Position numbers and translations under genes: made by a program. This document shows positions 1-64,000 of a stretch of 64,000 nucleotides of DNA, piece after piece. The DNA lies in NCBI GenBank assembly GCA_964511175.1, contig CAZEEI010000001.1, positions 147,187 to 211,186 of the forward strand. The letters are read 5' to 3'. This DNA comes from an uncultured Pseudomonadales bacterium. Lineage in GTDB: Bacteria > Patescibacteriota > Microgenomatia > UBA1400 > UBA1396. The notes below the pieces were generated by a model that was given only the letters and a program-made list of their open reading frames with translations, ran no database searches and had not been told where the DNA came from. The first letter of the stretch is position 1, and the number at the start of each line of letters is the position of its first letter.

Positions 1-100
1 GCCTGTTCAACTTCTGCCGCACTGAAGTGAGTTCTCTTCATAATAACTTTCCTTTCTGATGTGGGGCTAGTGTACCACAAGCGCTCACTAGCGATGAGAT

Positions 101-472
101 TTACCGGTTAAGTTCGGCGTTTACCTGCGTATCTGCAGCGTCGATTATTTGGATTGTGTCCAGAACATTTCTGGCCCCGGCAAGGATTAATCCCCATTCG
201 ATAATGAGTTTATCCGACACTTGCATGTGGGGTAATTCAATGATGCCGTTACCAAGCCAGCCCCTAATATTATCAGCCAAATAACGGAGATTGGCTAAGA
301 TTCTCACCCATTCCGGGTCCAAGTTGTTTTTCCTCCGCGGAGGAACGTTAGCAGCTTCCAAAATCGCAAAATTAGCCGTGTCAACCAAAGTTCCCAACCA
401 CTCAATTTTAAGTGGTGTTACCTCATTTACAATTTTAGCGGACTCAGGTTTTTTATCGGAATGACGTTTCAT
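101..472 (-). CDS. hypothetical protein
   Basis: 123-aa ORF, no recognisable motif. Confidence 0.4.
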   Translation of the reverse strand: MKRHSDKKPESAKIVNEVTPLKIEWLGTLVDTANFAILEAANVPPRRKNNLDPEWVRILANLRYLADNIRGWLGNGIIELPHMQVSDKLIIEWGLILAGARNVLDTIQIIDAADTQVNAELNR

Positions 473-486
473 AAGTTCTTCATTTC

Positions 487-930
487 TTAACGCCTGATCG
501 GTTGAGGCGACAAAGACAAAACATTATCTAGGAGCCGCCGCGCCGTAGCCACTTTTTCGACAACGCTATTCCAGGTGCCTAATTTGGAAAAAGGAATAGT
601 AATATCGCTCTCGACTAAATCATCGAGTTGTTGCTTTATAATAACCGCCTCATTTTGTAACGCGGTCAGATCTAAATGTTGCTTTAAGCAATCGTTAACC
701 TGTTCAAATAAAACGGTGGCCGCTTGGACTAAACGATGTGTTTGGGCTAGGTCATGCGTGGTGAGCAAGCGCGGTGCATTGTTCTCGATCGAGGGTAGGT
801 AAACCGGTTGTTCCTGGCCGACTGGCGGCACCGTTGGCGGTGGGCCGATCTTCGGCATTGTCTCCAACCCCAAATCGATTTGGCGCGTTTGTCGCTTACT
901 CATAAAACTCTCCTCTTCTTTCTTTAACAA
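487..930 (-). CDS. hypothetical protein
   Basis: 147-aa ORF, no recognisable motif. Confidence 0.4.
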   Translation of the reverse strand: MLKKEEESFMSKRQTRQIDLGLETMPKIGPPPTVPPVGQEQPVYLPSIENNAPRLLTTHDLAQTHRLVQAATVLFEQVNDCLKQHLDLTALQNEAVIIKQQLDDLVESDITIPFSKLGTWNSVVEKVATARRLLDNVLSLSPQPIRR

Positions 931-1619
931 CTTTTTCCGCAGTATAGCAGAGTGTTTAACGAATCAATATATTTTAAGATTTTGTTTGGTGTTGCAAAGG
1001 TGAGGTCGGGTTGAAATACAGTTGTATTTTTATGTCTGTAAGTTATTAGGCAAGTATGTAACCCGCTGTTTTTTGCCGGCAACAGATCAATTTCTACCCG
1101 ATCACCAATATATAATATTTCCGCCGGTGCCACTTTCATAGCATCCACTAGAACTTCAAATGCTTGGGTATCCGGTTTTTGACACTTCATCTGAGCAGAA
1201 GTAAAAATGGTTGAAAAGTTATTAATTGATATAGACAAACAATTTAGTTTACGGGTAATAGTTTCTAGTGTGTTGCTATTAGTGTGTAGAACATGAGCGA
1301 CTTGTTGATTTTGGATAAATAGTTGTTGTAAATCAGGATTCGGCTGAATATATTGTTCGAGTGGTAGTTTCAGCCAGATGTTTAGAAAAAATGCATTGCC
1401 ATTAATTCCGGCGCTATCGAGAACCTTGGTGCTGCTCTTCAGCTCCTGCTTTTTACGGGAATAATATATTTTTGCCGCGTCGACCGAACAAGATAAAGCC
1501 ATGGCCAGAGCGGATATAATTTGGTCCATAATGGCTTCGTCTAAGGCAGAGACTGACGGATAAAGAGTCCCGTCTAAATCCCAAGCTAAAACTTTAAGTT
1601 GCTTAACCCAAGTAGGCAT
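924..1619 (-). CDS. HAD-superfamily hydrolase
   Basis: Motif I DLDGTL near the N-terminus if start is taken at MPTWVKQ (internal Met of the 267-aa ORF); later GDR..D motif. Confidence 0.55.
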   Translation of the reverse strand: MPTWVKQLKVLAWDLDGTLYPSVSALDEAIMDQIISALAMALSCSVDAAKIYYSRKKQELKSSTKVLDSAGINGNAFFLNIWLKLPLEQYIQPNPDLQQLFIQNQQVAHVLHTNSNTLETITRKLNCLSISINNFSTIFTSAQMKCQKPDTQAFEVLVDAMKVAPAEILYIGDRVEIDLLPAKNSGLHTCLITYRHKNTTVFQPDLTFATPNKILKYIDSLNTLLYCGKSC

Positions 1620-2151
1620 ACATTTCTTTTTCGGAAATAGTATCGATGTTTTTATAATTTGGCCAAGAAAGCAAACCTTGCTTTTTTTTCTGTTGGAAAA
1701 TGTTATAAACTCTTTGCCACGCTTCAAAAAAAGTTTCGTTTGTGGAACGCTTCTGGTTGTCGAACTGCTTCATCCGGCCACATATTACTCTGTAGGGGGT
1801 TTTTACACAAACAAAACAAATTTGCTGGGGAGAAAGTTGAGAAAACAATGCTGTTAAAATAATTTCCCGTTTTGGCGCCTCTAAATTTGTGGCATCGACG
1901 ATAACTTTCTCCTGCTGGGCTAATTGGTCCAAAATGATTTCGCCAAGATGGATATATACCTGGTCCCGTTGGGGCGATATCGCTGCGTCGCCGCGGTTAT
2001 CATAACGACTGGATTGAAACATTTTTTCACGAACACCGTCTGATGACAAACAATAAGCTGGTAAAGTATCGGCCATCTGTCGAGCTAACGTAGATTTACC
2101 ACTACCCGGATAACCGGCCATTAAAAAAACTCGTTTGTGGTGCAGATCCAT
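1603..2151 (-). CDS. P-loop NTPase / kinase (AAA, zeta-toxin-like fold)
   Basis: Walker A GYPGSGKST near N-terminus; about 180 aa. Confidence 0.55.
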   Translation of the reverse strand: MDLHHKRVFLMAGYPGSGKSTLARQMADTLPAYCLSSDGVREKMFQSSRYDNRGDAAISPQRDQVYIHLGEIILDQLAQQEKVIVDATNLEAPKREIILTALFSQLSPQQICFVCVKTPYRVICGRMKQFDNQKRSTNETFFEAWQRVYNIFQQKKKQGLLSWPNYKNIDTISEKEMYAYLG

Positions 2152-2158
2152 GTGTTGA

Positions 2159-2878
2159 TTGTATCAAAACAGTGTGCTATACATCACACATAGTATGAGT
2201 AAACACGATCTAGTCGAACAGGCTAACCAGGTATTAGACAACTCCTTCAAAAATCGGAGCATTTTACCGGAGAAAGTTGTTGCACGCCTGGAAAGGGAAG
2301 TTGCTCATGGTCACGATGTGCAAAAATGGGTTAAAACACTTAACCCCAAGGCTTCTGATGAGCTTTTAGTTGCCGCCCTACTACATGACGTTGAACGAAT
2401 TATCAACTTAGAACACGATAGTGGTTTTACAGGCGATCGCAATAGTTCCGCCTACGCAGATCACAAAAAACAGCACGCTTTGAGGAGCGCCGCATATGTC
2501 ACTGAGCAACTTACAACCATTGGTTTACCCTTTGCCCAAATAGTCAGAATTGCACTACTCATTACTCATCATGATGATACGGGAAGTGAAGTTGAAAAGA
2601 TTAATGATCCTGATTTAAACACCCTCGTTGCCGCTGATAGTTTTTCCTTCTTTACTTCTATTGCCCCAGATATGCTGGCCAGAGAAGGAGAAGCCCGCTT
2701 GGCCGATAAAGTGTATTTTATGGTCGAAAAAATGCCTACTTTTCTGCGCAAACTTTTACAGGATCAAGATTTTACGGAAGCTCAACATGGATTAATTCCG
2801 GCCCAGGCAGTCATTATTGAAAGAGTTAAAAATAATGTTCTCGCGCAATTCATTTTCGATGATTCGACAAGAAGATAG
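2159..2878 (+). CDS. HD-domain phosphohydrolase
   Basis: LLHDVERI H..HD motif and later HHDD; true start may be the internal Met at 2192. Confidence 0.5.
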   Translation: MYQNSVLYITHSMSKHDLVEQANQVLDNSFKNRSILPEKVVARLEREVAHGHDVQKWVKTLNPKASDELLVAALLHDVERIINLEHDSGFTGDRNSSAYADHKKQHALRSAAYVTEQLTTIGLPFAQIVRIALLITHHDDTGSEVEKINDPDLNTLVAADSFSFFTSIAPDMLAREGEARLADKVYFMVEKMPTFLRKLLQDQDFTEAQHGLIPAQAVIIERVKNNVLAQFIFDDSTRR

Positions 2879-2922
2879 AGTCAATCCAGCCGAGACTGCA
2901 GATTCATCTTTTCGCCATTTTT

Positions 2923-2974
2923 ACAATAGAAGTAACTTCTAAAATAGAAGTGAAGATGTATCAATACTTCTATG
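2923..2974. repeat. conserved intergenic element copy A (ATAGAAGTAA x2 plus inverted ACTTCTA)
   Basis: About 75% identical over about 52 bp to 13863-13917, same internal repeat architecture. Confidence 0.55.
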
Positions 2975-3062
2975 TCGAAAAAACCGAAAAAGATAGAACA
3001 GTTGGCCTTAACCAGTAAGTTTTAGCTGATAACTGCTTGGGCGGTAGTGTCACGTTGTCGAG

Positions 3063-3665
3063 CTAACTTTGCCGCCGCCGTTCGACCTCTGTCCAGTTGA
3101 CCACGTGCCACCAAGCCTCAATGTAGTCCGGCCGGCGGTTTTGGTACTTGAGGTAATAAGCGTGTTCCCAGACGTCCAAAGTCAGCAGGGGCGTCAAGTT
3201 TTGGCTGATCGGACTGTCTTGATTGGTGGTAGTGATAACGCTCAGTTTTTGGTTGGCATCTTTCACTAACCACGCCCAGCCGGAACCGAAAACACCACTG
3301 GCGGCGGTAGTGAAGGCAGTACGAAATGCCTCGACACTACCGAAGGTGGTAGCTAGGGCGGCGGCCAGGGTAGCGCTCGGCTCACCGCCGCCAGGGGCGA
3401 GATTGGTCCAAAAGAGACTATGGTTGTAGTGGCCGCCGCCAAAATTGCGTACCGCAGTACGAATGTCTTCTGGCACAGCAGTCAAATCGGACAAAAGTTC
3501 GGCCAGCGGTCGCTCGGCCCAGTCCGGGTGTTTGGTCAGGGCTTCGTTGAGCTTAGTGATGTAGGTTTGGTGGTGTTTGGTGTGATGAATCTCCATCGTC
3601 TGGGCATCAAAGTACGGCTCCAGAGCGTTGTAAGCGTAAGGTAAGACGGGCAAAGTATGTGGCAT
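3063..3665 (-). CDS. sodA: Fe/Mn superoxide dismutase
   Basis: N-term [28 protein letters not shown] and C-term [19 protein letters not shown] are canonical SOD signatures. Confidence 0.9.
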
Positions 3666-3706
3666 AGACCAAACCTCTCTATAAATAATAACTTAACACA
3701 CTAAAC

Positions 3707-4264
3707 TTATTTAGCCAAGGTTGGCACGTTGGCGCGGCCGTCGGCCAAAACCTGTGCCAGCCAAAAAAACTCGTCAAGGACACGTTCCAGCCGTGGTGTC
3801 CATTTAGCCGGTTCCTGGAATCGGCCGTCGATCACTTCTTTAGTAATATTACCGATATTAAGATCTTCGCGGCAAGCCACCATACCCAGTTCGCGCACTA
3901 CTCCCACCAGTGTCTCAATCATCCGTGTCCCGCCGAACGGACCAGTCGATAGGCTGACAAATGCTACCGGTTTATGAAGATATTCCTCCTGATTGAGGTC
4001 GAGGACATATTTAAGCGAACCAGAATAACCGTGGTTATATTCCGGCGCCACAATTAAATAGCCATCAGCAGCAGCGACTTGGGCGCGCAGGGCAGGTGGG
4101 CAGGCGGCCCTACCCTCGTCTTGAAAAGTGAGACCCAACTGGCGTGGGTCGATTAACTCAAACTCGCCCCTGCCCTTTTGGTTGGCCTGTTCGAGCACAA
4201 ACTGAGCCACGTACTGCGTGTACTGACCCTGGCGCAGCGAACCGGAAAAAATCAGGAACTGCAT
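3707..4264 (-). CDS. NAD(P)H-dependent FMN reductase family oxidoreductase
   Basis: MQFLIFSGSLRQGQYT start and LIVAPEYNHGYSGSLK motif; start chosen at internal Met to avoid overlap with mutM. Confidence 0.65.
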   Translation of the reverse strand: MQFLIFSGSLRQGQYTQYVAQFVLEQANQKGRGEFELIDPRQLGLTFQDEGRAACPPALRAQVAAADGYLIVAPEYNHGYSGSLKYVLDLNQEEYLHKPVAFVSLSTGPFGGTRMIETLVGVVRELGMVACREDLNIGNITKEVIDGRFQEPAKWTPRLERVLDEFFWLAQVLADGRANVPTLAK

Positions 4265-4277
4265 TACCCCAGTGTAG

Positions 4278-5138
4278 CTACTTTTGGCAATGCGGGCAAT
4301 AATGCGTCCCCCGCCCCGCCAAGCGTGTTTTGACGATAACCGTACCACAGCGGCGGCAGGCTTCCCCCATTCTCCCATAAACAGCCAGTTTTTGCGTATA
4401 GTTGCCGGTGCGGCCATTGGCATCGCGGTAGTTGCGGAAAGTAGTGCCGCGGTGTTGGATCGCGTCTTCAAGAACGTCCCGACACGCTGCCCAGAGACGT
4501 TTGCTTTCCCCAGCAGTTAAAGTATGAATTTTACGAGTTGGCCGAACTTTAGCCTGCCAGCAAACTTCGTCGGCATAAATATTGCCTAGTCCACTGATGA
4601 GTTTTTGGTTAAGTAGCAAACTTTTGATTGGTCCGGTGCGTTTGCTGAGTAAATTGCGGAAGTGAACCAAAGTAAACTCGGGGTCGAGCGGCTCAGTCCC
4701 AAATTCGGCCAGCACGGCTGCCTTTTCTGCTGGCGAAACCAACCGGAAGAAGCCGAATTGCCGCAGGTCGTTGTAGTACAGTGTACCGCCGTTGCCGAAC
4801 TGGAGAATGAGGTGGGTATATTTGTGCGGCAGAGCCGTTTCCGCCGGCGGCCACGCGTGGCCGCCGGGTGTCTTATGACCCGATTTTTGCCAAATCACTT
4901 GACCAGTCATGCGCAAGTGGACTAAAAGAGTCAACTCGGTATCACTAAGTTCAATCAGTAGTAGTTTGCCGCGTCGCTTGACGGCTATCACAGTACGGCC
5001 GATCAAATTCGACCTAAACATTTTGGCCGGATTACGTACCACCTTGGCGAGCCGGATTTCCAGTGCAGTAATTTTTTGTCCGACCAAATGCGTTTGTAGG
5101 TCACGGCGGATGGTTTCGACTTCTGGTAGCTCCGGCAT
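4278..5138 (-). CDS. mutM: formamidopyrimidine-DNA glycosylase
   Basis: N-terminal MPELPEVE catalytic motif, C-terminal CxxC..CPHCQ zinc finger. Confidence 0.85.
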   Translation of the reverse strand: MPELPEVETIRRDLQTHLVGQKITALEIRLAKVVRNPAKMFRSNLIGRTVIAVKRRGKLLLIELSDTELTLLVHLRMTGQVIWQKSGHKTPGGHAWPPAETALPHKYTHLILQFGNGGTLYYNDLRQFGFFRLVSPAEKAAVLAEFGTEPLDPEFTLVHFRNLLSKRTGPIKSLLLNQKLISGLGNIYADEVCWQAKVRPTRKIHTLTAGESKRLWAACRDVLEDAIQHRGTTFRNYRDANGRTGNYTQKLAVYGRMGEACRRCGTVIVKTRLAGRGTHYCPHCQK

Positions 5139-5219
5139 AAGTGCATTGTACGTCCATTTTTCTTGTATTAGTACGCTACTACATGGAAAAATGAACCATA
5201 ACTAGGTGCAGAATCAGGC

Positions 5220-5248
5220 TTGACAACTTTCTTTCAGTGACTTAACAT
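5220..5248 (+). promoter_or_regulatory. sigma-70-like promoter of hsp20 (TTGACA, 17 nt, TAACAT)
   Basis: -35 TTGACA at 5220-5225, 17-nt spacer, -10-like TAACAT at 5243-5248. Confidence 0.45.
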
Positions 5249-5274
5249 TGGCACTGTCTATCTAAGAGTGCTAA
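5248..5274 (+). promoter_or_regulatory. CIRCE-like HrcA operator (TTGGCACTG-N9-GAGTGCTAA)
   Basis: Inverted repeat matching CIRCE consensus TTAGCACTC-N9-GAGTGCTAA in 16/18 positions, 30 nt upstream of the hsp20 start. Confidence 0.6.
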
Positions 5275-5304
5275 TCAGCACTAAAAACAAAAGAAAGGAA
5301 ACAT

Positions 5305-5724
5305 ATGGCTTTAGTCCGTTGGAATCCCCTTTTTTCACGCCTGCTGAGCGATTGGCCGGAAGCCTGGGGTGACGAGATGGCACCGCTAACTACTAGTGCC
5401 GGTTCTGGTTTAGAGGTTTATGAAGACGAGACCGAAGTAGTGGTTAAAGCAAACGTAGCGGGTGTTCCTGAGAAGGATATCGACATTACCTTCGAAAAAG
5501 GCATGCTGAAGATTAGTGCGCAAGCTACTAAAGAGGAAGGCGATGAAAAACGTACCCACTACGCGCGTTCTTCTTGGGACTACAACTACACTGTGGCTGT
5601 TCCCGGCATGATTGACCTCAACGCTGAACCCAAAGCTGAAGTGGCTGACGGTGTGGTGACGATTAGTTTTGCCAAATCTAAAGCATCGTTGCCTAAAAAA
5701 GTAACAGTTTCGCGCAAAGCCTAG
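5305..5724 (+). CDS. Hsp20 / alpha-crystallin small heat-shock protein
   Basis: Alpha-crystallin domain pattern; RBS AAAGGAAAC upstream; CIRCE in leader. Confidence 0.8.
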   Translation: MALVRWNPLFSRLLSDWPEAWGDEMAPLTTSAGSGLEVYEDETEVVVKANVAGVPEKDIDITFEKGMLKISAQATKEEGDEKRTHYARSSWDYNYTVAVPGMIDLNAEPKAEVADGVVTISFAKSKASLPKKVTVSRKA

Positions 5725-5786
5725 GTCAGACCTATGCCAGGGTCAGACCCTGCCTAGGGTCTGACCCATGGCGGGGTCTGACCCTT
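5721..5786. repeat. cluster of four GGTC(A/T)GACC palindromic units, 18-bp period
   Basis: ggtcagacc-tatgccagg-gtcagacc-ctgcctagg-gtctgacc-catggcggg-gtctgacc read directly. Confidence 0.75.
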
Positions 5787-5842
5787 TTGACTGGCTATAG
5801 GTTGTAGTGTATAGTCGACGGCAATACCAAAAGGGGAAACCT

Positions 5843-6679
5843 ATGGCGAAGCCTCGAACGGAACTTAGTCCAGGGATGAGGGGGGAAATTGCCCGGCTTT
5901 ACCCTCTCTCAATAGCGGAGGTGCAACGACTTTTGCCAGAGCGCCGTGGTTACCAAGTGGTAGACAAACCTATTCCTTTTGGACCGGAGTTAACCAGTTT
6001 TGTTGGGCAGCATCACATCGATCTAAATGCAATTAAGGACTATAATTTAGCCTTTTTGGGTTTTGATGCAGTGCGGCGAGGTGACAATTTTGTTACCCGT
6101 CCAGGCCGTGAAGTCAGCGGTTTTGAGCCGTACTTTTTGGGCGGAGCAGAAACGGACGGTCGCGAAGTAATTAAGGGGATTGCTCGGCTTGGTAAGGAGC
6201 AAATCACCCTCATTAACAGCGACTTTTTCGGAAAAGTTGCGTGGCAGAAGGCTAAGGCGGTTTTAGATGGTAGCGGGCCAGTGACTACCGAAGCGCTCAA
6301 GACCTTAGACGATTTGTTTGTTAGAGTTCTTAACGCAGGGCGTCGGCGCATACTTAACAACCCCGTCGCTGAACAATTCCGACAGTCTACCGCACGTTTG
6401 GTCCGAGAGGCACCGGGATTCTATTTCTATTTTCCTTCCCAATCTCAATGTTTGCACAATGCCTATTACCAGATAATGCAACGTCCGCCAATACATGGTC
6501 TAAAGATGGCGCGCTTTGAGGGTGATCCGGTTGAATTACTCAGCGATGAGGCGCCTGATTTGCTAGAAGGCTGGAAGCTGATGTCCCGCTTAGGCGTTAT
6601 GGGTCACCCGGCTGTCCGTGTAGCAACCGATTATGGTTTTTTAGGTGCTCGCTATGGCGGGGCGGTGGGAAATAGGTAG
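5843..6679 (+). CDS. hypothetical protein
   Basis: ORF with RBS AAAAGGGGAAAC before ATG at 5843; no recognisable domain. Confidence 0.45.
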   Translation: MAKPRTELSPGMRGEIARLYPLSIAEVQRLLPERRGYQVVDKPIPFGPELTSFVGQHHIDLNAIKDYNLAFLGFDAVRRGDNFVTRPGREVSGFEPYFLGGAETDGREVIKGIARLGKEQITLINSDFFGKVAWQKAKAVLDGSGPVTTEALKTLDDLFVRVLNAGRRRILNNPVAEQFRQSTARLVREAPGFYFYFPSQSQCLHNAYYQIMQRPPIHGLKMARFEGDPVELLSDEAPDLLEGWKLMSRLGVMGHPAVRVATDYGFLGARYGGAVGNR

Positions 6680-6757
6680 CCCAGTCGCACGGAATCCTTA
6701 TACCCAAAATTGTTCTCTCAGTTTGACAGCGTTATAACGGTTTGCTAGCCTGGAGAC

Positions 6758-7840
6758 ATGCCTACTGCCAACGCGCCGGTCGCGACTACCAAAGATACTA
6801 AACCTACGGTGAAAAAAGCCAAAATTAAATTGGCGATTGATAAAGATGCTCTAAAAAAAGTTAACCTGGTGGCGGTGGCCTATTCGCACGTGGAGCGCGA
6901 GTGGTTTCCTACCAAAGAAGCCTATGAAGCGGAAGTGGAGGTGGAAGATCGGGCTCAAGAGGTTTTGGATGAATTAGAGAAACTAGGTATTCCGGCGCGC
7001 GGCTATGCCGGCAACCAGTACTTTTTAACTAATTTGTTGGTCGATCAGCCCAATTTGGTTCTTAATTTGGTGGATACGCTGCGGGGCAAAGATGCCTTAC
7101 AAACTTCCGTGCCGGCGGCGTTGGAGCTGTCTAATATTCCCTACACCGGCGCAGGTATGGCTGGAATGGTAATCAGCAACAACCGCAACCTCACCAAGCG
7201 TTTGTTAATGGCCTACGATATCCCGACTCCCGATTTTCAGTTTATCCGGCGCGCCGGTACCAAGGTGACAGAAGATCTTGGTTTCCCCCTCATTGTCAAA
7301 CTCAACGAAAGCGGCGGTAGCGTTGGTATCGACAATAAGGCCGTCAAGGAAAATCAAAAAAGTGTCCAGAAGAAAGTCGACACCATGGTTTCTACTTACA
7401 AAGTGCCGGTGATTGTGGAGCGCTTCATTGCTGGCCCGGAAATCACGGTGGTGGTATTCGACGACGGTAATAAAAAACACGTCGTTATGGGCGAGAAAAT
7501 TTTCCGCAAGAAGCCAGACGGCAAATATTACTTCACGTCTTTGGAAAGCTACGACGATCTACACGCCTACAAATACAAATTTTTAGACGACGAGGCTCTA
7601 GAAAGTAAAATCAGCCGTTTAGCCGTGCGGGCTTTTAACGCCTTGCAATTTAAAGATTACGCCAAGTTTGACGTGCGTATGGATAGTGAAACCGGCGTCC
7701 CCTACTTTACCGATTGCAACGCTAACACGGCGTTTGGTCCGGATCGGGGACTGCCCATGACCGAGGTACTGGCGATGTATGGCGTGTCGTTTAGCGATAC
7801 GTTAGCGAGTTTGATCAGCAAGTATGTTAAGCAACTCTAA
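6758..7840 (+). CDS. ATP-grasp ligase (D-Ala-D-Ala ligase-like fold)
   Basis: PLIVKLNESGGSVGI and VIVERFIAGPEITVVVF ATP-grasp nucleotide-binding patterns. Confidence 0.6.
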   Translation: MPTANAPVATTKDTKPTVKKAKIKLAIDKDALKKVNLVAVAYSHVEREWFPTKEAYEAEVEVEDRAQEVLDELEKLGIPARGYAGNQYFLTNLLVDQPNLVLNLVDTLRGKDALQTSVPAALELSNIPYTGAGMAGMVISNNRNLTKRLLMAYDIPTPDFQFIRRAGTKVTEDLGFPLIVKLNESGGSVGIDNKAVKENQKSVQKKVDTMVSTYKVPVIVERFIAGPEITVVVFDDGNKKHVVMGEKIFRKKPDGKYYFTSLESYDDLHAYKYKFLDDEALESKISRLAVRAFNALQFKDYAKFDVRMDSETGVPYFTDCNANTAFGPDRGLPMTEVLAMYGVSFSDTLASLISKYVKQL

Positions 7841-8444
7841 TAATGCCGGTGGCATGCAGCGTTTTCTGCAGATTTCCGAATCGCATTGCGGGGCGGCAGT
7901 ATTACAAATGTTGCTAAGCAACTTAGGTGTACTGGTTTCTCAGGACGAAATCGCCGCGGCGGCTGGCGCCACCCATACGGTTGAAGAGTATGGTTTGCGG
8001 GTGGATCAGTTGATTCTGGCTACTCAGCGACTCGCTCCTCAGGCGCAGTTTTGGTATAAGAATGAAGCCAATCTCACTGATTTAAATACGTTGGTTAACC
8101 AGTACGGTTGTCCGGTGGGAGTAGAGTGGCAAGGTGTTTTCGGCCAAGATGAGGAAGAGGAAGAAGAAGGCGAAGAAGATTATGGCCACTATAGTATCGT
8201 GACTAAGCTTGACCTCGATTACGACACCGTAGTGCTAGTGGATCCCTACCGCGACTTTGGCCTAAAGGATCGTTACTTTAACGTTGGCGAATTTCTCGAG
8301 CGCTGGTGGGATGTGAACGAAGTGTTTGACCAAACCGATAAATATTCCCGTTTGGTGGAAGATTACCATTTATTATTTATCGTGGTGCCACGCGGCGCCG
8401 CTTTTCCCAAATTGTTAGATCTACGTCATACCTGGGACGGCTAG
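7824..8444 (+). CDS. papain-like cysteine peptidase, C39/BtrH-like
   Basis: Q...ESHCGAAVLQMLL catalytic Cys motif, later GHYSIV His; start overlaps the ATP-grasp gene by 17 nt; poly-Glu linker. Confidence 0.5.
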   Translation: MLSNSNNAGGMQRFLQISESHCGAAVLQMLLSNLGVLVSQDEIAAAAGATHTVEEYGLRVDQLILATQRLAPQAQFWYKNEANLTDLNTLVNQYGCPVGVEWQGVFGQDEEEEEEGEEDYGHYSIVTKLDLDYDTVVLVDPYRDFGLKDRYFNVGEFLERWWDVNEVFDQTDKYSRLVEDYHLLFIVVPRGAAFPKLLDLRHTWDG

Positions 8445-8686
8445 TGCCCCATCATTTTCCAAAGATGCGCGCCAATAGCAATACCAACTAGGACCCAACC
8501 CCAGAACAAAATATCGCTAACGCCAAAGTAGCTCACCACCAACAGAGCCAGCCCAGCCCCACCGATCAAATGGGTGATCCCCTTCCAACTGGCGCAGCAG
8601 CCCATCATGGTGCCACCGCCGCATTCGCCGCCGCAGCAACAACCGCCGTGCATCATCATTTTTCCAGACCTTTTTGCCATATACAT
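8441..8686 (-). CDS. Cys/Met/His-rich small membrane protein
   Basis: MMHGGCCCGGECGGGTMMGCCASWKG N-terminus followed by two predicted TM helices. Confidence 0.45.
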   Translation of the reverse strand: MYMAKRSGKMMMHGGCCCGGECGGGTMMGCCASWKGITHLIGGAGLALLVVSYFGVSDILFWGWVLVGIAIGAHLWKMMGH

Positions 8687-8792
8687 CCTCCTTTTTTGTG
8701 GCTATCTTTATGTTGCTTAACTTTTGTCCGGTAGTCAAGGGAGGATAACAACGGTTGTGTTACAATCTGAGCTAGTTAGATAAGGAGAACCT

Positions 8793-9170
8793 ATGCTGTG
8801 GGATCAGGAAGTTATTGATGGATTTGATATTGAGCCCGAAGATGTGCGCCGCCTACCACCCCTATCCGATTTTGGTTTTCCGGGTGAGGATATAAGACCA
8901 GCACAAATATTACCGCTTGAACGGCGAAAACAAGAATACTGTCGTCAGTTAACCGAATTTTTGTTTACTTCAGCGGCTTGGTCTCGAGACGTAGCTAGAC
9001 GTCTAGCCGATTTGATTGTGGCTTTTCAATCCGGTCAATACTCGCCAGCCGGGGCGCCGACAGAATATGCCGAAATGGTTGAAATGTTGCAGAGGTTAGG
9101 TGAGCAAGATTCCCACTTACTAGACCAGCTACGGACAGAGGTACAGTCGCTTTTTCCACAGACAAGGTAA
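8793..9170 (+). CDS. hypothetical protein (paralog of 9730-9969)
   Basis: RBS AAGGAGAAC; shares FLF..W...RLA(D/E)LIV...LFP(Q/R)(T/N)R with the downstream ORF. Confidence 0.45.
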   Translation: MLWDQEVIDGFDIEPEDVRRLPPLSDFGFPGEDIRPAQILPLERRKQEYCRQLTEFLFTSAAWSRDVARRLADLIVAFQSGQYSPAGAPTEYAEMVEMLQRLGEQDSHLLDQLRTEVQSLFPQTR

Positions 9171-9172
9171 GC

Positions 9173-9553
9173 TTATTTTACAGAACAGCGCAGAGTCTGT
9201 TCTAACTGCGCGCCGGCGGCGTGTACAAAATGATGTTCTACCCAATCCCAGACTGGCTGGAGAACCGGCACCAGAGTTCGACCCAAAGGTGTCAGGTGGT
9301 ATTGCGTGCGCGGCGGAATTTCGGCAAAAATACGCTTCGAGATCAATCCATTTTTGATTAGTCGCTGCAGTAGCGCTGCCACGGTTTTTTCCGCAATCTT
9401 CTCTTCTTGGGAAAGTAAAGTGCAAATTTCACCAAAACGGCGCGGTTGGGTGGCTAAAGCGCCAATAATCCGAATAGTGCGGGGATTGGTGACCAAAAAG
9501 AAAACTTCCCAGTATACTTCCTGCGCTCCAGTACTTACTTTAAAAAATTTTGG
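9173..9553 (-). CDS. HxlR-family winged-helix transcriptional regulator
   Basis: CTLLSQEEKIAEKTV...GLISKRIFAEIPPRTQYHLTPLGRTLVPVLQPVWDW matches HxlR pattern; start taken at MPKFFK. Confidence 0.7.
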   Translation of the reverse strand, partial: PKFFKVSTGAQEVYWEVFFLVTNPRTIRIIGALATQPRRFGEICTLLSQEEKIAEKTVAALLQRLIKNGLISKRIFAEIPPRTQYHLTPLGRTLVPVLQPVWDWVEHHFVHAAGAQLEQTLRCSVK

Positions 9554-9729
9554 CATCGCCAGTAACTTACCATAATTCCCCTTACTTACCAAATGGTAAG
9601 CTACTTTCCGGACAAAAACAAAACAAAGACAACTCTGCTGACTAGTATAGCTTGAGTCGCTATGTCAGAATTTGACTAAGTTATTGATTTAACCAAGGAG
9701 AATTTGATGCCGCCCCATCGATCAAAAAA

Positions 9730-9969
9730 GTGGAGGCCGTCGCTGCGTTACACCAAAGACACGAAATGTATGATGAACTGTGTAATTTCCTGTTTAATTC
9801 AACCGACTGGTTCCCAGAAAGGACCCAACGTCTGGCAGAGTTAATTGTAACTTACAAAACCGATCCTTTATCATTCACCAGTTTGTTGAACCGATTAAAA
9901 GCGGGAATAAGTTTGCTTTTCCCCAGAAATAGATATCTTACACTAAGTACAAAAATCCTGAGGGGTTGA
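9730..9969 (+). CDS. hypothetical protein (paralog of 8793-9170), possibly N-terminally truncated or frameshifted
   Basis: GTG-start ORF homologous to the C-terminal two thirds of the 8793 ORF; a different-frame ATG at 9707 carries the conserved RBS. Confidence 0.35.
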   Translation: MEAVAALHQRHEMYDELCNFLFNSTDWFPERTQRLAELIVTYKTDPLSFTSLLNRLKAGISLLFPRNRYLTLSTKILRG

Positions 9970-9978
9970 TAAAACAGA

Positions 9979-10620
9979 CTATGTTTTCTGATTTAAATCT
10001 GCAAACTTTTCTACGCCAGCAGTAGTGGCAATGAGCTCGATGTAACCTTTTACTTTCTCTTGCACTGAGGGCAATCTGTGAGATGGAGCTAGATAATTGT
10101 TGGAATTTCTGTTTGCATACTCACTCAGTAAATCTATAGCCTTTTTAACTAAAGCAGCGGCAGCCAGGTCGTCCTTATCTACGACCACTGACATCGCAAT
10201 TTTTAGAATAGCATCAACCGCCTGACCATGGATTTCCCCCTCATTGCTTTTGTCTAGCAGTTCGAGTCTTCTAGCAACCTGGTCTAACCCAGCCTCTTTT
10301 ACTTTTAAATCATCTTCTCGATCAGCGGCATCAGCGATAACGTCAACTGCCTCTTTTTGCACTGAGGGCAATCTGTGAGATGGAGCTAGATAATTGCTGG
10401 AATTTCTGACAGCATAGTCGCCAATGCTTTGCAGACCAGCTATCTTAACTGCTGCGCTACTATCTGCAGCGGCAACAATCTTTGCTAAGGCTACTAGTGT
10501 TTCTCGGTGGAGAGAACCATCATCTGAAGAATCTATTTTATCAAAGCCCTGAGCTAGAGCTTTTATTGCTTCCAGCTGAACATCAACTAATGCGTCAACT
10601 GGGCGTACTGATTCTGGCAT
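9979..10620 (-). CDS. repeat-containing hypothetical protein
   Basis: Peptide RNSSNYLAPSHRLPSVQ occurs twice; encoded by two 55-bp direct repeats. Confidence 0.45.
   Translation of the reverse strand: MPESVRPVDALVDVQLEAIKALAQGFDKIDSSDDGSLHRETLVALAKIVAAADSSAAVKIAGLQSIGDYAVRNSSNYLAPSHRLPSVQKEAVDVIADAADREDDLKVKEAGLDQVARRLELLDKSNEGEIHGQAVDAILKIAMSVVVDKDDLAAAALVKKAIDLLSEYANRNSNNYLAPSHRLPSVQEKVKGYIELIATTAGVEKFADLNQKT
10066..10415. repeat. two about 55-bp direct repeats (10066-10120 and 10360-10415) inside a CDS
   Basis: ttgcactgagggcaatctgtgagatggagctagataattg(t/c)tggaatttctg present twice, about 295 bp apart. Confidence 0.7.
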
Positions 10621-10667
10621 AAACTTTCTCCTGTAATTTTATATACTCATTGTACATCACTTAATTT

Positions 10668-11555
10668 CTATTGAAACGCTGACCACAGCTTACTGACGTC
10701 ATGGGGTCTGACCTCATCGACGAGTTCCGTGGTGGCGCCGGCGCGCGACGGATGGCGGTCCAGAAACGTCGCTTGGTCTTGCCGTTCGTACAGTACACCG
10801 ATCGCGATTTTATTTTCTAAGTCCGCCGCCGTCGCGCGCGCTTGTTCCCAGTTAGTTGGATCGTAATTTTTCATTTGGGCGATATCGTAAACCCGTTCCT
10901 GGTACCACTCATGTGGGGTCGACTTATTGTAGGTGGGACAACTTTGCAAAACCTCAACAAAGCTGAAACCTTTGTGCTGAATGGCTCGTTGGAATACACC
11001 AGTCATATGGTGGATGTCGCCAGAGAAAGTGCGGGCGGCGAATTGAGCGCCCAGCTCCAAAACCAAGCGGATTGGGTTAAGTGGGGTCGCCACTGGACCG
11101 TTAGGGGCCGAGTTCATCGCAACGCCTGGTTTAGTAGTGGGCGAAGCTTGTCCCGTAGTGAGGCCGTAGTTGAGGTTATTATGGAGGACAAAGGTGAAAT
11201 CATAGTCGTGGCGAACCGCCGTAATGAGGTGGTTGATGCCTTCCGCCAGGGTGCCGCCGTCGCCGCCAAAAGCCAGTACCTTGACCCGGCGGTTCGCCAC
11301 CGCCGCCCCGCTGGCCAGCGGCAGGACGCGCCCGTGGAGGCCGTGAATCCGGTAGCCGTCGATCTTATCCGAGTGGTTACCGTGGCAGCCGATGTCGAAG
11401 GCCAGCAAAACCTGGCAAGGATGAAGATTTTCTACTTGCAGGGCGCGCCGCAGGGCGCCGTGGATGCCGTAGTTGCCGCAGTTAGTGCACCAGGTGTGAA
11501 TATTCGGCGACAGATAATCGCCCATTTGTACTGGTTGGTCGCTGTGGCAGCTCAT
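10668..11555 (-). CDS. korB: 2-oxoacid:ferredoxin oxidoreductase beta subunit (TPP-binding)
   Basis: CxxCG..., GDGG...NN.YGLT TPP-binding signature typical of OFOR beta subunits. Confidence 0.85.
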   Translation of the reverse strand: MSCHSDQPVQMGDYLSPNIHTWCTNCGNYGIHGALRRALQVENLHPCQVLLAFDIGCHGNHSDKIDGYRIHGLHGRVLPLASGAAVANRRVKVLAFGGDGGTLAEGINHLITAVRHDYDFTFVLHNNLNYGLTTGQASPTTKPGVAMNSAPNGPVATPLNPIRLVLELGAQFAARTFSGDIHHMTGVFQRAIQHKGFSFVEVLQSCPTYNKSTPHEWYQERVYDIAQMKNYDPTNWEQARATAADLENKIAIGVLYERQDQATFLDRHPSRAGATTELVDEVRPHDVSKLWSAFQ

Positions 11556-13300
11556 GCGGACTCCTTGTTGAAGTGTTCGAGAATATCGTCCACAAAGAAC
11601 GGTCGGCCGTCGAACTTTAGCCAGCGATCGGTAAAGGTAATCCCAGTGTGCTGGGTGATCAGGCCACCCAGTTGGCCGGTGGCGTTGTTTTCCACGATAA
11701 TCAACTTTTGAGCTGACTGCGCAAATTTTTTCAACACCATCGTTTTTAACGGCCAGAGATATTCGTAGTGCAGGTAATTAACGCTGGGACCACCTTGTTC
11801 AGCCAAGGCTTGAATGGCATCCAGCACTGGTCCTTTTACACTTCCCCACCCCACCAGCGACCACTGCGCTTGCTCTGGACCATAAACCACCGGCTCCGGC
11901 AATTCCGCTGCTAAAGCATCAAGTTTGCGCAAACGTTTGGCGTACATCGCCGCGCTGGCTGCGCCATCCTCCGTAATGGAACCGTCGGTGGAATGTTCGT
12001 CGCCGTTGGCGTCATAAGTAGCGTCGGCTTGGCCTGGCAGCCAGCGCGGCGAAACTCCGGAATCGGTGAATGCGTAACGGTCGCTGGGTTTGAGTTGGTC
12101 AAGTTGATTGTCCGGCACGAGTCCCCGTTCGATCGGCAAGTTGTCCGGTATTTTACTCATTTGCCACAATGATTCCGCCACATTCTTTTCGGTCAATAAG
12201 ACGGCCGGCAGTTGGTATTTTTCGGCTAAGTTTAAGGCGTGTTGGACTAAACGGTAACTGGACTCACCATCGCTGGCGGCTAAAACTAGCCTGGCGAACT
12301 CACCGTGACCGCTGTAAATAGCGAGGTTAAGGTCGGCCGCGCTGGTCCAGGTAGGTAAACCAGTAGCCGGTCCGGGCCGCTGAGCCAGGACGCACACCCA
12401 GGGACACTCGATCATGCCTGCCAGGGAAAGCGATTCGGTCATCAGGTCAAAGCCGCCGCCGGAAGTGCCACACAGCGTCCGCGCCCCCATAAACATACTG
12501 CCGATGGTGGTTTGGGCTACACCGATTTCGTCGTCTAACTGCTGAACTAACATTCCTACTTCGCCGGCGACTTCGGCCAAATAAGTGAGGATGGTGCTGG
12601 CGGGTGTCATGGGATAGGAATAGTAGGCGCGGACGCCGGCGGCGGCCGCGCCGAGGGCAGTGAGGTGGTTGCCGCTAATAATCGCATCGTCTTGGGTGTT
12701 TGCCGATCGCGCGAATGGCCAAACCACAGGTGTAACTTGGGTTAGTTTTTGTTCAAAGCCGCGTTGAGCGCAGACGAAGTTGCCCTCTAGTACCTGTGGT
12801 TTGGCCGCAAAGACTTTAGTAAGTACTTGTTTGATCGTGGCTAAGTTTAGTCCCAGCACCTGCCAGAGAGCGCCCATTAGGACGGTGTTGGCCATGATCC
12901 GTTTGCCGCAGACTTCGATCGAAACTTGGAGGGCGTCGACAAACTCCACGGTAATCCGGTTCTCGTCCAGCCATTGTTTTTCGTCCGGTTTTAAATCGAG
13001 ACGCGGAATGTCGTGAAGGATGCGTCCGCCAGGGTTGACGGTTTTCAGGTAGTGGTGCAGGGAAAAACGGCTCAAGCTCAACAGAATGTCGCACCCTCCG
13101 GCGCTGGAATAGATTGGTCGGTCGCTTAAATCAATCTGGTGCGAAGCTTTCCCGCCTTCAATCAACGACGGATATTCACGGTAACTAAAAGTGTAACAAC
13201 CCTCCCGCTTGAAAGCGCGACCCAGCAGCTCGCCCATCGAGGTCAGACCCTGCCCGTTTTCGCCAACCAACTTAATGCTTAAACGATGCTGATCAACCAC
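11552..13300 (-). CDS. korA: 2-oxoacid:ferredoxin oxidoreductase alpha subunit (gamma-alpha fusion)
   Basis: N-terminal gamma-like GENGQG region fused to pyrimidine-binding alpha domain; 4-nt overlap with korB. Confidence 0.85.
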   Translation of the reverse strand: MVDQHRLSIKLVGENGQGLTSMGELLGRAFKREGCYTFSYREYPSLIEGGKASHQIDLSDRPIYSSAGGCDILLSLSRFSLHHYLKTVNPGGRILHDIPRLDLKPDEKQWLDENRITVEFVDALQVSIEVCGKRIMANTVLMGALWQVLGLNLATIKQVLTKVFAAKPQVLEGNFVCAQRGFEQKLTQVTPVVWPFARSANTQDDAIISGNHLTALGAAAAGVRAYYSYPMTPASTILTYLAEVAGEVGMLVQQLDDEIGVAQTTIGSMFMGARTLCGTSGGGFDLMTESLSLAGMIECPWVCVLAQRPGPATGLPTWTSAADLNLAIYSGHGEFARLVLAASDGESSYRLVQHALNLAEKYQLPAVLLTEKNVAESLWQMSKIPDNLPIERGLVPDNQLDQLKPSDRYAFTDSGVSPRWLPGQADATYDANGDEHSTDGSITEDGAASAAMYAKRLRKLDALAAELPEPVVYGPEQAQWSLVGWGSVKGPVLDAIQALAEQGGPSVNYLHYEYLWPLKTMVLKKFAQSAQKLIIVENNATGQLGGLITQHTGITFTDRWLKFDGRPFFVDDILEHFNKESA

Positions 13301-13766
13301 GCGCCTCCCCTTGGCCGCTCAGGTATGGCAAAAATTGTTGCGTCCAGGTGTCGACCAAGTTCATTTGGCCATACGGGTCACCGTTGAGTTTCAGCGGTCT
13401 GAACAAAACGGTACCGTGTTGTTGTTCCCAAACCTCACGCAGTTGATCGATGCCGGTGTTAAAAAACACGTTTTCGTAGCGGATGTCACCCAAGCCAATC
13501 AACCCGGTAACTTTGCCGGTTAAGTCCAGCTTTTTCATCTCATCTATTAACGGGATAAAAAAGGGATTAAGACTGCCGCGCGCCCAAGTGGAAGTGGCCA
13601 AAATAAAGTGGCTATTGTCTCGAATCAAGTCCGGTTTAGTTTGCTCAGTACGATGTAGCGCTACTTCCCATCCGCTTCCCCGCAGACCGGTCGCCACCCT
13701 TTCCACTACGCTTTCCACGTTACCGGAGGTGGAGGCATAGAGGCAATGAATGGTTGGATTGGCCAT
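13293..13766 (-). CDS. flavodoxin
   Basis: YASTSGN FMN-phosphate loop, GLIGLGD motif; overlaps the korA start (operon). Confidence 0.8.
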   Translation of the reverse strand: MANPTIHCLYASTSGNVESVVERVATGLRGSGWEVALHRTEQTKPDLIRDNSHFILATSTWARGSLNPFFIPLIDEMKKLDLTGKVTGLIGLGDIRYENVFFNTGIDQLREVWEQQHGTVLFRPLKLNGDPYGQMNLVDTWTQQFLPYLSGQGEARG

Positions 13767-13862
13767 AGTAAGTTGGGTGACTCGACCAGGTCACTGTAAC
13801 ACAAACCGGGTTGTGGTGCCAGTTTGCTTTCTGCTGCCCCGACTATCTTTTTTGCTGAATTC

Positions 13863-13917
13863 ACGATAGAAGTAACTTTCACAATAGAAGTAAAGCTACG
13901 TCAACACTTCTACTATG
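13863..13917. repeat. conserved intergenic element copy B
   Basis: Homologous to 2923-2974; about 65 nt upstream (minus strand) of the flavodoxin -10 box. Confidence 0.55.
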
Positions 13918-14046
13918 AAAGTAAGGAACGTTGCGTTACCCTACTTCTAGGTTAAAAAAGTCAAAAAAAGATATATAAAACTAAAGTAGCAGCCTTGTTA
14001 CCTACTCACTTCTAAAAGAATCAGCTCGGATGGTAAAAGTGTACCG

Positions 14047-14460
14047 CTAGGACCGCTTAATGTGCACGACGTTTTGGGGTAATTTTTGCAGGTAAAGACG
14101 CAGAAGTGCGTTGCACTGTGGGGTGTTCAAATTATTGATATCAATGACAAACGTGCCCCGTTTGGCTACTAACTGCCAGCCCAAATCGGGAGTAATCTTC
14201 AGGATAAAGTTAGATAATTGCGCCTCATTCCAAGCTAGTGGGTCAAGTCGGAAATCTGGTTTTTCTAGGATGAGTTGGTGCTTGCATAATAATTCGAACA
14301 TTGTCTCCACCGGATAGCTGTCGATCTCTGCAATTAGGGCATCAAGCAAACCGCGTAACCAAATAGCTTGCGCCTCTAACAAAGGACTATCTTTGAGCCC
14401 GCTCAACTCCTCGGCGCCGTTTTGGATTTCTATAATTTGTTTAGCGACTGATCTATTCAT
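14047..14460 (-). CDS. paralog family 1 member (unknown function, about 140 aa)
   Basis: Shares LL..H.L.L.K, LPW(N/D)E..L..F.L, (V/I).IDL..L, YQ..(Y/F)P with four neighbouring ORFs. Confidence 0.5.
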   Translation of the reverse strand: MNRSVAKQIIEIQNGAEELSGLKDSPLLEAQAIWLRGLLDALIAEIDSYPVETMFELLCKHQLILEKPDFRLDPLAWNEAQLSNFILKITPDLGWQLVAKRGTFVIDINNLNTPQCNALLRLYLQKLPQNVVHIKRS

Positions 14461-14469
14461 GTGTTGCTG

Positions 14470-14478
14470 ATTGTAACA
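14470..14478 (-). promoter_or_regulatory. extended -10 box TGTTACAAT, 9 nt upstream of ATG (leaderless)
   Basis: Reverse complement of attgtaaca immediately upstream of the 14047-14460 start. Confidence 0.4.
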
Positions 14479-14580
14479 CTACTTGAATCTTGATTACACG
14501 GTCCGTCTCAAAGAAAACGGCGATGGGACCTATTCCCAGCCGCTTTCTCGCAGACCAGCCGCCACCCTCTCTACCACTGT
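14476..14580. pseudogene. chimeric relic: hicB 5-prime fragment (sense) fused to flavodoxin 5-prime fragment (antisense)
   Basis: 14479-14534 matches 15881-15936 (hicB codons 8-26) at 52/56; 14533-14580 matches flavodoxin 13664-13712 at about 80%; junction at CTAYTTCCCA microhomology. Confidence 0.55.
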
Positions 14581-14605
14581 AGCATAAATGGTCAAAGTCA
14601 CCGAG

Positions 14606-15046
14606 TTAGCGACGTGGTTTGGAAGGATGCTGTAGCTGGATCTGCTGAGGGTAGTGTTCTTGGTACAGGCGCATGAGTTCTCGAGCCTGCGAGACGTTCA
14701 AGCTACCCAGGTCGATGGTGACCGGACCACGACTGGCCGCTAAACTAAACCGCTCGGCAAAACCGACAATCAGGTAGAACTCACCTAGTTTGTGAAGATT
14801 CCATTCGAGGTTAACTGGCTGTCCACTGTAGAAAGTCGGCCAAGCCAAGAGTAAGTTGTGTTTAGCGAGTAAATTGATGAGGACCAAGGTTGGATTAGCG
14901 CTAATATTTTCCACCAGACCCTCGAGTAGGCCAATTAGGTAAAGGGCATTGGCAGCCGAGGATGCTGGGTCATGGTCTCTGGTTAAATCCTGGAAGACTC
15001 CGGCAATCTCGGTTAATCGGTCCGTATTGTTGGTTGGTCTCTTCAT
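14606..15046 (-). CDS. paralog family 1 member
   Basis: Family motifs as above. Confidence 0.5.
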   Translation of the reverse strand: MKRPTNNTDRLTEIAGVFQDLTRDHDPASSAANALYLIGLLEGLVENISANPTLVLINLLAKHNLLLAWPTFYSGQPVNLEWNLHKLGEFYLIVGFAERFSLAASRGPVTIDLGSLNVSQARELMRLYQEHYPQQIQLQHPSKPRR

Positions 15047-15095
15047 AATGCTGACACCCTATAACATTTCAAATAGTATAACTACTTAACATAAC

Positions 15096-15542
15096 CTAAA
15101 GAGGTAGCCGGAAGGGATTGCGGGAGAGAATCTGTCCGGGATATTTATTTTGATAAATTTGATGTAGTTGTTGGGTTTGGATATCCAAGGCGCCTAAATC
15201 AATTTCCACCGGACCGTTTTTTTCGGCTAAGTGCCAGGCCGGAACAATCAGGTTAAATTCGGCCAGAGCCTCTTCGTCCCAAGGAAGGAAGGGGGTCATT
15301 TTTCCTGGTTTAAACACCAGTAAGCCGCAAAAAGTGAGCAACTCCAGCAGGGCCATACCGGGATCGGCATCAACTTCACTGATTAATTGATTAAGGAGAT
15401 TACGCAAGAGAGCCGCTTCCGCAACCAACCTTTCTGGGAATCGATTACCGGCTTGTTCATGTAAAAGGTAAACATCTAGGTTTGCGGTTTGTCGCTTGAT
15501 AGCGGCAATGCGCTTAGTGTGGCTAGACTCAATTTTACTCAT
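15096..15542 (-). CDS. paralog family 1 member
   Basis: Family motifs as above. Confidence 0.5.
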   Translation of the reverse strand: MSKIESSHTKRIAAIKRQTANLDVYLLHEQAGNRFPERLVAEAALLRNLLNQLISEVDADPGMALLELLTFCGLLVFKPGKMTPFLPWDEEALAEFNLIVPAWHLAEKNGPVEIDLGALDIQTQQLHQIYQNKYPGQILSRNPFRLPL

Positions 15543-15546
15543 ATCT

Positions 15547-15555
15547 CGATTGTAA
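15547..15555 (-). promoter_or_regulatory. extended -10 box TGTTACAAT, 6 nt upstream of ATG (leaderless)
   Basis: Reverse complement of attgtaaca adjacent to the 15542 start codon. Confidence 0.4.
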
Positions 15556-15625
15556 CATTTTTAATTTTTCGACAAGCTTCGATCCACTTGAATATTAGTA
15601 CTACGAGTGGTACTATTAACACTAA

Positions 15626-15877
15626 ATGACTAAAAGGGACAAAAGAATTCGCAAACTTTTTACCAATCCTAAGACAATTAGTTTTGCCAAACTTGATTCT
15701 ATTCTGGATAACTTAGGATTTGAGTGCCGACAGCCACGATCAGGGAGCAGCCACTACGTCTATACTAAAGGTCAGATCCAAATTACCGTGCCGTATAAAA
15801 AACCGTACGTTAAGGAGATCTACATTAAACGTATAACCGAAATAATTGAGGAGATATATGAGCCAAAAGAATCTTAA
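15626..15877 (+). CDS. hicA: HicA-family mRNA interferase toxin
   Basis: GSSHYVYTKGQIQITVPYKKPYVKEIYIKRI resembles the HicA/YcfA core; immediately followed by hicB. Confidence 0.6.
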   Translation: MTKRDKRIRKLFTNPKTISFAKLDSILDNLGFECRQPRSGSSHYVYTKGQIQITVPYKKPYVKEIYIKRITEIIEEIYEPKES

Positions 15878-16205
15878 ATACTACTTGAATCTTGATTACA
15901 CGGTCCGTCTCAAAGAAAACAGCGACGGGACTTATTTTGCCGAAGTTGAGGAACTACCAGGTTGTTTAACCGAGGGCGATACCAAGATTGAAGCCTTACA
16001 AATGATTGATGATGCTAAACGGGTGTGGCTGGAAGTAGCTTTAGAAAAAGGTTTGAGGATTCCGGAACCAGCCAGCGACGAGTTTAGCGGTAAATTAAAC
16101 GTGCGTTTGCCCAAATATTTACACCGTCGGTTAAGTTACCGCGCTAAACAAGAGGGAGTGAGTCTCAACACGCTGATCAGTACCGGTTTATCGACACTGG
16201 TGTGA
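15858..16205 (+). CDS. hicB: HicB-family antitoxin
   Basis: YTVRLKENSDGTYFAEVEELPGCLTEGDT...GKLNVRLPKYLHRRLSYRAKQEGVSLNTLI is a canonical HicB with RHH tail; RBS GGAG. Confidence 0.8.
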   Translation: MSQKNLKYYLNLDYTVRLKENSDGTYFAEVEELPGCLTEGDTKIEALQMIDDAKRVWLEVALEKGLRIPEPASDEFSGKLNVRLPKYLHRRLSYRAKQEGVSLNTLISTGLSTLV

Positions 16206-16231
16206 ACCGTCAACAACTTACAATCCAACAT

Positions 16232-16681
16232 TTACGCCACGGAATCATCATCAGGATCGCCGGGAGAGATGAACACCACTTTGCTGGGAAAGTTGGTCTG
16301 GTAGATACTCAGCAAAGACACTAGGTCGGTACCGGTTAAAGGACGCAAATCGATCCTAATATGCTGTGGTAGATTAACCAAATAATATCGATCGTGACCA
16401 TCGGGCTGATTGTTATAAATAGCTAAGGTAAAACCGGCCAACGTTTTTTCATTCCACGGCAACATCGGCCGCCCAACCACCTTTTTGTCCAAGACTAAAT
16501 GATGTTGCCCTAGTAAGTTGAGGGTATTTTGTAAATCGGCCGCCGCCAAATCCTCGGCCAATTCGTCAACTAGGGTGCGCAGATACTGTACCTTCGCCTG
16601 CCAGACGCGGCTCGATTCTGTCTCTTGCAACTCCTGCGCCGACTCAATAATTGCTGATAATTTATGTTGACGCGATATCAT
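16232..16681 (-). CDS. paralog family 1 member
   Basis: Family motifs as above; 4-nt overlap with the next member. Confidence 0.5.
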   Translation of the reverse strand: MISRQHKLSAIIESAQELQETESSRVWQAKVQYLRTLVDELAEDLAAADLQNTLNLLGQHHLVLDKKVVGRPMLPWNEKTLAGFTLAIYNNQPDGHDRYYLVNLPQHIRIDLRPLTGTDLVSLLSIYQTNFPSKVVFISPGDPDDDSVA

Positions 16682-17073
16682 TTGTTTTTCCGTTGATAGA
16701 AATTACACAACCAATCGGTATTGGCTTCATCCAGTGGGCTTAAATCGAATTTTATTTTTCGGCCAAAATTAATTAGCCGCCAAACACCGTCACGAATGTT
16801 GGTTAAAGTAAACTGCGCCAGCATCTTCTCATTCCAAGGTAGGATTTTGCCGCCCGACTGACCCGCGTCCGCAGTTTTATCCAGTAGTAAATGTTCTTGC
16901 CGCAGACGGCGGATTAAATAGTCTCGATTAGTCTCTGAATTAGCCAGCCAATCGTTAATCATGCCTAGTAGGGTCAGACCCAGACCCCGTTGTTCCTCGG
17001 GATCTTTTTTTCCAGCCAACTCTGCCGCAGTTTTCCTAATAGTTTCCAGCGAAGGTGCGTTTACCATGACCAC
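16678..17073 (-). CDS. paralog family 1 member
   Basis: Family motifs as above. Confidence 0.5.
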   Translation of the reverse strand: MVMVNAPSLETIRKTAAELAGKKDPEEQRGLGLTLLGMINDWLANSETNRDYLIRRLRQEHLLLDKTADAGQSGGKILPWNEKMLAQFTLTNIRDGVWRLINFGRKIKFDLSPLDEANTDWLCNFYQRKNK

Positions 17074-17086
17074 CAGATTATAACAT

Positions 17087-17095
17087 TCCTTTTCT
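17087..17095 (-). promoter_or_regulatory. extended -10 box TGTTATAAT, 9 nt upstream of ATG (leaderless)
   Basis: Reverse complement of attataaca adjacent to the 17073 start. Confidence 0.4.
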
Positions 17096-17145
17096 GTACA
17101 ATACCGATCCAGTTTGTTACACTGCCGCCAATAGAAAGGGGTTTT

Positions 17146-17478
17146 ATGGGTGAGGATTTAGGTGATGCCGAGCAGGAACAGTTAGTAGAAACTAAACAAG
17201 GCAGGATCATGACTTTTGAGGAAATCCAAACACTAGTGCGGCACGCCGAACAATTAGCCAGGCAAATCGGTTTTTCCACCAACCTATTAGTGCAGGGTGA
17301 ATTATTACGAGATTTGACGGAGACGGATCGTCAACTAACCGACTTGGTCGAAAAACGGACCGGTATTGGTTTTACCGACGTACCGGATGTGTTCAGAATG
17401 TATGGCGAAATTATTAGTTTTCACGAACAGATTAGCGATTTAGTGTCAGGACAACCAAATCTGGTTAACCGGCGTTAA
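17146..17478 (+). CDS. hypothetical acidic protein
   Basis: Internal ATG with AAAGGGG RBS; longer ORF version overlaps paralog 5. Confidence 0.35.
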   Translation: MGEDLGDAEQEQLVETKQGRIMTFEEIQTLVRHAEQLARQIGFSTNLLVQGELLRDLTETDRQLTDLVEKRTGIGFTDVPDVFRMYGEIISFHEQISDLVSGQPNLVNRR

Positions 17479-17514
17479 TTACCCGATCCTAGTACGTTCC
17501 GGTTTGGCCACCAA

Positions 17515-17724
17515 TCAACGGTTAGCTTTACTAGTATCGTATTGGGACTTAACTTTGCGCCGCAAAGCGCTGACCTCTTCGCCTAGTTTAGCCAATTGTT
17601 CCGCCAATAAAGCCGGGTCATATTTAGACAACGTATTGGTTAAACTCTGTATAGAGAAAATACCGTCTTGGATATCGGTGTTAACCATTTCGCCCAGTTC
17701 AACCCTTTTTAGTTTTTTAGCCAT
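17515..17724 (-). CDS. hypothetical small coiled-coil protein
   Basis: 69-aa ORF with upstream TGTTATAAT box. Confidence 0.3.
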   Translation of the reverse strand: MAKKLKRVELGEMVNTDIQDGIFSIQSLTNTLSKYDPALLAEQLAKLGEEVSALRRKVKSQYDTSKANR

Positions 17725-17758
17725 AACTCTTGCTTTCTAGTTTTCCTGTTCGGCCCGA

Positions 17759-19867
17759 TTATAACACGTGTTTGGTTGGTTTAATCCGTAACCGTGCATC
17801 CAAAATCCGCACTCCCCTGCCCTGCGGCAAGACAACCACCGGATTAAGATCCAGCTCGCTAATCTCCGGATGATCGTGGAGTAGTTGGGAAACTCGACCC
17901 AGACATTCGATTACGGCTTTACGATCAAGCTTGGGTTGCCCGCGCATTCCCTGAAAGATGGGACTGAACTCGACGTGATCAACCAGACGAATTGCGTCGC
18001 GCCGCGTCAGTGGTATCAAACCAAAGCGAGCCGACTTGAACACCTCCGTGTAGATACCACCCAGACCGAATAGCAGATAAGCCCCTACTTCTGCCTCGCG
18101 TTGTCCACCGATGATTGTTTCAAAACCGTGGTCGATTTGTTCGGCTATCAGGAAGCCGGTGATTTTGGCCCGCGGCGCGCGGTGGGCGACGTTTTTCATT
18201 AATTTAAGAATGCTGGCCAGCGCGTTGTCTGGCGTGACGTTGAGCAGTACCCCACCTACGTCGCTTTTATGAAGGATGTCGGGCGAAACAATCTTGAGCA
18301 CACAGGGTGCGCCGATTTGTTGGACAGCGGCGGCCACTTGGTTTTCGCTGCGCACTAAACGGTGCCGCAGAATTGGCAAACGGTAGGCTTGGAGCAGGGC
18401 CAAAATGTCCGGTTCTAATAAATAACCGTCTTGTTTGGCGCGGTGCAGGATTCGGTGGACGGCACGTTTGTCGACGCCGCGGAAACGGAATATTTCGCGC
18501 GGCTTAAGGCGTTGCCAGGGACGCCAGCGCTGCAGAGCGGCCAGGGCCTGGATGCCGGTTTCCGGGAAGGAAGCAGTGGCGACGCCGCCTTGTTCGAGGG
18601 TGTTAACGCCTGGTTCAACCAGCTCATCGCCGATAAAGTTGACGACCAGTGGTTTACGGCTGGCGCGTTTGCACTCAACTAGGGCGCGCGCGGTGGCGGT
18701 GACCTGGGTCATGGACTGGGGAGTAAGAATGACGAGGAGGGCGTCAACTTGCGGATCAGAGAGCACCGCGCGCGCCACCGCTTGGTAACGTGACGCGTCG
18801 GCATCGCCAAGAATATCTACCGGATTAGTAATGGCCGCTGCCGCCGGCAATATTTTTTTCAATTGTCGAATCGTAGCGGGAGTTAAGGCAGCTGGTTTGA
18901 GATCTTCTGCGGCCAGCTGGTCAGCGGCAATCACCCCGGCGCCACCGGCGTTAGTGACCACCGCCACGCGGTTCCCTTTGGGTAAGCGGTTGTGAGCGAA
19001 ACAATCGGCCAACAAGAAAAACTCCTCCAGCGACTGCGCCCGGATCAGACCGCTTTGGGCAAAGAGAGCTTGGTAAATGGCCTCGCTGCCACCGATCGCC
19101 CCGGTGTGAGAGCGGGCCGCGGCCGCGCCGGCCGCGGTGCGGCCGGACTTTAAGACGATAATCGGTTTCGGCCGCGGCCCGCTCTGAATCGACCGCGCCA
19201 ACCGCAATAAATCCGGCAAATCGTTGAGCTGTTCCACGTACAACATGATCACACTCGTATCAGCGTCGTGCCAAAGATAGGTCAGAATTTCTTGTTCGCC
19301 AACCATCGCTTTGTTGCCAATGCTGATAAATTTGGAAAAACCCAGATTCAAACCCCGCGCGTAATCCAGCGCCGCTGTCCCCAGTGCGCCGCTCTGCGAC
19401 ACAAAAGCAACCCGCCCTGCTGGCGGTAAAACCGAGGCAAACGAGGCATTCATTTTTAACGCCGGGACAATCACTCCCAAACAGTTGGGGCCGATCAAAG
19501 TGATATGGTAGTGTTTGGCGATTTTAACCAGTTCCGCTTCCGCCCCCTGGTTGCCGCTCTCGCGGAAGCCCGCGCTGATCACCACTGCGGCCGGGATTTT
19601 TTTCCGTCCGGCTTCGGCCAAAACGATTGGCACTACGGCTGCTGGCACGGCAATCACCGCTAAATCGACGTGCTGGGGAATGGCCTTAAGATTAGGCCGA
19701 ACTGCCAAACCGTAAAGTTCGCCCCCCTTTGGATTAACGGGAAAAACTTTGCCGGCATAACCTTGTGTTGCCAAGTTTTTCACCAAGTCGTTACCCACAC
19801 TGCCCACTTCATGTGAGGCGCCGATGACGGCGATCGATTGGGGGGCAAAGACGGCGTGCAGGTTCAT
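17759..19867 (-). CDS. acetyl-CoA synthetase (ADP-forming), fused alpha-beta
   Basis: CoA-binding N-terminal domain, succinyl-CoA-synthetase-like middle, ATP-grasp C-terminal region; about 700 aa. Confidence 0.85.
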   Translation of the reverse strand: MNLHAVFAPQSIAVIGASHEVGSVGNDLVKNLATQGYAGKVFPVNPKGGELYGLAVRPNLKAIPQHVDLAVIAVPAAVVPIVLAEAGRKKIPAAVVISAGFRESGNQGAEAELVKIAKHYHITLIGPNCLGVIVPALKMNASFASVLPPAGRVAFVSQSGALGTAALDYARGLNLGFSKFISIGNKAMVGEQEILTYLWHDADTSVIMLYVEQLNDLPDLLRLARSIQSGPRPKPIIVLKSGRTAAGAAAARSHTGAIGGSEAIYQALFAQSGLIRAQSLEEFFLLADCFAHNRLPKGNRVAVVTNAGGAGVIAADQLAAEDLKPAALTPATIRQLKKILPAAAAITNPVDILGDADASRYQAVARAVLSDPQVDALLVILTPQSMTQVTATARALVECKRASRKPLVVNFIGDELVEPGVNTLEQGGVATASFPETGIQALAALQRWRPWQRLKPREIFRFRGVDKRAVHRILHRAKQDGYLLEPDILALLQAYRLPILRHRLVRSENQVAAAVQQIGAPCVLKIVSPDILHKSDVGGVLLNVTPDNALASILKLMKNVAHRAPRAKITGFLIAEQIDHGFETIIGGQREAEVGAYLLFGLGGIYTEVFKSARFGLIPLTRRDAIRLVDHVEFSPIFQGMRGQPKLDRKAVIECLGRVSQLLHDHPEISELDLNPVVVLPQGRGVRILDARLRIKPTKHVL

Positions 19868-19989
19868 GGGCAGGATCCTGTGGTTAGTGTAACAAAATTA
19901 TAGCCCGGCTGGTTATGGAAGCAAAAACAATGCGTTCCAGATTGATGCGATATAGTCATATATGCATATATGTTGTACAATAAGCGCCT

Positions 19990-20835
19990 ATGCCAAATCA
20001 ACATCGCTACGATATACCAGAAGGTACGATTGATATCGAAGATAAAGATCTGAAGGCAATACGCCAAAGAACTGAGGCTAAACGCATTCGGGGTCTAGCT
20101 GATGGTTTTCTAACGCAAGTTAGTAGACGTCCCCTGACCAGTTTTAGCCCTGCCGAACTAGATTTATTATTGGCTAGCTGTGAATTTTCTGATTTTTCGG
20201 CACAATTAAGCGAAGAAAGAGGTTTGGCAGATGTGGTTGAGGTTACAGTAAGTATTGGTATTATGGTTGTAATAATTGCTTTTGTTTACGCCCATTTCCA
20301 AGTTGCCGAACGTCAGGCGTCGCTGTTTACCACTGATTTTTTAGGAGCAATATCGGTAGCGATGCTGGCTACAGTTGGTGGTCTTAGTATTCATACCTTA
20401 AAAAAGAAGCTAGCCAGTATGTCAGAGCAGTCTTCTTTTCGTGGGGTTGTTTTGGATCATCAAGCACTTAATTTAGATGAGATTTCCGATTTTGTTGATT
20501 CTGATGCTAATACTGCTCACCTTAATCGCCTGCAGCAAATTGTTACCGCCACTGCTAAATTGGTTGACGAGGAAATAAAATCGGGACGAACTATGGGTCT
20601 TACTCTGGAACAAGCACCAGTTTTTGCCCAGGCTGTGGCCGCCAACCTCAACCGTGATCAGCGGAATTTCTTGCGTTCAGAATTAGAGCACAGGCAAAAG
20701 AAAGTGGCACCGACTAGTCCAGCGGTAGACGACCAAAGCTCCGGACAAGAAAACGATCAAGATCGTTTGACTGAGCTGTATTATCGGTCAATACGGCAGC
20801 GTCATGCGGCGTTGAGTTCGAATGAGTCTCGTTAG
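19990..20835 (+). CDS. membrane paralog family 2 member
   Basis: SPAELDLLLASCE motif followed by TM helices; C-terminal A.AAANLN motif. Confidence 0.45.
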   Translation: MPNQHRYDIPEGTIDIEDKDLKAIRQRTEAKRIRGLADGFLTQVSRRPLTSFSPAELDLLLASCEFSDFSAQLSEERGLADVVEVTVSIGIMVVIIAFVYAHFQVAERQASLFTTDFLGAISVAMLATVGGLSIHTLKKKLASMSEQSSFRGVVLDHQALNLDEISDFVDSDANTAHLNRLQQIVTATAKLVDEEIKSGRTMGLTLEQAPVFAQAVAANLNRDQRNFLRSELEHRQKKVAPTSPAVDDQSSGQENDQDRLTELYYRSIRQRHAALSSNESR

Positions 20836-20842
20836 ATGCTAA

Positions 20843-21556
20843 TTGACTAGAGTCAAATTTGCTACAATAACCATGACTATGGTTAGGTTGAGACGGTCGG
20901 TTAAAAACGAAGCGGATCTAGGTGGTTTAGATTCCCTTTTCCCCTCCGCTGAGCAATCGGCCGAAGCTTTTTTTCAGCAAATTCAAGCCACGCCGATTGA
21001 AGAATTATCGCGTGGACAAGTAGACTTACTGCAGGCTTGTCGGGAGCTGGTCGAGCGAACCGAAAATAAGCCGGTTGATTACCTACTTTTTTTGCTTCTA
21101 ATCGCCAATATTGTCTATTTGGTGGTCGGTTTAGCGGCGCTGGATCCTCGGGCTCCTACTGTCGAGTACGTGGCTGTGCTGGCTCTCCCCTTCGCTAGTG
21201 TATTATTAGCTGCCTTGGTTGCCTTGATCACCGGTTTACACGAAGCGCCACCTTTTTTCGATGATATCGATTGGGACCGGGAATTAAGTCAATCAGCACC
21301 GACCTTTCATCGTAAAGCCAGATATTTAGCAACCGCCGCGGCCGCCAATTTAAATATTGATTTTGTTCCCGCCGACGCCGAAATTTTTGCTAAAAAACTA
21401 ATGTCGCTGGTGCCGCCGGAATGGGGTAAACCACTGCGCCAGTCGGCTATTCGTCATCATCGGCAGGTTAAGCAAGATAAGCGGATCGAATCTTTAGCGA
21501 GGGATGATAGTAGTATTGTTCAGGCCGTTAAGCGACGTCTTCGTAATCACCGTTAG
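20843..21556 (+). CDS. membrane paralog family 2 member
   Basis: QVDLLQACRE motif, TM helices, ATAAAANLNIDF. Confidence 0.45.
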   Translation: MTRVKFATITMTMVRLRRSVKNEADLGGLDSLFPSAEQSAEAFFQQIQATPIEELSRGQVDLLQACRELVERTENKPVDYLLFLLLIANIVYLVVGLAALDPRAPTVEYVAVLALPFASVLLAALVALITGLHEAPPFFDDIDWDRELSQSAPTFHRKARYLATAAAANLNIDFVPADAEIFAKKLMSLVPPEWGKPLRQSAIRHHRQVKQDKRIESLARDDSSIVQAVKRRLRNHR

Positions 21557-21625
21557 CCAGATCATGCGGTATAATCTGATCTAGATAACAATCCATCTTT
21601 TTACTGTGTATCACTACACTACTAC

Positions 21626-22270
21626 ATGAAAAAAAGTAACTATCGATGGTACTATAGGACTATGAATAAACCGTCTTCCCACCCCGACACTGAGCCTCGT
21701 TTCACCGAGTATACGGTACAGAGTCAAACCGAAGCCTGGCTCAAAAGAATTCAGCGTGCCAAGTCCATATTTCAGTTGCCATCGCCGGATTTTACACCAG
21801 CGGATCTTGATTTGTTGCGTGCCTGTTGGGAACATACCCGCGTTTTAGATCGTGAATCGACGGGCAGAACAATCGTTGCCCTTTTAGCGATTAATTTGAT
21901 TTTGTACTTAGCCGGTACTGGTCTGGATCCCGCTATGGTCGAAAAAGTGATTGGTGTTTTACCAGTAGTCAGCACTACAGCCGGAGGGTACTAGGCCTTA
22001 AGGAAACATTCGTATCAAAAACCCCTCGCCCACCGGATTCTTACGGCACCCTGGGACGAGGAGACTGGATTTAGTGACCAAGAAGCAACGCGAATAGTGG
22101 TGGCAAGATTGGCCAACCAGGTGAAGGAATTCCAAAATGCTGGCGTGAGTGTGAGTGTCTGGAGTAATCAGGCAACGGAATTAGCCCGTCGAGTAGTAGC
22201 GGCCACCGCTAATCGCCGCCAAGAATTGCAGGTTCTTAATCGCGGTGCCCATCAGCATAACCGTAACCGT
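21626..22270 (+). pseudogene. membrane paralog family 2 member interrupted by in-frame TAG at 21992-21994
   Basis: ORF 21626-21994 continues in the same frame after the TAG for 92 more codons whose sequence (VVAATANRRQEL) is homologous to paralog C-termini. Confidence 0.5.
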
Positions 22271-22282
22271 TGAAATTTGATC

Positions 22283-22930
22283 TCACTCCCGTAAAAAATG
22301 GAACGAACTGAGGATGCGGTCAAACTCTGCCTGGCCGTCGGGGTAGTTTTCCAGGTTATAGCCAGCCCGCAATTGGTAAGTTTGGCCGCCTTTTTCCAAA
22401 CGCACCTCCAGTAATTGGCCGGAAACGGTTGCAGGATTAGTGAAAACAAAATAGGTTCCGCGCGCCCCGTCCAACACTACGTCTTTTTGTTCAGCGATGG
22501 CCCCGGCCGGCTGGGGATCAACGCTTAACGGTTGATTTAGCACGTGTACCTGCAAGTCGATCCCAGCCTGGTAGGTGAAGCGATTAGTAATTCCCTCCCG
22601 CGGCGTAGTGACCTTAGTGCGGTAGTCCGGGCTCTGGGCGAATAGGCTGGAAAGGGCAAGTTGATCAGCTTTGTCTAAGGCAACTTGCCAATCAGCCGGC
22701 AACTGGAGAGAGTACAAACCACCGGCGTCCTGAATAGTTTGGCGGGGTGAGGCGGAATCGGTAGCACTAAAACCGAAGTCAGTATTGGCTACGGCGGTGG
22801 GGGTTGGTGTCGGTGTAGTCACTACGGCAGCCGGCGGCGGATTAGCTCCCCAGTGGCCCAACCCAAAACCAACACCCAAACCGACCAAGAGCAGGCCAAT
22901 CGTGCCCAGAACCAAACCCATTTGTTTCAT
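22283..22930 (-). CDS. secreted hypothetical protein
   Basis: Signal peptide, Pro/Thr-rich linker, globular C-terminal domain. Confidence 0.45.
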   Translation of the reverse strand: MKQMGLVLGTIGLLLVGLGVGFGLGHWGANPPPAAVVTTPTPTPTAVANTDFGFSATDSASPRQTIQDAGGLYSLQLPADWQVALDKADQLALSSLFAQSPDYRTKVTTPREGITNRFTYQAGIDLQVHVLNQPLSVDPQPAGAIAEQKDVVLDGARGTYFVFTNPATVSGQLLEVRLEKGGQTYQLRAGYNLENYPDGQAEFDRILSSFHFLRE

Positions 22931-22997
22931 AATTTTCCCTGTGCTTCTAATAATACCTCTTTATCGAATTTAAAAAAGTAAAGGCGGAAAAGGTAAG

Positions 22998-24815
22998 CTA
23001 TATTTTCATGGCACTAGCGATACTAGCCGCATCAATCCCTGCCGCTGCCAGGTTTTCGGCCGAAGTACCGCTGTGGGGCAGACCGCGCACGGCTAAGTGG
23101 GTTAGCTTGACCGGTTCGTTGCCCAGAGCCGAACGCACCGCCTCGCCCATGCCGCCGGCCGCGTAGTGGTCTTCGACGACAATTAAGTGTTTGGTGTTGC
23201 GGACGGCTTGGACTAAAGTTGCGGTGTCGATCGGCTGAATACTATATAGGTCGATAACCCGTACGGCTATCCCCTGCTGCGCCAACCGATCCGCTGCCTT
23301 CAAGGCTTCGTGGAGGGTAATGCCTGCCGCCACAATCGTCGCTTGGTCATGGTCACTGTGGCGCAAAGTGTGGCTACCGCCCACTTTGAACTCAGTGTCA
23401 GGAGTGTATAAGACCGGCACCGCTTGACGGGTAGAGCGCAAATAAACCATACCTGGATAGGCGGCGGCTAATTCGACTAATTTCAACATCGAAGGGTAAT
23501 CGCTGGGATAGAGTACAGTGCAGCCAAATAAGGAGCGGAACAGGGCGATGTCCTCCAGACCCATTTGCGATACGCCGTCTGCGCCGATCGCCACGCCCGC
23601 GTGCGAACCGCACAATTTTAGGTTGGCTAGGGAGTAAGCCGCCATGCGGAGCTGGTCGAAGGCGCGCGGCCAGAAGGCGGCCAAGGTACTAAGGAACGGT
23701 ATCTGGCCGCGCGCCGCCAATCCTGCCCCCACTCCCACCATGTTCTGCTCGGCGATAAACATTTCGTAGAAACGGTGTGGGTACTTTTGTTGGAATCGAT
23801 CGCTAAAAGTCGAGTTGCTCAAATCGGCATCCAAAACCAGCAACTCTGGATAGGTGTTGGCTAAACGAACTAAACCGTCGCCGTAGCCTTCGCGCACGGC
23901 GGCCAGCTGGCTGGCGGGTGGAATCACAGGTGGCAAAGTGGCACGTTGCGGCGGGGCAATTAAGGCTGCAGTAATTGGTTGCGCCAGCTGGCCGCGCCAC
24001 GATTGGTCGACCGGTCCCAGTTCGGCCAAAGCGGTCGCCAGCCGTTCCGGCGGCACAACCTTAGCGTGGCGATTTTCCCGATCCTCGAGAACGGCGATTT
24101 CCTTCCCTTTCAGTGTATGGGCAATAATCATTACCGGTTGGTCGGTACTTTGCCGTGCCGTGGCGTAGGCTTGGCTGATGGCGGCTAAATCGTGGCCGTC
24201 GATCACTAGGGCCTGCCAGCCAAAAGCGGTCACCCGCTGCTGGTAAGCCACAACTTGGTGGCCAAACTGAGTGGGGCCAGTTTGTGCCAAGCGGTTGACA
24301 TCGATAATACCGATCAAGTTGCCCAAGCGGTAATGCGCTGCCAGTTGAATTGCCTCCCAAATACTGCCTTCGGCCATCTCCCCGTCGCCGAGCAGGACAA
24401 AGGTGCGGTAATCCAGGTGCTGCCGCTGAACCTGCAGTGCCATGCCTAGTCCTACGGAAAGTCCCTGTCCCAATGAGCCGGTGGCGACTTCCGTCCACGG
24501 GAAGTCCGGCAGCGGGTGGCCCTGGAGTGGGCTGTTGAGCTGACGCAGGGTGGTGAGTTTTTCAGCAGGGAAAGCGCCGGCTGCCGCCCACAGCGCGTAC
24601 AACAGCGGGGCCGCGTGGCCTTTGGAAAAAATCAAGCGATCATTGTTGGGATAATTGCGTTCGTCCAACCGAAAGCGGAAGTGGCCGTCAAAAAACAGGG
24701 AGGCTATCAGGTCGGCGGCCGAAAGACAGGAGGTAGGGTGACCCGAGCCAGCCGCCGTAGTAGCGGTGAGCGACCAGTAGCGCAGCAGGCGAGCCAATTC
24801 GGCAGTGGTGGGCAT
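22998..24815 (-). CDS. tkt: transketolase (fused N- and C-terminal halves)
   Basis: TPP-binding N-terminal region and HSGTS.. pyrimidine-binding half; start set at MPTTAELARLL so the palindromic repeat cluster lies upstream. Confidence 0.8.
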   Translation of the reverse strand: MPTTAELARLLRYWSLTATTAAGSGHPTSCLSAADLIASLFFDGHFRFRLDERNYPNNDRLIFSKGHAAPLLYALWAAAGAFPAEKLTTLRQLNSPLQGHPLPDFPWTEVATGSLGQGLSVGLGMALQVQRQHLDYRTFVLLGDGEMAEGSIWEAIQLAAHYRLGNLIGIIDVNRLAQTGPTQFGHQVVAYQQRVTAFGWQALVIDGHDLAAISQAYATARQSTDQPVMIIAHTLKGKEIAVLEDRENRHAKVVPPERLATALAELGPVDQSWRGQLAQPITAALIAPPQRATLPPVIPPASQLAAVREGYGDGLVRLANTYPELLVLDADLSNSTFSDRFQQKYPHRFYEMFIAEQNMVGVGAGLAARGQIPFLSTLAAFWPRAFDQLRMAAYSLANLKLCGSHAGVAIGADGVSQMGLEDIALFRSLFGCTVLYPSDYPSMLKLVELAAAYPGMVYLRSTRQAVPVLYTPDTEFKVGGSHTLRHSDHDQATIVAAGITLHEALKAADRLAQQGIAVRVIDLYSIQPIDTATLVQAVRNTKHLIVVEDHYAAGGMGEAVRSALGNEPVKLTHLAVRGLPHSGTSAENLAAAGIDAASIASAMKI

Positions 24816-24837
24816 TGGTTCTATTGTACAGGGTCTG

Positions 24838-24883
24838 ACCCCGGCATGGGTCAGACCCTGCCATAGGTCTGACTCGGCCACCA
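24838..24883. repeat. cluster of three GTC(A/T)GAC palindromic units (17-bp period)
   Basis: gggtctgacc-ccggcatg-ggtcagacc-ctgccata-ggtctgac read directly. Confidence 0.7.
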
Positions 24884-26155
24884 TTTCTGCACAAACAATC
24901 TCAGCCGATAAACAAAACCAATTTTTTCAGGCTCCAGTACAGCATCTTGTCTCAGCTCACTCCCGCGGGCAATGATCATATTTTGCCCAGAGGTTTTATA
25001 TTTATTGCCGCCAATTACCAACTCAACCGTGCCGGCTGGTAGGTTAAGGGCATAGTATCCCTGTTGGTCTGTAGTCGTACTATTGAGACCATCGCTGGTT
25101 TTAACCGGGATATCACTCAGTCGGTCGCCTAAAGTATTAGTGACCGCTCCCCCCACCTGTCCGGGAAGGAAGTAATTCCGCAGCACTTCCATAGCTAACC
25201 GCTCCGTGCCATTATTGTTCAGTAGTTTGGTAGTCCCGATCGTCAAAACGTTGTAATTAATCCCCAAGACATTAGCCTTGTTTTGGTAAAGCTGTTGTAA
25301 AACCTGATCAATAAACCGTGCTTGTTGTTTTTCGTCCATATCGCCGTTAATATCCGGATTCGGTGCCCCAAATTCCCCCAACAGCACCTTAGTCTGCCAT
25401 TTTTGGGAAAAATAATTAATATATTGACTCATCGAGGTTGGATCTTTGGCGTAATGGTCGATGGTTACCAAGTGATCCAAAGCGGCAAAAGTTGGCTGAT
25501 CCAAAACTTCTTTGGCTCGGCCACCGATAATCGAAAGAATATTGGTGGAGACTTTTTTATCAATCTTGCCGAAAGCAGTGCCGAGCAAAACCCTCTGGCT
25601 GCGGACAAATTGATTGTATTCGTTATTCCTGTCCGGCTGCGGCCAGAATCCCGCGTTCTCACATTCGGGACAGGGGTCAAAGATATCCCCGTCGGCAAAA
25701 AGGTTGGCGTGCGTTTCGATAAAAGTGGCCGTTTTTGCCTGGTGTTGAGCCGGTGTCAAGTTTTTAGGGTAATCGAACCAACCTTCCCAGTTGCACCAGT
25801 TGCCACGGAACCAAACTTTTAGCCCAGCCTGACGAGCCAGTTTTACCCAGCGTTCCAAGTAAGGTAGGAATTCGTCGTCGTAAGGTGTATCGATCGCTAC
25901 GTAGTTGGCGCCCAAACTTTTAATGGCGGTTAATTCACTCATTATTTCTTGGTCGAATTTCCGGTCTAACAATTTAGCCCGCGCCAAATCGCGGGAAGTC
26001 TTCATGGTGTCGACCGACCGGATCGGCCATAAATCACGCGGTTGCTCCGGTGGGTTTAACGCCGGTTGGGGTCGAGGAGCCAGCCAAAAAAGGAGAAGTG
26101 CCACGGCAACACCTAAAAACAACAGGATAAACAGTAACCGCAATTTCGTGATCAT
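24851..26155 (-). CDS. membrane-anchored putative glycoside hydrolase (TIM-barrel) with C-terminal beta-sandwich
   Basis: N-terminal TM, GANYVAIDTPYDDEF...WFRGNWCNWEGWF pattern reminiscent of GH5/GH113-like hydrolases; C-terminal carboxypeptidase-regulatory-like segment. Confidence 0.35.
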   Translation of the reverse strand: MITKLRLLFILLFLGVAVALLLFWLAPRPQPALNPPEQPRDLWPIRSVDTMKTSRDLARAKLLDRKFDQEIMSELTAIKSLGANYVAIDTPYDDEFLPYLERWVKLARQAGLKVWFRGNWCNWEGWFDYPKNLTPAQHQAKTATFIETHANLFADGDIFDPCPECENAGFWPQPDRNNEYNQFVRSQRVLLGTAFGKIDKKVSTNILSIIGGRAKEVLDQPTFAALDHLVTIDHYAKDPTSMSQYINYFSQKWQTKVLLGEFGAPNPDINGDMDEKQQARFIDQVLQQLYQNKANVLGINYNVLTIGTTKLLNNNGTERLAMEVLRNYFLPGQVGGAVTNTLGDRLSDIPVKTSDGLNSTTTDQQGYYALNLPAGTVELVIGGNKYKTSGQNMIIARGSELRQDAVLEPEKIGFVYRLRLFVQKWWPSQTYGRV

Positions 26156-27660
26156 CGGCGCTGGTAAATACCAAACTTTTCGTAGCTGTAAACTAGAACA
26201 TAATTTTTCTTAAAATCGGGATTGTTTTTTATCGCTTGATAAACCAGGTCGGCGGGATAAGACATGGTGGCGATATACTCCACGTTAGCGGACGGTTGTT
26301 TCAAAGCATTATCCCAATACTCCCGTGTGCCTTCGTGGACGTAAAGTTTCATAGGCAGCTGGGCGCGGGCCACAAAAGCATCGTGGGAGGCCAAACTGGT
26401 TAGGATCAAACCATCCTGGTAATGGTCGGCCAACCACCGGCTGGCCTCAACGGTGTAACGCGTATTGGCCAAACCCCTCAGACCGTCGACGAGGGTGATC
26501 GGTAAACCCTGATGAACAAAGATTATTGACTGTAAGATCAATATACCCGCTACCACAGGGAATATTTTTTTCCGTGAGGCCAAAATACCCAGCACCACCG
26601 CTAAAGCTGGCAGGGTCAATAGCCCGTAGCGGATGTTAAAGAGGCCGGGATTTTGTGCCGCTTGTGGCACGTTCATGGCCGATTGACCCAGGTATAAGGC
26701 CAACACGTTAAACGCCAAAGGAGAAAGTATGGCTAACAAAATGACCAATTGTTGTTTGGATTTAATCAGCCAAGGCGCGGCTAGTAAGCCAGCCAGTGAC
26801 AATAAGGCAATAATTAAACCATTGTTGGCAACTACCGCCCAAAGATAATAACTGAGTGATAACCACAGGTTGCCTTGGGTAGGTAGCTGGCCAGCGCTTT
26901 CTAAAACTTTTTGCTGGGCATAAGCCGAATAAGGGCCGCGGATGAAATATAAAGCGTCGCCAAAAATGGTTAAGTTCCATAAAAACCACAACAATATTCC
27001 CAAACCACCCAGGCTGACAAATAGGACAATAATTCCCTCAGCTTTTTTTCTGCCCAGTACTACCCAACTCCAGATTAACAGCAGTGCCGTGGTGCACAGC
27101 AAGAAAAACCAACCATCATACCTAATGAGCGTGGCGGCCATGATACAAACACTCGCCAAAAGCAAATGGAGTATTTCTTTATCCTGGATAAATTTAGCCA
27201 GGAAATAAGTGGCCACAATAAAGCTGGCGATCAGTAGTGTTTCCGTCATAGGAGTGGTGGCCAGGTAGAGCAAATTAGGATTAAGCCCCAGTACGAGGGT
27301 GCCTAGTGCCGCGGCCGGTTTATTTTTCGTTAGCAGCAGAATTAGCTGGTAAGTAAAAAATACGGCGGCAACGTACGCTGCCAACGAAACAATACTGCCC
27401 GCTAAAGCGGTGTGCCACATCATGTCATTCCAAGCCAGCGGTAACATCAGTAAGTGAGGTAGGGGTAGCCAAACGGTACCGATCTGTGCGAGTCCAGGAG
27501 TAAGGTTATCAATCATCCGGCGGGCAATATTGAGGTGGGAAGCGGCGTCATTATAAGTAAGGACATAACCATGGGAAAAAGAAAAGTACCAAGCGACTAA
27601 CGCCGCAACCACAGCGAACAACAATAAAAATTTGTCGTTACGACCGATTTTTTTGAACAT
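26152..27660 (-). CDS. polytopic membrane glycosyltransferase, GT39/GT83 (PMT/ArnT)-like
   Basis: About 12 predicted TM helices then soluble C-terminal domain. Confidence 0.4.
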   Translation of the reverse strand: MFKKIGRNDKFLLLFAVVAALVAWYFSFSHGYVLTYNDAASHLNIARRMIDNLTPGLAQIGTVWLPLPHLLMLPLAWNDMMWHTALAGSIVSLAAYVAAVFFTYQLILLLTKNKPAAALGTLVLGLNPNLLYLATTPMTETLLIASFIVATYFLAKFIQDKEILHLLLASVCIMAATLIRYDGWFFLLCTTALLLIWSWVVLGRKKAEGIIVLFVSLGGLGILLWFLWNLTIFGDALYFIRGPYSAYAQQKVLESAGQLPTQGNLWLSLSYYLWAVVANNGLIIALLSLAGLLAAPWLIKSKQQLVILLAILSPLAFNVLALYLGQSAMNVPQAAQNPGLFNIRYGLLTLPALAVVLGILASRKKIFPVVAGILILQSIIFVHQGLPITLVDGLRGLANTRYTVEASRWLADHYQDGLILTSLASHDAFVARAQLPMKLYVHEGTREYWDNALKQPSANVEYIATMSYPADLVYQAIKNNPDFKKNYVLVYSYEKFGIYQRR

Positions 27661-28543
27661 AAGGTTTGGCTGGTAGTGAAAATAGCAGTGAACCTAGAAT
27701 GCCAGGAATAATGGTGTCAAAAAGAAACAGCAACAAACTTACACTCACCGCCACTTCAGCAGCCACACCAAACGGAGCCAGCAAATAAATCGCGACCCCT
27801 TCCCGAATACCCAGACTGCCAATAGTGATTGGTACCAAATTAGTCAGGAGGACCAGCGGGAAAACCATTAGTACCGTTGCTACAGTTACGGACTGGAAAG
27901 CGTTCAGCAGTAAATAAGCCTGAAGGAAGTAAACCGACATGGTGAGGAAAGAGAGAATCAGGAGAATATTCGACAGCGGCCAAGAAACTAAGGTGAATCC
28001 CCGGAGGATATTTTTAAGCAGTTCAAAAGGAATGAGGTCGGTAAGGGCTTTATTAAGACGGCGGAACTGGTAAAAGAAAAGTAAAATTACAGCCAAGATA
28101 CCGATAATCACGATAGAGTTTGCCTGCGTGAGCAGTCTTTGACCGCCCAGTAAGACAAAGAAAATGACGATCCATAGTTCGGATACTTTATCGACGAAAG
28201 TCAGTGAGCCAAGTTGGAGTTTGTTGCCCTTCATGCCTATTACGCGACCCAGCTCCCCGATTCTAGAGGGGGTGACGAGTCTGGTTCCTCGAAGATAGGA
28301 TTGCATTGCCCCCCAAAAAGTATTGTCTGAATGCAGTTGTTTTGATAATAAATACCATTTGTAACTTTTGATAAGGATATGAATGATGATTAATATCATG
28401 GCTAATAAAACATTTTTTTGTTGAACTGAAAGCAGGGATTGCCAGACGGAATAAGTAGCAACTTTACCAAGAATAAAAATTAACAAGATAATGGTTAACA
28501 ATAATCGGCTGAAAAATAAAAAATTTTTTTCTTTCACATCCAC
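27638..28543 (-). CDS. flippase-like (UPF0104 / LPG-synthase TM-like) membrane protein
   Basis: Multi-TM pattern typical of flippase-like proteins co-encoded with GT2 enzymes. Confidence 0.45.
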   Translation of the reverse strand: MDVKEKNFLFFSRLLLTIILLIFILGKVATYSVWQSLLSVQQKNVLLAMILIIIHILIKSYKWYLLSKQLHSDNTFWGAMQSYLRGTRLVTPSRIGELGRVIGMKGNKLQLGSLTFVDKVSELWIVIFFVLLGGQRLLTQANSIVIIGILAVILLFFYQFRRLNKALTDLIPFELLKNILRGFTLVSWPLSNILLILSFLTMSVYFLQAYLLLNAFQSVTVATVLMVFPLVLLTNLVPITIGSLGIREGVAIYLLAPFGVAAEVAVSVSLLLFLFDTIIPGILGSLLFSLPAKPYVQKNRS

Positions 28544-28560
28544 GCTTCTTTCTTAATTAT

Positions 28561-30162
28561 TCATTTATTGATTTTGTACAGCTTCCAATCCTCAAATGCC
28601 TTCTCTAGAGTTGTAAAATCTGTTCCATTTTCAAATATTCCTGGGAACCTTCTGTTTATAGCATCCAAATCTCCTACTCCACCTAACTTATGTACCAAAA
28701 TATAACCAACCTCATCATTTATGACTGGGTCCAAAAGAACTTCTTCAAAGTTATCATCAATAGTTTCAATGAATATAGATGGTTTTTGCGTATAATACAC
28801 AATAGGAAAACCCATAAAATCGTCAACCAAGATTTTCTTCGGCCATGTATTGTTTTTAATATATTGTGCTATATGCATGTCTTTCTGATAACTCCAATCT
28901 TCAATTTGTGATAAATCACTGTATAAGGTAGCTTTGACTAATTGATTTTCCTCCCTTCCTATTTTTGGATTAGCCATCGCATACAGCGAGCTAACAGACG
29001 AAATAACGATAATTATAACAGCACACAAAAGAGTTATATAAAAATATGTCCTTTTTTTAATATTAGCAATAATATATCCAAGAAATATGTAAGCAGAGGG
29101 TAATACATAAATGAAGAATCTTAACCAACCGAAAGATTGTCCTTTATATAGCAGTATGGCGTGAAATAACAGTACCGACATTGTTGGTAATAGTAAACTT
29201 ATACATAACAAGTGTTCTTTATTTTTTATTCCCTTAATAATCGCAAATATACAAAACACTAAATAAGCGGGAAATAAAAGGATCACTCTTTGTAAGAAAA
29301 ACAAAGATATTTTTCCAAAGTTATATTGCATATTTCTGAAAGTATTATCACTTTCGATAAGTTTTTCTGACTGGGCGGTATTCGAATAAATACTTGTTAA
29401 AAAGTAAAACGGATCACCCATGATTATCCAGTTGGCCAGAATCCAAATTGAAATTATAAAAAACACTGGTGTTAGAAATAAAAGAATCGTTCCTTCGATT
29501 TTTTTAAAACAATTTTTTTGATAATTAAGAAATACAGAGATGCCAATTATCAACATAATTACTGGAATTAATGCTGCTAATTCCCAACGAGTCATTACGG
29601 CTAACGATGTCGAAATACCTAACTTTAATACGTAAGACAGACTTCTTGTGCTTAGGTATGCGACTAAAAAATAAGTTGTAGTTGTAACAAAAAGAACAGC
29701 AATTGCTTCAGACATTCCGTTCGATCCAAAAAATAAAATCATTGGGTTTAAGATAAACATAAAAAGAAATAGTAATCGTAATACAAAGCCGATATTGAAA
29801 TATTTATAGATCTTATTTAGATAGACTGCCGTTAATGCCATGAATATAGCGCTAACAACATTGCCGGCAAACCCAAGATTATTGAGTGGGTTAAACAAAA
29901 CTAGGGGTAGTTGAACAAGTGTAGGAATGGGCGGCCAAACGAAACCTATGGCTGTAAGTTTGGGTTGATTGCCAAAGAATACGCTATATGCATGGAAACT
30001 TCTGGAGAGAGCGTCTCCGTAAACAAACTGTAATTTAAAAACTAGTACGTAGGCAGCAGCGATAAAGACCGTAAATGGCGTCAAAAAAAATAAAATATTC
30101 TCAATATTCTTTTTTATCATGTTGCCAGCTGTGTAATGCAATTTATTTATCCACTTTTGCAT
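28561..30162 (-). CDS. polytopic membrane protein, second GT39-like paralog (AT-rich gene)
   Basis: Multi-TM N-terminal region plus soluble C-terminal domain; markedly lower GC than neighbours. Confidence 0.4.
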   Translation of the reverse strand: MQKWINKLHYTAGNMIKKNIENILFFLTPFTVFIAAAYVLVFKLQFVYGDALSRSFHAYSVFFGNQPKLTAIGFVWPPIPTLVQLPLVLFNPLNNLGFAGNVVSAIFMALTAVYLNKIYKYFNIGFVLRLLFLFMFILNPMILFFGSNGMSEAIAVLFVTTTTYFLVAYLSTRSLSYVLKLGISTSLAVMTRWELAALIPVIMLIIGISVFLNYQKNCFKKIEGTILLFLTPVFFIISIWILANWIIMGDPFYFLTSIYSNTAQSEKLIESDNTFRNMQYNFGKISLFFLQRVILLFPAYLVFCIFAIIKGIKNKEHLLCISLLLPTMSVLLFHAILLYKGQSFGWLRFFIYVLPSAYIFLGYIIANIKKRTYFYITLLCAVIIIVISSVSSLYAMANPKIGREENQLVKATLYSDLSQIEDWSYQKDMHIAQYIKNNTWPKKILVDDFMGFPIVYYTQKPSIFIETIDDNFEEVLLDPVINDEVGYILVHKLGGVGDLDAINRRFPGIFENGTDFTTLEKAFEDWKLYKINK

Positions 30163-32419
30163 TTACTGTAGATAATTCGATCGGATAGGTAGTTAATTCC
30201 TGATCCACCAATTCATTGCCGATCGCCCCACTCGCTTGTTTCACCACCTTAGCGTGACTTAAGTGTAAGCCATGCTTAGTCTTAGACCAATAATGCGGAT
30301 CGCGGATAATCTTATAAACCGCGTGCCACGCTGCCATGCTCATGCCCAGCCAGTAGAAAGGCACTAGGAAAACGTACTTAATAATATCGTCGTACTCCCG
30401 CTTGGCACAACCGATCATGTAGTAGTACATGTAGAGGAAGTTGCCAAACACCAGGGAGAACACCGCCATGTACAAAACCGGCGCGGGGAAGAACGACTCA
30501 ATGAAAACACCAATGATCGGCCGGAGGGCAAAGTAAGAAATAGTGATAATCCACATTACTGGATTGATAAACATGGACATAATCTTGCCGCCGACCACTA
30601 GTTGAAAAGTAATCACGTGCGGCTCCTGCCAATCTCGCATAAAATGTTTGGGATTGCGCATGTGCACGAGGTAAGTTTGGATATAGCCCTTAATCCAGCG
30701 GGTGCGTTGTTGGAACCAGTTGAGCAAATCGCTATTGGCTTCTTCCATGGTCATGGAATTAACTACCGCCGTACGGTAACCATGCTTAACCAGACGCATA
30801 CCTAAATCACAATCTTCCGTGACATTGAAAGCATCCCAGCCCTTGAGCTCGTGCAGATCCTGGGTACGGAAGTGGTTGGAAGTGCCGCCTAGCGGAATCG
30901 GAGCGTGAATGGACTGTAGACCCGTAAGCACTAAGTCAAACCAGAGTGAATATTCGGCAGTGAAGACTCTGGTTAAAATGTTTTGGTGCGGGTTGTAGAA
31001 GTTTAGTTTGGCTTGGATGCAAATGGTACGGTCGTCGGTATTTTTGAACGCCAAAAACGCTTTCTTTAATTGTTGCGGATCAGGTACATCTTCGGCGTCA
31101 TAAACCACGGCATACTCCCCGGTCGCATAATTCAGGCCGTAATTGAGAGCCTTGGGTTTAGTTTTGGGGAAAGAATGCGGGATAACCACTACTTGGAAAT
31201 AACTTGGCAGTCGGTAAGCCTTAGCCCGCTTCACTGTTTCCGCATAGTCCTCTTCTAAAAGGAGAATAACTTGCATTTTTTCCCGAGGGTAATCCAGCCG
31301 GCTCATGGCGGTGACAAACTGCGGTAAGACTTCCCACTCCTTATAGAGGGGGCAAAAAATAGTATAAGTTGGCCATTCTTTTTGAGCCGCGATTTGGGCA
31401 GCAGTAATTTGTACTTCCGGCGACTTGGAAAAACTGCGGAAAATTAGGAAGAAGTTAAATAATAAGTCCACAAAGTACAAGACCGTTAAGATAGCAATAA
31501 GGATTGTGATGGTGGCGTGCCAATTACTCATGGCGTTAAATACGAGTAAAGCCAGCAGTAGGACAAAGAAAACGATCTGCGGCCCAGAAAACCGGTGGAA
31601 AGCGCTTTCGCTCTGGCCGAGGGCGGTATGTGGGATGAACTCTTTTCCCCGGTAGTGGAAACCAACCCCTTTTATTTTTTGGGTTTTAGGCAGAAAAGGC
31701 ACAATTTCCGGACTAATGAAGGCCAGCTTGAGGGCGGCCAAGCCCATTTCCAGTGAGGCAGTGACTAAACCGATTTTTGGTGCGCCAGCATGACGTTTTT
31801 GGAAAATGATATTAACCGTTTTAATTTGGTAACCGGCATTTCTGGCCTTGACCAGAAACTCCAAATCAAAAGTCCACTGCAAAGGGTGCAGTTTAATTCG
31901 CTCGACAATCTCTTTGCGGAAAACTTTTAGGCCGGATTGGACGTCACAGTTAAAGCCGTGGAGGAACCGACCGAACAGGTGGCGGAAAGCGTGGCTGAGG
32001 ATTTTGCGCCGTAAGCTTACTTGATGTTCTCGCCGGTTGGCAACGACGATGTCACTGTCAGGGCCAATTTTGGCGATCAAATCGGGAAGGGCGTCGGGCG
32101 GATACTGCAAGTCGGCATCAATCATACCAATTAGTGGGTACTTAGCGTGGGCGAATCCCTCCAGCAGTGATTGAGCTTTGCCGCGTTGGCCTTTTTTGGT
32201 GTAAATAGAAAGAGGATAAGATTTTTTTAATTTTTCCACGATCTTAGGAGTCTGGTCAGTGGAATGGTCATCGATAACGATGATTTCGTAGGTGATTTTT
32301 TGGGTCTGTAGTGCCTGATCGATTTTTTTGATCAAGAGCTGAATGTTGTCTTCTTCGTTCCAAGTAGGAACGACTATTGAGATTTTATTCATATTCGATA
32401 AATAGAAGTTATGGGGCAA
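30143..32419 (-). CDS. bifunctional family-2 glycosyltransferase (DPM-synthase-like GT2 fused to processive CesA-like GT2)
   Basis: N-terminal IVVPTWNEEDNI...VIDDHSTDQT; second domain with DAED (DxD) and QQRTRW (QxxRW) motifs and TM helices. Confidence 0.7.
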   Translation of the reverse strand: MPHNFYLSNMNKISIVVPTWNEEDNIQLLIKKIDQALQTQKITYEIIVIDDHSTDQTPKIVEKLKKSYPLSIYTKKGQRGKAQSLLEGFAHAKYPLIGMIDADLQYPPDALPDLIAKIGPDSDIVVANRREHQVSLRRKILSHAFRHLFGRFLHGFNCDVQSGLKVFRKEIVERIKLHPLQWTFDLEFLVKARNAGYQIKTVNIIFQKRHAGAPKIGLVTASLEMGLAALKLAFISPEIVPFLPKTQKIKGVGFHYRGKEFIPHTALGQSESAFHRFSGPQIVFFVLLLALLVFNAMSNWHATITILIAILTVLYFVDLLFNFFLIFRSFSKSPEVQITAAQIAAQKEWPTYTIFCPLYKEWEVLPQFVTAMSRLDYPREKMQVILLLEEDYAETVKRAKAYRLPSYFQVVVIPHSFPKTKPKALNYGLNYATGEYAVVYDAEDVPDPQQLKKAFLAFKNTDDRTICIQAKLNFYNPHQNILTRVFTAEYSLWFDLVLTGLQSIHAPIPLGGTSNHFRTQDLHELKGWDAFNVTEDCDLGMRLVKHGYRTAVVNSMTMEEANSDLLNWFQQRTRWIKGYIQTYLVHMRNPKHFMRDWQEPHVITFQLVVGGKIMSMFINPVMWIITISYFALRPIIGVFIESFFPAPVLYMAVFSLVFGNFLYMYYYMIGCAKREYDDIIKYVFLVPFYWLGMSMAAWHAVYKIIRDPHYWSKTKHGLHLSHAKVVKQASGAIGNELVDQELTTYPIELSTVNAKVDK

Positions 32420-32546
32420 ACTTTTTAATTAGCCTGACCCGAACTATTACTAATAATAAGAGTGCTAATAACTATCTTTTCCTTGATGATCCGGTTAATT
32501 TAATATTCGCTTATCGTATCTTACTATAAGACTTCTCAATTTCAAT

Positions 32547-32645
32547 CCCCCGCTCTGGGGTCAGACCTCTGCCCGGGTCAGACCTCTGCCCGGGTCAGAC
32601 CTCTGCCCGGGTCAGACCCGGGCCTAGGTCTGACCTATGGCAGGG
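32547..32645. repeat. four perfect 18-bp tandem units GGTCAGACCTCTGCCCGG followed by two inverted GGTCTGACC units
   Basis: Read directly; lies in the divergent promoter region between the GT2 gene and dcd. Confidence 0.8.
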
Positions 32646-32672
32646 TCTGACCCCTACCGCTATACTATTCTC

Positions 32673-33203
32673 ATGATCCTGTCCGACCGCGATATTTTGG
32701 CGGCTCTAACCACCGGCGACCTAGTCATTACCTCCTTCCGGCCGGAGCGGCTCAAACCCGGCAGCTACGGCCTCACTCTGGGTAATCAGGTTTGGCGCCC
32801 TAAAGACCAAGGTGTAATCGACGCCCGCCGGCCGCAAGTGGCCTATGACGAAATTGAGATTTTTCCGGATACCGGCTACGTGCTCAACCCCGGCGATTTT
32901 ATTTTGGCGCAAGCGCAGGAAAGTCTCAGCCTCAGCCGTAACTTGGCGGCAGTTAGCGACACCCGCTCCACCCTCGCCCGCCTAGGTTTGCAGGTAATTC
33001 TCTCTTCCTCTTTTATCGAACCAGGCCAGAAGGAAAGTCACGAAACCATGGAGATCGTCAACCACGGTCCGCAGCCCGTCCAGATTTTCCCGGGTATGCC
33101 GGTCATGAAAGTAATTTTCCACCAACTAAAAACGCCTGCCAGTTTTGATTACGCCGCAATCGGTTCCTACGGCCGGCAGAATAAACCTTACCCGCGGTGG
33201 TGA
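32673..33203 (+). CDS. dcd: dCTP deaminase
   Basis: MILSDRDILAAL...PGSYGLTLG...VLNPGDFILAQ matches the dCTP deaminase/dUTPase family; start at MILSDRDI downstream of the repeat cluster. Confidence 0.8.
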   Translation: MILSDRDILAALTTGDLVITSFRPERLKPGSYGLTLGNQVWRPKDQGVIDARRPQVAYDEIEIFPDTGYVLNPGDFILAQAQESLSLSRNLAAVSDTRSTLARLGLQVILSSSFIEPGQKESHETMEIVNHGPQPVQIFPGMPVMKVIFHQLKTPASFDYAAIGSYGRQNKPYPRW

Positions 33204-33220
33204 AGCGGTGAAGGAGATAT

Positions 33221-33249
33221 TGCTTAAATTGGGTTTGTTTTGTATAATC
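33221..33249 (+). promoter_or_regulatory. near-consensus sigma-70 promoter (TTGCTT, 17 nt, TATAAT) with no downstream ORF
   Basis: Sits inside the loop of a 15-bp inverted repeat (33190-33210 / 33283-33301); followed by AGGAGGA then TTG-TAA. Confidence 0.3.
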
Positions 33250-33294
33250 TGACCATCACGATAGGAGGACTACCAAAGGTTGTAAGATTCGTCT

Positions 33295-33828
33295 TCACCG
33301 CGGGAATGCCTCCTTTTTTTGTGGTCGTTTACTTTCTACCTTATTTCTAAACAAACTTACTTGGACAATTTTATCGGCAAATTTCCTCAATAGTGAAGAA
33401 TAATGACGGTTGGGTACAATAATTTTTTCGAGTTTATGATTATCAGATAAATGTTCAATTAAACAATAAAAGTCACCATCGCCAGAGACAATAATTGCCG
33501 TGTCGAAGCTAGGCCACTCAATCATGGTATGTAACACTAGTTCAGCATCGACGTTACCCTTAGTAATTGCCTGTCGATTCTTTTTATATTCCAGTGTAGG
33601 TTTAAAAACTAGTATATAGCCGCATTTTTGTAAAAAAGTATAGAGTCCCTCGTTGCCGGCAACGTGGCCAATAAATAAAAAAGCTTTAGAGACATGGTAT
33701 TTAGTGCGAAGGTATTTAAGAAATTCACGGAAATCTAAAATCCAGCCAGAACTTTTAACACCAAGGTTGAGATTTTGACTGTCGATAAAGGCATAAACTT
33801 TATTTTGGGTTTTATTCGCATTTACCAT
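33295..33828 (-). CDS. NYN-domain (LabA-like, PIN-fold) nuclease
   Basis: FIDSQNL, GNVDAEL, SGDGDF motifs of the NYN/LabA family; AT-rich gene. Confidence 0.65.
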   Translation of the reverse strand: MVNANKTQNKVYAFIDSQNLNLGVKSSGWILDFREFLKYLRTKYHVSKAFLFIGHVAGNEGLYTFLQKCGYILVFKPTLEYKKNRQAITKGNVDAELVLHTMIEWPSFDTAIIVSGDGDFYCLIEHLSDNHKLEKIIVPNRHYSSLLRKFADKIVQVSLFRNKVESKRPQKKEAFPR

Positions 33829-33867
33829 GAAACGAGTATAACAAAAGGGATTTGATAATCAACAACT

Positions 33868-34260
33868 TCAACGATCATTGGTTGGTTGATCCTGGGCTGC
33901 CAATAACTGTTGCCGAGTCAAGATCAACCGATCGTAAGTAACAAATAACCAGTACGGTTGGTGCTGGTGTATAGTGCTAGGCCATCGTTGATCCAGCTCT
34001 CCAATCACCTGACTCAAATTGTTGAGCAGGGTTTGTCTGACATCCGCATCGCCCCGGTTGAAGCGTTGTTGTAGCTCGGTCAGCAAAATATCCAACTTAG
34101 TTTCAATCGACGCGCCAACTTTAGGTAGCCGGGACAGTGCCTGCCAATCCTGAGCCCCAAAAGTAAAATCAGCAAAACCGCGCACCAAAATCTGTTTACT
34201 TTCGGTAGTTCTGGCCTCAATGGCTAAACCAACGCGGTCTACGTTTTCAAATAACATCAT
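33868..34260 (-). CDS. paralog family 3 member (unknown)
   Basis: Shares C-terminal W(L/A/M)(T/E)....(E/D/S)RL..xY..L motif with the next three ORFs. Confidence 0.4.
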   Translation of the reverse strand: MMLFENVDRVGLAIEARTTESKQILVRGFADFTFGAQDWQALSRLPKVGASIETKLDILLTELQQRFNRGDADVRQTLLNNLSQVIGELDQRWPSTIHQHQPYWLFVTYDRLILTRQQLLAAQDQPTNDR

Positions 34261-34269
34261 GGTTCCTTC

Positions 34270-34629
34270 CTAGCGCGGCAACTGGTGACACAGAGCCTGA
34301 TAAGCGGTCAGCAATCGCTCCTGGGTAATAGTTAGCCATTGAGGTGGATTGTCGGGCATATTGCGGGTTAGAAAAGTGATCGTCTCGGCGTAGGTTTGCA
34401 GGAAGGCGTTTTGATCATCCCCAGCCCGCCTACGTTTAAAGGTAGCTTGAGCGTCTTTTAGGATGTTATCCAGAAGACGGTGGATGGCCGCCCGGGTGGT
34501 TAACTGGTCAATTTGGTCGAAACGATAATCAAGCTGGTCGGTTAATCTTTTTTTATACGCTGCTTCGATTAATAGCCCGAAATCTAATTCGAGGGGTTGT
34601 CCGACGGTTAATTGATCAGCTCTAAACAT
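34270..34629 (-). CDS. paralog family 3 member
   Basis: QWLTITQERLLTAYQAL C-terminal motif. Confidence 0.4.
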   Translation of the reverse strand: MFRADQLTVGQPLELDFGLLIEAAYKKRLTDQLDYRFDQIDQLTTRAAIHRLLDNILKDAQATFKRRRAGDDQNAFLQTYAETITFLTRNMPDNPPQWLTITQERLLTAYQALCHQLPR

Positions 34630-34649
34630 ATATACTTTCTGATTAGTTT

Positions 34650-35033
34650 TTAACGATTAGTTTCTGGCAATCCCAACTGTTCTTTAAGACTTTCGTGCAT
34701 GGCGGCAAAAGACTGATAAGCCAGTTCCGCCCAATCCGGAAAATCGTTTCCTCCGACGATACGGGCTATGCCCAAACCACGGATGACGTTGGCTAGTTTA
34801 GTAAAGATGATCCAGCGTTCCTCAGTACTGTTGGTACTGCCTATTTGGAACTTATTTCTCAATACAAACTCCACTTCCCGCAGAAGAGACACTACTTCTT
34901 GGTTCGATTGCAGTTTTGGCAGTTGCCAGAGCCGCCAATCAAGATCGGCTAAGGGGGCGACTAGTTCTCTATCCGGCTGGGAATAGAACAGCAAAGCTTC
35001 AACTTTGTAACCAAGTTTGCGGATTGTACCCAT
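34650..35033 (-). CDS. paralog family 3 member
   Basis: DWAELAYQSFAAMHESL C-terminal motif. Confidence 0.4.
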   Translation of the reverse strand: MGTIRKLGYKVEALLFYSQPDRELVAPLADLDWRLWQLPKLQSNQEVVSLLREVEFVLRNKFQIGSTNSTEERWIIFTKLANVIRGLGIARIVGGNDFPDWAELAYQSFAAMHESLKEQLGLPETNR

Positions 35034-35049
35034 ACGATGCTCCTAAGAT

Positions 35050-35478
35050 CTACCGTGTTGAATCGCTGATCCCCATTCCTACAAGATTGTCCTGCTGATA
35101 CCAAAGCTCGTTATATTTATCCACTAAACGGCTGTGCATGGTAGTCATCCATAAGGGCACCTCTCCTCTTTTACCAATGATCGCATTTTGGAGTCTGGCG
35201 TAAGCGGTGGCTAGTCTCAATAGTAAGATATGTTGTTTTTCTGAACCATATGATTTGAGGCGTTCACTATAGCCAGGTGATTTAAACATTTTTTCTAATT
35301 TACCGAGAAAATCATCAAGTCGTAGATTAAGGGTTTCGCTAGACAGGGCTGGCAGTTCTTGCCATTCCAAATAAGTGAAGATTCCAAGATCAGCAAAAAT
35401 TTCGTCTAACTGGCCAAGCACATCCACTCTACGGCTTAACCCGAGCTCTTGCCTAATCTTTCTTACCAAAGCCGACAT
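35050..35478 (-). CDS. paralog family 3 member
   Basis: LWMTTMHSRLVDKYNEL C-terminal motif; TATAAT box just upstream. Confidence 0.4.
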   Translation of the reverse strand: MSALVRKIRQELGLSRRVDVLGQLDEIFADLGIFTYLEWQELPALSSETLNLRLDDFLGKLEKMFKSPGYSERLKSYGSEKQHILLLRLATAYARLQNAIIGKRGEVPLWMTTMHSRLVDKYNELWYQQDNLVGMGISDSTR

Positions 35479-35634
35479 ATCTTCCTCCCCATTTTCCGCG
35501 ATTATAGGCTAGCAAGCGCACTACGTCAAAGAGCGTGTTGGTCGAGGTTATACTCCGCAAGCACCACTGGCCGCAATTATGGCGTTATGCTAGAGTAAAA
35601 AGGTAAGCTGAAAAATTAAAAAAAAGGAATCAGT

Positions 35635-35919
35635 ATGATGGGCTGGTACGGTGGTTGGGCAGGTGCTTCCTGGTTTGGGTCGCTGATGGTTATTTTTTCG
35701 CTATGGAGCGTTTTTTGGAAAGGCCTGGCCCTGTGGCGCGCCGCCCGTAATGGCGAAAAGTACTGGTTTATTGGCTTGCTGGTGATTAACACCGTCGGCT
35801 TACTGGAAATCCTCTACTTGTTTGTCTTCACCAAAGGCGAAAAGGGTGTTTCACTGGAGTCGCTGGGGGTGAGTGCTAAGCCGGTAACCAAGGCCAAGCC
35901 GCGCCGGCGCCGTAAATAA
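35635..35919 (+). CDS. small Trp-rich membrane protein
   Basis: Two TM helices, basic C-terminal tail. Confidence 0.4.
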   Translation: MMGWYGGWAGASWFGSLMVIFSLWSVFWKGLALWRAARNGEKYWFIGLLVINTVGLLEILYLFVFTKGEKGVSLESLGVSAKPVTKAKPRRRRK

Positions 35920-35971
35920 CCACTGGCGTCTATTCAGTTTCAGAATAATTTGGTTTTTCCGTTAATCGAAG

Positions 35972-36340
35972 TTAGCGGTTCGTTAGCGCTGGCCACACAA
36001 CCAACTTCATATATTTGTAGGGGCGATATAAAACGTCAAATTGTTGCTTAGGATCTAACTGAGTATCACTAACGTACAAGGAAGGTGGTTTACCTTCTGA
36101 TCCATCAGATACAATGCTAACGGCAAAGTTATAAGGACTGTCGTTGCTCATATCCAGTATAGCCTCGGCCACGTCATAAACATCGAAGCCCTCATTGCTC
36201 ATCATCGTGGCAATTTCACTGCCCACTAAAACTGGTTGACCCTGTCCAGCTAGCTCGGCGAAACGCTTTGCGGCTCGTCGCCGGCTGTTTTCTCTTGTCT
36301 CGATAATAGGTTTTGTTTCGTGTCGTTGAGGTTTAGCCAT
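35972..36340 (-). CDS. hypothetical protein
   Basis: 122-aa ORF with upstream TGTTATAAT box. Confidence 0.4.
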   Translation of the reverse strand: MAKPQRHETKPIIETRENSRRRAAKRFAELAGQGQPVLVGSEIATMMSNEGFDVYDVAEAILDMSNDSPYNFAVSIVSDGSEGKPPSLYVSDTQLDPKQQFDVLYRPYKYMKLVVWPALTNR

Positions 36341-36435
36341 AAAAATATCACTTTCTATTTTTGACCTTATTTTGCCAGGATTATAACATATCGTGAGAAG
36401 CTGGCAACACTAGCTCATCGGCAATTTGCACTAAT

Positions 36436-36681
36436 ATGCTACACTGTGACCATATGTCAAAATCAGAACAGGCACTCAGTGCCGCACAGATTCAGTCGTT
36501 GGAAAATAAATCGGACCGTATGCTGCTCCTGTTTTGGGCGGGTTTGGCCGCCACGATTGCTGGGCCTTTAATTCCTTCGACATTAGTGACGTTGGGTGGT
36601 ATTGGGGCGATGGCTGAATCTTGGCGTCGCGGTGGTAAGTATCGCGAGCAGATTGAACAGTCCAATAATCAGGTTCGCTAG
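36436..36681 (+). CDS. hypothetical small protein
   Basis: 81-aa ORF with one TM helix. Confidence 0.3.
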   Translation: MLHCDHMSKSEQALSAAQIQSLENKSDRMLLLFWAGLAATIAGPLIPSTLVTLGGIGAMAESWRRGGKYREQIEQSNNQVR

Positions 36682-36750
36682 TGCGCTAACCATCTAACCC
36701 AAAGATGGTATAGTGCAGAGGTAAATCATACTTAATTGAATGGAGCGAGT

Positions 36751-37023
36751 ATGACAGACAGGAAAACGGTTGAAGGTTCGCGATCTCTAGACGATGTGCG
36801 CGCCGAGCGTATTCGGCACGCGCGCCAAAGTAGGTTTTTTAAACATTGCCAAGCGGGTGATTTTTCTCCGTGTGATCAGTGTAAGTTTGGCGATGGCCCG
36901 GATATGGATCAGTGCATCCGTCCTGATCAGCGGCAGCACGCTGAACATTGGCGCGAAACGCACGAGACCACTGAAGCTAATTTACCCCCGCTGCCCTATA
37001 CACGGCAGCAACCGTCCGCCTAG
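36751..37023 (+). CDS. hypothetical Cys-containing protein
   Basis: RBS GGAG before ATG at 36751; HCQAGDFSPCDQCKFGDGPDMDQC. Confidence 0.35.
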   Translation: MTDRKTVEGSRSLDDVRAERIRHARQSRFFKHCQAGDFSPCDQCKFGDGPDMDQCIRPDQRQHAEHWRETHETTEANLPPLPYTRQQPSA

Positions 37024-37567
37024 CCCATTGCTGTGCTAGCTCTGTATCACTCCTTTTGGCATCAACCCAGGTGAAGCCATATTCGGCGGAGATCTCCCGG
37101 TAAATGGGGTCATCATCGATTAGGATTAGTGAATCCAAGAGAAAAGGAAATTTGATTGCCTCTTTTTTTAATAGGCGCAGCGCTGTCTGCCAGCGCTCCT
37201 CCGACACACGATGTTCATGGGCAAAATTGCCAAAAGTAGGTTCAAATTGTCCTTTACCAATTTGCCAAATAGTTCTGCCTGGTAAAACGTACTTCTCCGC
37301 GTGAGTCAGCCAAGCCCAAAGTTCCTGATCCACGCACAGTAAATGGTCCATAAAATCATTGATCCGATCCTCGCCTGAGCAAGAAAAAAGAACCGGCACT
37401 ACTTGCTTGTCTCGAAAAAGTGTTTGCAAAAACTCGATACTGCCGGGAAGAAGTTTAACAGAATTTTTATCCATTACCGCAATCAAGGTTCCATCAACGT
37501 CGATAGTAACCCTGGGTTTATTCGGTTTTGGCTCAGATTCTCGTTGCTCGGCTGAAGCTAAGGACAT
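36977..37567 (-). CDS. HAD-like hydrolase
   Basis: VTIDVDGTLIAV motif I. Confidence 0.45.
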   Translation of the reverse strand: MSLASAEQRESEPKPNKPRVTIDVDGTLIAVMDKNSVKLLPGSIEFLQTLFRDKQVVPVLFSCSGEDRINDFMDHLLCVDQELWAWLTHAEKYVLPGRTIWQIGKGQFEPTFGNFAHEHRVSEERWQTALRLLKKEAIKFPFLLDSLILIDDDPIYREISAEYGFTWVDAKRSDTELAQQWARRTVAAVYRAAGVN

Positions 37568-37689
37568 ATTGGTTTAACAGTGTTTAGTGGTCGAAAGGTA
37601 AATTCTCTTGAGTATAGCAGAAACTGATTTTTTCTGGCAACCTGCTACACTACTAGTAGTAGTATTAATCAAAATACCTAGGAGTATTT

Positions 37690-38139
37690 ATGGCTAAAAA
37701 AGCCCGCCCGTCCAGTTCGAATAATACCAATGTCGGTATGATGTTAGTGACCACTTATTTTATGTTGTGGTTGGTTAATAGTCTGGTGATCTATTTCGCC
37801 AACGTTTTCTTCCCGCAAAGTGTAGTGTTGGGCACATACAGCATCAAGCCGCTCTGGGCGCTGCTTAATGGTATGGGTCTGTTGGCGTTAATCGGTACGC
37901 TGGCGGTGCCGGTCATCCATGTTTGGGAACAGAAGCGTAGCCGGATGCTGTCGCGTAAGGAGTGGTTTGTCGAATACTTCCTGCTTAACTTTGTGGCTTT
38001 GTGGGTGATTGCCCGTTTGGCCGATCAACTGGGTCTAGGGATTAGTTCCTGGCGCATCGTGGCCATCCTAGCTCTAGTTCTAGGTATGGTCCAAAGTATG
38101 GCTATAGAGCAGGTGAAGAAAATGCGTCTCAAGATTTGA
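37690..38139 (+). CDS. membrane protein
   Basis: 4 predicted TM helices. Confidence 0.45.
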   Translation: MAKKARPSSSNNTNVGMMLVTTYFMLWLVNSLVIYFANVFFPQSVVLGTYSIKPLWALLNGMGLLALIGTLAVPVIHVWEQKRSRMLSRKEWFVEYFLLNFVALWVIARLADQLGLGISSWRIVAILALVLGMVQSMAIEQVKKMRLKI

Positions 38140-38162
38140 GAGCCGATTTCAAACTAGGTTGA

Positions 38163-38729
38163 CTACTTTACGGTGCCGCAGTCGCCGTTGAAAACTAAAA
38201 CTTGTCCTGGATCCTGCCAGTCTGGATGCTTTTGTTGCCAGACTTGCGCTGCTTCTGGATTGTTCTTGGCCAGTATTCCCACTGCCTGCGCCGAGTCAAC
38301 CAAAAAACAATACTGATTGTCGCCGCGCTTCTTAATTTTTGCCAACTCGGGTCGGAAGGACACAAGCCGGTCAGTGACGAAGACCATGGGGCAAGTTTTT
38401 TGATCCCGCTTAAATAGTGGCAGGGTCAATCCCACCCAAACCTTAGCCGAGATTTGCTCATCGGCAAAAGTCAGCGGTTCGTGCTGTATTTCTAATGCTT
38501 TAGGGCGACGTTCCTTAACAAAGTTCCACATTTCCGTCAATTGTTCCCAAGTGTTTGGCACCCGCTCTGGAGGTAAATTACTCAGGAAAAGTTGCTCGTC
38601 GATTAGGCTAGCCTTGGCAGTAGGTTGCTGTTCAAGATGGCGCAAAAAAGCATCCGGATTAGAGAATTTTTTCTTCCAGGTTCTACGCCAAGTTTCCAAC
38701 TGATCTTCGGAATAATGTCTAGACATCAT
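38163..38729 (-). CDS. hypothetical protein
   Basis: 188-aa ORF. Confidence 0.45.
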   Translation of the reverse strand: MMSRHYSEDQLETWRRTWKKKFSNPDAFLRHLEQQPTAKASLIDEQLFLSNLPPERVPNTWEQLTEMWNFVKERRPKALEIQHEPLTFADEQISAKVWVGLTLPLFKRDQKTCPMVFVTDRLVSFRPELAKIKKRGDNQYCFLVDSAQAVGILAKNNPEAAQVWQQKHPDWQDPGQVLVFNGDCGTVK

Positions 38730-38753
38730 GGTACATATGATACTCTAATAGAT

Positions 38754-39056
38754 ATGAAAGATCCCAAATATCTTGACGAAGCTTTTGCGGCGGTTTGCCA
38801 AGAAATGCTCGAAACCTTCATTAAAAAGCATAAAGATTACGGCAAAGGCAATATCCTTTCGATCAAAGAATTGGGCATGGCTTTTCGTACTTCGGAAAAA
38901 ATCGAAAGAATTAAAAATTTGCTCATGAAAGCTGGCGATTCACCGGTCAATGAGTCGCTGGACGATAGCTGGCTGGATATTGCCGTGTATGGGGTGATTG
39001 CCCTACTCTACCGGCGCGGTTGGTTCGAAAAACTGAAACTAGACCCCAAAAAATAA
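38754..39056 (+). CDS. hypothetical protein (possibly DUF1599-like)
   Basis: KHKDYGKGN motif; start at internal ATG to avoid overlap with the convergent gene. Confidence 0.35.
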   Translation: MKDPKYLDEAFAAVCQEMLETFIKKHKDYGKGNILSIKELGMAFRTSEKIERIKNLLMKAGDSPVNESLDDSWLDIAVYGVIALLYRRGWFEKLKLDPKK

Positions 39057-39066
39057 GCGAATTGCC

Positions 39067-39585
39067 ATGTCTACTACTGCTCTCAATCTCACGATCGACA
39101 CCGAACTTAAGCTGAGAATGATGATTTACAGCTTGGCCTATGTCTTACCGATATGTTTAGCCCATCCCCAATGGTTAACTGGGACGCTGGTTAATTGTTG
39201 GTTATTTTTGGCCGCCGAAAAATTAGATCGACGCGAATTATGGCCGGTACTGGTGCTGCCGAGTCTGGGTGCGCTTAGCCGCGGCTGGCTCTTTGGTTCG
39301 CAAACGGTGTTTCTGTTTTACTTCCTCCCTTTCATTTGGGTAGGCAACTATGTTTTGGTGGCAGTGTTTCGCGGCTTGGCTGGCCGATCCTGGTTTACCC
39401 GGGTTGGTTGGGCGGCCTTGGTCAAGTTTGGCTTACTCGCTTTAGCCGCCCTGATTTATTGGCGCTTAGGAACGGTGCCGAGTATTTTTAAGCAATCGAT
39501 GGGGTTGATGCAACTGGTTACGGCACTAGCTGGTGGCGCAGCAGCCTGGCTGGTTAACCGCAGTTGGACGGGTAGCCATGAATGA
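39067..39585 (+). CDS. membrane protein
   Basis: 5-6 predicted TM helices; 8-nt overlap with the following gene. Confidence 0.45.
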   Translation: MSTTALNLTIDTELKLRMMIYSLAYVLPICLAHPQWLTGTLVNCWLFLAAEKLDRRELWPVLVLPSLGALSRGWLFGSQTVFLFYFLPFIWVGNYVLVAVFRGLAGRSWFTRVGWAALVKFGLLALAALIYWRLGTVPSIFKQSMGLMQLVTALAGGAAAWLVNRSWTGSHE

Positions 39586-40372
39586 ATTAAACGAATTAGT
39601 GCGGGCTTTACGTCAGCGCGAACCGCTGGTGGCGATGGTGGCGCCTTCCTTTCCTATTGTCTTTCCTTTTCCGGCACTGGTAAGTATGCTGCGCCGCCTT
39701 GGTTTTGCTTACGTGGTGGAAGTGGCCTTAGGGGCGGAGCGGACGAACGCTGAACTGGTTGCAGCACTGCAAAGTAACCCGACCGCCCGCTACATTACTA
39801 GTCCCTGTCCCAGTGTGGTACGGCTAATTCGCCAGCAATTGCCAGAGTATGCGCAGTACTTTCCCCCCGCCGTCGACTCGCCGATGGCCGCTACCGCCAA
39901 AATCGTGCGGGAAAAATATCCCGGCCACCGACCGGTGTTTATTGGTCCCTGTATCGTTAAAAAATTGGAGGCGTCCCAGGACGTGCCGGAGCTGGATATT
40001 CTGGTTGTGACCTACGACGAACTAAATCGCATTTTTACGGCCTGCAGTTTGCCAGTCACTGCCGAACCAGGTGACGACTTTGACCTAAAAGCTACCGGGC
40101 CCACCCGCTTCTACCCAATGGACGGTGGTTTGGCTTACACCAGCGGTGCGTTCGCTCAACTGGGGTCGGAGGCAGTACAAATTGTTTCCGGGTGGCAGAA
40201 TTGTACGGCGGCGATCAAAAGTTTTACTACTAACACGCAAGTGCGACTGCTCGACATCTTGTTTTGCGAAGGGGGTTGCATCAGTGGTCTGGGAATCAAA
40301 AGCTCGTTGTTGATGGCGGAGCGGCAACAAAAAATTAAGGACTACGTTTTTACGTCAAGTGGTCAGAAATAA
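39578..40372 (+). CDS. [FeFe]-hydrogenase H-domain-like protein (truncated, single domain)
   Basis: VAMVAPSFPI...LRRLGFAYVV; TSPCPSV (L1, proton-relay Cys replaced by Pro); GPCIVKKLEA (L2); FCEGGCISG (L3); only about 265 aa, no F-cluster domain. Confidence 0.5.
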   Translation: MNELNELVRALRQREPLVAMVAPSFPIVFPFPALVSMLRRLGFAYVVEVALGAERTNAELVAALQSNPTARYITSPCPSVVRLIRQQLPEYAQYFPPAVDSPMAATAKIVREKYPGHRPVFIGPCIVKKLEASQDVPELDILVVTYDELNRIFTACSLPVTAEPGDDFDLKATGPTRFYPMDGGLAYTSGAFAQLGSEAVQIVSGWQNCTAAIKSFTTNTQVRLLDILFCEGGCISGLGIKSSLLMAERQQKIKDYVFTSSGQK

Positions 40373-40790
40373 TTTCTCTAGTGAATTGATAAACATTTTC
40401 CGGTCGAGCTCCATTTTCAGAGGCGCTGGCGACCACTGTTGCTAAAGTGTACATTTTATCAAAACTAAGGTTGTAGTCGATATCATGCAGTCTGAGAAAA
40501 ATATGAGAAAAAATAATCGCCATTCGTTTATTGCCATTTTGGAAGGGATGACCGGTACATACTTTATAAAAGTAACCTGCTGTTGCCTCGGCGATAGTAG
40601 GAAAAACTCGCACGCCAAAGGCATGTTGTTTCACCGAACCAAGGATACTTTCTAGTTTTTCTGGGTAGCGCGAATCAAAGGGTGGCAGAGGTCCGAGAGT
40701 CACCTGAAATTCGCGAAATTCGTTGTAAATGATTTCGCATGTCTCTAGACTCAGCCAGTAAGTTGGGATCTGTTGTGCCTTCTCGATCAT
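40350..40790 (-). CDS. doc: Doc / Fic-family toxin
   Basis: HPFQNGNKR Fic motif. Confidence 0.75.
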   Translation of the reverse strand: MIEKAQQIPTYWLSLETCEIIYNEFREFQVTLGPLPPFDSRYPEKLESILGSVKQHAFGVRVFPTIAEATAGYFYKVCTGHPFQNGNKRMAIIFSHIFLRLHDIDYNLSFDKMYTLATVVASASENGARPENVYQFTREIISDHLT

Positions 40791-40993
40791 ACTTTTCCAA
40801 TAAACGGTAGGTTTGACCGTATTTATTTATACTATAGTGAACCTCCTTCTTAACAGCTCGAGGATTCACCTTTTTCCGATTAACCAACCATTGCCAGAAC
40901 ATGTTGCTATTGTAACGTTAAACGATTGAACGGATAAGTACCGATTTTAGTCTTTCAGCTAATTTTCAGCTATTTAGTAGTAAAATATGCCCC

Positions 40994-41671
40994 ATGCGTT
41001 TGCTGGTGGTAGAGGATGAGACCAAATTGGCTAAGGCAATGCAGCGTGCGCTGACGCTTCAGCATTATGCCGTCGACGTGGCTAGTGATGGCCAGACCGG
41101 TTGGGAGTTAGCCTCGGTCGAACCTTACGATCTGATTATTCTCGATTTACTCCTACCTAACCTGGATGGCCGGGAAATATGCCGCCGCTTACGAGCTGAT
41201 CGGCTGGAAACTCCAATTCTTATGCTGACCGCTTTGGGTGAAATTGCCGATCGGGTGATTGGCTTAGATGCTGGCGCCGACGATTATTTAGTGAAACCAT
41301 TTGCCTTGGTTGAATTGTTTGCGCGGGTACGGGCTTTGCTGCGGCGCGGCTTACCCAACCGGGAAACTAAACTACAGGTGGCCGACTTGACTCTGGATCC
41401 GGTTAATGCCCAGGCAACCCGGGATGGGCAACGGCTGGATCTTTCTCCCAAAGAATACGCCATTTTGGCTTATTTACTGTATCACCACAATCGGCCGGTC
41501 TCTAAGGAACAGTTACTGCGCCACGTTTGGGACTATCAAGCTGATGTTTTGCCCAACACGGTGGAGGTGCACGTGCGCAATTTACGTCGTAAGGTTGATG
41601 CGCCGTTTAAGCAAGCGTTAATTACTACCGTACGCGGTTTTGGCTACCAGATTGGGGGTCAACATGTTTGA
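40994..41671 (+). CDS. OmpR-family response regulator
   Basis: Receiver domain with D-D...K pattern and winged-helix output domain. Confidence 0.9.
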   Translation: MRLLVVEDETKLAKAMQRALTLQHYAVDVASDGQTGWELASVEPYDLIILDLLLPNLDGREICRRLRADRLETPILMLTALGEIADRVIGLDAGADDYLVKPFALVELFARVRALLRRGLPNRETKLQVADLTLDPVNAQATRDGQRLDLSPKEYAILAYLLYHHNRPVSKEQLLRHVWDYQADVLPNTVEVHVRNLRRKVDAPFKQALITTVRGFGYQIGGQHV

Positions 41672-42668
41672 ACAGGCGCGCTGGAAACTGACGGCTTGGT
41701 ATGTGGCGATTATGATGGGCATCACCCTCTTGTTTAGCGTCGCTTTTTACCAGTTAGCTACGCAAGAATTGCGGCGGGTGATTAACCGTTTTGAAGTGAT
41801 GGAAAGACGTACGCCGCCCCCGGTTGCTACCCTACCCTACTTACCGCCAAATCCAATTGAAGTGATGGCTGCAGCACAGCAGCGCCTCCAAATTATTCTT
41901 TTAGTAGTTAACGGATCTATCCTGGTTTTAGTAGGTGGTGCGGCTTATTTTTTGGCCGGACGTACTTTGCGACCTATTCAACTAATGGTCGAACAGCAAA
42001 ACCAGTTTGTCGCTGATGCCTCCCATGAACTGCGTACACCGCTGGCTGTTCTCCGGGCGGAATTAGAAGGTAGTTTGCTGGAAAAACGGATAACCGAAAA
42101 ACAGGCTCGCCAATTAGCCACCAGTAATTTGGAAGAAGTGATTTCTCTCCAGAAGTTGACCGATAATTTACTGCGTCTCACGCGTTACGATGTCGATCAC
42201 ACTCCCCTTTCTCGCGAAGAAGTGCCGCTACGGGAACTGGTTTTAGCTGTGGAAAAGAAGTTAAACAAACTTGCCCAAGCGAAAAAAATTACCTTCCGTA
42301 ATAAACTTTCGGTAGTTAGTGTTCGCGGCTGTCCGGCCGAGCTAAGCGAAGTCTTGGCAGTAATTTTCGATAACGCTATTAAATACAGTCCGGCTCAAAC
42401 CAAGATTAGCGTTACTTTACGAACTAACGATCACCACGCAGTAGTCACCATTGCCGACCAAGGGATTGGTGTTACTGCCGCTGACCTGCCGCATATTTTT
42501 GAACGTTTCTACCGGGCAGATCGATCGCGTTCGCAAACCGCCGGTTTTGGTTTGGGCTTGGCGATTGCCCGCCAACTGGTTGCCGCTCACCAAGGAACCA
42601 TCACCGCCCAAAGTAAGCCTGGCCGCGGAACCACCTTTACGATCCGGCTTCCCTTAAGCAATTCTTAA
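41664..42668 (+). CDS. sensor histidine kinase
   Basis: HELRTPL H-box and N/G1/G2 boxes (DNAIKYS, DQGIGV, GLGLAI); ATGTTTGA overlap with the regulator stop. Confidence 0.85.
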   Translation: MFEQARWKLTAWYVAIMMGITLLFSVAFYQLATQELRRVINRFEVMERRTPPPVATLPYLPPNPIEVMAAAQQRLQIILLVVNGSILVLVGGAAYFLAGRTLRPIQLMVEQQNQFVADASHELRTPLAVLRAELEGSLLEKRITEKQARQLATSNLEEVISLQKLTDNLLRLTRYDVDHTPLSREEVPLRELVLAVEKKLNKLAQAKKITFRNKLSVVSVRGCPAELSEVLAVIFDNAIKYSPAQTKISVTLRTNDHHAVVTIADQGIGVTAADLPHIFERFYRADRSRSQTAGFGLGLAIARQLVAAHQGTITAQSKPGRGTTFTIRLPLSNS

Positions 42669-42691
42669 GTTTGGGGTTATAAACTACCCCA

Positions 42692-44068
42692 ATGCTATCG
42701 CTTACTACCCTTACTGCCACGAGCCGAGCTTGGCTGAATAAACTGTTTGATCTTTGGCGGCAGAGCCCCCTCTGGCAAAAAGTTTTGTTGTTGGTTATCG
42801 CGTTAGGTTTAGGCTGGTTGGCTTGGACACAGCGGCCTAGTCAGAACGCGACTACTTCCACTTACCAAACGGCAGTGGCCGAAAAAGGCACACTGGTTAC
42901 TTCGATTACCGGTTCAGGCAGTATTACGGTAGGTAACAGTACTAACCTAACCACCAGTGCCACTGGTGTGGTGACCAAAGTACTGGTTTCGAACGGTGAC
43001 CAAGTTAAAAAAGGTCAAGCCATTGCCACCCTGGAATTAGATGACGATTCCCGTGCCAAACGCGCCGCCGCTTGGGTGGCTTACTTGGATGCCAAGGAGG
43101 CGGTGAAAACTGCCCAAAAAACTAAAGTTGATGCCGATATTGCTATGTGGAATGCCCGCCAAGCCATCTTTACCGCGCAAGACGACATTGATTACAAGAA
43201 TAGCCACGATACCAATCCAACTACCGGTAAAGCTTACACCGATTCACAGCGAGTGGTTGTCGATAAGACGCTGGATCAGGCCCGTGCGGCTTTTATGGCT
43301 GTGGAACTTAAGTACCAGAATGCTGATTCAGAAATTCAGAGCGCCCAAGCTAAAGTTGCTACTACTTGGCAAGATTACGGCGATTTGTCCCCCACCATCA
43401 CCGCGCCCGTAGCGGGTGTAATTAGCAATTTATCTTTGGCGCCAGACGTCACGATTACGCAGGCCGAAAGCAGCGACGAGAGTTCGACTACCACTACCGT
43501 TACGTCGCAAAAGATCGGTCAAATTGATAATCCTAACGGCCAGTTCCAAGCCTCAGTCAGTTTGACCGAAATTGATATCGTTAAGGTACAAGCCAACCAA
43601 AAAGTGAATTTGACGCTGGATGCTTTTCCAGATTTGAGTTTTACCGGCAAGGTTTTAGCGATCGATACCAGCGGTGCGGTTAGTTCAGGAGTAACTAGTT
43701 ATCCGGTTACTATTTTGCTCGATCAAACTACCGCGCGGATTTACCCGCGTATGGCCGTGAGCGCCACCATCATTACGAATATTAAAGACAATGTAATTCT
43801 GGTACCCAGTACAGCGGTACAAAGCAGCAACGGCAGTACTACGGTCCAAGTGATGCAGGATGGTCAGCCCAAGAGTGTCGCGGTCGAGGTGGGTGACAGT
43901 AACGATAGCCAAATCGAAATTAAATCTGGCCTTAATGGTGGGGAAACAGTAGTGACCAGTTCGGTTAGTGCCACTAGCCAAACGAGTAGTGTCCGCAATA
44001 GCAATACCGCTTCTCCTTTCAGTAGTAGCTTTGGTGGTGGTTTTGGTGGTGGACCGATGTCTAGGTAA
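42692..44068 (+). CDS. HlyD/MacA-like periplasmic adaptor (membrane fusion protein)
   Basis: N-terminal TM, coiled-coil, beta-barrel pattern; Gly-rich tail. Confidence 0.65.
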   Translation: MLSLTTLTATSRAWLNKLFDLWRQSPLWQKVLLLVIALGLGWLAWTQRPSQNATTSTYQTAVAEKGTLVTSITGSGSITVGNSTNLTTSATGVVTKVLVSNGDQVKKGQAIATLELDDDSRAKRAAAWVAYLDAKEAVKTAQKTKVDADIAMWNARQAIFTAQDDIDYKNSHDTNPTTGKAYTDSQRVVVDKTLDQARAAFMAVELKYQNADSEIQSAQAKVATTWQDYGDLSPTITAPVAGVISNLSLAPDVTITQAESSDESSTTTTVTSQKIGQIDNPNGQFQASVSLTEIDIVKVQANQKVNLTLDAFPDLSFTGKVLAIDTSGAVSSGVTSYPVTILLDQTTARIYPRMAVSATIITNIKDNVILVPSTAVQSSNGSTTVQVMQDGQPKSVAVEVGDSNDSQIEIKSGLNGGETVVTSSVSATSQTSSVRNSNTASPFSSSFGGGFGGGPMSR

Positions 44069-44070
44069 AT

Positions 44071-44799
44071 ATGACTAAGCCAATTATCCAAGTTCAGCAT
44101 TTAGGCAAAACTTACCAAATCGAAACGGTGTCTACCGTGGCTTTGGCCGATATTTCTTTCACCATCAATAAAGGTGAGTTTGTGGCCATCATGGGTCCCT
44201 CCGGTTCCGGTAAATCAACTCTGATGCATATTTTGGGGGCGTTGGATTTGCCAACGAGCGGTTCTTATGTTTTGGACGGGCGCAATGTCGAAAAATTATC
44301 GGACGAAGAGCTGGCCGATATCCGTAACCAAAAAATCGGTTTCATCTTTCAGGCTTTCAACTTGTTACCACGGATGAGTGCTCTTAAAAACGTCATGTTG
44401 CCGATGATTTATGCCGGTTTACCGCAGGCGGAGCGTCAGGAACGAGCCCGCCGCTACTTAACCATGATGGGTCTAAGTAACCGTTTGGAACATACGCCAG
44501 GACAACTTTCCGGTGGCCAGCAGCAGCGGGTCGCTATTGCCCGGGCGCTTTCCTTAGATCCCGCTCTCCTGCTGGCGGATGAACCCACCGGGAATATTGC
44601 TTCTTCCCAAGCCGAAGAAGTGATGGCCATTTTTCAGCAAGTGCACCGTAAGGGTCACACCATTGTCATGATCACCCACGAACCCGACATTGCCCAGCAC
44701 GCGCAGCGGATTATTCAGATCCGCGACGGCAACTTAGCCAGCGATCATCCTAACCGAAAACCTAAGATAGCCAAAATACATTTAGCGCAAGACGAATAA
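44071..44799 (+). CDS. ABC transporter ATP-binding protein (MacB/LolD-like)
   Basis: Walker A GPSGSGKST, LSGGQQQRVAIARAL signature, Walker B LLLADEPTG. Confidence 0.9.
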   Translation: MTKPIIQVQHLGKTYQIETVSTVALADISFTINKGEFVAIMGPSGSGKSTLMHILGALDLPTSGSYVLDGRNVEKLSDEELADIRNQKIGFIFQAFNLLPRMSALKNVMLPMIYAGLPQAERQERARRYLTMMGLSNRLEHTPGQLSGGQQQRVAIARALSLDPALLLADEPTGNIASSQAEEVMAIFQQVHRKGHTIVMITHEPDIAQHAQRIIQIRDGNLASDHPNRKPKIAKIHLAQDE

Positions 44800-44802
44800 A
44801 CT

Positions 44803-46026
44803 ATGGAGTATCGCGAAATCATTAGCGAAGCTGTCAGCACGTTAGTAGTTAATAAACTACGGACCGGTCTGGCGGTTTTGGGCATAGTAATTGGTATCGG
44901 CAGCGTAATTGCCCTGCTCTCTTTAGGTGCTTCCAGCCAACAGGCGGTCCAATCCCAAATTCAATCGATTGGTGCCAATTTGTTGACAGTTTCGCCAGCA
45001 GCAGCCAGTAGTAACGGTGTGCGCGGGGCTGCCGGCGGCGGCACCACTTTAACTAACGAGGATGCCCAAGCCATTAGTAATTCGCCGCTGGTGGACACAA
45101 TCAGCGCGGTAGCGCCGGTTTACAGCGGCCGCTCCCAAATTATTGCCGGCCGCAACAATACCAACACCCAAGTCGAAGGGGTTACCCCGACCTATGCCAG
45201 CGTGCGTAAAGTGGAGTTAAGTGCCGGCACCTTCATTAGCGAACGCGACCTTAGCGCCATCAGCCGCGTGGCGGTTTTAGGGTCGCAGGTGGTAACTGAT
45301 CTGTTTGGTGAGGGAGCCAGTGCCGTGGGTGAAACCGTGCGGATCAATGGCCAAAACTTTCAAGTGATTGGCGTGACCAAAGCCAAAGGTGGTACTGGAC
45401 CGCAAAGCCAAGACGACACGGTGTTAATTCCGCTTACCACTGCCCAAAAACAAATTTTTGGGGTGAAATATTTAAGTACAATTTACTTGGAGGCTACCAG
45501 TCCTGACGTTATGACTCAGGCGCAAAATCAGGTCGGATATCTTTTATTGGATCAACACCACTTAACTGATCCTACCGCAGCCGACTTCCGTATTTTTTCG
45601 CAGGAAGATATTTTAGAAGCGGCTTCACAAGTAACTGGGACCTTCACTACTTTGCTTTCCGGTGTGGCCGCTATTTCATTACTGGTAGGTGGCATCGGCA
45701 TCATGAATATTATGTTAGTGACAGTGACCGAGCGTACCCGTGAAATCGGTTTGCGTAAAGCCTTGGGGGCAAAAAAGAAAATCATCATTACCCAGTTCCT
45801 CATCGAATCGATTATTCTGACTTTTACTGGCGGTTGCTTGGGAGTACTGCTCGGAATGCTCATTTCTTACGGTTATGCGTTGTATGCCGGTTCACCGCTG
45901 GTGGTTTCGGTCAGCTCCATTTTGTTGGCCTCTGCCGTTTCCGTGGTGATAGGGATCGTGTTTGGTTGGTATCCGGCGCGCCGCGCGGCCAACCTCCAGC
46001 CGATTGAAGCTTTGCGCTATGAGTAA
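44803..46026 (+). CDS. ABC transporter permease, FtsX/MacB family
   Basis: N-terminal TM, large extracytoplasmic loop, C-terminal FtsX 3-TM bundle. Confidence 0.85.
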   Translation: MEYREIISEAVSTLVVNKLRTGLAVLGIVIGIGSVIALLSLGASSQQAVQSQIQSIGANLLTVSPAAASSNGVRGAAGGGTTLTNEDAQAISNSPLVDTISAVAPVYSGRSQIIAGRNNTNTQVEGVTPTYASVRKVELSAGTFISERDLSAISRVAVLGSQVVTDLFGEGASAVGETVRINGQNFQVIGVTKAKGGTGPQSQDDTVLIPLTTAQKQIFGVKYLSTIYLEATSPDVMTQAQNQVGYLLLDQHHLTDPTAADFRIFSQEDILEAASQVTGTFTTLLSGVAAISLLVGGIGIMNIMLVTVTERTREIGLRKALGAKKKIIITQFLIESIILTFTGGCLGVLLGMLISYGYALYAGSPLVVSVSSILLASAVSVVIGIVFGWYPARRAANLQPIEALRYE

Positions 46027-46516
46027 AACCAAAACAAACGAAAGGACCAGCGTGAAAAATAATTACGTTGTGATATTAGTGATAGTGGCGGTTGTGGCCG
46101 GCCTATCTTTTTATGGGGGAATACAGTACCAACTGCGCCAAACGCCGAGTCGCGGTAATTTGGCCCAGTTCGCCAATGGTAGCCCAGCGATTGGCCAAAA
46201 CGGTACTAAAACTAATGGCAGTAACCGTTTTGCCCAAGGCAGCCGACCTCTGTCCGGCGAAATCACTGGTCGCGATGGTCAGAGTTTAACGCTTAAGTTA
46301 GCCGACGGCAGCAGCAAGACGGTTATTATTTCAGACCAGACGGCAATTAACCGTACCAGTGAAGCCACAAAAGAAGACTTGGCTACCGGCACCACGGTCA
46401 CCGTATTTGGTGCAGCGGATGCTAGTGGTACCATCACGGCGCAAAATATTGGGATTGGTAATAACCTATCAGCCTTTGGTAACCAGCCAGTACCGGATGC
46501 CCCCGCCCAGCCCTAA
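46019..46516 (+). CDS. secreted hypothetical protein
   Basis: ATGAGTAA overlap with the permease stop; signal-anchor then soluble domain. Confidence 0.45.
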   Translation: MSKTKTNERTSVKNNYVVILVIVAVVAGLSFYGGIQYQLRQTPSRGNLAQFANGSPAIGQNGTKTNGSNRFAQGSRPLSGEITGRDGQSLTLKLADGSSKTVIISDQTAINRTSEATKEDLATGTTVTVFGAADASGTITAQNIGIGNNLSAFGNQPVPDAPAQP

Positions 46517-46520
46517 GCGG

Positions 46521-46820
46521 TTAGGTTTTGGCCTGTCCCTGATGTTTGAAAAACTCCACTTGCCGCAGCCGCTTTAAGGCTTGGTCGCGGGTGGTGTAAG
46601 GGCCGCCTAAGTTGCGGCGAGTTTTTTTAGAAAGAACGTAGTAGCCGGCTTTACGTTTAACGATCATAATGGCTTGATGTTTTGGGTTGGCTTTTGATGT
46701 TTTTTGTCGTACTATGGTTGTTCTATGACTCATACCGTTGAACTTAATTCCCACCAAGCCATCGAAATTCGTCTTATTGGCGCAGTCAATGTCCAAGATG
46801 TGGCGACGATGGGCAAGCAA
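46521..46820 (-). CDS. hypothetical basic protein (true start may be the internal Met at 46667)
   Basis: ORF only. Confidence 0.3.
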   Translation of the reverse strand: MLAHRRHILDIDCANKTNFDGLVGIKFNGMSHRTTIVRQKTSKANPKHQAIMIVKRKAGYYVLSKKTRRNLGGPYTTRDQALKRLRQVEFFKHQGQAKT

Positions 46821-47090
46821 ATAATGAATCTGATTATCCGATTAGAAGACCAGGGCCAACCGGTGAATATTTTGATTGACTATTCCCAGCAAAGCGGTAT
46901 TGAGTCTTTGGCTAACTCTTTAGCTAAGCCGATTGCTCGTGATCTGCATTTGCACAAATTAGCGGTTTTCCAGCTCGGTCAGGAGGCGATCGATCGTTTT
47001 GAGGAAGTTAGGCAGGATAACGGTTCTGCTAAAAAGATGCGTATTTTCCCTGATCGGCAAGCAGCGGAAGAGTGGTTGTATAGCGAATAG
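46725..47090 (+). CDS. hypothetical protein, possibly STAS-like
   Basis: Weak resemblance to anti-sigma antagonist fold; uncertain. Confidence 0.3.
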   Translation: MTHTVELNSHQAIEIRLIGAVNVQDVATMGKQIMNLIIRLEDQGQPVNILIDYSQQSGIESLANSLAKPIARDLHLHKLAVFQLGQEAIDRFEEVRQDNGSAKKMRIFPDRQAAEEWLYSE

Positions 47091-47092
47091 CT

Positions 47093-47353
47093 TTGCGGTA
47101 CGCTATCGCCAGTATGGCAAAACTTCGATCCGACGAAAACATTTTGCAACAGATTGGTACACCGCCCAAGCATGATAATCCCCACCATGCCAGTATGCAC
47201 AGTCATCGACAGCGGGCGGCGGCTAGTTTAGGTGATGAAGATTGGTTGGATGAGGTCGAACAGGGTGTGCAGATTAAAACGCCGATTAAAGGTGTAACCC
47301 GTTTAGGACAAAAGCGGTATCGTGCTCCTAAACCAGCAGCGGACGAATTTTAG
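47093..47353 (+). CDS. hypothetical protein
   Basis: ORF only. Confidence 0.3.
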   Translation: MRYAIASMAKLRSDENILQQIGTPPKHDNPHHASMHSHRQRAAASLGDEDWLDEVEQGVQIKTPIKGVTRLGQKRYRAPKPAADEF

Positions 47354-47401
47354 CCCCAATTTATTTTTTCCGACACTAACGAGTTTCCTATAGAAGGCAT
47401 A

Positions 47402-47647
47402 GTGCACGAGCTGCAAGCGGATGGTTTTATTAGTTCGCATAGAGCGCTCACTACTGAACAATGGGTTTGGTTGGCCAACCGCGGGCCAATTTCCGCAGCC
47501 GAAATGCAGCGGCGTGGCCAAAGTGTGGAAGATACGGTGGGTGTTTATGCCAATGCCGAAACTCCAGATAGTCGCCTGGACGGTGAGAAACGGCAATGGG
47601 TTGTTGACTGGGAAAGACGCGGCCACGTTCGGGTTGAGGGCGATTAG
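47402..47647 (+). CDS. hypothetical protein
   Basis: ORF only. Confidence 0.3.
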   Translation: MHELQADGFISSHRALTTEQWVWLANRGPISAAEMQRRGQSVEDTVGVYANAETPDSRLDGEKRQWVVDWERRGHVRVEGD

Positions 47648-47685
47648 TTGTTTTAGCAGTGATTTTGTTTCATACTAGCGTCATT

Positions 47686-48168
47686 ATGAGGAATTGGTCT
47701 AGGCTATTGTTGTCGATAGTTGGTTGCGAGCTAGTAGGTTTGGTCGGTACCCCGTTTACGGCCGCCGCTATCCCGAGTTGGTACGTTTTTCTGGTTAAAC
47801 CAGTGTTTGAGCCGCCCAGCTGGATATTTGCGCCGGTCTGGACGATTTTATACGCTTTGATGGGTATCTCTTTTTACTTAATCTGGCAGCGCGCTGGGCG
47901 GCGCGGCCGACGCTCACTCCGCTACCAGGTGGCCGCGCACTATTTTGGCGGTCAATTACTGCTCAACCTCACGTGGTCGCTGGTTTTCTTTGGCCTGCAC
48001 TCGCCGTTTTTGGGTCTCGTGAATATTGTAGCGCTCTGGGGTCTGATTATTCTCACCATTGAACATTCCCTACCCCTGTCCAAATGGGCTGGTTACCTAC
48101 TAATCCCCTACTTAGCGTGGGTTAGTTTTGCCGCCATCTTAAATGCAGCGATCGTGGTGCTCAATTAA
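47686..48168 (+). CDS. tspO: TspO/MBR tryptophan-rich sensory protein
   Basis: 5-TM pattern with Trp-rich loops typical of TspO. Confidence 0.75.
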   Translation: MRNWSRLLLSIVGCELVGLVGTPFTAAAIPSWYVFLVKPVFEPPSWIFAPVWTILYALMGISFYLIWQRAGRRGRRSLRYQVAAHYFGGQLLLNLTWSLVFFGLHSPFLGLVNIVALWGLIILTIEHSLPLSKWAGYLLIPYLAWVSFAAILNAAIVVLN

Positions 48169-48172
48169 TTTC

Positions 48173-50692
48173 CTAAAGTTCATAATGGTGGTAAAACCAG
48201 TGCTTAGCTGCCTCCGTGGTGGCAAAATAACTGAGCAGAACCGCCGCGATCCAACCCCACAAATAGACTGGCAAAGCGGCAAACTCGAATAAGGAGGTGC
48301 CAAACCAGGTCAACGGCAGCACCACTACTCCCAACATGGAAATCGCGCTGAGGATCATTAACTCCCGGCCAGGCATACTACGGTAAAACGGCAACCGGGT
48401 ACGGATCGCAAAAGTGATCAGCATTTCGGAAAGCGAAGACTCCACAAACCAGACTGTCCGGAAGATATCGGTAGGTACATGCCAGACGAAAGCCATTGGC
48501 AGAATCGTGAGTAGGTCAAAGAACGAGCTAATCAGGCCGAAGTACAGCATAAAACGGCCGATGGCTTTAATGTCCCAGTGTTTGGGTTGGCGGACATATT
48601 CCACGTCCACCCGGTCGGTAGTTACAGCAAACAAGGGGATGTCGCTAATGAAGTTGTTCAGCAAAATTTGGGCGGGCAGTAGTGGGATAAACGGCAGAAA
48701 CAAGGAAGACAGCGACATAGTCAGCATATTGCCGTAGTTGGCACTAATGGTGTTAAGGATGTATTTCATGATGTTGCCGAAAGTTTGGCGGCCGGTCTGG
48801 ATACCTTCAGCCAGGACTTGCAGGTCTTTTTCCAACAAAATAATGTCCGCTGCCTCTTTGGCCACGGCCGCGCCACCGTTCACAGCAATGCCTACGTCCG
48901 CTGCCTGGAGGGCTGGGGCATCGTTGATACCGTCGCCTAGAAAGCCGACTACGTGGCCTTCCTTATTTAGTGAGGCGACAATGCGGTATTTTTGTTCCGG
49001 GGTGAGACGGGCAAAAAGCTGGGTTGCCCGCACTTGTTTTTCCCACTGTTCGGTTGGCAGATGATCCAACTCCTCACCGGTCAGGATGTTATCGACGCCA
49101 GCAAAGCCGACTTGTGCCGCCACTTGAGCGGTCACTAATTTACTATCGCCGCTGAGAATTTTCACCTTAACACCCAATTCCCGCAGGGCTGCCAGCGACT
49201 GGGTAGCATCCGGTTTAATTGGGTCGCTAAACAATAAGAAACCCAGGAAGTGACTACCGTTTTCGTCCGTCGCATGGGAATCATCCTTAGTCATTGGTTT
49301 GGTACCAATCCCAATTACCCGGTAACCCTGATTTTCCCAGGTGGTGGTTTGATCCTGAATAGTTTGTCGGTCGTGATCCTTAAGGTTGCAAACTTGTAAC
49401 ATCGATTCAATTGAACCTTTGACGATTAGCGATTTTTGGCCGTCTTTAACCACTAAAACGCTTACGCGGCGCCGTTCAAAATCAAACTCATTTTCATCGA
49501 GCACTTTAAACTTAATTACCTCAGAAGACAGTTGTTGAGACTGACCATAGGTTAAGATGGCTTGATCGACTGGGTTGGTTGTCAGGATGTTGCCGCCTAC
49601 CCAGTCGCCGCTCAAGCACAGCATCGCCTTGATTACTAAGTCTTGGTCTTTTTTCCCGTCTAGATTTTGGTACTCAACTAAACTGAACTCGCCTTTAGTG
49701 AGCGTGCCGGTTTTGTCGGTGCAAAGGGTGTCAATGTTACCCAGGTCTTCCACCGACATCAGTCGTTTAACGATCACCTTCTTTTTAGCAATTTTGAGCG
49801 CGCCGCGGGAGAGGGTAATGGTTGTGATGGCCGGTAATAATTCCGGCGCAATACCCACTGCTAAAGCTACGGCAAAGAGGAATGATGGTAGCAGACCTTT
49901 ATCCAGCCAGGCGTTGACGACAAACACAAAAATCGTCATGACCAGGATAATTTTGAACAGGAATTTACTGAAGTTTCTGGTTTGTTTTTGGAAGGCAGTT
50001 TCGGGGGCCGGCCGGGAGAGCAAAGCAGCAGTTTGGCCGAAGCGGGTGTCGGTACCAACGGCCACGATGATCCCCTCCCCCCGGCCGGCCGCCACGTTAG
50101 TACCCATTAGTACCACGTTAGCTAGGTCAGTTGGCTGGTCAGTAGTCGATGGTGTGGCGTTTTTACCAACCGGCGCCGATTCGCCGGTAAGAATGGATTC
50201 GTTAGTGGTTAGATCGTCGGTACTCAGTAAAACAATATCGGCCGGGACGATGTCGCCCAGGCGCACCTCCACCCAATCGCCGGTCACCAGAGTTTGACTG
50301 TCCACGCTAACCCAAATACCGTCGCGTTTTACCCGTGACTGATGAGCAATGTATTTAGTAAGCTTAGCCAAGGTTCGGCGAGCGTGGTATTCCTGGACAA
50401 AACCGAGGATACCGCTCATGAGAATTAGGCCGGCAATAACTGCGGCTTCCAGGCGTTCTCCCAGAAAAAAGGAGACAGCTGCCGCTGCCAGTAAGGCAAC
50501 CATTAGCCAGTTGCGGAACTGAGCTAAGAAAAGGGAAAGAGCAGGCTCCTCTTTTTTGGCGGTGAAGAGATTTTTACCCGGTTGGCGTTGACGTTCTCGA
50601 ACCGCCCCCGCCGTAAGACCGTCGCGCGAGGTGTCGAATTGGCGCAACAACTCAGTGGCGGATAGTTGGGCGCTGGTTGCTAAGTTGGGCAT
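48173..50692 (-). CDS. P-type cation-transporting ATPase (Ca2+/Mg2+ type IIA/IIIB-like)
   Basis: DKTGTLT phosphorylation motif, GDGINDAPAL hinge, 10 TM helices. Confidence 0.9.
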   Translation of the reverse strand: MPNLATSAQLSATELLRQFDTSRDGLTAGAVRERQRQPGKNLFTAKKEEPALSLFLAQFRNWLMVALLAAAAVSFFLGERLEAAVIAGLILMSGILGFVQEYHARRTLAKLTKYIAHQSRVKRDGIWVSVDSQTLVTGDWVEVRLGDIVPADIVLLSTDDLTTNESILTGESAPVGKNATPSTTDQPTDLANVVLMGTNVAAGRGEGIIVAVGTDTRFGQTAALLSRPAPETAFQKQTRNFSKFLFKIILVMTIFVFVVNAWLDKGLLPSFLFAVALAVGIAPELLPAITTITLSRGALKIAKKKVIVKRLMSVEDLGNIDTLCTDKTGTLTKGEFSLVEYQNLDGKKDQDLVIKAMLCLSGDWVGGNILTTNPVDQAILTYGQSQQLSSEVIKFKVLDENEFDFERRRVSVLVVKDGQKSLIVKGSIESMLQVCNLKDHDRQTIQDQTTTWENQGYRVIGIGTKPMTKDDSHATDENGSHFLGFLLFSDPIKPDATQSLAALRELGVKVKILSGDSKLVTAQVAAQVGFAGVDNILTGEELDHLPTEQWEKQVRATQLFARLTPEQKYRIVASLNKEGHVVGFLGDGINDAPALQAADVGIAVNGGAAVAKEAADIILLEKDLQVLAEGIQTGRQTFGNIMKYILNTISANYGNMLTMSLSSLFLPFIPLLPAQILLNNFISDIPLFAVTTDRVDVEYVRQPKHWDIKAIGRFMLYFGLISSFFDLLTILPMAFVWHVPTDIFRTVWFVESSLSEMLITFAIRTRLPFYRSMPGRELMILSAISMLGVVVLPLTWFGTSLFEFAALPVYLWGWIAAVLLSYFATTEAAKHWFYHHYEL

Positions 50693-50698
50693 AACCGA

Positions 50699-50965
50699 TC
50701 AGCGAGGCGGTTCTCTATCTACCCCGCCCCATTGTTGCTTTCGATTAAAATATTTTTGTAAGCGTTCTCGTATGCCGTCCCAATCGATCATTTCAACCGC
50801 TGGAGTCGGAACTCTACCGCGGCCATAATCATCATCACCGGGGCCGTAAATTTCGGGTGGTTCCAATGGTGTGTCAAGGATCGGGAATTTTTGTACGAGT
50901 GGCCCATACATCGCATTCATTTCAACGTCTGGACCACGATCTTCATGAGGTTCGAGTTCGGACAT
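50699..50965 (-). CDS. hypothetical protein
   Basis: ORF only. Confidence 0.35.
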   Translation of the reverse strand: MSELEPHEDRGPDVEMNAMYGPLVQKFPILDTPLEPPEIYGPGDDDYGRGRVPTPAVEMIDWDGIRERLQKYFNRKQQWGGVDREPPR

Positions 50966-51146
50966 AAGATTCCCTTCTTGCCCTCATTGTATACTAATCA
51001 GCAGGTGGTGCCGCGTTTAGGTAGTTTTTACTTCTTTTCTCGAAATTTTACGATGAAAGTTACTTCCATGTTAAAAAATAGTGTTCGGCGCCAATCAGTA
51101 AGGACTGATATGATACAATCCGATTTATAATGTAGGAGGAAATAAT

Positions 51147-51413
51147 ATGGGTCGGTTAGAGTTTGAAACAGCGATGGCTGGTGCGGCAGACTTGGCCGCA
51201 GCAATGATGCCCACCAAGGAAGAAAATTTAACCTGGAAAGAACTGGCTGAAATATTGGGGGTGCGGCCAAACGCAGCGGGAGATTTTGATGGTGCTACAT
51301 TGGTCAATGCCTGCATGAATGTTCAAAGTAATCCGGCCGTATTAGCCCTATCAGAAAGCGAGCGCCTGCGAGTGATTAGAAGTGCTAGCGCTGCGCTCAG
51401 CAACCTGCTTTAA
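51147..51413 (+). CDS. hypothetical protein
   Basis: ORF only. Confidence 0.35.
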   Translation: MGRLEFETAMAGAADLAAAMMPTKEENLTWKELAEILGVRPNAAGDFDGATLVNACMNVQSNPAVLALSESERLRVIRSASAALSNLL

Positions 51414-51420
51414 AAAAGTG

Positions 51421-51990
51421 TTAGTTTCGATCTCTTAATTTTTCCTGTAAAGGATCAAACAGGGCGAATTCGATGCCGCCCGCGACCGCTTCATCGATGT
51501 TCAGTTGACCGCGCAAATGGGCTTCCTCGTGTTGGTACAGTCGAGCCAAAAAGCCGTCAAACCGCTGCTGTTGTTTTTGGCCTTGTTCGTCGGTCCACGC
51601 CATAATAATCCACTCTGAACGTTCCACGTCGGCGGACATGATGCCGGAACTTAGACATAACTCCCGGTAAAAATTAGTCCGTTTTGATCGTCGAATAATT
51701 TTGGGATTGAGAAAAATCTGGATTTGATCATCGACAAAAGTCACAAACACGGCTTTACTCGCGCCGATTTGTGGCGCGGCCAGACCGCGACCATAGCCCG
51801 TTATTTGACGATAGCGTTGTAGGACATCGCCCAGTTTATGGCCGAGGCGAGCGCCTTCTGTTACGGATACCGCCTGTGTCGGTTGTCTCAAAATCGGATC
51901 GCCGGCATACCTAACAGTGGGGAACTGCCGCAAAATGGTCTGGAATTTTTTCACCTCGTTGGCGAGCTTGCTAAGCATAGTACCTATCAC
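51421..51990 (-). CDS. def: peptide deformylase (variant motif 2)
   Basis: GRGLAAPQIG (motif 1), ELCLS (variant of EGCLS), QHEEAHLRG (HExxH). Confidence 0.7.
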   Translation of the reverse strand: MIGTMLSKLANEVKKFQTILRQFPTVRYAGDPILRQPTQAVSVTEGARLGHKLGDVLQRYRQITGYGRGLAAPQIGASKAVFVTFVDDQIQIFLNPKIIRRSKRTNFYRELCLSSGIMSADVERSEWIIMAWTDEQGQKQQQRFDGFLARLYQHEEAHLRGQLNIDEAVAGGIEFALFDPLQEKLRDRN

Positions 51991-52133
51991 TATATCAATA
52001 TTGGTTGCTTAGTTAATTTGTACATATGTACAAATAAATCGAACAAGCTGATGAGATAGTTACCAAACGTCAACAACTCGCTAAATAAAAGTTTCTGCAA
52101 TCGGCTATTTCAATTATAAAAACCAACCTAATT

Positions 52134-52532
52134 TTACTCGGTTGTCACGCCATCAAAATGTTCTTCGCTAGCCATGGCCTCAGCCTTAGTGGCGCGCACC
52201 ACTTTGTCCTGATGTTCAGCGGGACTATAGATGGTATAAAGCTTAAGCGCTTCGGAATCAGAAGTGTTAATCACGTTGTGTTGGGCGCCCGCCGGGACAA
52301 TCACCGCGTCGCCATCTTTAACCAAGTACTCATGACCATCAATTACACATTTCCCCTGCCCCATTTCGAAACGGAAGAATTGATCGGTGTCGGTATGAAC
52401 TTCCTGGCCAATTTCCTCGCCCGGCAGTAGGCTCATCAGCACTAGTTGGCTGTGTTTGCCGGTGTAGAGCACGCGGCGGAAATCAGTGTTGACCCGCGTG
52501 GCCGCTTCAATACCAGTGAAAAATCCCTGCAT
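52134..52532 (-). CDS. cupin-domain protein
   Basis: Two-His/Glu cupin motifs. Confidence 0.5.
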   Translation of the reverse strand: MQGFFTGIEAATRVNTDFRRVLYTGKHSQLVLMSLLPGEEIGQEVHTDTDQFFRFEMGQGKCVIDGHEYLVKDGDAVIVPAGAQHNVINTSDSEALKLYTIYSPAEHQDKVVRATKAEAMASEEHFDGVTTE

Positions 52533-52581
52533 AAACTATCCCCCTTTATAGAGACATAATAGCTTACTTGGACGGTATTGT

Positions 52582-53781
52582 TTAGTCGATAAACGTTAGC
52601 GCCACGCCGGTATGGTTTAACCGCCCGGTCCGGCCAATCCGATGGATGTAATCCTCGTAAGTTTCCGGCAGTTCGTAGTTAATCACGTGGGTAACTTGGT
52701 CAATGTCCAATCCGCGGGAAGCTACGTCGGTGGCCAACAGAATCTGCACTTCGTTGCGCTTAAAAGCGTTAAGGGCGCGTTGACGCTGGCTTTGCGACTT
52801 ATTGCCGTGAATGGCCGCCGCTTTGAAACCGCGGGCAGCTAAAGTTTGGCTCAGACGTTCCATGCCATGTTTAGTGCGGCCAAAGACCAACACTTTGGCA
52901 AATTCTGGCTGGATCAGTAAATCATGTAAAACATCGATCTTGTTGCGGCCTTTAAGACGAACGATGTCTTGGTCGACGTTTTCCGAAGCGCGCTGGGAGG
53001 CCACTTCCACCGTGACGGGGTCATGGAGGAACTCGCGAGCCACAGCCTTACCGCGGGCAGACATAGTTGCCGAGAAAAACAGCGAGTGCCGTTCGGACGG
53101 TAGTTGGCTGATCAGCTGACGGATATCGTTGATAAAACCCATATCCAGCATGCGGTCCACTTCGTCCAGGACAATGGTATGAAATTCACCCAAGCGGAGA
53201 ACACCGCGGTCGGCCAAATCTTTTAGCCGGCCGGGAGTACCCACCACAAAAGAAGGACGCTGGCGTAACTCGTGAATTTGTCGATTCATATTAACGCCAC
53301 CAATCACCAACGAAAAGTAAATACGTAGGCCAGTAGCCAGGCTTTTACCCTCGTCAACAATTTGGACGGCCAACTCGCGGGTCGGGATCATAATGAGCAC
53401 CTTTTCCGCCGGGTTGTGGATCACTTTATCTAGGAGAGGAATGAGAAAAGCAGCAGTCTTGCCGGTACCGGTCGATGCCAAACCGATCACGTCATGACCG
53501 GCCAAAATCTGGGGAATGACCCGATCTTGAATTGGTGTGGGCGTGGTGTAACCTTTACGCGCAATATTTTGTTGCAGGCTAGATTGCACGGCAAAGTCGG
53601 CAAAGGAGTGCTCGGCCAAGTAGGCTTGTTCAACCAGTGGGGTTGCCTTTTTGATCAACATCTGCGGATTGACGTCCATATACTTGATCCGAAAGGCCGG
53701 ACGTCCACCGCCTGATCGATAATTATGTGGTCGGTGGGTATAGGACCCACGACGCTGATAGTCGCGTGGCGACATAATCAC
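52582..53781 (-). CDS. DEAD-box ATP-dependent RNA helicase
   Basis: Q-motif, GKT (ASTGTGKTAAF), DEVD, SAT, HRIGRTGR. Confidence 0.9.
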   Translation of the reverse strand: MIMSPRDYQRRGSYTHRPHNYRSGGGRPAFRIKYMDVNPQMLIKKATPLVEQAYLAEHSFADFAVQSSLQQNIARKGYTTPTPIQDRVIPQILAGHDVIGLASTGTGKTAAFLIPLLDKVIHNPAEKVLIMIPTRELAVQIVDEGKSLATGLRIYFSLVIGGVNMNRQIHELRQRPSFVVGTPGRLKDLADRGVLRLGEFHTIVLDEVDRMLDMGFINDIRQLISQLPSERHSLFFSATMSARGKAVAREFLHDPVTVEVASQRASENVDQDIVRLKGRNKIDVLHDLLIQPEFAKVLVFGRTKHGMERLSQTLAARGFKAAAIHGNKSQSQRQRALNAFKRNEVQILLATDVASRGLDIDQVTHVINYELPETYEDYIHRIGRTGRLNHTGVALTFID

Positions 53782-53970
53782 TACTTTCTCTTTGACTATT
53801 AGGAAAGATCTCGGGAACAGGATGCGCTCAAAATCTCGCGCCTAGATAGCGTGGTGTAAGCGAACTTACTTCAGTAGTATAACACAGTTTCTGGTAAATA
53901 CTATTATAGGATTAAAACTAGGTTATGATTTAGTCTTTACGAGAACGGTAGTCTTTGTTGTAATGCAGAG

Positions 53971-54720
53971 ATGTTTGCCGAATACCCATATCAGGTTGAT
54001 CTACATTCTCATTCGACTTTTAGCGATGGGAAAAATTCGGCCGAAGCCATGTATCAGCGGGCCGTTGCTCTGCGATTGACCAGCTACGCGCTCACCGATC
54101 ACAACACCCTAACCGGTGTATTGCACTTATTACAACAAAATAATCTACCGATCCGCCGTCATCCTGATGAATACCCTGATTTACCACTACTTGTTCCCGG
54201 TGTAGAGTACTCTTTCCGCAAAGGTCATTTTTTAGCCTTAGGTATCGAGCCGCGCCGGCTGGCTCAACAGTTGGAGAAGTGGCAGATCCCAGCCGGTAGT
54301 ACCCGCTATAAACAGCCGTGGCACAAGATCGAAGATTACCTCCAGTGGACGGTCGATCAGGGTGGTACGGTGATTGCCGCCCACCCCGGTATTCCTCTGG
54401 GTGTGTTGTCGGTAGGCCTGGATAAATTAGTTGAATTATGGGAGAAGGGGCTAATTCAGGGGGCGGAGTTTCATAATGATTCGCTCGAAAGAAAAATGAA
54501 AAACTTTGCCGGCAGAAAAGTTGCTAAACTTTGGTCTCTAATGGTATTGAAGGTTTTAACTGAATATAAGATTCCGGCGTTTGCTTTCAGCGATGCCCAC
54601 CGAGTCGAACATTTAGCCAACTGGTGCACGGTTGTACCAAGTTTAACGGCGGCGTTTGATCTAAAACAATTAGCCGATCCGAGCACACTGCACCAACCCA
54701 GCCGGCTAGCCAAGCGCTAG
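53971..54720 (+). CDS. PHP-domain metal-dependent phosphoesterase
   Basis: VDLHSHSTFSDG N-terminal PHP motif. Confidence 0.65.
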   Translation: MFAEYPYQVDLHSHSTFSDGKNSAEAMYQRAVALRLTSYALTDHNTLTGVLHLLQQNNLPIRRHPDEYPDLPLLVPGVEYSFRKGHFLALGIEPRRLAQQLEKWQIPAGSTRYKQPWHKIEDYLQWTVDQGGTVIAAHPGIPLGVLSVGLDKLVELWEKGLIQGAEFHNDSLERKMKNFAGRKVAKLWSLMVLKVLTEYKIPAFAFSDAHRVEHLANWCTVVPSLTAAFDLKQLADPSTLHQPSRLAKR

Positions 54721-54723
54721 TGT

Positions 54724-55380
54724 CTACTTCCTAAATGTGTTCGCCTGGTGAAGCAGTTTTACCACCTCTTCATCTTCCGTTTGGTCAAATTGTTCATACC
54801 AAGTTCCCACGGCGGCAAAATTAGCGGGTGTGGCTAAACAAACTAGCTGATCAACTTCTTTTTGTAATGCTTGTACTGTGTCGGCTGCGCCAACTGGTGT
54901 CGCCAAAATTAACTGCCGCGGTTGCTGCTTTTTCACCGCGGTGATGGCGCCGCGCGCCGTAATACCGGTGGCCAAGCCGTCATCAACTAAAATGATGGTT
55001 TGGTTCCGTAGCGATGGTAGAGGCCGGCCGCCGCGGTAAACCTGAACTCGGCGCATTAACTCGGTTTTTTCTTGGGAAATCAGGTTGGTAATAGCTGTTG
55101 AGTCGGTTCCCAGGGTTTCGATTAACTCTTGATCCAGAATCAGCGTGTCTCCTTCTGCCACGGCCCCAATGCCAAACTCCGGGTTATTTGGTTCCCCGAT
55201 CTTGCGTACCACGATTACCTCCAGCGGGGCGTGCAGCTTTTGCGCAACCTGGTAGCCCACCGGTACCCCACCACGCGGCAGAGCCAGGATGATGGGTCGG
55301 GCGTCGGCATACTCGGCTAAACGTTCAGCCAGACGGTTGCCAGCCTCAGTACGGTTGCGGAAAAGGATTAGGTCAGCCAT
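54724..55380 (-). CDS. phosphoribosyltransferase-domain protein
   Basis: ILVDDGLATGIT PRPP-binding motif. Confidence 0.65.
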   Translation of the reverse strand: MADLILFRNRTEAGNRLAERLAEYADARPIILALPRGGVPVGYQVAQKLHAPLEVIVVRKIGEPNNPEFGIGAVAEGDTLILDQELIETLGTDSTAITNLISQEKTELMRRVQVYRGGRPLPSLRNQTIILVDDGLATGITARGAITAVKKQQPRQLILATPVGAADTVQALQKEVDQLVCLATPANFAAVGTWYEQFDQTEDEEVVKLLHQANTFRK

Positions 55381-55458
55381 CGTTACTATTTATCCTACTA
55401 CTATCTCGGTAAGACCCAAGGGCTGGCTTCTTAGATTGTCTTAGATTATATTGAAGTA

Positions 55459-55956
55459 ATGACCTTTCCCCTTTTGGGATCACGGGTCCGCCGGTCTCGT
55501 CCGGAAGACGTTGACCAGCTGGCGGACCTCTTTTTTGAGTTTTATACCCGTTTTAATCTGGAGCAGACCTTGTCTGGAGTACCCAAAGAACTAATTCGCG
55601 TGGACAATGCCCGGCAATTTTCGGTCGATACTATTAGTTCTTACTTTACAGCAGACCATTTAATGTTTGTGGCGCAGCAGGGTGCCAAGCTGGTTGGTTA
55701 TATTGCAGGTACAACTAAGGTTGAACCGCATTACGTTTATTCGCCGGAGGCGGAGATTATTGACTGGTTTGTTACGGAAAACAGCCGTAGTCAAGGAGTG
55801 GGGCAACAATTATTCCAGAGTTTTGTCGACGAAGTTAAAGCGCAAGGTTGTAAAGCTTTAGTGCTGGAAGCATTCTCCCAAAATGTCCGCGGCATTCAAA
55901 CCTACGAAAAAATGGGTTTTGTGCAGGATAGTGTGATTCTTAAGAAAATACTGTGA
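55459..55956 (+). CDS. GNAT-family N-acetyltransferase
   Basis: R/Q-x-x-G-x-G/A acetyl-CoA loop (QGVGQQL). Confidence 0.65.
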   Translation: MTFPLLGSRVRRSRPEDVDQLADLFFEFYTRFNLEQTLSGVPKELIRVDNARQFSVDTISSYFTADHLMFVAQQGAKLVGYIAGTTKVEPHYVYSPEAEIIDWFVTENSRSQGVGQQLFQSFVDEVKAQGCKALVLEAFSQNVRGIQTYEKMGFVQDSVILKKIL

Positions 55957-55989
55957 CCGTTTATTTTTTGTGGACAAAACAAGTTTCGT

Positions 55990-56352
55990 CTATGTCAAGA
56001 ACACCACTGGTTTTAGTAGAAGCCGTATTTGTACCCAGCAATAGGTTGCGCCGGCAAAGCTTTGGGGTGGTTTTCCGCAAAATGTTCCCTTGGCGAGATC
56101 ACGACAGGTGCCGCACACCGGTGTACTGTGGGCAATGATACGGTCAAAGGAATGAGGGCGAAAAGGCAAATTAGCTGATCCGGCCACGACTACCGTACCA
56201 GCCTCCCTGAGACGGGTCAAGTTGCCTCCACCGTCACTGCAAACAAAATCCGGACTTAAAATATGAGGTAGGTTGCACTGTATGGCACCAACTTCGCTCG
56301 GTGTTCCCTCCCCGCCCAAAGCCAGCACCATTATTTCACGACTTTGCCGCAT
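55990..56352 (-). CDS. hypothetical Cys-rich protein
   Basis: ORF only; C-terminal CGTC...CG. Confidence 0.3.
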   Translation of the reverse strand: MRQSREIMVLALGGEGTPSEVGAIQCNLPHILSPDFVCSDGGGNLTRLREAGTVVVAGSANLPFRPHSFDRIIAHSTPVCGTCRDLAKGTFCGKPPQSFAGATYCWVQIRLLLKPVVFLT

Positions 56353-56399
56353 GGAACGGAATTGTAATGATGATCGACATTGATGTCAATTAGTTTATT

Positions 56400-57443
56400 T
56401 TAGTTCTCTGTCCGTTCGCACCCGCTATCCCGATTAACCAGTGGGCTATCGATATCTTTTTCGTAGTTTAGAATAAACACCGCATTGGCTGTTTCTAAAT
56501 CGCTCAAACTATCGGTAGAAAAATCAGGATCAACGCTGTACCAGATCTGGTCGGCAAAATAACAGGCCAAATCCTGGTGGACAAACTCCCGGCCATGGCG
56601 AGCGTAGATTTCGTTGCGTGCCACTTTTAGTTCCCAGGGAGACAAATCGGTTAGGTCAGCCTTAGTCACTTTTTTGGTATCAGAAGCAGGCAAAATGTAA
56701 GTAGGCATTCCGGCGTCCTGATCAGAAGGTGGCTCATCTGGCGTGGGCGGCTCAGTGGTAGTCGGTTGATTAAAGGTAGAATCACCCCCCTGATTATCAT
56801 AGGTAGCCACAACCTGGAATTTGGTATTCTCACCATCACTGTCTGTTTCGTCGAAGGTAATCGTGGCGGAGAAATCCGGTTGTTCAATCTTAATCGAAGC
56901 CGTTTGTTGCTTAGTTAAGTGGTTAACGGCTTCTATTTCCCAGTCGTTTAATTTAGCCATGGCCACGTAGTAGTCGTAAATGGTTTGAGCCGAATCAGCT
57001 GAAGTTACTGTGATGTCAAAAGATTCAGGCAGACCGCCTTTATTTGAGACGGCAGTGCTGTTTGGATAGCGGAGACCATCTCTTATTTCTTTTGCTCTTT
57101 TAGTAATGAGGTAAGTGACACCCTCTGGCTCGCTAGTTGGTTGTGGGGAGGCTGATTCGGGAATCGGCTGGGGAGTAGCACTAACCAGCTTGCTGGTGAC
57201 ATTTTTCGGCAAGACTTGTAAAAGGTTGCCACCAAACTGTTGTTCGGCTCGTAATCCCAAGACGATGGCCACGGCCAGCAGGGCTACAAAAATTACGGCC
57301 ATAATTAACCAAGTTGTAGTGGCTGACTGGGTGGTGGTGTCAGCGGCTTCAGTTTCCGTTTCTTTGATGTCCGTTTCAGTTACCACTGGTTCAGTTTTTT
57401 CCTCAATTGCTGAAGTGGTTTTTTTGGCCGAATCTTTTTCCAT
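56400..57443 (-). CDS. membrane-anchored protein with C-terminal YARHG domain
   Basis: Acidic/Thr-rich N-terminus, TM, C-terminal NEIYARHGREF..YF. Confidence 0.55.
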   Translation of the reverse strand: MEKDSAKKTTSAIEEKTEPVVTETDIKETETEAADTTTQSATTTWLIMAVIFVALLAVAIVLGLRAEQQFGGNLLQVLPKNVTSKLVSATPQPIPESASPQPTSEPEGVTYLITKRAKEIRDGLRYPNSTAVSNKGGLPESFDITVTSADSAQTIYDYYVAMAKLNDWEIEAVNHLTKQQTASIKIEQPDFSATITFDETDSDGENTKFQVVATYDNQGGDSTFNQPTTTEPPTPDEPPSDQDAGMPTYILPASDTKKVTKADLTDLSPWELKVARNEIYARHGREFVHQDLACYFADQIWYSVDPDFSTDSLSDLETANAVFILNYEKDIDSPLVNRDSGCERTEN

Positions 57444-57448
57444 ACGCT

Positions 57449-57733
57449 TTACGAAACCTTTCTATTTGGAATAAACACCAACTCTTTATTATCCATAGTC
57501 TGCAGATCTTCAATTTTCAGGTTTGCCAGCGTGACGCCGACCACTAGTTGGGTAACCTTATCCCCTGATTTTCCCTCTACCTTGGTAACAGTGCACTTTT
57601 TATCCTGAATGATGGTTGTCATGCCAGGCATAATTTCGCCGCTAGTCACCTGCCCCATGAGGACAGCTTGCCCCCCAACCGCAAAAACCGACTGCAAACT
57701 GAAATGTGCCGGCCCGGGAGGATTAGTAGGCAT
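57449..57733 (-). CDS. hypothetical protein
   Basis: ORF only. Confidence 0.35.
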   Translation of the reverse strand: MPTNPPGPAHFSLQSVFAVGGQAVLMGQVTSGEIMPGMTTIIQDKKCTVTKVEGKSGDKVTQLVVGVTLANLKIEDLQTMDNKELVFIPNRKVS

Positions 57734-58274
57734 AGTAGAACCGATCCAACAAACTATTAACGATAAGTTTTAAGGCCTCTTGGAAAAAAGTAGGACTAAT
57801 GAGTAGCACTGCCACTAAAGAACCGCCGGCAATCACAATCGACAGCCACTTAGTGTACGTTCCGTAGGTTCTAAAGACGAGAATGACTGACAGGACAGCG
57901 GTTAAGAGTGGTCCAAAAACCTTGATGTCACCCAGCGGCAAGGTATAACCGGCAATGTATTTTTCTGATTCGCCAAAGAAGTTGGCCAGATCATAGTTAA
58001 CGCCAAAAAGAATGAGGATAAGCTCAAGGACAATAATACCCAACAGCATGATCGAGCTAATCTTGGTGGAAGCCCCCTCTTCCGTGCGAATTACTTCGTA
58101 GATAACGGCCGGTAGGAGGAAAAACAAAGCTAAAAAAGCGCTGTGTAGGACTAGGGCCAGCATGCTCCCAATTACGGCGATGACGGTTACTACCAGGCAA
58201 ACATCAAAGGGTTTAAGGGAGTTAAGATCGAATTTACCTTTCGCGGTTGGTTGAGTTTTTTCCATATAGATCAA
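57723..58274 (-). CDS. membrane protein
   Basis: 4-5 TM helices. Confidence 0.45.
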   Translation of the reverse strand: MIYMEKTQPTAKGKFDLNSLKPFDVCLVVTVIAVIGSMLALVLHSAFLALFFLLPAVIYEVIRTEEGASTKISSIMLLGIIVLELILILFGVNYDLANFFGESEKYIAGYTLPLGDIKVFGPLLTAVLSVILVFRTYGTYTKWLSIVIAGGSLVAVLLISPTFFQEALKLIVNSLLDRFYYAY

Positions 58275-58276
58275 TC

Positions 58277-59335
58277 CTAATTTTTATTTTTTAGAGCGTC
58301 AATGACCGTTGTTAAGATTAGGCTGACTTGTTCGCGGTTGGCGTAGCCTTCGTTGGCGAGGGTACTGGCTACCGGGATCAAGTGCTTAGTGGTGTACATT
58401 TTCCCTTCAACCTTTTCTTTTTCCACGTAAGTGTCGGTTTTAGTTAGGCTTTCGTGGAAAGTTTTACCACTGGGCAGCACGTTTAGCATGGATAATAAAT
58501 CGCCCATTAATACATAGCGTCCTACCTGGATGGCCAAGCAACTTTTGATTTTTTTGGCCGGTGGTTCTGGTTTGGGTTTTTGCGGCAGTACGCCTTTACC
58601 GGCTAAGGGGTCAAAGCCACCTCCCTGAAACTTACTTTTATCCGGTACGTATTTTGGTTTTTTCTTAGCCTCTTCTTGCCGAAGATACTCTGGGTTATCC
58701 ATTTCCGTGACCACCGCGGGGTAGCCCAGCACCGTGCCTAGAGAAGTTTTCATACCGGCGACGACGGTTTGATCTTTGTATTCGGCCGTTGCTTTTTTTA
58801 ACATGGCCTTGACGCTTGCTAGCTGTTCGGCGGGAATATGCTGTTTAACTTGTTCATTGTCAAGGTAACTGGTTAATTTACCATCGCTGCCGGGAAGTTT
58901 GAGATCGCCAAAGCCGCCCGTACGAAGAGCTAACTGTTGTTCCAGAGCCTGTTTGGCCCCGGCCGCATCTTCATAGCGGGTGATGGTGAAAAAAGCCAAA
59001 ACATCGTATTTTTCATCCCGCAGCTTATTAAATTGTTGACGCAAGTTTGCTACATCGGTGGGGGTATAACCCTTCATCCAGCCGGACTCGGCCATTTTAG
59101 TCATGCCTTCAAAGAATTTGGTCATGGTGCCCCGTGGGGTAATACCATGGACGGACACAGTTTCGCCGTCTACCGTAGCGGTGGGGTTGCCGCTAGTCAA
59201 GAGTGGGTTGGCCTGGTTTTCGGGATCCAGATGGCCGAGTTTAAAAGCGACTTGTACCTCAGTGCTTTCCCGTGAAATCTCTGCCCATCCTTTGGGTAAC
59301 CAGTTACTGGCCAGAGCAACGGCCAGTTTACTCAC
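58277..59335 (-). CDS. hypothetical protein
   Basis: 352-aa ORF, operonic with neighbours. Confidence 0.45.
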   Translation of the reverse strand: MSKLAVALASNWLPKGWAEISRESTEVQVAFKLGHLDPENQANPLLTSGNPTATVDGETVSVHGITPRGTMTKFFEGMTKMAESGWMKGYTPTDVANLRQQFNKLRDEKYDVLAFFTITRYEDAAGAKQALEQQLALRTGGFGDLKLPGSDGKLTSYLDNEQVKQHIPAEQLASVKAMLKKATAEYKDQTVVAGMKTSLGTVLGYPAVVTEMDNPEYLRQEEAKKKPKYVPDKSKFQGGGFDPLAGKGVLPQKPKPEPPAKKIKSCLAIQVGRYVLMGDLLSMLNVLPSGKTFHESLTKTDTYVEKEKVEGKMYTTKHLIPVASTLANEGYANREQVSLILTTVIDALKNKN

Positions 59336-60158
59336 AGTATTCCTGCTCCTCTACACCAGCCTCGTTGAAAGCGTAGGTGCACTGGCGGTCGTTCTTTTTA
59401 ACTTGAGCGCCAATTGGCAAGTAACGACCATCCGTTTTTTGGAAAACAATTGAGCTGTCCTCCGGCTGATCGATTACCATACACACCTTCATACCAGTGA
59501 CATCGTCAGTAGTTTCATACCCGGTGGCTTCCCAGCAACAGGTTTCGTAACCAATGCCACCCAGCGTGATCCTCTCCTTGCCGGTGACGGTAACTTTTCC
59601 CTGAACGGACTGATAGAACGTGCCAGTTTTGCATTCCCGTAGTTCCTGGTTGTCTGGTTCAGAAGAAGTATCCTCTCCTTCTCCGCCCGTTCCCTCTTCC
59701 GGATTAGCGCCCCCACCACCATTGCCATTTTCGGCGAAAGAATCCTCAAAGGACTTCTTTAGTTCAACTGCACCGGTCTCACAAGCTTTTTTGTCTGGAG
59801 CCTTTTGGCACAGGCTGAGGTCATTAAAAGAAACGGCGATCAGGGCATAACATTCCGTGCTACCGTTGAGCTGGCAGGTGGCCAGTCCCTCCTCTTTGCT
59901 TTGGACAGTTGAACCCGGCGGCAGACCGGGTACTTGTCCACCCATTTTCTGCCAAGCCTCCAGTGGGTTTCCCGCCGCCGACTTCCCCCCAACCAAATTC
60001 TGGAGGGCGGCAATACCGGTAAGGACTTGATGATTAATTCTGGATTTAACAAAGGAATAACCAAACGCCCCCACGAAGGCTAAAACAACAATAATCACTC
60101 CTAAACTAAGCACCAATTTATTAGGAGAGGTTGATGAATTTTTGCCGGATTTTTTCAT
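59328..60158 (-). CDS. membrane-anchored Cys-containing extracytoplasmic protein
   Basis: N-terminal TM anchor, Gly-rich linker, multiple Cys. Confidence 0.45.
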   Translation of the reverse strand: MKKSGKNSSTSPNKLVLSLGVIIVVLAFVGAFGYSFVKSRINHQVLTGIAALQNLVGGKSAAGNPLEAWQKMGGQVPGLPPGSTVQSKEEGLATCQLNGSTECYALIAVSFNDLSLCQKAPDKKACETGAVELKKSFEDSFAENGNGGGGANPEEGTGGEGEDTSSEPDNQELRECKTGTFYQSVQGKVTVTGKERITLGGIGYETCCWEATGYETTDDVTGMKVCMVIDQPEDSSIVFQKTDGRYLPIGAQVKKNDRQCTYAFNEAGVEEQEYCE

Positions 60159-60290
60159 ACGCTACCCTTTCTTACTATGTTGTCAGTGATTAAAACACAC
60201 TCACAAAAAAGAACTACGCATTCAGTATAAAGTGTTATATATTAAAGATAAAGTCATTAGCAAAACATTTTGCTAGTTAAGGAGGCGAGT

Positions 60291-60767
60291 ATGTTGGATT
60301 TTTTAACCGGAAAGCCAGCGGTTAAATATATGGACCAGGTGGGTCAAGTATTTAAGCAGATTCCGCATCTACCTAAAGAAATTGTTAACTTGTTGGTTAG
60401 TGTTGTTCCTTGGTTAGCTCTTTTAGGTGGAGTTTTGGGGGCGATTGGGGCAGTGACCACAGTTTTGGGTGGGTCGGCAGTGTATCGAGCCAGTTGGATG
60501 ATGGCCGGAGTTGGTTCTGGCTACTCCCTCTACATAATCATTGCCGCCGTTTTTTCCGCTGTTATGGCAGCCTTGCTGCTCATGGCTTTTGCTCCGCTCA
60601 AGGACAAAAAAGCAGCCGGTTGGGCTTTCCTGTTTTGGGCTAACGTAATCAGTATTGCCCAAAATTTGGTTGGTCTAGTGCTTTGGCACGGTAGTATCGT
60701 TGGCATCATTCTAAGTGTTGCCATCGGTCTTTACCTGCTCTACGAAGTCCGGCCAATGTACAAATAA
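60291..60767 (+). CDS. membrane protein
   Basis: RBS AAGGAGG before ATG at 60291; 4 TM helices. Confidence 0.45.
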   Translation: MLDFLTGKPAVKYMDQVGQVFKQIPHLPKEIVNLLVSVVPWLALLGGVLGAIGAVTTVLGGSAVYRASWMMAGVGSGYSLYIIIAAVFSAVMAALLLMAFAPLKDKKAAGWAFLFWANVISIAQNLVGLVLWHGSIVGIILSVAIGLYLLYEVRPMYK

Positions 60768-60830
60768 ATGTACTGATTTCAACAACGCCCCCCATATCCA
60801 TGGGGGGCGTTTTGTTAACTGTCGCTATTT

Positions 60831-61793
60831 TTATCTGTGCCAGGTAATAACATTCTGATGCAGCAGTATTTCGGTACCCAAAAATAAGATGTAGAGTATT
60901 AGCAGAACCGATCCTTCCCAGCGGGATACCGAGTTCTTAGTTCTGGCAAAGTAGTAAAAAGCCAACAAACCGACAATGAGAAAAAGCAGGCTTACCAGAT
61001 AGCTGTTAGTTAAAAAGACAGGCTTATCGTAAATAAACGTTAACAAACCAAGCAGGAAAGTATTGAAAGCCGCTGACCCAACGTAATCACCAAAGGCAAC
61101 TTGGTGGTTCCGCATGCCGGCTGAACGAACAGCTAGGGATAATTCGGGTACATTAGTCCCAATCGCAATTAAAAGCAAACTGATTAAGAACGGCGAAACC
61201 CGCAGGAGGTCAGAAAAATAGAGAGTTTGCTCCACTACAAAGCGGCTGGCTACAAAGATTGTTAACACACCGAACAGGATTTTTAATAATTCCTTACCAA
61301 TTCTAATACCTGATTGTTTATTAAAACGCTTGAGGCGTTCAATCAATCCCTGCTTGGCCTGAACGCTGATTAAAAGACAACCAAAGAATAATAAGGCAAT
61401 AACACTGTCGGTTCTACTTACTCTTCCGTCCATGGCCAAAATAACCGGCAGAGCAATCACTACCAAGGAGGCCGGCAGATTAAATCCTTGGAACTCAGGA
61501 GTAATACGGATCGATTTTCCCGCGATAGCTAAAATCGGGATAATCAGCATAAAAATGACGATGGAAGCGCCAATGAGGTTACCTACGTAAATTTCGGGGT
61601 CACTCGCCAAAATAGCATTAATTCCCACCGACAGCTCGCTAATCGAGGTGAAAAAACCAAGCACCACAAAAGATACCGCAAACGAAGAAACCCGCAGAGT
61701 CCGCGACAACCGCTCCACCGACTTAACGGCTAGGCCTGATCCTACCCAGATGCCGGCAAAAGATAAAAGGTAGATGAGCAGGTGAACTAGCAT
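60831..61793 (-). CDS. Na+/Ca2+ exchanger (CaCA family, YrbG-like)
   Basis: Two alpha-repeat regions (GNLIGASIV..., GTNVPEL). Confidence 0.75.
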   Translation of the reverse strand: MLVHLLIYLLSFAGIWVGSGLAVKSVERLSRTLRVSSFAVSFVVLGFFTSISELSVGINAILASDPEIYVGNLIGASIVIFMLIIPILAIAGKSIRITPEFQGFNLPASLVVIALPVILAMDGRVSRTDSVIALLFFGCLLISVQAKQGLIERLKRFNKQSGIRIGKELLKILFGVLTIFVASRFVVEQTLYFSDLLRVSPFLISLLLIAIGTNVPELSLAVRSAGMRNHQVAFGDYVGSAAFNTFLLGLLTFIYDKPVFLTNSYLVSLLFLIVGLLAFYYFARTKNSVSRWEGSVLLILYILFLGTEILLHQNVITWHR

Positions 61794-61856
61794 ATGTTTG
61801 CCTGATTGGAGTATAGCAAAGGCAAGGTTTCTTTGGCCGCACTTTTCTCTAAATCG

Positions 61857-63704
61857 CTAATCGCCGGCCGAACAATCCTGAGAACAATTTTCCTGGTTCT
61901 CTCCTAATTTTGGTTCACAATAACTATTACCACAACTGTCTTCAGTTATAGATCGATCCTGCTGTTCCGTTGCCGGTTTGGACTTAAAAATATTTTTAAA
62001 GAAATCAACAATCTTTTCCCAAAAATTCATTTTTTGCACCAACCGGGTGACAATTGAGTTATTTTCAACATTAATATTATTGTTTTGTCTGACTTGATCT
62101 TCTGGCACCGGTTCGATCACCGGCTTGCAGGGAAAAACTTTACCCGCTTGATCTTTATTAAAGCTTTCAAAAAAGTAAGTCGAACCAGAAGTGCCGGTGG
62201 CAACATACTGGCCGTTGGCCGACACATCAATTTCCCCAATATATTCTGCCAAAACAACTTCTTGGTGGAAGTTTTTATCTAGTGGATGATAGACATGAAC
62301 TTTACTGTCTGATCCACCAACAGCCAGCACTGCACCATCATCACTAATCCCCACTGCTCCTAAAGCACCTCGTAAATTCCAATTGGCCACCGGACGACTG
62401 GAGTCTTGGTTAAAAACATAAATCTGGCCATTCATTGTGGCGGCACCAATTTGTTGACCATTATTAGTTATTGCCAAAGCCCGGATCGAACTACCGCCCG
62501 GAGTGTTAAATCGCCATACCGGCTCGGGCGAGTCGTTGGTTAAAAGCACGAGTCCACCGCCATCTGATTCTAGACCAAACGCTGCCGATTTACCGTCCCC
62601 GGTAATCTGGGCTTCATCTACTGGTGAATCGCGCGTAAGCATTTCAGTCTTAACCAGTGGTTGGTTAGTGTTGCGGGAGAAAATATAAGCCCGTCTATCC
62701 GGACAGCCGGTAGCGGCCGCTAAAAACTCGCCGTTATCCGACAGCGAAACTTCGTGAAAATTTCCCGTGGCGTGGTATTGCCACAAAGGTTTATTGGATT
62801 TTTCCTGCCACAAAATTACCAGATTAGAATTTGGGTCAGACTCGGTGCCGGCCGTACCGGCTGCTAGATATTTGCCGTCTTTAGAAATAGTTACACTGTA
62901 AGCGCTATTGTTGCCGACACTGGCCTGCCAAATAGGTTGATTGGACTTTTTGCCAAATAATAGAATCTGACTACCAATAGCCGCGGCAATTTTTTCGCCA
63001 TCACCGGAGATAGCGACCCCACCTTTAACGTCACCACCAATTTCTGCTCCAATGGTTGATTCGTAAACCCAGAGTGGCTGAGATTGGTCGGTGGTAAACA
63101 GATAGACCTTACGGCTACTTTGTGCTGCCAGATACCTACCATCAGCGGATAAAGCTATGCCACCCACCCATTCCTCCCCCACCGGATAACTCCAGATTTT
63201 TGCGCCACTGTGGCCATCGATCAAGACGATTTCGTTATCTTTAAAATCACCCTCAAACAGCACTGGTCCATTATCTGGTGAATCAATAATGGAAGTTCGG
63301 GTTTTACCTAGACCATTGGAAGCCTCAAAGTAGTAAAAATTAGAGCCTAATTTATTAGGGACAAACTGGTATTCATAGCGCACGCCTTGCTGGTAATTAG
63401 TGTTTTCGGAGTCGGCGCTTTTTAAATCGAGCATTTTACCGTTGAAGTACATTCTTACATATTCTGGTGGTCGACCCTCACGATCACGGTAAACCACCGA
63501 ATAGGTGTACCGCTGACAGACTGGACCCCAAAAGGGATAAACATGACCGTCGGATAGTTCAGGGTCATTGGCAGTTTTGGGTAGTTTGGGAATTAAATTG
63601 CTCGCGGGAACTTTGTCTTCGGCCAAAGCCAAACTAGGGATCAATGCCAGGAAAATCAGCGGCAGAAGCAGGAGGGATAAAACGCAACGCCAACGCATCC
63701 CTTC
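61857..63704 (-). CDS. secreted beta-propeller repeat protein (PQQ/WD40-like)
   Basis: Signal peptide; repeated YLAAG/YVATG/FLAAAT blades. Confidence 0.5.
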   Translation of the reverse strand, partial: EGMRWRCVLSLLLLPLIFLALIPSLALAEDKVPASNLIPKLPKTANDPELSDGHVYPFWGPVCQRYTYSVVYRDREGRPPEYVRMYFNGKMLDLKSADSENTNYQQGVRYEYQFVPNKLGSNFYYFEASNGLGKTRTSIIDSPDNGPVLFEGDFKDNEIVLIDGHSGAKIWSYPVGEEWVGGIALSADGRYLAAQSSRKVYLFTTDQSQPLWVYESTIGAEIGGDVKGGVAISGDGEKIAAAIGSQILLFGKKSNQPIWQASVGNNSAYSVTISKDGKYLAAGTAGTESDPNSNLVILWQEKSNKPLWQYHATGNFHEVSLSDNGEFLAAATGCPDRRAYIFSRNTNQPLVKTEMLTRDSPVDEAQITGDGKSAAFGLESDGGGLVLLTNDSPEPVWRFNTPGGSSIRALAITNNGQQIGAATMNGQIYVFNQDSSRPVANWNLRGALGAVGISDDGAVLAVGGSDSKVHVYHPLDKNFHQEVVLAEYIGEIDVSANGQYVATGTSGSTYFFESFNKDQAGKVFPCKPVIEPVPEDQVRQNNNINVENNSIVTRLVQKMNFWEKIVDFFKNIFKSKPATEQQDRSITEDSCGNSYCEPKLGENQENCSQDCSAGD

Positions 63705-63807
63705 CATTGAATCACGGTGTTCTCCAGATAGCAAGCTTAATTAACCAGTTAAAAAATACAAAAAAGTTTGATTCGTATCCATATTTCTAATTATGCCAAA
63801 ATGTAGT

Positions 63808-64000
63808 ATGGTAAAGATTGTGATAACTTTTTGGCGCAAGTTATTAATCTGTTTCCTGGGTGTTAGTTTGCTTTTGTTTTTCCGTGGAGGATTGGTTTTG
63901 GCGGCAGAACCCCCTCGCGTGGTTCGGGTGGGCGTCTATGAGAACAAGCCAAAAATTTACCGGGACGAGAACGGCAAAGTAACCGGATTGTTTGGCGATA
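63808..64000 (+). CDS. partial: signal peptide plus substrate-binding (SBP_bac_3-like) N-terminus of a larger sensor protein
   Basis: ATG at 63808, hydrophobic signal, VVRVGVYENKPKIYRDENGKVTG; runs off the window end. Confidence 0.4.
   Translation, partial: MVKIVITFWRKLLICFLGVSLLLFFRGGLVLAAEPPRVVRVGVYENKPKIYRDENGKVTGLFGD

Follow-up and report, generated by a model that had tools for sequence, protein, structure and literature searches.

The three clusters of the palindromic motif GGTC(A/T)GACC that lie within the window (the whole 64-kb stretch of DNA analyzed here, from a CPR bacterium) are most probably REP/BIME-type (TIRtron-type) repeat arrays with a RAYT-derived origin. The initial annotation had offered a REP-like family as one of its two readings, and this part was borne out because palindromes of this type flank RAYT genes in other genomes, the arrays elsewhere are extragenic and depleted from open reading frames, their units alternate in orientation like those of BIMEs, and relatives lack arrays upstream of dcd and tkt. 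A Y1/RAYT transposase gene was not found in the 64-kb window (best tblastn E-value 0.15). The cognate gene would be encoded elsewhere in the genome, and we infer the mechanism of the repeats and their mobility in this genome from related systems.

A total of 15 exact matches to GGTCWGACC were counted in the 64-kb window compared with 0.25 expected, a number reached by none of the shuffles (0/100), and allowing one mismatch yielded 29 matches compared with 8.0 expected. The three clusters are therefore real, and these extragenic arrays hold 12 exact units and one further unit with a single mismatch. Tandem Repeats Finder identified a period of 17 bp at all three sites, which replaces the 18 bp given initially. 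Each 17-nt phase consists of a 13-nt near-palindrome, (R)GGGTC[A/T]GACCC(Y), and a 4-nt linker. A CRISPR array (24–48-nt repeats with unique spacers of similar length) is ruled out by the 13-nt units and linkers of only 4 nt, in agreement with the initial annotation. The centre base (A or T) marks the orientation of a unit, and the patterns of the three sites are AATT (site 1), TAT (site 2), and AAAATT (site 3). Units are arranged both head-to-tail and inverted so that a whole array can fold as a long hairpin. The 15-mer CAGGGTCWGACCCTG, put forward initially as the general unit, occurs exactly only once (at 5738) and the remaining units differ from it by 1–3 bases.

Once the copies are oriented by their centre base, the sequences on the two sides of the palindrome differ, and the unit is therefore asymmetric as REPs are. 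When the window copies are read on the A-centred strand, (C/T)CTGCC follows the palindrome on its 3′ side (equivalent to GGCAG on the 5′ side of the T-centred strand). In other loci and in the same orientation, T(A/T)GG or GTAG precedes the palindrome on its 5′ side more commonly than the complement follows it on the 3′ side. No canonical 5′ GTAG tag was evident in the window, where GCAG, YAG, or CTGCC is found in its place. Strict membership of the GTAG superfamily is thereby weakened, whereas a REP-like mechanism is not. The unit itself is just 13–15 nt long and, as DNA, CAGGGTCAGACCCTG is predicted to fold at −4.4 kcal/mol (z −2.8).

Array 1 (5721..5786, no strand assigned) contains four units that start at 5724 (A), 5741 (A), 5758 (T), and 5775 (T) and that together form an imperfect hairpin. 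Its first unit overlaps the hsp20 stop codon (TAG, 5722–5724) and a TTTTG follows the array. A sigma-70-like promoter of the next gene (TTGACT-17-TATAGT, 5787..5815, plus strand) lies outside the repeat, and this promoter-like sequence begins 3 nt past the end of the array; the downstream gene is the ORF at 5807–6679 with a probable ATG at 5843. Array 2 (24829..24877, no strand assigned) contains three units at 24832 (T), 24849 (A), and 24866 (T, with one mismatch) and is located between a 434-aa ORF and a transketolase-like gene (tkt), both on the minus strand. The 434-aa ORF terminates inside the array, which contributes its stop codon and final ~8 codons and so provides the C-terminal tail of that protein. 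The tkt start is the ATG at 24815, and a TACAAT at the end of the array is located 7 nt before it; the promoter scan called no consensus promoter at this site.

Array 3 (32556..32655, no strand assigned) contains six units, of which four are direct (32559, 32576, 32593, and 32610, all A) and two inverted (32627 and 32644, both T). Positions 32558–32618 represent 3.6 copies of the 17-bp GGGTCAGACCTCTGCCC at 100% identity (Tandem Repeats Finder). The array separates the divergent GT2 gene (start at 32419, minus strand) and dcd, the true start of which is the ATG at 32673. The dcd start of the relatives (MILS...) corresponds to 32673 and the database call P0001 (188 aa) starts within array 3, suggesting that the array yields a spurious N-terminal extension in the database protein. 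Exact-protein look-ups returned no match for hsp20 or for the 176-aa dcd product, and the 188-aa call is present in the database. A promoter-like sequence for dcd, ATGGCA(32637)-18-TATACT(32666), overlaps the array and has unit 6 in its spacer. The term promoter-proximal used in the initial annotation therefore holds loosely, with promoter-like hexamers at sites 1 and 3 and no consensus promoter called at site 2. The motif was also considered as a −35 element and rejected: the spacing from unit to −10 is wrong, and only the site-3 linker yields a weak −35.

Single copies in coding regions were confirmed at 10705, 13241, and 16972 rather than at 10688, 13243, and 16968 as first reported. The copy GGTCTGACC (10705..10713, no strand assigned) lies at the 3′ end of a 2-oxoacid:ferredoxin oxidoreductase beta-like ORF and is probably not a copy of the element. 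A copy of GGTCAGACC (13241..13249, no strand assigned; 14-nt match GGTCAGACCCTGCC) encodes the residues GQGLT in a POR-type alpha/gamma subunit ORF; it is coding sequence and its membership of the repeat family is doubtful. The second copy of GGTCAGACC (16972..16980, no strand assigned) lies in overlapping ORFs without a Pfam match.

The arrays are predicted to form very stable hairpins as RNA, with folding energies of −52.6 kcal/mol (z −7.3) for array 1, −31.9 kcal/mol (z −3.5) for array 2 on the minus strand, and −86.5 kcal/mol (z −9.7) for array 3. The DNA folds are similar in form (array 1: −28.7 kcal/mol, z −7.5). A terminator scan called none of the three arrays as a terminator because the T-runs are too short.

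The Pfam families encoded in the window include SOD, Fpg, Hsp20, a Ddl-like ligase, C39 peptidase, HxlR, HicB, 2-oxoacid:ferredoxin oxidoreductase, flavodoxin, ADP-forming acetyl-CoA synthetase, a transketolase-like protein, GT2 glycosyltransferases, dCTP deaminase, and an NYN protein, and many small ORFs match no family. No common functional theme connects the annotated genes that flank the arrays. Two ORFs of 625 and 839 aa that had been considered as gyrB and gyrA beside a pilus/RAYT locus are actually a WD40/beta-propeller protein and a P-type ATPase. Known RNA families and tRNA-linked elements were excluded, as the window contained no Rfam match at gathering thresholds and no tRNA. A cyanobacterial origin or HIP1-type repeats were rejected as well, with GCGATCGC found once compared with 0.8 expected. 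All named homologues of the acetyl-CoA synthetase belong to the Patescibacteria (Woesebacteria, Magasanikbacteria, Beckwithbacteria, and “Patescibacteria group”), and Y1_Tnp-family transposases are abundant in CPR bacteria, the group of the window's host.

The gene junctions that carry arrays in the window were compared with those of the relatives L242, L252, and L253 (dcd 65–69% identical) and L254 (acs 69% identical). Arrays upstream of dcd or tkt were absent from L242, L252, and L253, and none was found in L254. The dcd −10 sequence TATACT is kept in the relatives. Furthermore, a search for phased palindromic 9-mers of any sequence found none in about 38 kb of the relatives. Since the relatives lack arrays at the same junctions, the arrays represent lineage-specific additions and not conserved regulatory sites. 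The relatives are distant (~65–69% protein identity), and at this distance the absence from orthologous junctions shows turnover and non-conservation, not recent transposition.

The same phased motif is present in other genomes. We scanned 185,579 species genomes for pairs of units spaced by 17 bp and metagenomes for three phased units. Each scan returned at least 120 loci, and the motif-only scans together yielded at least 240 loci with 13-nt palindromes at a 17-bp phase; the window's own genome was not among the genome matches listed. The genome matches listed span many phyla (including Ca. Woesebacteria with CAGGGTCTGACCCTGGCCAGGGTCAGACCCTGG, Ca. Taylorbacteria, a Bathyarchaeia MAG, and a Treponema MAG) and are mostly proteobacterial inverted pairs, among them Duganella, Rugamonas, Parapusillimonas, and Ferrovum, with many from the Betaproteobacteria. 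Thus, the designation lineage-specific in the initial annotation applies to the expansion but not to the repeat type. In the metagenomes, the typical AAT and ATT forms represent a 47-bp overall palindrome with mutually complementary linkers, the typical AATT form represents a 64-bp hairpin with the same architecture as window site 1, and some loci hold tens of units. Such architectures recur in more than 100 of the metagenome loci. The scan of viral contigs found no three-unit arrays and thus gave no hint of a phage origin. The extragenic location was tested in loci with a GC content below 0.58 using crude ORFs and defining an array as two or more units: 28% of the arrays in these other loci were located inside ORFs compared with 82% of random segments, whereas single units were found inside ORFs at the chance rate (78% compared with 82%). 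Of the gene pairs that flank the arrays in other loci, 30 were convergent, 36 co-directional, and 14 divergent.

ORFs were called in 240 motif-selected loci, and the resulting 1,815 proteins were clustered all-against-all and ranked by the number of loci. One protein family is encoded directly between arrays in six loci (L072, L126, L144, L153, L138, and L080), and tblastn added a seventh (L132). The family matches Pfam Y1_Tnp (PF01797) with E-values of 1e-5 to 1e-10, and its top NCBIfam model is “REP-associated tyrosine transposase” at 37–76 bits, under the curated equivalog cut-off of 80 bits. The HUH motif (NHFH) and the catalytic tyrosine (RYIHLNP) are invariant in 36 family sequences. A search of the PDB by sequence with the RAYT profile returned no match. 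In a Foldseek comparison with the PDB, based on an AF2 model of moderate confidence (mean pLDDT 65, core 70–89), each of the top 30 matches was a Y1 HUH transposase, and the E. coli RAYT-REP complex (4er8) was among them. The array-flanked family is an IS200-like Y1/HUH transposase. The transposase alignments (A1 and A2) contain MPNHFH, LFQ, RYIHLNP, and YSSY at lengths of 212–251 aa. Subclass 2.1 is characterized by NH[YF]H, FQ, Y[IV]HLNP, a proximal SS motif, and a length of about 238 aa (Quentin 2018, PMC6006769), and the match of the signatures to Table 1 of that study suggests that the transposase is subclass 2.1-like. TnpA-Y1 subclass 2.1 corresponds to TIRYT and to RAYT Group 1 (Bertels 2017; PMC6006769).

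The association was also examined in the reverse direction, starting from the protein. A profile search identified 7,704 transposase homologues, and those that are named come from Patescibacteria, Microgenomates, Levybacteria, and Cloacimonetes. Most are located on 1–2-kb contigs, as would be expected if repeats break the assemblies. Five homologues were picked on the protein alone, irrespective of the motif. Their sources were Patescibacteria, Microgenomates, and Levybacteria genomes, a further NCBI assembly, and a Logan contig, and the loci fetched carry six such genes. All of these protein-selected genes are flanked by hairpin units of 11–13 nt, which occur as pairs at the 17-bp phase and, in L248, as single units. 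The core of the flanking units is GGTTWAACC in L243, GAGGTCCAACCTC in L245, AAGGTCSGACCTT in L248, and GGGGTWACCCC in L249, and L251 contains the two cores GGGTTSAACCC and GGGGCTCCCC. L243 also holds a second Y1_Tnp gene (the seventh gene) that is flanked by different hairpins. The core sequence of the flanking units thus changes with the lineage and together with the transposase. Overall, flanking units surround the RAYT in seven motif-selected loci and at six protein-selected genes, all in other genomes. The exact GGTCWGACC core is tied to the RAYT through metagenomic loci of other organisms, and the loci selected from the RAYT first carry related, non-identical cores.

Every CPR-type transposase gene that was examined bears hairpin units on both sides. 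Upstream of these genes, the linker of the doublet is TGAC, which produces CTTGACAGG and thereby a −35 hexamer; a repeat unit then occupies the promoter spacer. Three different CPR genomes have the transposase gene in one and the same position, between pilD and pilin/pilC/pilT/pilB, and this fixed syntenic position suggests vertical inheritance. RAYTs have been described as vertically inherited, single-copy genes (PMC5581495). TIRYT genes are flanked by inverted repeats that share GGGGWSAS, some families of which are self-complementary and occur in dimers or clusters (PMC3733652, Di Nocera et al. 2013); families with 5-bp stems were noted by Di Nocera et al. as well. The GGGGTCAG of mid- and high-GC loci fits GGGGWSAS, whereas GGGTCAGA, AGGTCAGA, GGGGTTAC, or AGGTCCAA of the window and the low-GC CPR loci fit in part only, and the G-run of the window copies (GGGTC or AGGTC) is shorter than that of GGGGWSAS.

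In the proposed explanation, the units in the window derive from the short hairpins on either side of a single-copy gene for an IS200-like Y1/HUH transposase (RAYT/TIRYT, subclass-2.1-like) and are non-autonomous copies of them. A unit would fold into a small hairpin on single-stranded DNA, for example on the lagging-strand template, and the hairpin would be bound by the transposase, which may then cut and rejoin the DNA at the adjacent linker. New copies would land next to or within older copies. The size of an array could then change by slippage, of which the run of identical 17-mers at site 3 (3.6 copies, 100%) may be an example. Effects on gene expression would be side effects: the stem-loop after hsp20 may act as a terminator or 3′ stabiliser, and at site 3 a linker and a unit would span the −35 and the spacer of the dcd promoter. 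This arrangement, with the linker ATGGCA and unit 6, mirrors the layout of the RAYT promoters, and array 3 could plausibly affect the dcd promoter as a by-product.

Three other explanations were weighed against a RAYT-derived origin. The second reading of the initial annotation was that GGTC-N-GACC is bound cooperatively by a dimeric winged-helix regulator (of the GntR/FadR or a similar type) that co-regulates the downstream neighbour of hsp20, tkt, dcd, and the GT2 gene. The motif fits the generic GntR/FadR shape GGT-N3-ACC, the same 9-mers appear in the LldR and PdhR papers, promoter-like hexamers adjoin the arrays, and the window contains an HxlR-type wHTH gene (9173–9592); the scanned subset of the window ORFs contained no GntR gene. 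However, the sites upstream of dcd and tkt are missing in the relatives even though the dcd −10 is kept, and the array-flanking genes share no functional theme. A phase of 17 bp corresponds to 1.6 helical turns and would place successive dimers on different faces of the helix. Furthermore, identity among the site-3 copies extends to their linkers and points to recent duplication and not selection on binding sites, and the repeat type flanks transposase genes and is spread through the extragenic DNA of many phyla. We consider operator arrays highly unlikely, and this half of the initial reading is not supported.

The stability of the predicted stem-loops (−52.6, −31.9, and −86.5 kcal/mol, z −3.5 to −9.7) would also suit structural elements that evolved locally, that is, intrinsic terminators, attenuators, or mRNA 3′ stabilisers that arose by selection at each site with no involvement of a transposase. 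At array 1, the repeats begin on the hsp20 stop codon and UUUU follows them, and convergent gene ends are over-represented at array sites elsewhere. On the other hand, the largest array is located between two divergent gene starts where no terminator is needed, the terminator scan was negative for all three arrays, and the same 13-mer is unlikely to have arisen independently at three loci and beside transposase genes elsewhere. An origin of this kind is very unlikely. A terminator or stabiliser role, above all behind hsp20, is better regarded as a plausible secondary use than as a rival origin. The location of the RAYT gene between pilD and pilin/pilC/pilT/pilB in the three CPR genomes raises the idea that the repeats are self-recognition tags tied to the type IV pilus or DNA uptake (DUS/USS-like), and Neisseria uptake sequences are also found as inverted pairs behind genes. 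The link to the pilus is one of synteny and may be historical, and the core varies between lineages along with the transposase, which is REP-like; uptake tags are extremely unlikely.

The RAYT-derived origin may be part of a wider pattern, which we put forward tentatively as a possibility. Subclass 2.1/Group 1 RAYTs, which have been reported to lack REPs or to possess terminal inverted repeats only, might drive minimal REPs (a 13-nt hairpin and a 4-nt linker in a strict 17-nt phase) across phyla, with the CPR system vertically fixed: its gene would occupy one site in the type IV pilus locus, its own promoter would be a repeat doublet (unit-TTGACA-unit), and in-frame 30-nt doublets within the transposase ORF would co-vary with the genomic repeats. 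If true, this would represent a long-term and possibly domesticated partnership between a transposase and its repeats in genomes deemed too streamlined for such elements.

For genome annotation, masking these arrays or giving them a REP-like label is advisable: gene calls in the window are already distorted at the dcd start and at the C-terminal end and stop codon of the 434-aa ORF, and short-read assemblies break at such arrays (L241). The REP-RAYT system has been studied almost only in Proteobacteria. A minimal phased version in small CPR genomes would extend this range, and the link to a transposase subclass reported without REPs would add to that extension. The 17-nt unit would also provide a very small substrate for Y1 transposase biochemistry. 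No new kind of mechanism is opened by these arrays, and none of the papers searched connects REP or RAYT with CPR bacteria.

Four known systems were compared with the repeats described here. The GntR/FadR operators (LldR, PdhR, and FadR boxes) share the GGT-N3-ACC palindrome, and the same 9-mers occur in the operator papers, but these operators are single or paired sites conserved upstream of orthologues. They do not form arrays phased at 17 bp with duplicated linkers, do not flank transposase genes, and would be expected in relatives as well. The subterminal hairpins of IS200/IS605 elements (IS608 and ISDra2) are recognized by a protein that, judging from the structural model, probably has the same fold as the transposase associated with the repeats, and by analogy the latter may recognize a small single-stranded DNA hairpin and cut beside it at a short guide/target sequence as IS608 and ISDra2 do. 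The repeats here differ in being bare hairpins with no transposase between them, and their transposase seems to be encoded by a single syntenic gene and not by multiple copies. The TIRtron/TIRYT system is alike in its transposase signatures (length about 220–240 aa) and in the fit of GGGGTCAG from mid- and high-GC loci to GGGGWSAS, but arrays of up to six units as in the window, or of tens of units as in some metagenome loci, are not described there. No REP-like sequences were found near subclass 2.1 genes in a previous study (Quentin et al., PMC6006769), whereas the CPR-type genes examined here are flanked by hairpins on both sides.

The repeats here resemble the REP/BIME-RAYT systems of the Enterobacteria and Pseudomonas (including REPINs), which consist of short, GC-rich extragenic palindromes in regular arrays of alternating orientation; BIMEs are described as regularly spaced REPs of alternating orientation (PMC2817692). 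As in those systems, the repeats flank a single-copy IS200-like Y1/HUH transposase in other genomes and co-vary with its lineage, and the transposase gene is syntenically fixed in several genomes (PMC2817692; PMC3116915; PMC5581495). The differences are mainly those of scale and host. Classical REPs are 20–40 nt long whereas the unit here is 13 nt with a 1–3-nt loop, and the spacers of REPINs are tens of nucleotides long whereas the linker here is fixed at 4 nt in a strict 17-nt phase. The window copies lack a clear GTAG tag. The transposase of E. coli belongs to subclass 2.2 and that of Pseudomonas to subclass 2.5, whereas the transposase associated with the repeats here appears to be 2.1-like and the host is a CPR bacterium. 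Overall, the arrays represent a repeat family of a known kind (REP/BIME-RAYT, TIRtron) with an unusual host and an unusually small unit, and the CPR host, the minimal unit size, and the association with a transposase subclass earlier reported without REPs are mildly new.

Upstream of the transposase start codon, eight of the loci from other genomes and metagenomes (L072, L144, L153, L243, L245, L248, L249, and L251) share the layout unit-cTTGACAg-unit, followed by a −10 hexamer that lies 20–35 nt ahead of the ATG. The transposase promoter thus appears to be assembled from the repeat itself, an arrangement that suggests autoregulation, with the transposase binding the repeat units in its promoter. 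This RAYT-like gene occupies a common syntenic position in three different CPR genomes (L243, L245/L246, and L248; 10001 to ∼10680 in each locus), with a prepilin peptidase gene (PilD) on one side and pilin/PilC/PilT/PilB genes on the other. The wider surroundings consist of rpmF-nusB-rnc-rpsP upstream and holB-gyrB downstream. A second Y1_Tnp gene is found in L243 (16617–17294) and is flanked by a different hairpin.

Repeat units are also present in frame within the transposase genes themselves (L144:1374–2051, L243:10001–10687, and L248:10001–10651, as well as L153 and L126), where they recur at two spots, around nt 160–190 and nt 450–480. In L144 and L243 the intragenic units form doublets of 30 nt (13+4+13, equal to 10 codons); those of L248 are single. 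They co-vary with the flanking unit of the same lineage: the flanking unit GGTCAGACC is accompanied by PDQVRPAWRSDL and PGQVRPATRSDL within the open reading frame, GGTTAAACC/GGTTTAACC by PGEVKPGTRFNL, and GGTCSGACC by KVRP and RSDL. The second intragenic spot (nt 450–480) maps to the loop 142–177, a low-confidence region of the AlphaFold model of the family.

A coding copy also occurs in the window, in the gene of a POR-type oxidoreductase subunit (13238–13254), where the match to the extended unit spans 14 nt (GGTCAGACCCTGCC) and reaches beyond the 9-nt core. The copy encodes GQGLT within a conserved glycine-rich stretch of the protein; either it matches by chance or it may have served as a donor or a recipient of the motif. 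Further along the window, a HicB antitoxin gene (15846–16205) is preceded by a small overlapping open reading frame (15626–15877) that could encode HicA.

Certain metagenome contigs (L176, L152, and L032) are made up largely of repeat units. The 2,950-bp contig L176 holds 70 units of the GGGTCTGACCTCTAC type in 2.9 kb at a spacing of 15–21 bp, L032, from a Treponema MAG, holds 10 units of GGGGTCAGACCTC, and the unit GGTCWGACCTCT of such contigs is identical to the unit of array 3 in the window. Related metagenome contigs (L198 compared with L166/L217, and L148 with L143) carry near-identical arrays in which the sole difference is the centre base of individual units (e.g., AAT vs. TAA or AAT vs. 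ATT) while the flanks are unchanged; either the centre base is free to flip or the units are inverted in place. A short-read contig from the organism of the window (L241, Logan SRR8925769, 1147 bp) is broken inside array 3, and the majority of contigs bearing transposase homologues measure just 1–2 kb; the arrays probably fragment CPR assemblies.

Array 3 borders a block of low GC content (28001–32000, 0.40 vs. about 0.49 elsewhere) that encodes, on the minus strand, a two-domain GT2 glycosyltransferase, an LPG_synthase_TM protein, and two open reading frames of 533 and 502 aa without a Pfam match. The block is a candidate for an acquired island of cell-envelope glycosylation genes.

The arrays of the window intrude on gene ends (5722–5724, 24851–24877, and 32637–32672). 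Unit 1 of array 1 overlaps the hsp20 stop codon (5722–5724), and array sequence supplies the final ∼8 codons and the stop codon of a 434-aa open reading frame (...WWPSQTYGRV*, 24851–24877). The public gene call of dcd (188 aa, compared with 176 aa in relatives) initiates at an ATG within array 3. Ahead of dcd, the same array contains the arrangement ATGGCA-18-TATACT (32637–32666), which holds unit 6 in its spacer and mimics the layout of the transposase promoters.

Follow-up and report, generated by a model that had tools for sequence, protein, structure and literature searches.

A two-gene module of a Ddl-family ATP-grasp ligase and a predicted papain-fold cysteine enzyme in Patescibacteria and Anaerolineae

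Gene content and layout of the locus

All four open reading frames (ORFs) that a first-pass annotation had described in this part of the window (i.e., the whole 64 kb stretch of DNA that was analyzed) were present in the ORF list. Searches of sequence databases retrieved 1487 relatives of the ATP-grasp protein, 246 of the cysteine enzyme, nine of the 278-aa protein, and one (56% identity) of the small ORF. Since relatives were found for each of them, the four ORFs are real genes and not chance ORFs. Scanning the window for Rfam families and tRNAs gave no hits. The features of the locus are listed below.

5843-6679, + strand: ORF of unknown family, 278 aa (290 aa if started from the GTG at 5807)
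6758-7840, + strand: ATP-grasp ORF, predicted Ddl-family ligase paralog, 360 aa
6932-6943, + strand: ligase codons E59-V60-E61-V62, counterpart of DdlB E15-x-E17-V18, which binds the first substrate by its amino group; invariant (69/69) in a joint alignment with DdlB
7664-7720, + strand: ligase catalytic block K303-F-D305 ... D319-x-N321, counterparts of DdlB R255, D257, E270, and N272; D305, D319, and N321 invariant (69/69)
7824-7840, + strand: overlap of the ligase and cysteine enzyme genes, 17 nt, read from the sequence
7824-8444, + strand: ORF of a predicted stand-alone, cytoplasmic, papain-fold Cys-His-Asp enzyme, 206 aa
7869-7889, + strand: cysteine enzyme codons Q16-C22 (QISESHC), predicted oxyanion-hole Gln and nucleophile Cys; invariant in 22 sequences, at least 90% conserved in 88
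8142-8183, + strand: cysteine enzyme acidic loop GQDEEEEEEGEEDY, residues 107-120, ending two residues before the catalytic His122
8187-8243, + strand: cysteine enzyme codons H122-D140 (GHYS...VDP), predicted catalytic His and Asp; invariant in 88 sequences and aligned to the His and Asp of Alr0975
8441-8686, - strand: Cys/Met-rich ORF, 81 aa, with two hydrophobic helices

The 17-nt overlap noted at first pass was confirmed and suggests that the two reading frames are translationally coupled. The start of the cysteine enzyme at 7824 is backed by homologs with similar N-termini (MPNSFD.., MPNESN..), and the motif GGAGA stands 3 nt 5' of the ligase ATG. The junction is tight among relatives as well: the distance from the stop of the first gene to the conserved Gln codon of the second was 16-52 nt in 56 of 57 relatives, the spacing of the genes was about zero or an overlap in 56/57 loci, and approximately 40 of the 57 had an in-frame ATG that gives an overlap of 14-38 nt. 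Positions 6758-8444 are a self-contained two-gene operon with overlapping frames.

The remaining two genes stand apart from this operon. The small ORF is convergent to the cysteine enzyme gene, whose 3' end it overlaps by 4 nt, and it has the N-terminus MYMAKRSGKMMMHGGCCCGGECGGGTMMGCCASW followed by two hydrophobic stretches, in agreement with the 81-aa, two-helix protein first described (public gene calls start two codons later, giving 79 aa). A word-indexed search of a 5.8-billion-protein set returned only the protein itself, and the 56%-identical relative, which lies 2 kb from the pair in locus L004, carries a Met-rich N-terminus instead. This Cys/Met-rich protein possibly binds a soft metal. 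The upstream protein, initially given as 279 aa, was found as an ORF of 278 aa; it matched nothing in Pfam, NCBIfam, or PADLOC, and its nine relatives came from 1.84 billion representatives. Within our set of loci, relatives of the 278-aa protein occurred nowhere but in L003/L004 (the nearest genome), approximately 6 kb upstream of the pair, while the relative of the Cys-rich peptide was found approximately 2 kb downstream in that genome and the Cys-rich ORF was absent from 79/80 species loci. Because their relatives are confined to the nearest genome and displaced from the pair, we judged both genes to be unrelated neighbors and not parts of the module; the proposal that the peptide could be a substrate or metal-binding partner is not supported.

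Pairing, spread, and neighborhood of the module

Searching with the cysteine enzyme retrieved 80 species genomes, which belonged to the Patescibacteria and Chloroflexota, and in every one of them (80/80) the ligase was encoded directly upstream on the same strand. The same was true of 83/83 loci, and the cysteine enzyme was directly downstream in all three loci that were found from the ligase side. The pair is retained across many Patescibacteria (CPR) lineages and in Anaerolineae. Together, the ligase and the cysteine enzyme are an uncharacterized module that co-occurs in every retrieved genome. The first-pass annotation had named loss of the Cys/His catalytic pair, or separation of the two genes in related genomes, as grounds for giving it up; since the pair was kept in 83/83 loci and the catalytic set (C22 and H122 included) was intact in relatives, neither was found. 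A literature search, with most subscription journals outside its reach, returned no paper on the pair.

Clustering of all ORFs that lie up to 8 kb from the pair in the 80 loci revealed no third conserved partner, as any other family was present in at most 10/80. The family found in 10 loci, a DEAD-box helicase, was rejected as a partner because it reflects local synteny. Likewise, Pfam searches of 150 first and 138 second neighbor ORFs gave no family with more than eight members. Among these 288 nearest neighbors, PP-binding and other carrier families were absent from the 25 top families and ABC_tran from the top families, while Mur, PBP, and amidase families and polyamine genes were not enriched. 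No carrier-like ORF was found at positions 3000-12000 of the window, and no conserved small ORF (precursor peptide) was found within 700 nt on either side of the pair in the 80 loci. The pair thus needs no other conserved neighbor.

Three further candidates were dismissed. A copper or thiol link was considered weak: a P-type ATPase cluster occurred within 8 kb in seven loci, but an HMA domain was present in only two immediate neighbors, and others were of Ca/Mg type. A role as a defense system was set aside, with no PADLOC matches and no relatives in IMG/VR. Gene fusion was also discarded, as the long ATP-grasp homologs P0149 and P0164 carry junk N-terminal extensions derived from mis-called starts and no fused C39 domain.

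These data bear on thiotemplated ligation and transfer of the BtrJ/BtrH type, as proposed at first pass, or of the CtaD/CtaG type, and on maturation of a ribosomal peptide (RiPP) with the Cys-rich peptide as substrate, also proposed at first pass. The butirosin and closthioamide pathways do contain pairs of an ATP-grasp enzyme and a papain-fold transacylase (PMC7183216), the cysteine enzyme resembles CtaG weakly in structure (E 5.9e-4, TM 0.55/0.39), and the Cys-rich ORF abuts the pair in the window. However, neither BtrH_N (PF14399) nor DUF3335 was matched by any of 88 relatives of the cysteine enzyme at E<=0.05, so that the label "BtrH-like" is not supported, and the lack of a carrier family among the 25 top neighbor families differs from the 95% of CtaD homologs that have a carrier protein in their locus (PMC7183216). 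Peptide maturation fares no better, with no conserved small ORF adjoining the pair, no C39-ABC exporter, a Cys-rich ORF that is missing from all but one of the species loci and displaced in that one, and a ligase of the Ddl type instead of the graspetide or RimK type. This explanation is already largely refuted by the neighborhood data, and we regard it as highly improbable.

Predicted functions of the two enzymes

The initial assignment of 6758-7840 to Ddl-like ATP-grasp enzymes held. The ligase matched Dala_Dala_lig_C in Pfam (9.9e-21) and E. coli DdlB with an hhalign probability of 99.9, and all of the top PDB matches of its AF2 model (pLDDT 84) in Foldseek were Ddl (TM up to 0.86). Its N-terminus (residues 1-33) is a disordered, Lys-rich tail; what follows is a Ddl-like body of three domains. 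The charge of this tail showed no positive co-variation with that of the acidic loop of the cysteine enzyme (n=27), hence there is no support for a contact between tail and loop. The DdlB ligands of ATP and Mg (K97, K144, E180, E187, D257, E270, and N272) have their counterparts in R143, K181, E221, E228, D305, D319, and N321, all of which are, like E59, E61, and V62, invariant in 69/69 family sequences. By this alignment the ATP/Mg catalytic set is complete.

The substrate site differs. Out of the Ddl set of Glu15-Ser150-Tyr216 and Arg255 only Glu15 is clearly retained (as E59): the Ser150 position is Gly (G187) and the Arg255 position is Lys (K303) in 69/69 sequences, and the counterpart of Tyr216 depends on the alignment, as the omega loop is ambiguous and HMMER, hhalign, and MAFFT place Lys215/Tyr216 differently. 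Both the omega loop and the C-terminal loop are re-modeled relative to Ddl. Scores against the Ddl models also fell well below their cutoffs (NCBIfam NF002378, 109.2 bits vs 243; TIGR01205, 101.5 vs 245.65). These features identify the protein as a Ddl-family paralog and not the housekeeping Ddl. A canonical Ddl coexists with the ligase in at least two genomes: in loci L073 and L076 a second ddl gene stands immediately after the pair on the same strand, and its product scores 180-190 bits against the NCBIfam Ddl model and has S150, Y216, and R255. One JGI contig likewise carries, within 7 kb, another Ddl together with a class A PBP; no second Ddl copy was found within the 64 kb window. In public databases the ligase is entered as "D-alanine-D-alanine ligase", as "ATP-grasp domain-containing protein", or as "hypothetical protein", so that a metabolic reconstruction in which it is taken for Ddl may be in error.

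One alternative explanation is the editing of cell-wall precursors, in which the paralog would make an alternative terminus of the stem peptide, or attach, in the cytoplasm, a residue of a side chain or cross-bridge, and the cysteine enzyme would remove the competing normal dipeptide or terminus (the logic of VanA with VanX/VanY) or recycle wall peptides. By both sequence and fold the ligase has its nearest relatives exclusively among Ddl and Van ligases, and a first-substrate Glu that is kept next to second-site residues that are changed is what a new second substrate would lead one to expect. Both proteins are predicted to be cytoplasmic, and no extra partner would be needed because MurF could presumably take the product. 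The ddl gene following the pair in L073 and L076 and the Ddl and PBP genes of the JGI contig are also in line with it. Nevertheless, adjacency to ddl is limited to 2/80 species loci and that one contig, the wall families were not enriched among the 288 neighbors, and no racemase or dehydrogenase partner is present. Moreover, Arg255, which is generally conserved in Ddl and Van ligases, is the residue replaced throughout the family. Conservation of the ligase is unusual for a specificity variant too: between L073 and L076, the one genome pair in which they can be compared, identity was 84% for the ligase, 71% for the canonical Ddl, and 60% for the cysteine enzyme, so that in this pair the ligase evolves more slowly than the essential Ddl. 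On balance, we consider wall editing unlikely, if worth keeping in view.

The same conservation (a median identity of 60% across phyla, as well as the excess over Ddl in that one pair) would fit a conserved macromolecular partner. The ligase might then attach one residue or several to a conserved protein, at its C-terminus or on a side chain, as RimK or tubulin-tyrosine ligase do, with the cysteine peptidase removing them as vasohibin does. Cycles of an ATP-grasp ligase and a cysteine peptidase acting on proteins are known, and the Lys-rich disordered tail would suit such a role. Yet the invariant Glu59/Glu61 motif serves, in Ddl, to bind a small first substrate through its free alpha-amino group, the fold is that of the closed-pocket Ddl rather than RimK, TTL, or LysX, and no candidate target gene is linked to the pair, making protein tagging very unlikely.

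As for the second gene, its product matched Pfam C39 (PF03412) above the cutoff (30.7 bits vs 22), in keeping with the C39-type, papain-fold enzyme first described, and Peptidase_C39_2 (PF13529) just below it (23.0 bits vs 24). At E<=0.05, 87 of its 88 relatives matched C39, 86 C39_2 (best 1.7e-10), and 33 Phytochelatin (weakly; best 3.1e-5); the enzyme of the window did not match Phytochelatin (PF05023) at E<=0.1. It thus falls between the C39, C39_2, and phytochelatin synthase (PCS) families. There is no N-terminal hydrophobic signal in its sequence. The motif Q16..ESHC22GAAVLQM is present, and the AF2 model (pLDDT 90) places Cys22 at the N-terminus of helix 22-32. Taken together, these matches indicate a papain-fold enzyme with the Gln/Cys/His/Asp set that is shared by C39 peptidases and phytochelatin synthases. 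The acidic run reported at first pass as a poly-Glu linker (DEEEEEEGEED) exists, but it does not link domains: it belongs to the loop just before His122. This acidic loop was found in 151/151 relatives, with a length of 8-45 residues, a median acidic fraction of 0.62, and a net charge that is always negative, and it is modeled with low pLDDT (60-77). Nostoc Alr0975 was both the best PDB fold match (E 4.8e-7, 202 aligned columns) and the best profile match (E 2.3e-4), although structural matches were moderate (TM 0.57-0.60 over the full length). The Alr0975 structure was solved with the enzyme acylated by gamma-Glu-Cys.

A further possibility is an antagonistic pair of synthetase and amidase. 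E. coli Gss is an ATP-grasp synthetase joined to a papain-clan (CHAP) cysteine amidase, both of which act on the same bond, and by analogy the ligase could build a small conjugate, e.g., of an amino acid with a polyamine or other cationic amine, the level of which would be set by the cysteine enzyme hydrolyzing the same bond. The strict 1:1 pairing would fit, an acidic loop near the active site would suit a cationic substrate, and the closest solved relative, Alr0975, acts mainly as a hydrolase on the bond that the ATP-grasp GshB forms (PMC3855540). On the other hand, without regulation two co-translated enzymes that make and hydrolyze the same bond would run a futile cycle, and there is no evident regulatory element; the enzymes are of the C39/PCS and Ddl types, not the CHAP and Gss types, and polyamine genes were not enriched nearby. 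We find this arrangement quite unlikely.

A possible reaction scheme and its closest known systems

The explanation we tentatively prefer, while holding it somewhat short of probable, draws on homology and gene order: the ligase would make a small amide product, and the cysteine enzyme would transfer or hydrolyze its acyl part via a thioester. At the expense of ATP, the ligase would couple an amino acid whose amino group is free with a second partner, which would be handled otherwise than D-Ala is in Ddl. The cysteine enzyme would attack the resulting amide bond, or a close relative of it, and pass the acyl part of the thioester either to an acceptor amine (transpeptidation) or to water. We favor transfer to an amine, and the acidic loop suggests that the acceptor may be cationic. 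Such logic would mirror that of glutathione synthetase with phytochelatin synthase acting after it, or that of a BtrJ/BtrH pair lacking the carrier protein; CtaG, BtrH, and PCS are papain-fold enzymes that act as transacylases via a Cys thioester (PMC7183216). The second-site residues of PCS (Arg152, Lys185, and Tyr186 in AtPCS1; PMC3855540) are not kept in the cysteine enzyme when it is aligned to Alr0975; transpeptidation is therefore not implied by the sequence, with which simple hydrolysis is equally compatible.

In a bolder form, which we think distinctly doubtful, the module would be a carrier-free, two-enzyme relay for building peptides, specific to Patescibacteria and Anaerolineae. The ligase would store the energy of ATP in a dipeptide-like bond with a C-terminal leaving group, and the PCS-like enzyme would transfer or polymerize the acyl part onto a cationic acceptor. 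If so, these reduced-genome bacteria would have an abundant small peptide, conjugate, or wall modification. The genomes of Patescibacteria are very small and encode few biosynthetic pathways, yet the module is kept. Knowledge of what the module makes would supply a defined reaction for organisms with mostly uncharted biochemistry, and would show whether a C39/PCS-like enzyme can be the carrier-independent transpeptidase partner of a Ddl-type ligase.

Among known systems, Ddl (E. coli DdlB 2DLN, P. aeruginosa DdlA/B 8EVx) shares with the ligase the three-domain ATP-grasp fold, the ATP/Mg residues, and the Glu15/Glu17/Val18 motif. Identity is 20-24%, and the ligase differs in about 14 residues inserted behind strand 1, in its omega loop, and in its Lys-rich N-tail; its gene is also always followed by that of the cysteine enzyme and coexists with a canonical Ddl. 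For the cysteine enzyme, the closest counterpart is Alr0975 (a primitive phytochelatin synthase of family C83; 2BU3/6THO), with which it shares Q-x5-CG, GH-x-S, the catalytic Asp, and a single domain of approximately 200 aa, and whose substrate is made by an ATP-grasp ligase. However, identity is 17-19%, the Arg position of B-loop 3 of PCS falls in GVEWQG and the acidic loop, the acidic loop replaces B-loop 3, and Asp140 is followed by P-Y-K/R-D-F in this family and not by V-A-R-F-K-Y. The C39 domains of bacteriocin exporters (ComA, PCAT1) have the same catalytic set, with a core TM of 0.83 on the 135-aa ComA domain, whereas the cysteine enzyme is neither fused to nor beside an ABC transporter, has no double-glycine precursor, and carries, besides the acidic loop, approximately 65 extra C-terminal residues with an invariant RWWDxN. 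BtrJ/BtrH of butirosin and CtaD/CtaG of closthioamide likewise combine an ATP-grasp ligase with a papain-fold acyl transferase that works through a Cys thioester (PMC7183216), but these systems are carrier-templated, with no carrier linked and no BtrH_N match here, and their ligases are not of the Ddl type. Finally, Gss resembles the module in the strict coupling of an ATP-grasp synthetase to a papain-clan cysteine amidase acting on a small-molecule amide; it is one fused protein made of a CHAP amidase and a Gss-type synthetase, whereas the module consists of two proteins, one of the C39/PCS type and one of the Ddl type.

Layout and conservation of the gene pair

The ligase and Cys-enzyme genes form an autonomous, tightly coupled operon, and both products, a Ddl-type ligase and a C39/PCS-type cysteine enzyme, look active. 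All four ORFs of the first-pass annotation were present at their claimed coordinates, and the proposed 17-nt overlap between the two genes was seen in the sequence. The start codon of the Cys enzyme at 7824 is supported by the similar N-termini of its relatives (MPNSFD.., MPNESN..).

ORFs of the locus
5843-6679 (+), 278-aa protein
6758-7840 (+), ligase, 360 aa
7824-8444 (+), Cys enzyme, 206 aa
8441-8686 (-), Cys-rich peptide, 81 aa

A GTDB scan with one genome per species, queried with the Cys-enzyme alignment, yielded 80 loci. The ligase gene was directly upstream of the Cys-enzyme gene on the same strand in 83 of 83 loci (the 80 species and three from assemblies), and a reverse check from three ligase homologs found the Cys enzyme directly downstream in all three, which bears out the expectation that the pair is conserved together in related genomes. 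The conserved Gln codon of the second gene was located 16-52 nt past the stop of the first in 56 of the 57 loci examined, about 40 loci having an overlapping in-frame ATG. Over 61 genomes the ligase had a median identity of 60% and the Cys enzyme one of 44%. No relative of the pair was found among viral contigs.

The 80 loci were labelled as Chloroflexota (33, mostly Anaerolineae), Patescibacteria (27), "uncultured Pseudomonadales/Gammaproteobacteria" (19), and Bacteroidota (1). We think that the labels of these 19 MAGs (L013, L019, L035, L038, L042, L046, L057, L060, L061, L065, L067, L069, L070, L075, L076, and L079-L082) are unreliable and look wrong, since in a neighbour-joining ligase tree they are scattered among Patescibacteria, and their GC content is equally low (0.33-0.48).

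Families and active sites of the two enzymes

The ligase matched Pfam Dala_Dala_lig_C (9.9e-21) but scored only 109 bits on the NCBIfam Ddl models, against a cutoff of 243. The top PDB structures matching its AlphaFold2 model (pLDDT 84) were exclusively Ddl, with TM up to 0.86 and 20-24% identity. Residues were mapped in an alignment of E. coli DdlB, the sequence of which is identical to 2DLN, with 69 members of the family.

DdlB residues and their ligase counterparts, all invariant in the family alignment (n=69)
Glu15, Glu17, Val18: E59, E61, V62
Lys97: R143
Lys144: K181
Glu180: E221
Glu187: E228
Asp257: D305
Glu270: D319
Asn272: N321

Since these catalytic counterparts are invariant, the ligase should be an active enzyme. 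The family differs from DdlB in the omega loop and in the loop holding the D-Ala2 carboxylate; the Ser150 position is Gly and the Arg255 position is Lys in all 69 members. Judged from these residues, the first substrate is most likely an amino acid whose amino group is free, and the second-substrate pocket different from that of Ddl. The N-terminal tail of the family is variable and Lys-rich (median net charge +4.5).

The ligase is a paralog and not the housekeeping Ddl. In two of the loci a canonical Ddl directly follows the ligase paralog and the Cys enzyme on the same strand, giving a three-gene string (L073, 985-3807; L076, 6791-9637). Ser150, Tyr216, and Arg255 are all present in this second Ddl, whose NCBIfam Ddl score is 180-190 bits. 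Between the two loci, identity was 84% for the ligase paralog, 71% for the canonical Ddl, and 60% for the Cys enzyme. That the pair edits cell-wall precursors in the manner of VanA/VanX appears unlikely to us; Mur enzymes were not enriched among the ORFs flanking it.

The Cys enzyme scored above the cutoff of Pfam Peptidase_C39 (30.7 versus 22) and just under that of C39_2 (23.0 versus 24). Among its 88 relatives, C39 matched 87, C39_2 86, and Phytochelatin synthase, weakly, 33; BtrH_N matched none, so that the "BtrH-like" label was dropped. H122 and D140 do not vary among these 88 sequences, conservation of Q16 and C22 is 90% or higher, and in a 22-sequence alignment all four are invariant. 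In the structural model (pLDDT 90) Cys22 caps a helix and His122 starts a strand, a predicted placement as expected for a papain fold. By fold, the closest PDB entry was Nostoc Alr0975 (E 4.8e-7), with the C39 domains of ComA and PCAT1 close behind. The family profile also ranked Alr0975 first among all PDB sequences (E 2.3e-4), and C39 exporter domains were absent from that search at E<=1. Alr0975 is a primitive phytochelatin synthase, the structure of which was solved as a gamma-Glu-Cys acyl-enzyme. No signal peptide was found in the Cys enzyme, which is why both proteins should be cytoplasmic.

The poly-Glu run, previously taken for an inter-domain linker, is instead a loop (residues 107-120) ending two residues before the catalytic His. 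An acidic loop precedes this His in 151 of 151 relatives, with 8-45 residues, an acidic fraction whose median is 0.62, and a negative net charge throughout. Its charge showed no positive co-variation with that of the ligase N-tail (27 pairs). In phytochelatin synthases the second-substrate cavity is shaped by defined residues (PMC3855540); these are not conserved in the Cys enzyme, which is therefore ruled out as a phytochelatin synthase.

Surroundings of the pair and other features of the window

All-against-all clustering of flanking ORFs revealed no other family in more than 10 of the 80 loci, and in Pfam searches of the flanking ORFs (the nearest 150 and the next 138) no family's count exceeded eight. 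Carrier proteins and ABC exporters were not enriched among the flanking ORFs, and no conserved small ORF occurs within 700 nt of the pair. These data contradict both the thiotemplated and the RiPP chemistry suggested at first pass.

Among the loci, the nearest genome (L003/L004) alone carries relatives of the 278-aa protein and of the Cys-rich peptide, the former about 6 kb upstream of the pair and the latter about 2 kb downstream of it. The proposed role of the peptide as substrate or partner is not supported. Its sole relative found (L004:10314-10583, -) has the same two-helix body with a Met-rich N-terminus (MMMEKGMMPHDKMMGMGWMSCCG) instead of a Cys-rich one, a swap that suggests a small, soft-metal-binding membrane protein unrelated to the pair. 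The family of the 278-aa protein is very rare, with nine relatives in 1.84 billion representatives; one of these, 1724 aa long, matches in eight stretches, as though the unit recurred along it.

A stress-type gene run lies upstream of the pair (3063-5724).

3063-3665 (-), Fe/Mn superoxide dismutase-like, named by reading the sequence
3707-4471 (-), FMN reductase, domain starting at residue 70, so that the called start is probably too far upstream
4278-5138 (-), Fpg/MutM-like, named by reading the sequence
5305-5724 (+), Hsp20

Downstream, an HxlR-type regulator gene (9173-9592, -) is flanked by two small ORFs without a Pfam family (8793-9170, +, 125 aa; 9730-9969, +, 79 aa), which are weakly paralogous to each other (24% identity, E 1.8e-4). 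The 213-aa protein at 9979-10620 (-) contains an internal duplication, with NS(S/N)NYLAPSHRLPSVQ present twice; its sole Pfam matches were weak, below-threshold EF-hands. GC content falls to 0.34 at 28-30 kb, versus about 0.48 elsewhere in the window. The stretch 27638-32419 may be an acquired envelope-glycan island, with a 533-aa ORF without Pfam match, an LPG_synthase_TM protein, and a 758-aa double GT2 glycosyltransferase. Neither tRNA genes nor Rfam matches at gathering score were found across the window (1-64000).

Proposed reaction and known systems

We propose that the ligase would make a small amide product with which the Cys enzyme would form a thioester, the acyl part then being passed on or hydrolysed. 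A synthetase/amidase pair resembling Gss would correspond to hydrolysis and seems rather improbable, because making a bond and hydrolysing it with co-translated enzymes would be futile. For the same reason we favour acyl transfer, to which the acidic loop would also point, as it occupies the place of the phytochelatin synthase acceptor cavity. Moreover, the closest papain-fold enzymes use acyl-enzymes on ATP-grasp products: Alr0975 works in this way on glutathione, itself such a product, as do the papain-fold enzymes CtaG and BtrH (PMC7183216). A role of the pair in protein tagging is regarded as very improbable.

In public databases the ligase is named "D-alanine-D-alanine ligase", "ATP-grasp domain-containing protein" or "hypothetical protein", and no description of the pair was found in the literature searched, the coverage of which was incomplete. 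ATP-grasp ligases paired with papain-fold enzymes are a familiar theme; what is new is the strict, carrier-free coupling of a Ddl-type ligase to a C39/PCS-like enzyme that stands alone.

What the first reader, a model, noticed from the sequence alone, without database searches (positions are those of the whole stretch)
14047..17478. Tandem array of five highly diverged paralogs of an unknown ~140-aa protein, with a HicAB module embedded
Five consecutive minus-strand ORFs (14047-14460, 14606-15046, 15096-15542, 16232-16681, 16678-17073) encode the same unrecognised family. Conserved landmarks are LL..H.L.L.K, LPW(N/D)E..L..F.L, (V/I).IDL..L and YQ..(Y/F)P. Pairwise identity is low, consistent with diversifying selection. 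A hicA-hicB pair on the opposite strand splits the array. This resembles orphan immunity-protein or defence-island arrays more than housekeeping, and I cannot match the family to any named domain.
Basis: seen in the sequence. Interest (0 to 1): 0.8.

Follow-up and report, generated by a model that had tools for sequence, protein, structure and literature searches.

The report
Five-gene orphan paralog array with HicAB
Five neighbouring genes really do encode old, diverged copies of one small protein that has no detectable relative in any public database; they sit with a HicAB toxin-antitoxin pair in an accessory insert that splits a conserved energy-metabolism operon, and their function is still only a guess.

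Summary
Five minus-strand ORFs (137-149 aa, 24-34% identical) are true paralogs: leave-one-out HMMs recover each left-out copy at E 1e-11 to 1e-23 and hit nothing else in the window. A HicA/HicB pair on the plus strand splits the array. New here: a 60-nt, 93%-identical hicB fragment lies between p1 and p2.

The genes lie in a ~4-kb insert between an ADP-forming acetyl-CoA synthetase and a flavodoxin-OFOR operon. These flanks are adjacent in one Patescibacteria relative and separated by a different insert (HigBA-like pair) in another. The lineage is very poorly sampled, which largely explains the orphan status.

Synonymous sites are saturated, so diversifying selection cannot be tested. The layout resembles a homogeneous polyimmunity locus, but no toxin link exists. 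My best functional guess, paralogous non-enzymatic binding or neutralising proteins, has low confidence.

The parts
14047..14460 (-). p1, paralog 1 (137 aa)
   Evidence: ORF. Left out of the HMM, it is recovered at E 1.1e-22. The identical gene occurs on two independent Logan contigs.
14470..14478 (-). TGTTACAAT extended -10-like motif, 9 nt upstream of the p1 ATG
   Evidence: The motif occurs 7 times in the window against 1.2 expected; 6 of the 7 lie within 40 nt upstream of an ORF start on the same strand. Promoter function is inferred.
14475..14534 (+). 60-nt remnant of the hicB 5' region (codons ~7-26), 93% identical to 15877-15936
   Evidence: the repeat finder family D1. A 39-nt exact core occurs twice against 0 expected. 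Local alignment shows sharp borders. An in-frame TAA lies just upstream.
14606..15046 (-). p2, paralog 2 (146 aa)
   Evidence: left-out E 6.8e-23. TGTTATA at 15060-15066 starts a 9-mer that ends 11 nt upstream of the ATG.
15096..15542 (-). p3, paralog 3 (148 aa)
   Evidence: left-out E 1.2e-16.
15549..15557 (-). TGTTACAAT motif 6 nt upstream of the p3 ATG, in the 83-nt AT-rich divergent spacer shared with hicA
   Evidence: spacer GC 0.31.
15626..15877 (+). hicA-like toxin gene (83 aa)
   Evidence: PF07927 E 1e-4, 22.8 bits, below the gathering score of 27. PHROG 8887 'toxin' 1.5e-5. A G-S-S-H stretch is visible in the translation.
15858..16205 (+). hicB antitoxin gene (115 aa from ATG 15858; the ORF opens at TTG 15846)
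   Evidence: PF05534 1.5e-11 and PF15919 6.8e-9, both above gathering scores. PHROG 497 HicB-like 5e-18. The 115-aa form is the public gene call.
16232..16681 (-). p4, paralog 4 (149 aa); its ATG overlaps the p5 stop by 4 nt (ATGA)
   Evidence: left-out E 1.2e-15.
16678..17073 (-). p5, paralog 5 (131 aa from GTG 17073; more likely 129 aa from ATG 17067). It is the most divergent member and lacks the C-terminal tail.
   Evidence: left-out E 1.4e-11. TGTTATAAT at 17077-17085 ends 9 nt before ATG 17067.
17146..17478 (+). Orphan ORF (110 aa, acidic, pI 4.6), divergent from p5 and not a family member
   Evidence: It is a public gene call. It has no homolog and no Pfam, NCBIfam, PADLOC or PHROG hit. 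hhalign against the family gives probability 0.08%.
17515..17724 (-). Orphan ORF (69 aa, basic), first gene of the insert after ACD. TGTTATAAT at 17758-17766 lies upstream of it.
   Evidence: No family hit.
17759..19867 (-). Upstream flank: ADP-forming acetyl-CoA synthetase (ACD, 702 aa)
   Evidence: Pfam CoA_binding, Succ_CoA_lig and ATP-grasp_5. 68% identical to the syntenic gene in L003.
10668..13766 (-). Downstream flank: flavodoxin (13293-13766), 2-oxoacid:ferredoxin oxidoreductase alpha (11552-13300) and beta (10668-11555)
   Evidence: Pfam families listed for the Logan contig genes. Synteny with L003-L018.

Best explanation
SHOWN. The five genes are real, anciently duplicated paralogs of a lineage-restricted family of small, soluble proteins without an evident N-terminal signal peptide. 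Each has an N-terminal helical hairpin and a confidently predicted ~90-residue alpha/beta domain. The invariant residues are almost all hydrophobic core positions plus one Trp, one Asp and one Tyr, so no catalytic constellation is visible.

The genes lie in a ~4-kb accessory insert (13767-17758) that interrupts an ACD-flavodoxin-OFOR gene string in a poorly sampled, Patescibacteria-like bacterium. The same gap in the nearest sampled genome holds different cargo, including a HigBA-like pair. Here it holds an intact HicAB pair, a young hicB fragment and two other orphan ORFs. The gap therefore behaves as a sink for dispensable or selfish genes.

INFERRED. p1, p2, p3 and p5 each carry their own extended -10-like motif 6-11 nt before the start codon, which suggests leaderless or near-leaderless transcripts. 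p4 is probably translationally coupled to p5.

INFERRED, low confidence. The proteins are non-enzymatic binding or neutralising proteins. Each paralog would recognise a different partner through the length-variable loops of the alpha/beta domain. In that case the array works like a homogeneous polyimmunity locus: a stock of functionally equivalent protectors against toxins or effectors, built from a new family.

I put about 0.85 on the descriptive part and about 0.25-0.3 on the immunity-like mechanism. The confidence value given is for the whole statement.
For: Paralogy.

Real proteins: the C-terminal domain model from only five sequences reaches pLDDT 90.4 and pTM 0.79, with four of five models at 89 or above. 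All five are public gene calls.

Cytoplasmic and soluble: GRAVY -0.01 to -0.54; no signal-peptide-like N-terminus on reading the translations.

No catalytic signature: the invariant columns are L, L, L, W, L, F, L, L, D, L, L, Y. Indels cluster in two loops.

Accessory insert: in L004, ACD is followed directly by flavodoxin after a ~105-nt gap. In L003 the gap holds a 115-aa orphan, a membrane protein, and a Gp49 (PF05973) plus HTH_3 pair. GC of the array genes is 0.45-0.50, against 0.55-0.57 for ACD and OFOR.

Selfish-module sink: intact HicAB plus a 93%-identical 60-nt hicB remnant.

Architecture: the layout matches published polyimmunity features, namely tandem, same-orientation, distantly related paralogs with short spacers (-4, 49 and 145 nt) and no polymorphic-toxin cassettes between them (PMC3482391).

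Promoter-like motifs.
Against: Nothing links the family to any toxin. It has no homolog in any genome, so adjacency to toxin genes cannot be shown.

No polymorphic-toxin, secretion-linked or defence gene flanks the array.

It matches none of the Pfam immunity families. Known immunity families are usually widely spread by horizontal transfer, and this one is not.

Extended polyimmunity loci were reported only in Proteobacteria, Bacteroidetes, Firmicutes and Actinobacteria.

Separate promoter-like motifs per gene differ from the single polycistronic message proposed for polyimmunity loci.

The array is old (dS saturated) and shows no sign of recent turnover.
Confidence: 0.3

Rival explanations
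1. The genes are lineage-specific paralogs with an ordinary cellular role, such as adaptor, scaffold, regulatory or chaperone-like proteins. They look orphan only because the lineage is unsampled and small proteins evolve fast. On this reading there is no conflict function, and the position next to HicAB is incidental.
For: Every window protein checked is a singleton at 90% identity, including the ACD enzyme. The nearest genome is only 60-68% identical in ACD, flavodoxin and OFOR. Neighbouring ORFs (17146-17478) are equally orphan. A JGI metagenome scan with ACD finds nothing. The paralog divergence needs only about 3 times the ACD rate. The genes are co-oriented with the flanking operon.
Against: The genes are absent from the syntenic gap in both relatives that keep ACD next to flavodoxin, so they are dispensable for that operon. 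A five-fold expansion of a non-essential family is unusual if the genome is small, as Patescibacteria genomes usually are (my own knowledge; genome size not checked). The region also collects TA modules.
Confidence: 0.3
2. The family is functionally tied to HicAB. The C-terminal beta-beta-beta-alpha-beta core would be a very diverged HicB-N-like (partial RNase H-like) domain, and the paralogs would act as DNA-binding-less solo antitoxins or decoys for HicA-type toxins.
Confidence: 0.08
3. The array is an anti-phage defence system, or the remains of a mobile element or phage (for example anti-defence genes).
For: It is an accessory insert with a TA module. Its GC is lower than the flanks.
Against: There are no PADLOC hits and no PHROG hits for the paralogs. 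tblastn finds nothing in 50,697 phage or 72,556 plasmid records. The IMG/VR scan is negative. The best BFVD fold match has E 0.036. There is no integrase, no tRNA and no flanking repeat of an element.
Confidence: 0.1
4. The proteins are accessory subunits or assembly factors of the flanking ACD / flavodoxin / OFOR pathway.
For: They share strand and immediate neighbourhood with the pathway genes.
Against: They are absent from all 16 related OFOR loci. There are no conserved Cys or His residues for cofactor binding. Relatives keep the pathway genes without them.
Confidence: 0.04
5. The ORFs are not real genes, that is, chance ORFs or decayed pseudogenes.
For: None beyond the lack of homologs.
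Against: Five intact ORFs keep a shared hydrophobic pattern despite saturated synonymous change. The domain model is confident. Indels preserve the reading frame. All five are public gene calls.
Confidence: 0.03

Closest known systems
Homogeneous polyimmunity loci (tandem paralogous SUKH, Imm6/11/28/33/36/41 genes; Zhang et al. 2012, PMC3482391)
   Same: Four or more tandem, same-orientation, only distantly related paralogs of one small protein family. Spacers are short. No polymorphic-toxin cassette lies between them. The location is accessory.
   Different: The family is not one of the known immunity superfamilies. No member anywhere is adjacent to a toxin, because no other member exists. 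The array is split by an antisense HicAB pair. Each gene seems to have its own promoter-like motif. The host lineage (Patescibacteria-like) is outside those reported to carry extended polyimmunity loci.
HicAB type II toxin-antitoxin modules (Makarova et al. 2009, PMC2701414; paper found but not read, cited from my own knowledge)
   Same: The embedded pair has a HicB with a HicB_lk_antitox N-domain and a C-terminal ribbon-helix-helix domain, preceded by and overlapping a small HicA-like gene.
   Different: HicA scores below Pfam's gathering threshold (22.8 vs 27 bits). Neither protein has a PDB relative by sequence. This applies only to the embedded pair, not to the five paralogs.
The syntenic ACD-flavodoxin gap in the Ca. 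Woesebacteria MAG CAVVNJ010000003 (locus L003)
   Same: It has the same flanking genes and the same orientation. It also holds a type II TA pair and orphan ORFs.
   Different: Its cargo is unrelated: Gp49/HigB-like plus XRE-HTH, a 194-aa membrane protein and a 115-aa orphan. No member of the five-paralog family is present.
PH-like and other small beta-sheet-plus-helix domains (FACT Pob3/SSRP1 middle domains, ribosomal L38e, TolR/FtsH periplasmic domains)

Membership tests
HicAB type II TA (embedded pair only) | Antitoxin with HicB domains (HicB_lk_antitox N-domain plus RHH/HicB C-domain) | tested here: met
   PF05534 at 44.5 bits (gathering score 21) and PF15919 at 36.4 bits (gathering score 27). 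PHROG 497 at 5e-18.
HicAB type II TA (embedded pair only) | Toxin with the HicA_toxin domain | tested here: inconclusive
   PF07927 at E 1e-4 but 22.8 bits, below the gathering score of 27. PHROG 8887 'toxin' at 1.5e-5. A G-S-S-H stretch is seen in the sequence. No PDB sequence match.
HicAB type II TA (embedded pair only) | Bicistronic arrangement with hicA upstream of, and overlapping, hicB | tested here: met
   hicA 15626-15877 and hicB ATG 15858 overlap by 20 nt on the same strand.
HicAB type II TA (embedded pair only) | HicA toxicity (mRNA cleavage) neutralised by HicB | not testable with these tools
   Needs an expression experiment.
Homogeneous polyimmunity locus | Four or more tandem, same-orientation, distantly related paralogs of one family | tested here: met
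   Five paralogs, 24-34% identical over aligned codons, all on the minus strand.
Homogeneous polyimmunity locus | Short intergenic distances implying one polycistronic message, with no interruption by toxin genes | tested here: inconclusive
   Spacers are -4, 49 and 145 nt. However, an antisense HicAB pair (a TA toxin, not a polymorphic-toxin cassette) splits the array, and four genes carry their own -10-like motif.
Homogeneous polyimmunity locus | The family is an immunity family: members elsewhere lie next to polymorphic-toxin genes, or it belongs to a known Imm/SUKH superfamily | tested here: not met
   No Pfam hit even at E up to 1. No homolog in 5.8e9 clusters or 1.84e9 representatives. 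No toxin domain in the neighbours.
Homogeneous polyimmunity locus | Gene content of the locus varies between strains | not testable with these tools
   No close genome is available. The gap's content does differ between the window, L003 and L004, but at a much greater phylogenetic distance.
Known anti-phage defence systems (PADLOC-DB) | Match to any model of a defence-system protein | tested here: not met
   0 families at E up to 1 for the five paralogs and four neighbours.
HicB-N-like / RNase H-like partial fold | Profile or structural similarity to HicB N-domains | tested here: not met

The most novel reading that the evidence does not exclude
A previously unseen protein family, possibly with a new alpha/beta fold, forms a five-member immunity- or antitoxin-like array in a Patescibacteria-like bacterium. 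Each paralog would neutralise a different toxin or effector. This would be the first polyimmunity-type locus in that radiation, and it sits in a recombination hot spot that repeatedly captures TA modules inside a core fermentation operon.
Probability: 0.2. Interest if true: 0.6.

Novelty: categorically new. Interest (0 to 1): 0.4.

Why it matters
If the paralogs are protective binding proteins, they add a new family, and possibly a new fold, to the immunity/antitoxin repertoire. They would also show that ultra-small, episymbiotic-type bacteria invest in multi-copy protection.

Independent of function, the locus is a clean example of an accessory hot spot inside a conserved ACD-flavodoxin-OFOR gene string that captures different TA modules in different lineages.

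'Categorically new' is meant narrowly: a protein family with no detectable sequence relative and no convincing structural relative. It is not a demonstrated new mechanism. The most mundane cause is that the lineage is almost unsampled, so the practical importance is modest until relatives or experiments exist.

Tried and rejected
- **Family libraries.** Pfam, NCBIfam, PADLOC and PHROGs scans of all five proteins gave only noise, for example Pan3_PK at E 0.022 and a GvpC repeat at E 0.022.
- **PDB sequence search.** A profile search gave a best E of 0.23.
- **Protein databases.** A word-indexed profile search of 5.8e9 clusters with the full-length profile, and again with the C-terminal-domain profile at E up to 10, returned only self hits. 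A full HMMER scan of 1.84e9 representatives also returned only self hits.
- **Contig and record scans.** JGI metagenome contigs (p2), IMG/VR (p3), and phage and plasmid records by tblastn all gave nothing.
- **AFDB Foldseek.** The library was not available.
- **Positional analog in L003.** I tested whether the 115-aa orphan at the same position in L003 is a remote homolog. hhalign gave probability 0.7%, so I rejected this.
- **Second run of small ORFs.** I tested whether the minus-strand ORFs at 33868-36340 are related or themselves paralogous. hhalign gave probability 0.5%, and they show no significant pairwise BLAST similarity, so I rejected this.
- **Neighbouring membrane proteins.** 19990-20835 and 20843-21556 are not paralogs (E 1.5).
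- **Unit-duplication model.** I considered repeats of the unit [p, p, hicAB]. I rejected it because adjacent paralogs, not unit-equivalent ones, are most similar, and because the hicB fragment is 93% identical while the paralogs share no DNA similarity.
- **dN/dS test.** Not possible because dS is saturated.
- **RNA elements.** Rfam gave no hits in 13000-18500, and the window has no tRNA.
- **Terminator and sigma-70 scans.** Neither is above the shuffle expectation.
- **Sample identification.** A search for the SRA run ids in the literature found nothing.
- **Closer relatives.** A JGI metagenome scan with ACD found nothing.


Full report
**1. The observation**

A MAFFT alignment shows 16 invariant columns.

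The quoted motifs are approximately right. The truly invariant positions are L.W (of LPWNE), D and L (of IDL..L) and Y (of YQ), plus hydrophobic core positions.

The plus-strand pair between p3 and p4 is a HicAB module. HicB hits PF05534 and PF15919 above their gathering scores. HicA hits PF07927 at E 1e-4, below its gathering score, and a PHROG toxin family at 1.5e-5. hicB most likely starts at ATG 15858 and overlaps hicA by 20 nt; that 115-aa form is also the public gene call.

**2. A true orphan family**

None of the five proteins matches Pfam (E up to 1), NCBIfam, PADLOC or PHROGs, apart from noise. A profile search of PDB sequences gives a best E of 0.23.

A profile search of 5.8 billion protein clusters returns only the window's own proteins. 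The same holds for the more conserved C-terminal half, even at E up to 10. A full HMMER scan with no word index, over 1.84 billion representatives of about 15 billion proteins, returns five hits at E up to 1e-3, all of them the query proteins.

The leave-one-out result calibrates this negative. A relative as distant as the paralogs are from one another would score about 55-90 bits and would have been found. JGI metagenome contigs, IMG/VR, phage records and plasmid records are also negative.

**3. Structure**

Modelling the C-terminal part alone (p2 residues 51-146, with a five-sequence alignment) gives a confident model: pLDDT 90.4, pTM 0.79, and four of five models at 89 or above. The element order is alpha, beta, beta, short alpha, beta, beta, beta, alpha, beta.

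So the domain is probably real and well folded, but it has no convincing known structural relative in the libraries I could search.

The proteins show no signal-peptide-like N-terminus on reading the translations (no predictor was run). They are mildly acidic to basic, pI 5.2-9.1. No conserved polar constellation suggests catalysis. Length variation concentrates in two loops of the alpha/beta domain.

**4. Genomic setting**

On the minus strand the order is:
- ACD, an ADP-forming acetyl-CoA synthetase
- orf69
- orf110, on the plus strand
- p5 and p4
- hicB and hicA, on the plus strand
- p3 and p2
- the hicB fragment
- p1
- flavodoxin, OFOR-alpha and OFOR-beta

The closest OFOR-alpha genes among species-representative genomes are nearly all from Patescibacteria (CPR) MAGs. 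The best is a Ca. Woesebacteria MAG (L003), with 63% identity in OFOR-alpha, 68% in ACD and 60% in flavodoxin. The window's own genome is not among those representatives. Every window protein I looked up is a singleton at 90% identity, known only from one 240-kb NCBI contig and two Logan read assemblies. A JGI scan with ACD found no close relative. The lineage is very poorly sampled.

In L004, ACD is followed by flavodoxin after about 105 nt. In L003 the same gap holds 1.5 kb of unrelated cargo: a 115-aa orphan, a membrane protein, and a Gp49/HigB-like plus XRE-HTH toxin-antitoxin pair. In the window the gap is about 4 kb.

None of the 16 related loci contains a family member. The array genes have GC 0.45-0.50 and hicA 0.37, against 0.55-0.57 for ACD and OFOR.

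The array therefore lies in an accessory insert at a variable spot inside an otherwise contiguous fermentation gene string. That spot has captured TA modules independently in two lineages.

**5. Additional anatomy found here**

(a) A 60-nt stretch in the p1-p2 spacer (14475-14534) is 93% identical to codons ~7-26 of the intact hicB, including a 39-nt exact core. It has the same orientation and sharp borders, and an in-frame stop lies just upstream. It is a remnant of a second hicB copy. The independent Logan contigs L001 and L019 appear to end at or near this repeat, as expected for a real repeat. The remnant is much younger than the paralog duplications, since the paralogs share no DNA-level similarity.

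(b) The 9-mer TGTTAYAAT, an extended -10-like sequence, occurs 7 times in the window against 1.2 expected, and none of 100 shuffles reached 7. Six of the seven lie within 40 nt upstream of a same-strand ORF start. Copies end 9, 6 and 9 nt before the ATGs of p1, p3 and p5 (taking ATG 17067). p2 has TGTTATAGG ending 11 nt before its ATG. No Shine-Dalgarno-like sequence is visible. p4's ATG overlaps p5's TGA (ATGA).

From this I infer individually promoted, leaderless or near-leaderless transcripts for p1, p2, p3 and p5, with p4 translationally coupled to p5. This rests on motif evidence only.

**6. Age and selection**

Nei-Gojobori dS is above 2.2 or undefined for all ten pairs. Third-position identity is 21-38%, and dN is 0.73-1.09. 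The duplications are old, and diversifying selection cannot be tested.

If all duplications post-date the split from the L003 lineage, the family need only evolve about 3 times faster than ACD. Poisson distances are about 1.2-1.4 for the paralogs and about 0.39 for ACD. That is unremarkable for small accessory proteins.

p1-p3 are mutually closest. p5 joins the family mainly through p4.

**7. Interpretation**

The descriptive conclusion is firm: a lineage-restricted family of small, apparently non-enzymatic proteins, expanded by old tandem duplication inside an accessory, TA-collecting insert.

For mechanism, the closest described architecture is the homogeneous polyimmunity locus of Zhang et al. 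(PMC3482391, read). Such loci have tandem, same-orientation, distantly related paralogs of one small family, with short spacers, no toxin cassettes between them, and functionally equivalent rather than sequentially acting products.

I adopt 'paralogous binding/neutralising proteins, immunity-like' as the most likely mechanism, but at only about 0.25-0.3. The defining evidence for an immunity family is adjacency to toxins somewhere, or membership of a known Imm/SUKH family, and this was tested and not met.

An ordinary, non-conflict cellular role in an unsampled lineage is about equally likely. The other rivals are weaker or nearly excluded:
- A HicB-N-like solo-antitoxin role: hhalign probability 0.04%.
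- Phage or defence origin.
- Accessory subunits of the flanking pathway.
- Non-genes.

**8. Verdict**

The family is new in the narrow sense: it has no detectable sequence relative and no convincing structural relative. The near-total lack of sampled relatives of the host lineage is the simplest reason for that.

Interest is moderate (0.4). This is a clean, well-delimited orphan family with a confident domain model and an unusual location. There is no functional handle yet, and no long-standing question becomes testable because of it.

Noticed in passing
window 14475-14534 vs 15877-15936: A 60-nt, 93%-identical direct repeat. It is a fragment of the hicB 5' coding region sitting in the p1-p2 spacer and abutting p1's promoter-like motif. 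Independent Logan assemblies appear to end at or near it.
   Followed up: yes
window 8758-8766(+), 14470-14478(-), 15549-15557(-), 17077-17085(-), 17758-17766(-), 29012-29020(-), 36380-36388(-): TGTTAYAAT (extended -10-like) is enriched: 7 occurrences against 1.2 expected. It lies just upstream of ORF starts, often only 6-11 nt away, which suggests leaderless mRNAs may be common in this genome. The shorter TGTTAYA also precedes flavodoxin (13795-13801), ACD (19888-19894), the NYN gene (33837-33843) and orf110 (17115-17121).
   Followed up: partly
window 13860-13893 and about 13905-13950 (spacer between p1 and flavodoxin): An 18-nt tandem direct repeat, TTCAC(G/A)ATAGAAGTAA x2 (family D8). Further inverted copies of the AGAAGTA core lie upstream of the flavodoxin-OFOR genes. 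This could be an operator site.
   Followed up: no
window 33868-36340 (-): A run of five small same-strand ORFs (130, 119, 127, 142 and 122 aa), most ending in ...T/N-(D)-R, lies upstream of a NYN-domain gene (33295-33828). The four looked up are public gene calls (the 122-aa ORF 35972-36340 was not looked up). The 122-aa ORF has no Pfam hit; the other four were not scanned. They show no significant pairwise BLAST similarity and are unrelated to the five-paralog family.
   Followed up: partly
window 6758-8444 (+): A D-Ala-D-Ala-ligase-like ATP-grasp gene is directly followed by a stand-alone C39-peptidase-domain gene. A HlyD-like gene lies at 42692-44068. This could be a peptide (graspetide- or bacteriocin-type) maturation and export set.
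   Followed up: no
window 28000-30200: There is a marked GC trough (0.31-0.36 against a window mean of 0.48) over a 533-aa ORF with no Pfam hit. It is flanked by an LPG_synthase_TM gene and a 758-aa double GT2 glycosyltransferase. It is probably a horizontally acquired envelope-glycan segment.
   Followed up: no
L003 8099-9505 (Ca. Woesebacteria MAG CAVVNJ010000003): The syntenic ACD-flavodoxin gap in the nearest genome carries a Gp49/HigB-like plus XRE-HTH TA pair, a 194-aa membrane protein and a 115-aa orphan ending in ...LPWR. In L004 the two flanking genes are adjacent. The gap is therefore a recurrent insertion spot.
   Followed up: yes
window 19990-21994 (+): Three consecutive ORFs (281, 237 and 122 aa; the first two have hydrophobic segments) have no Pfam or NCBIfam match. 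They lie divergent from ACD, and the first two are not paralogs of each other.
   Followed up: partly
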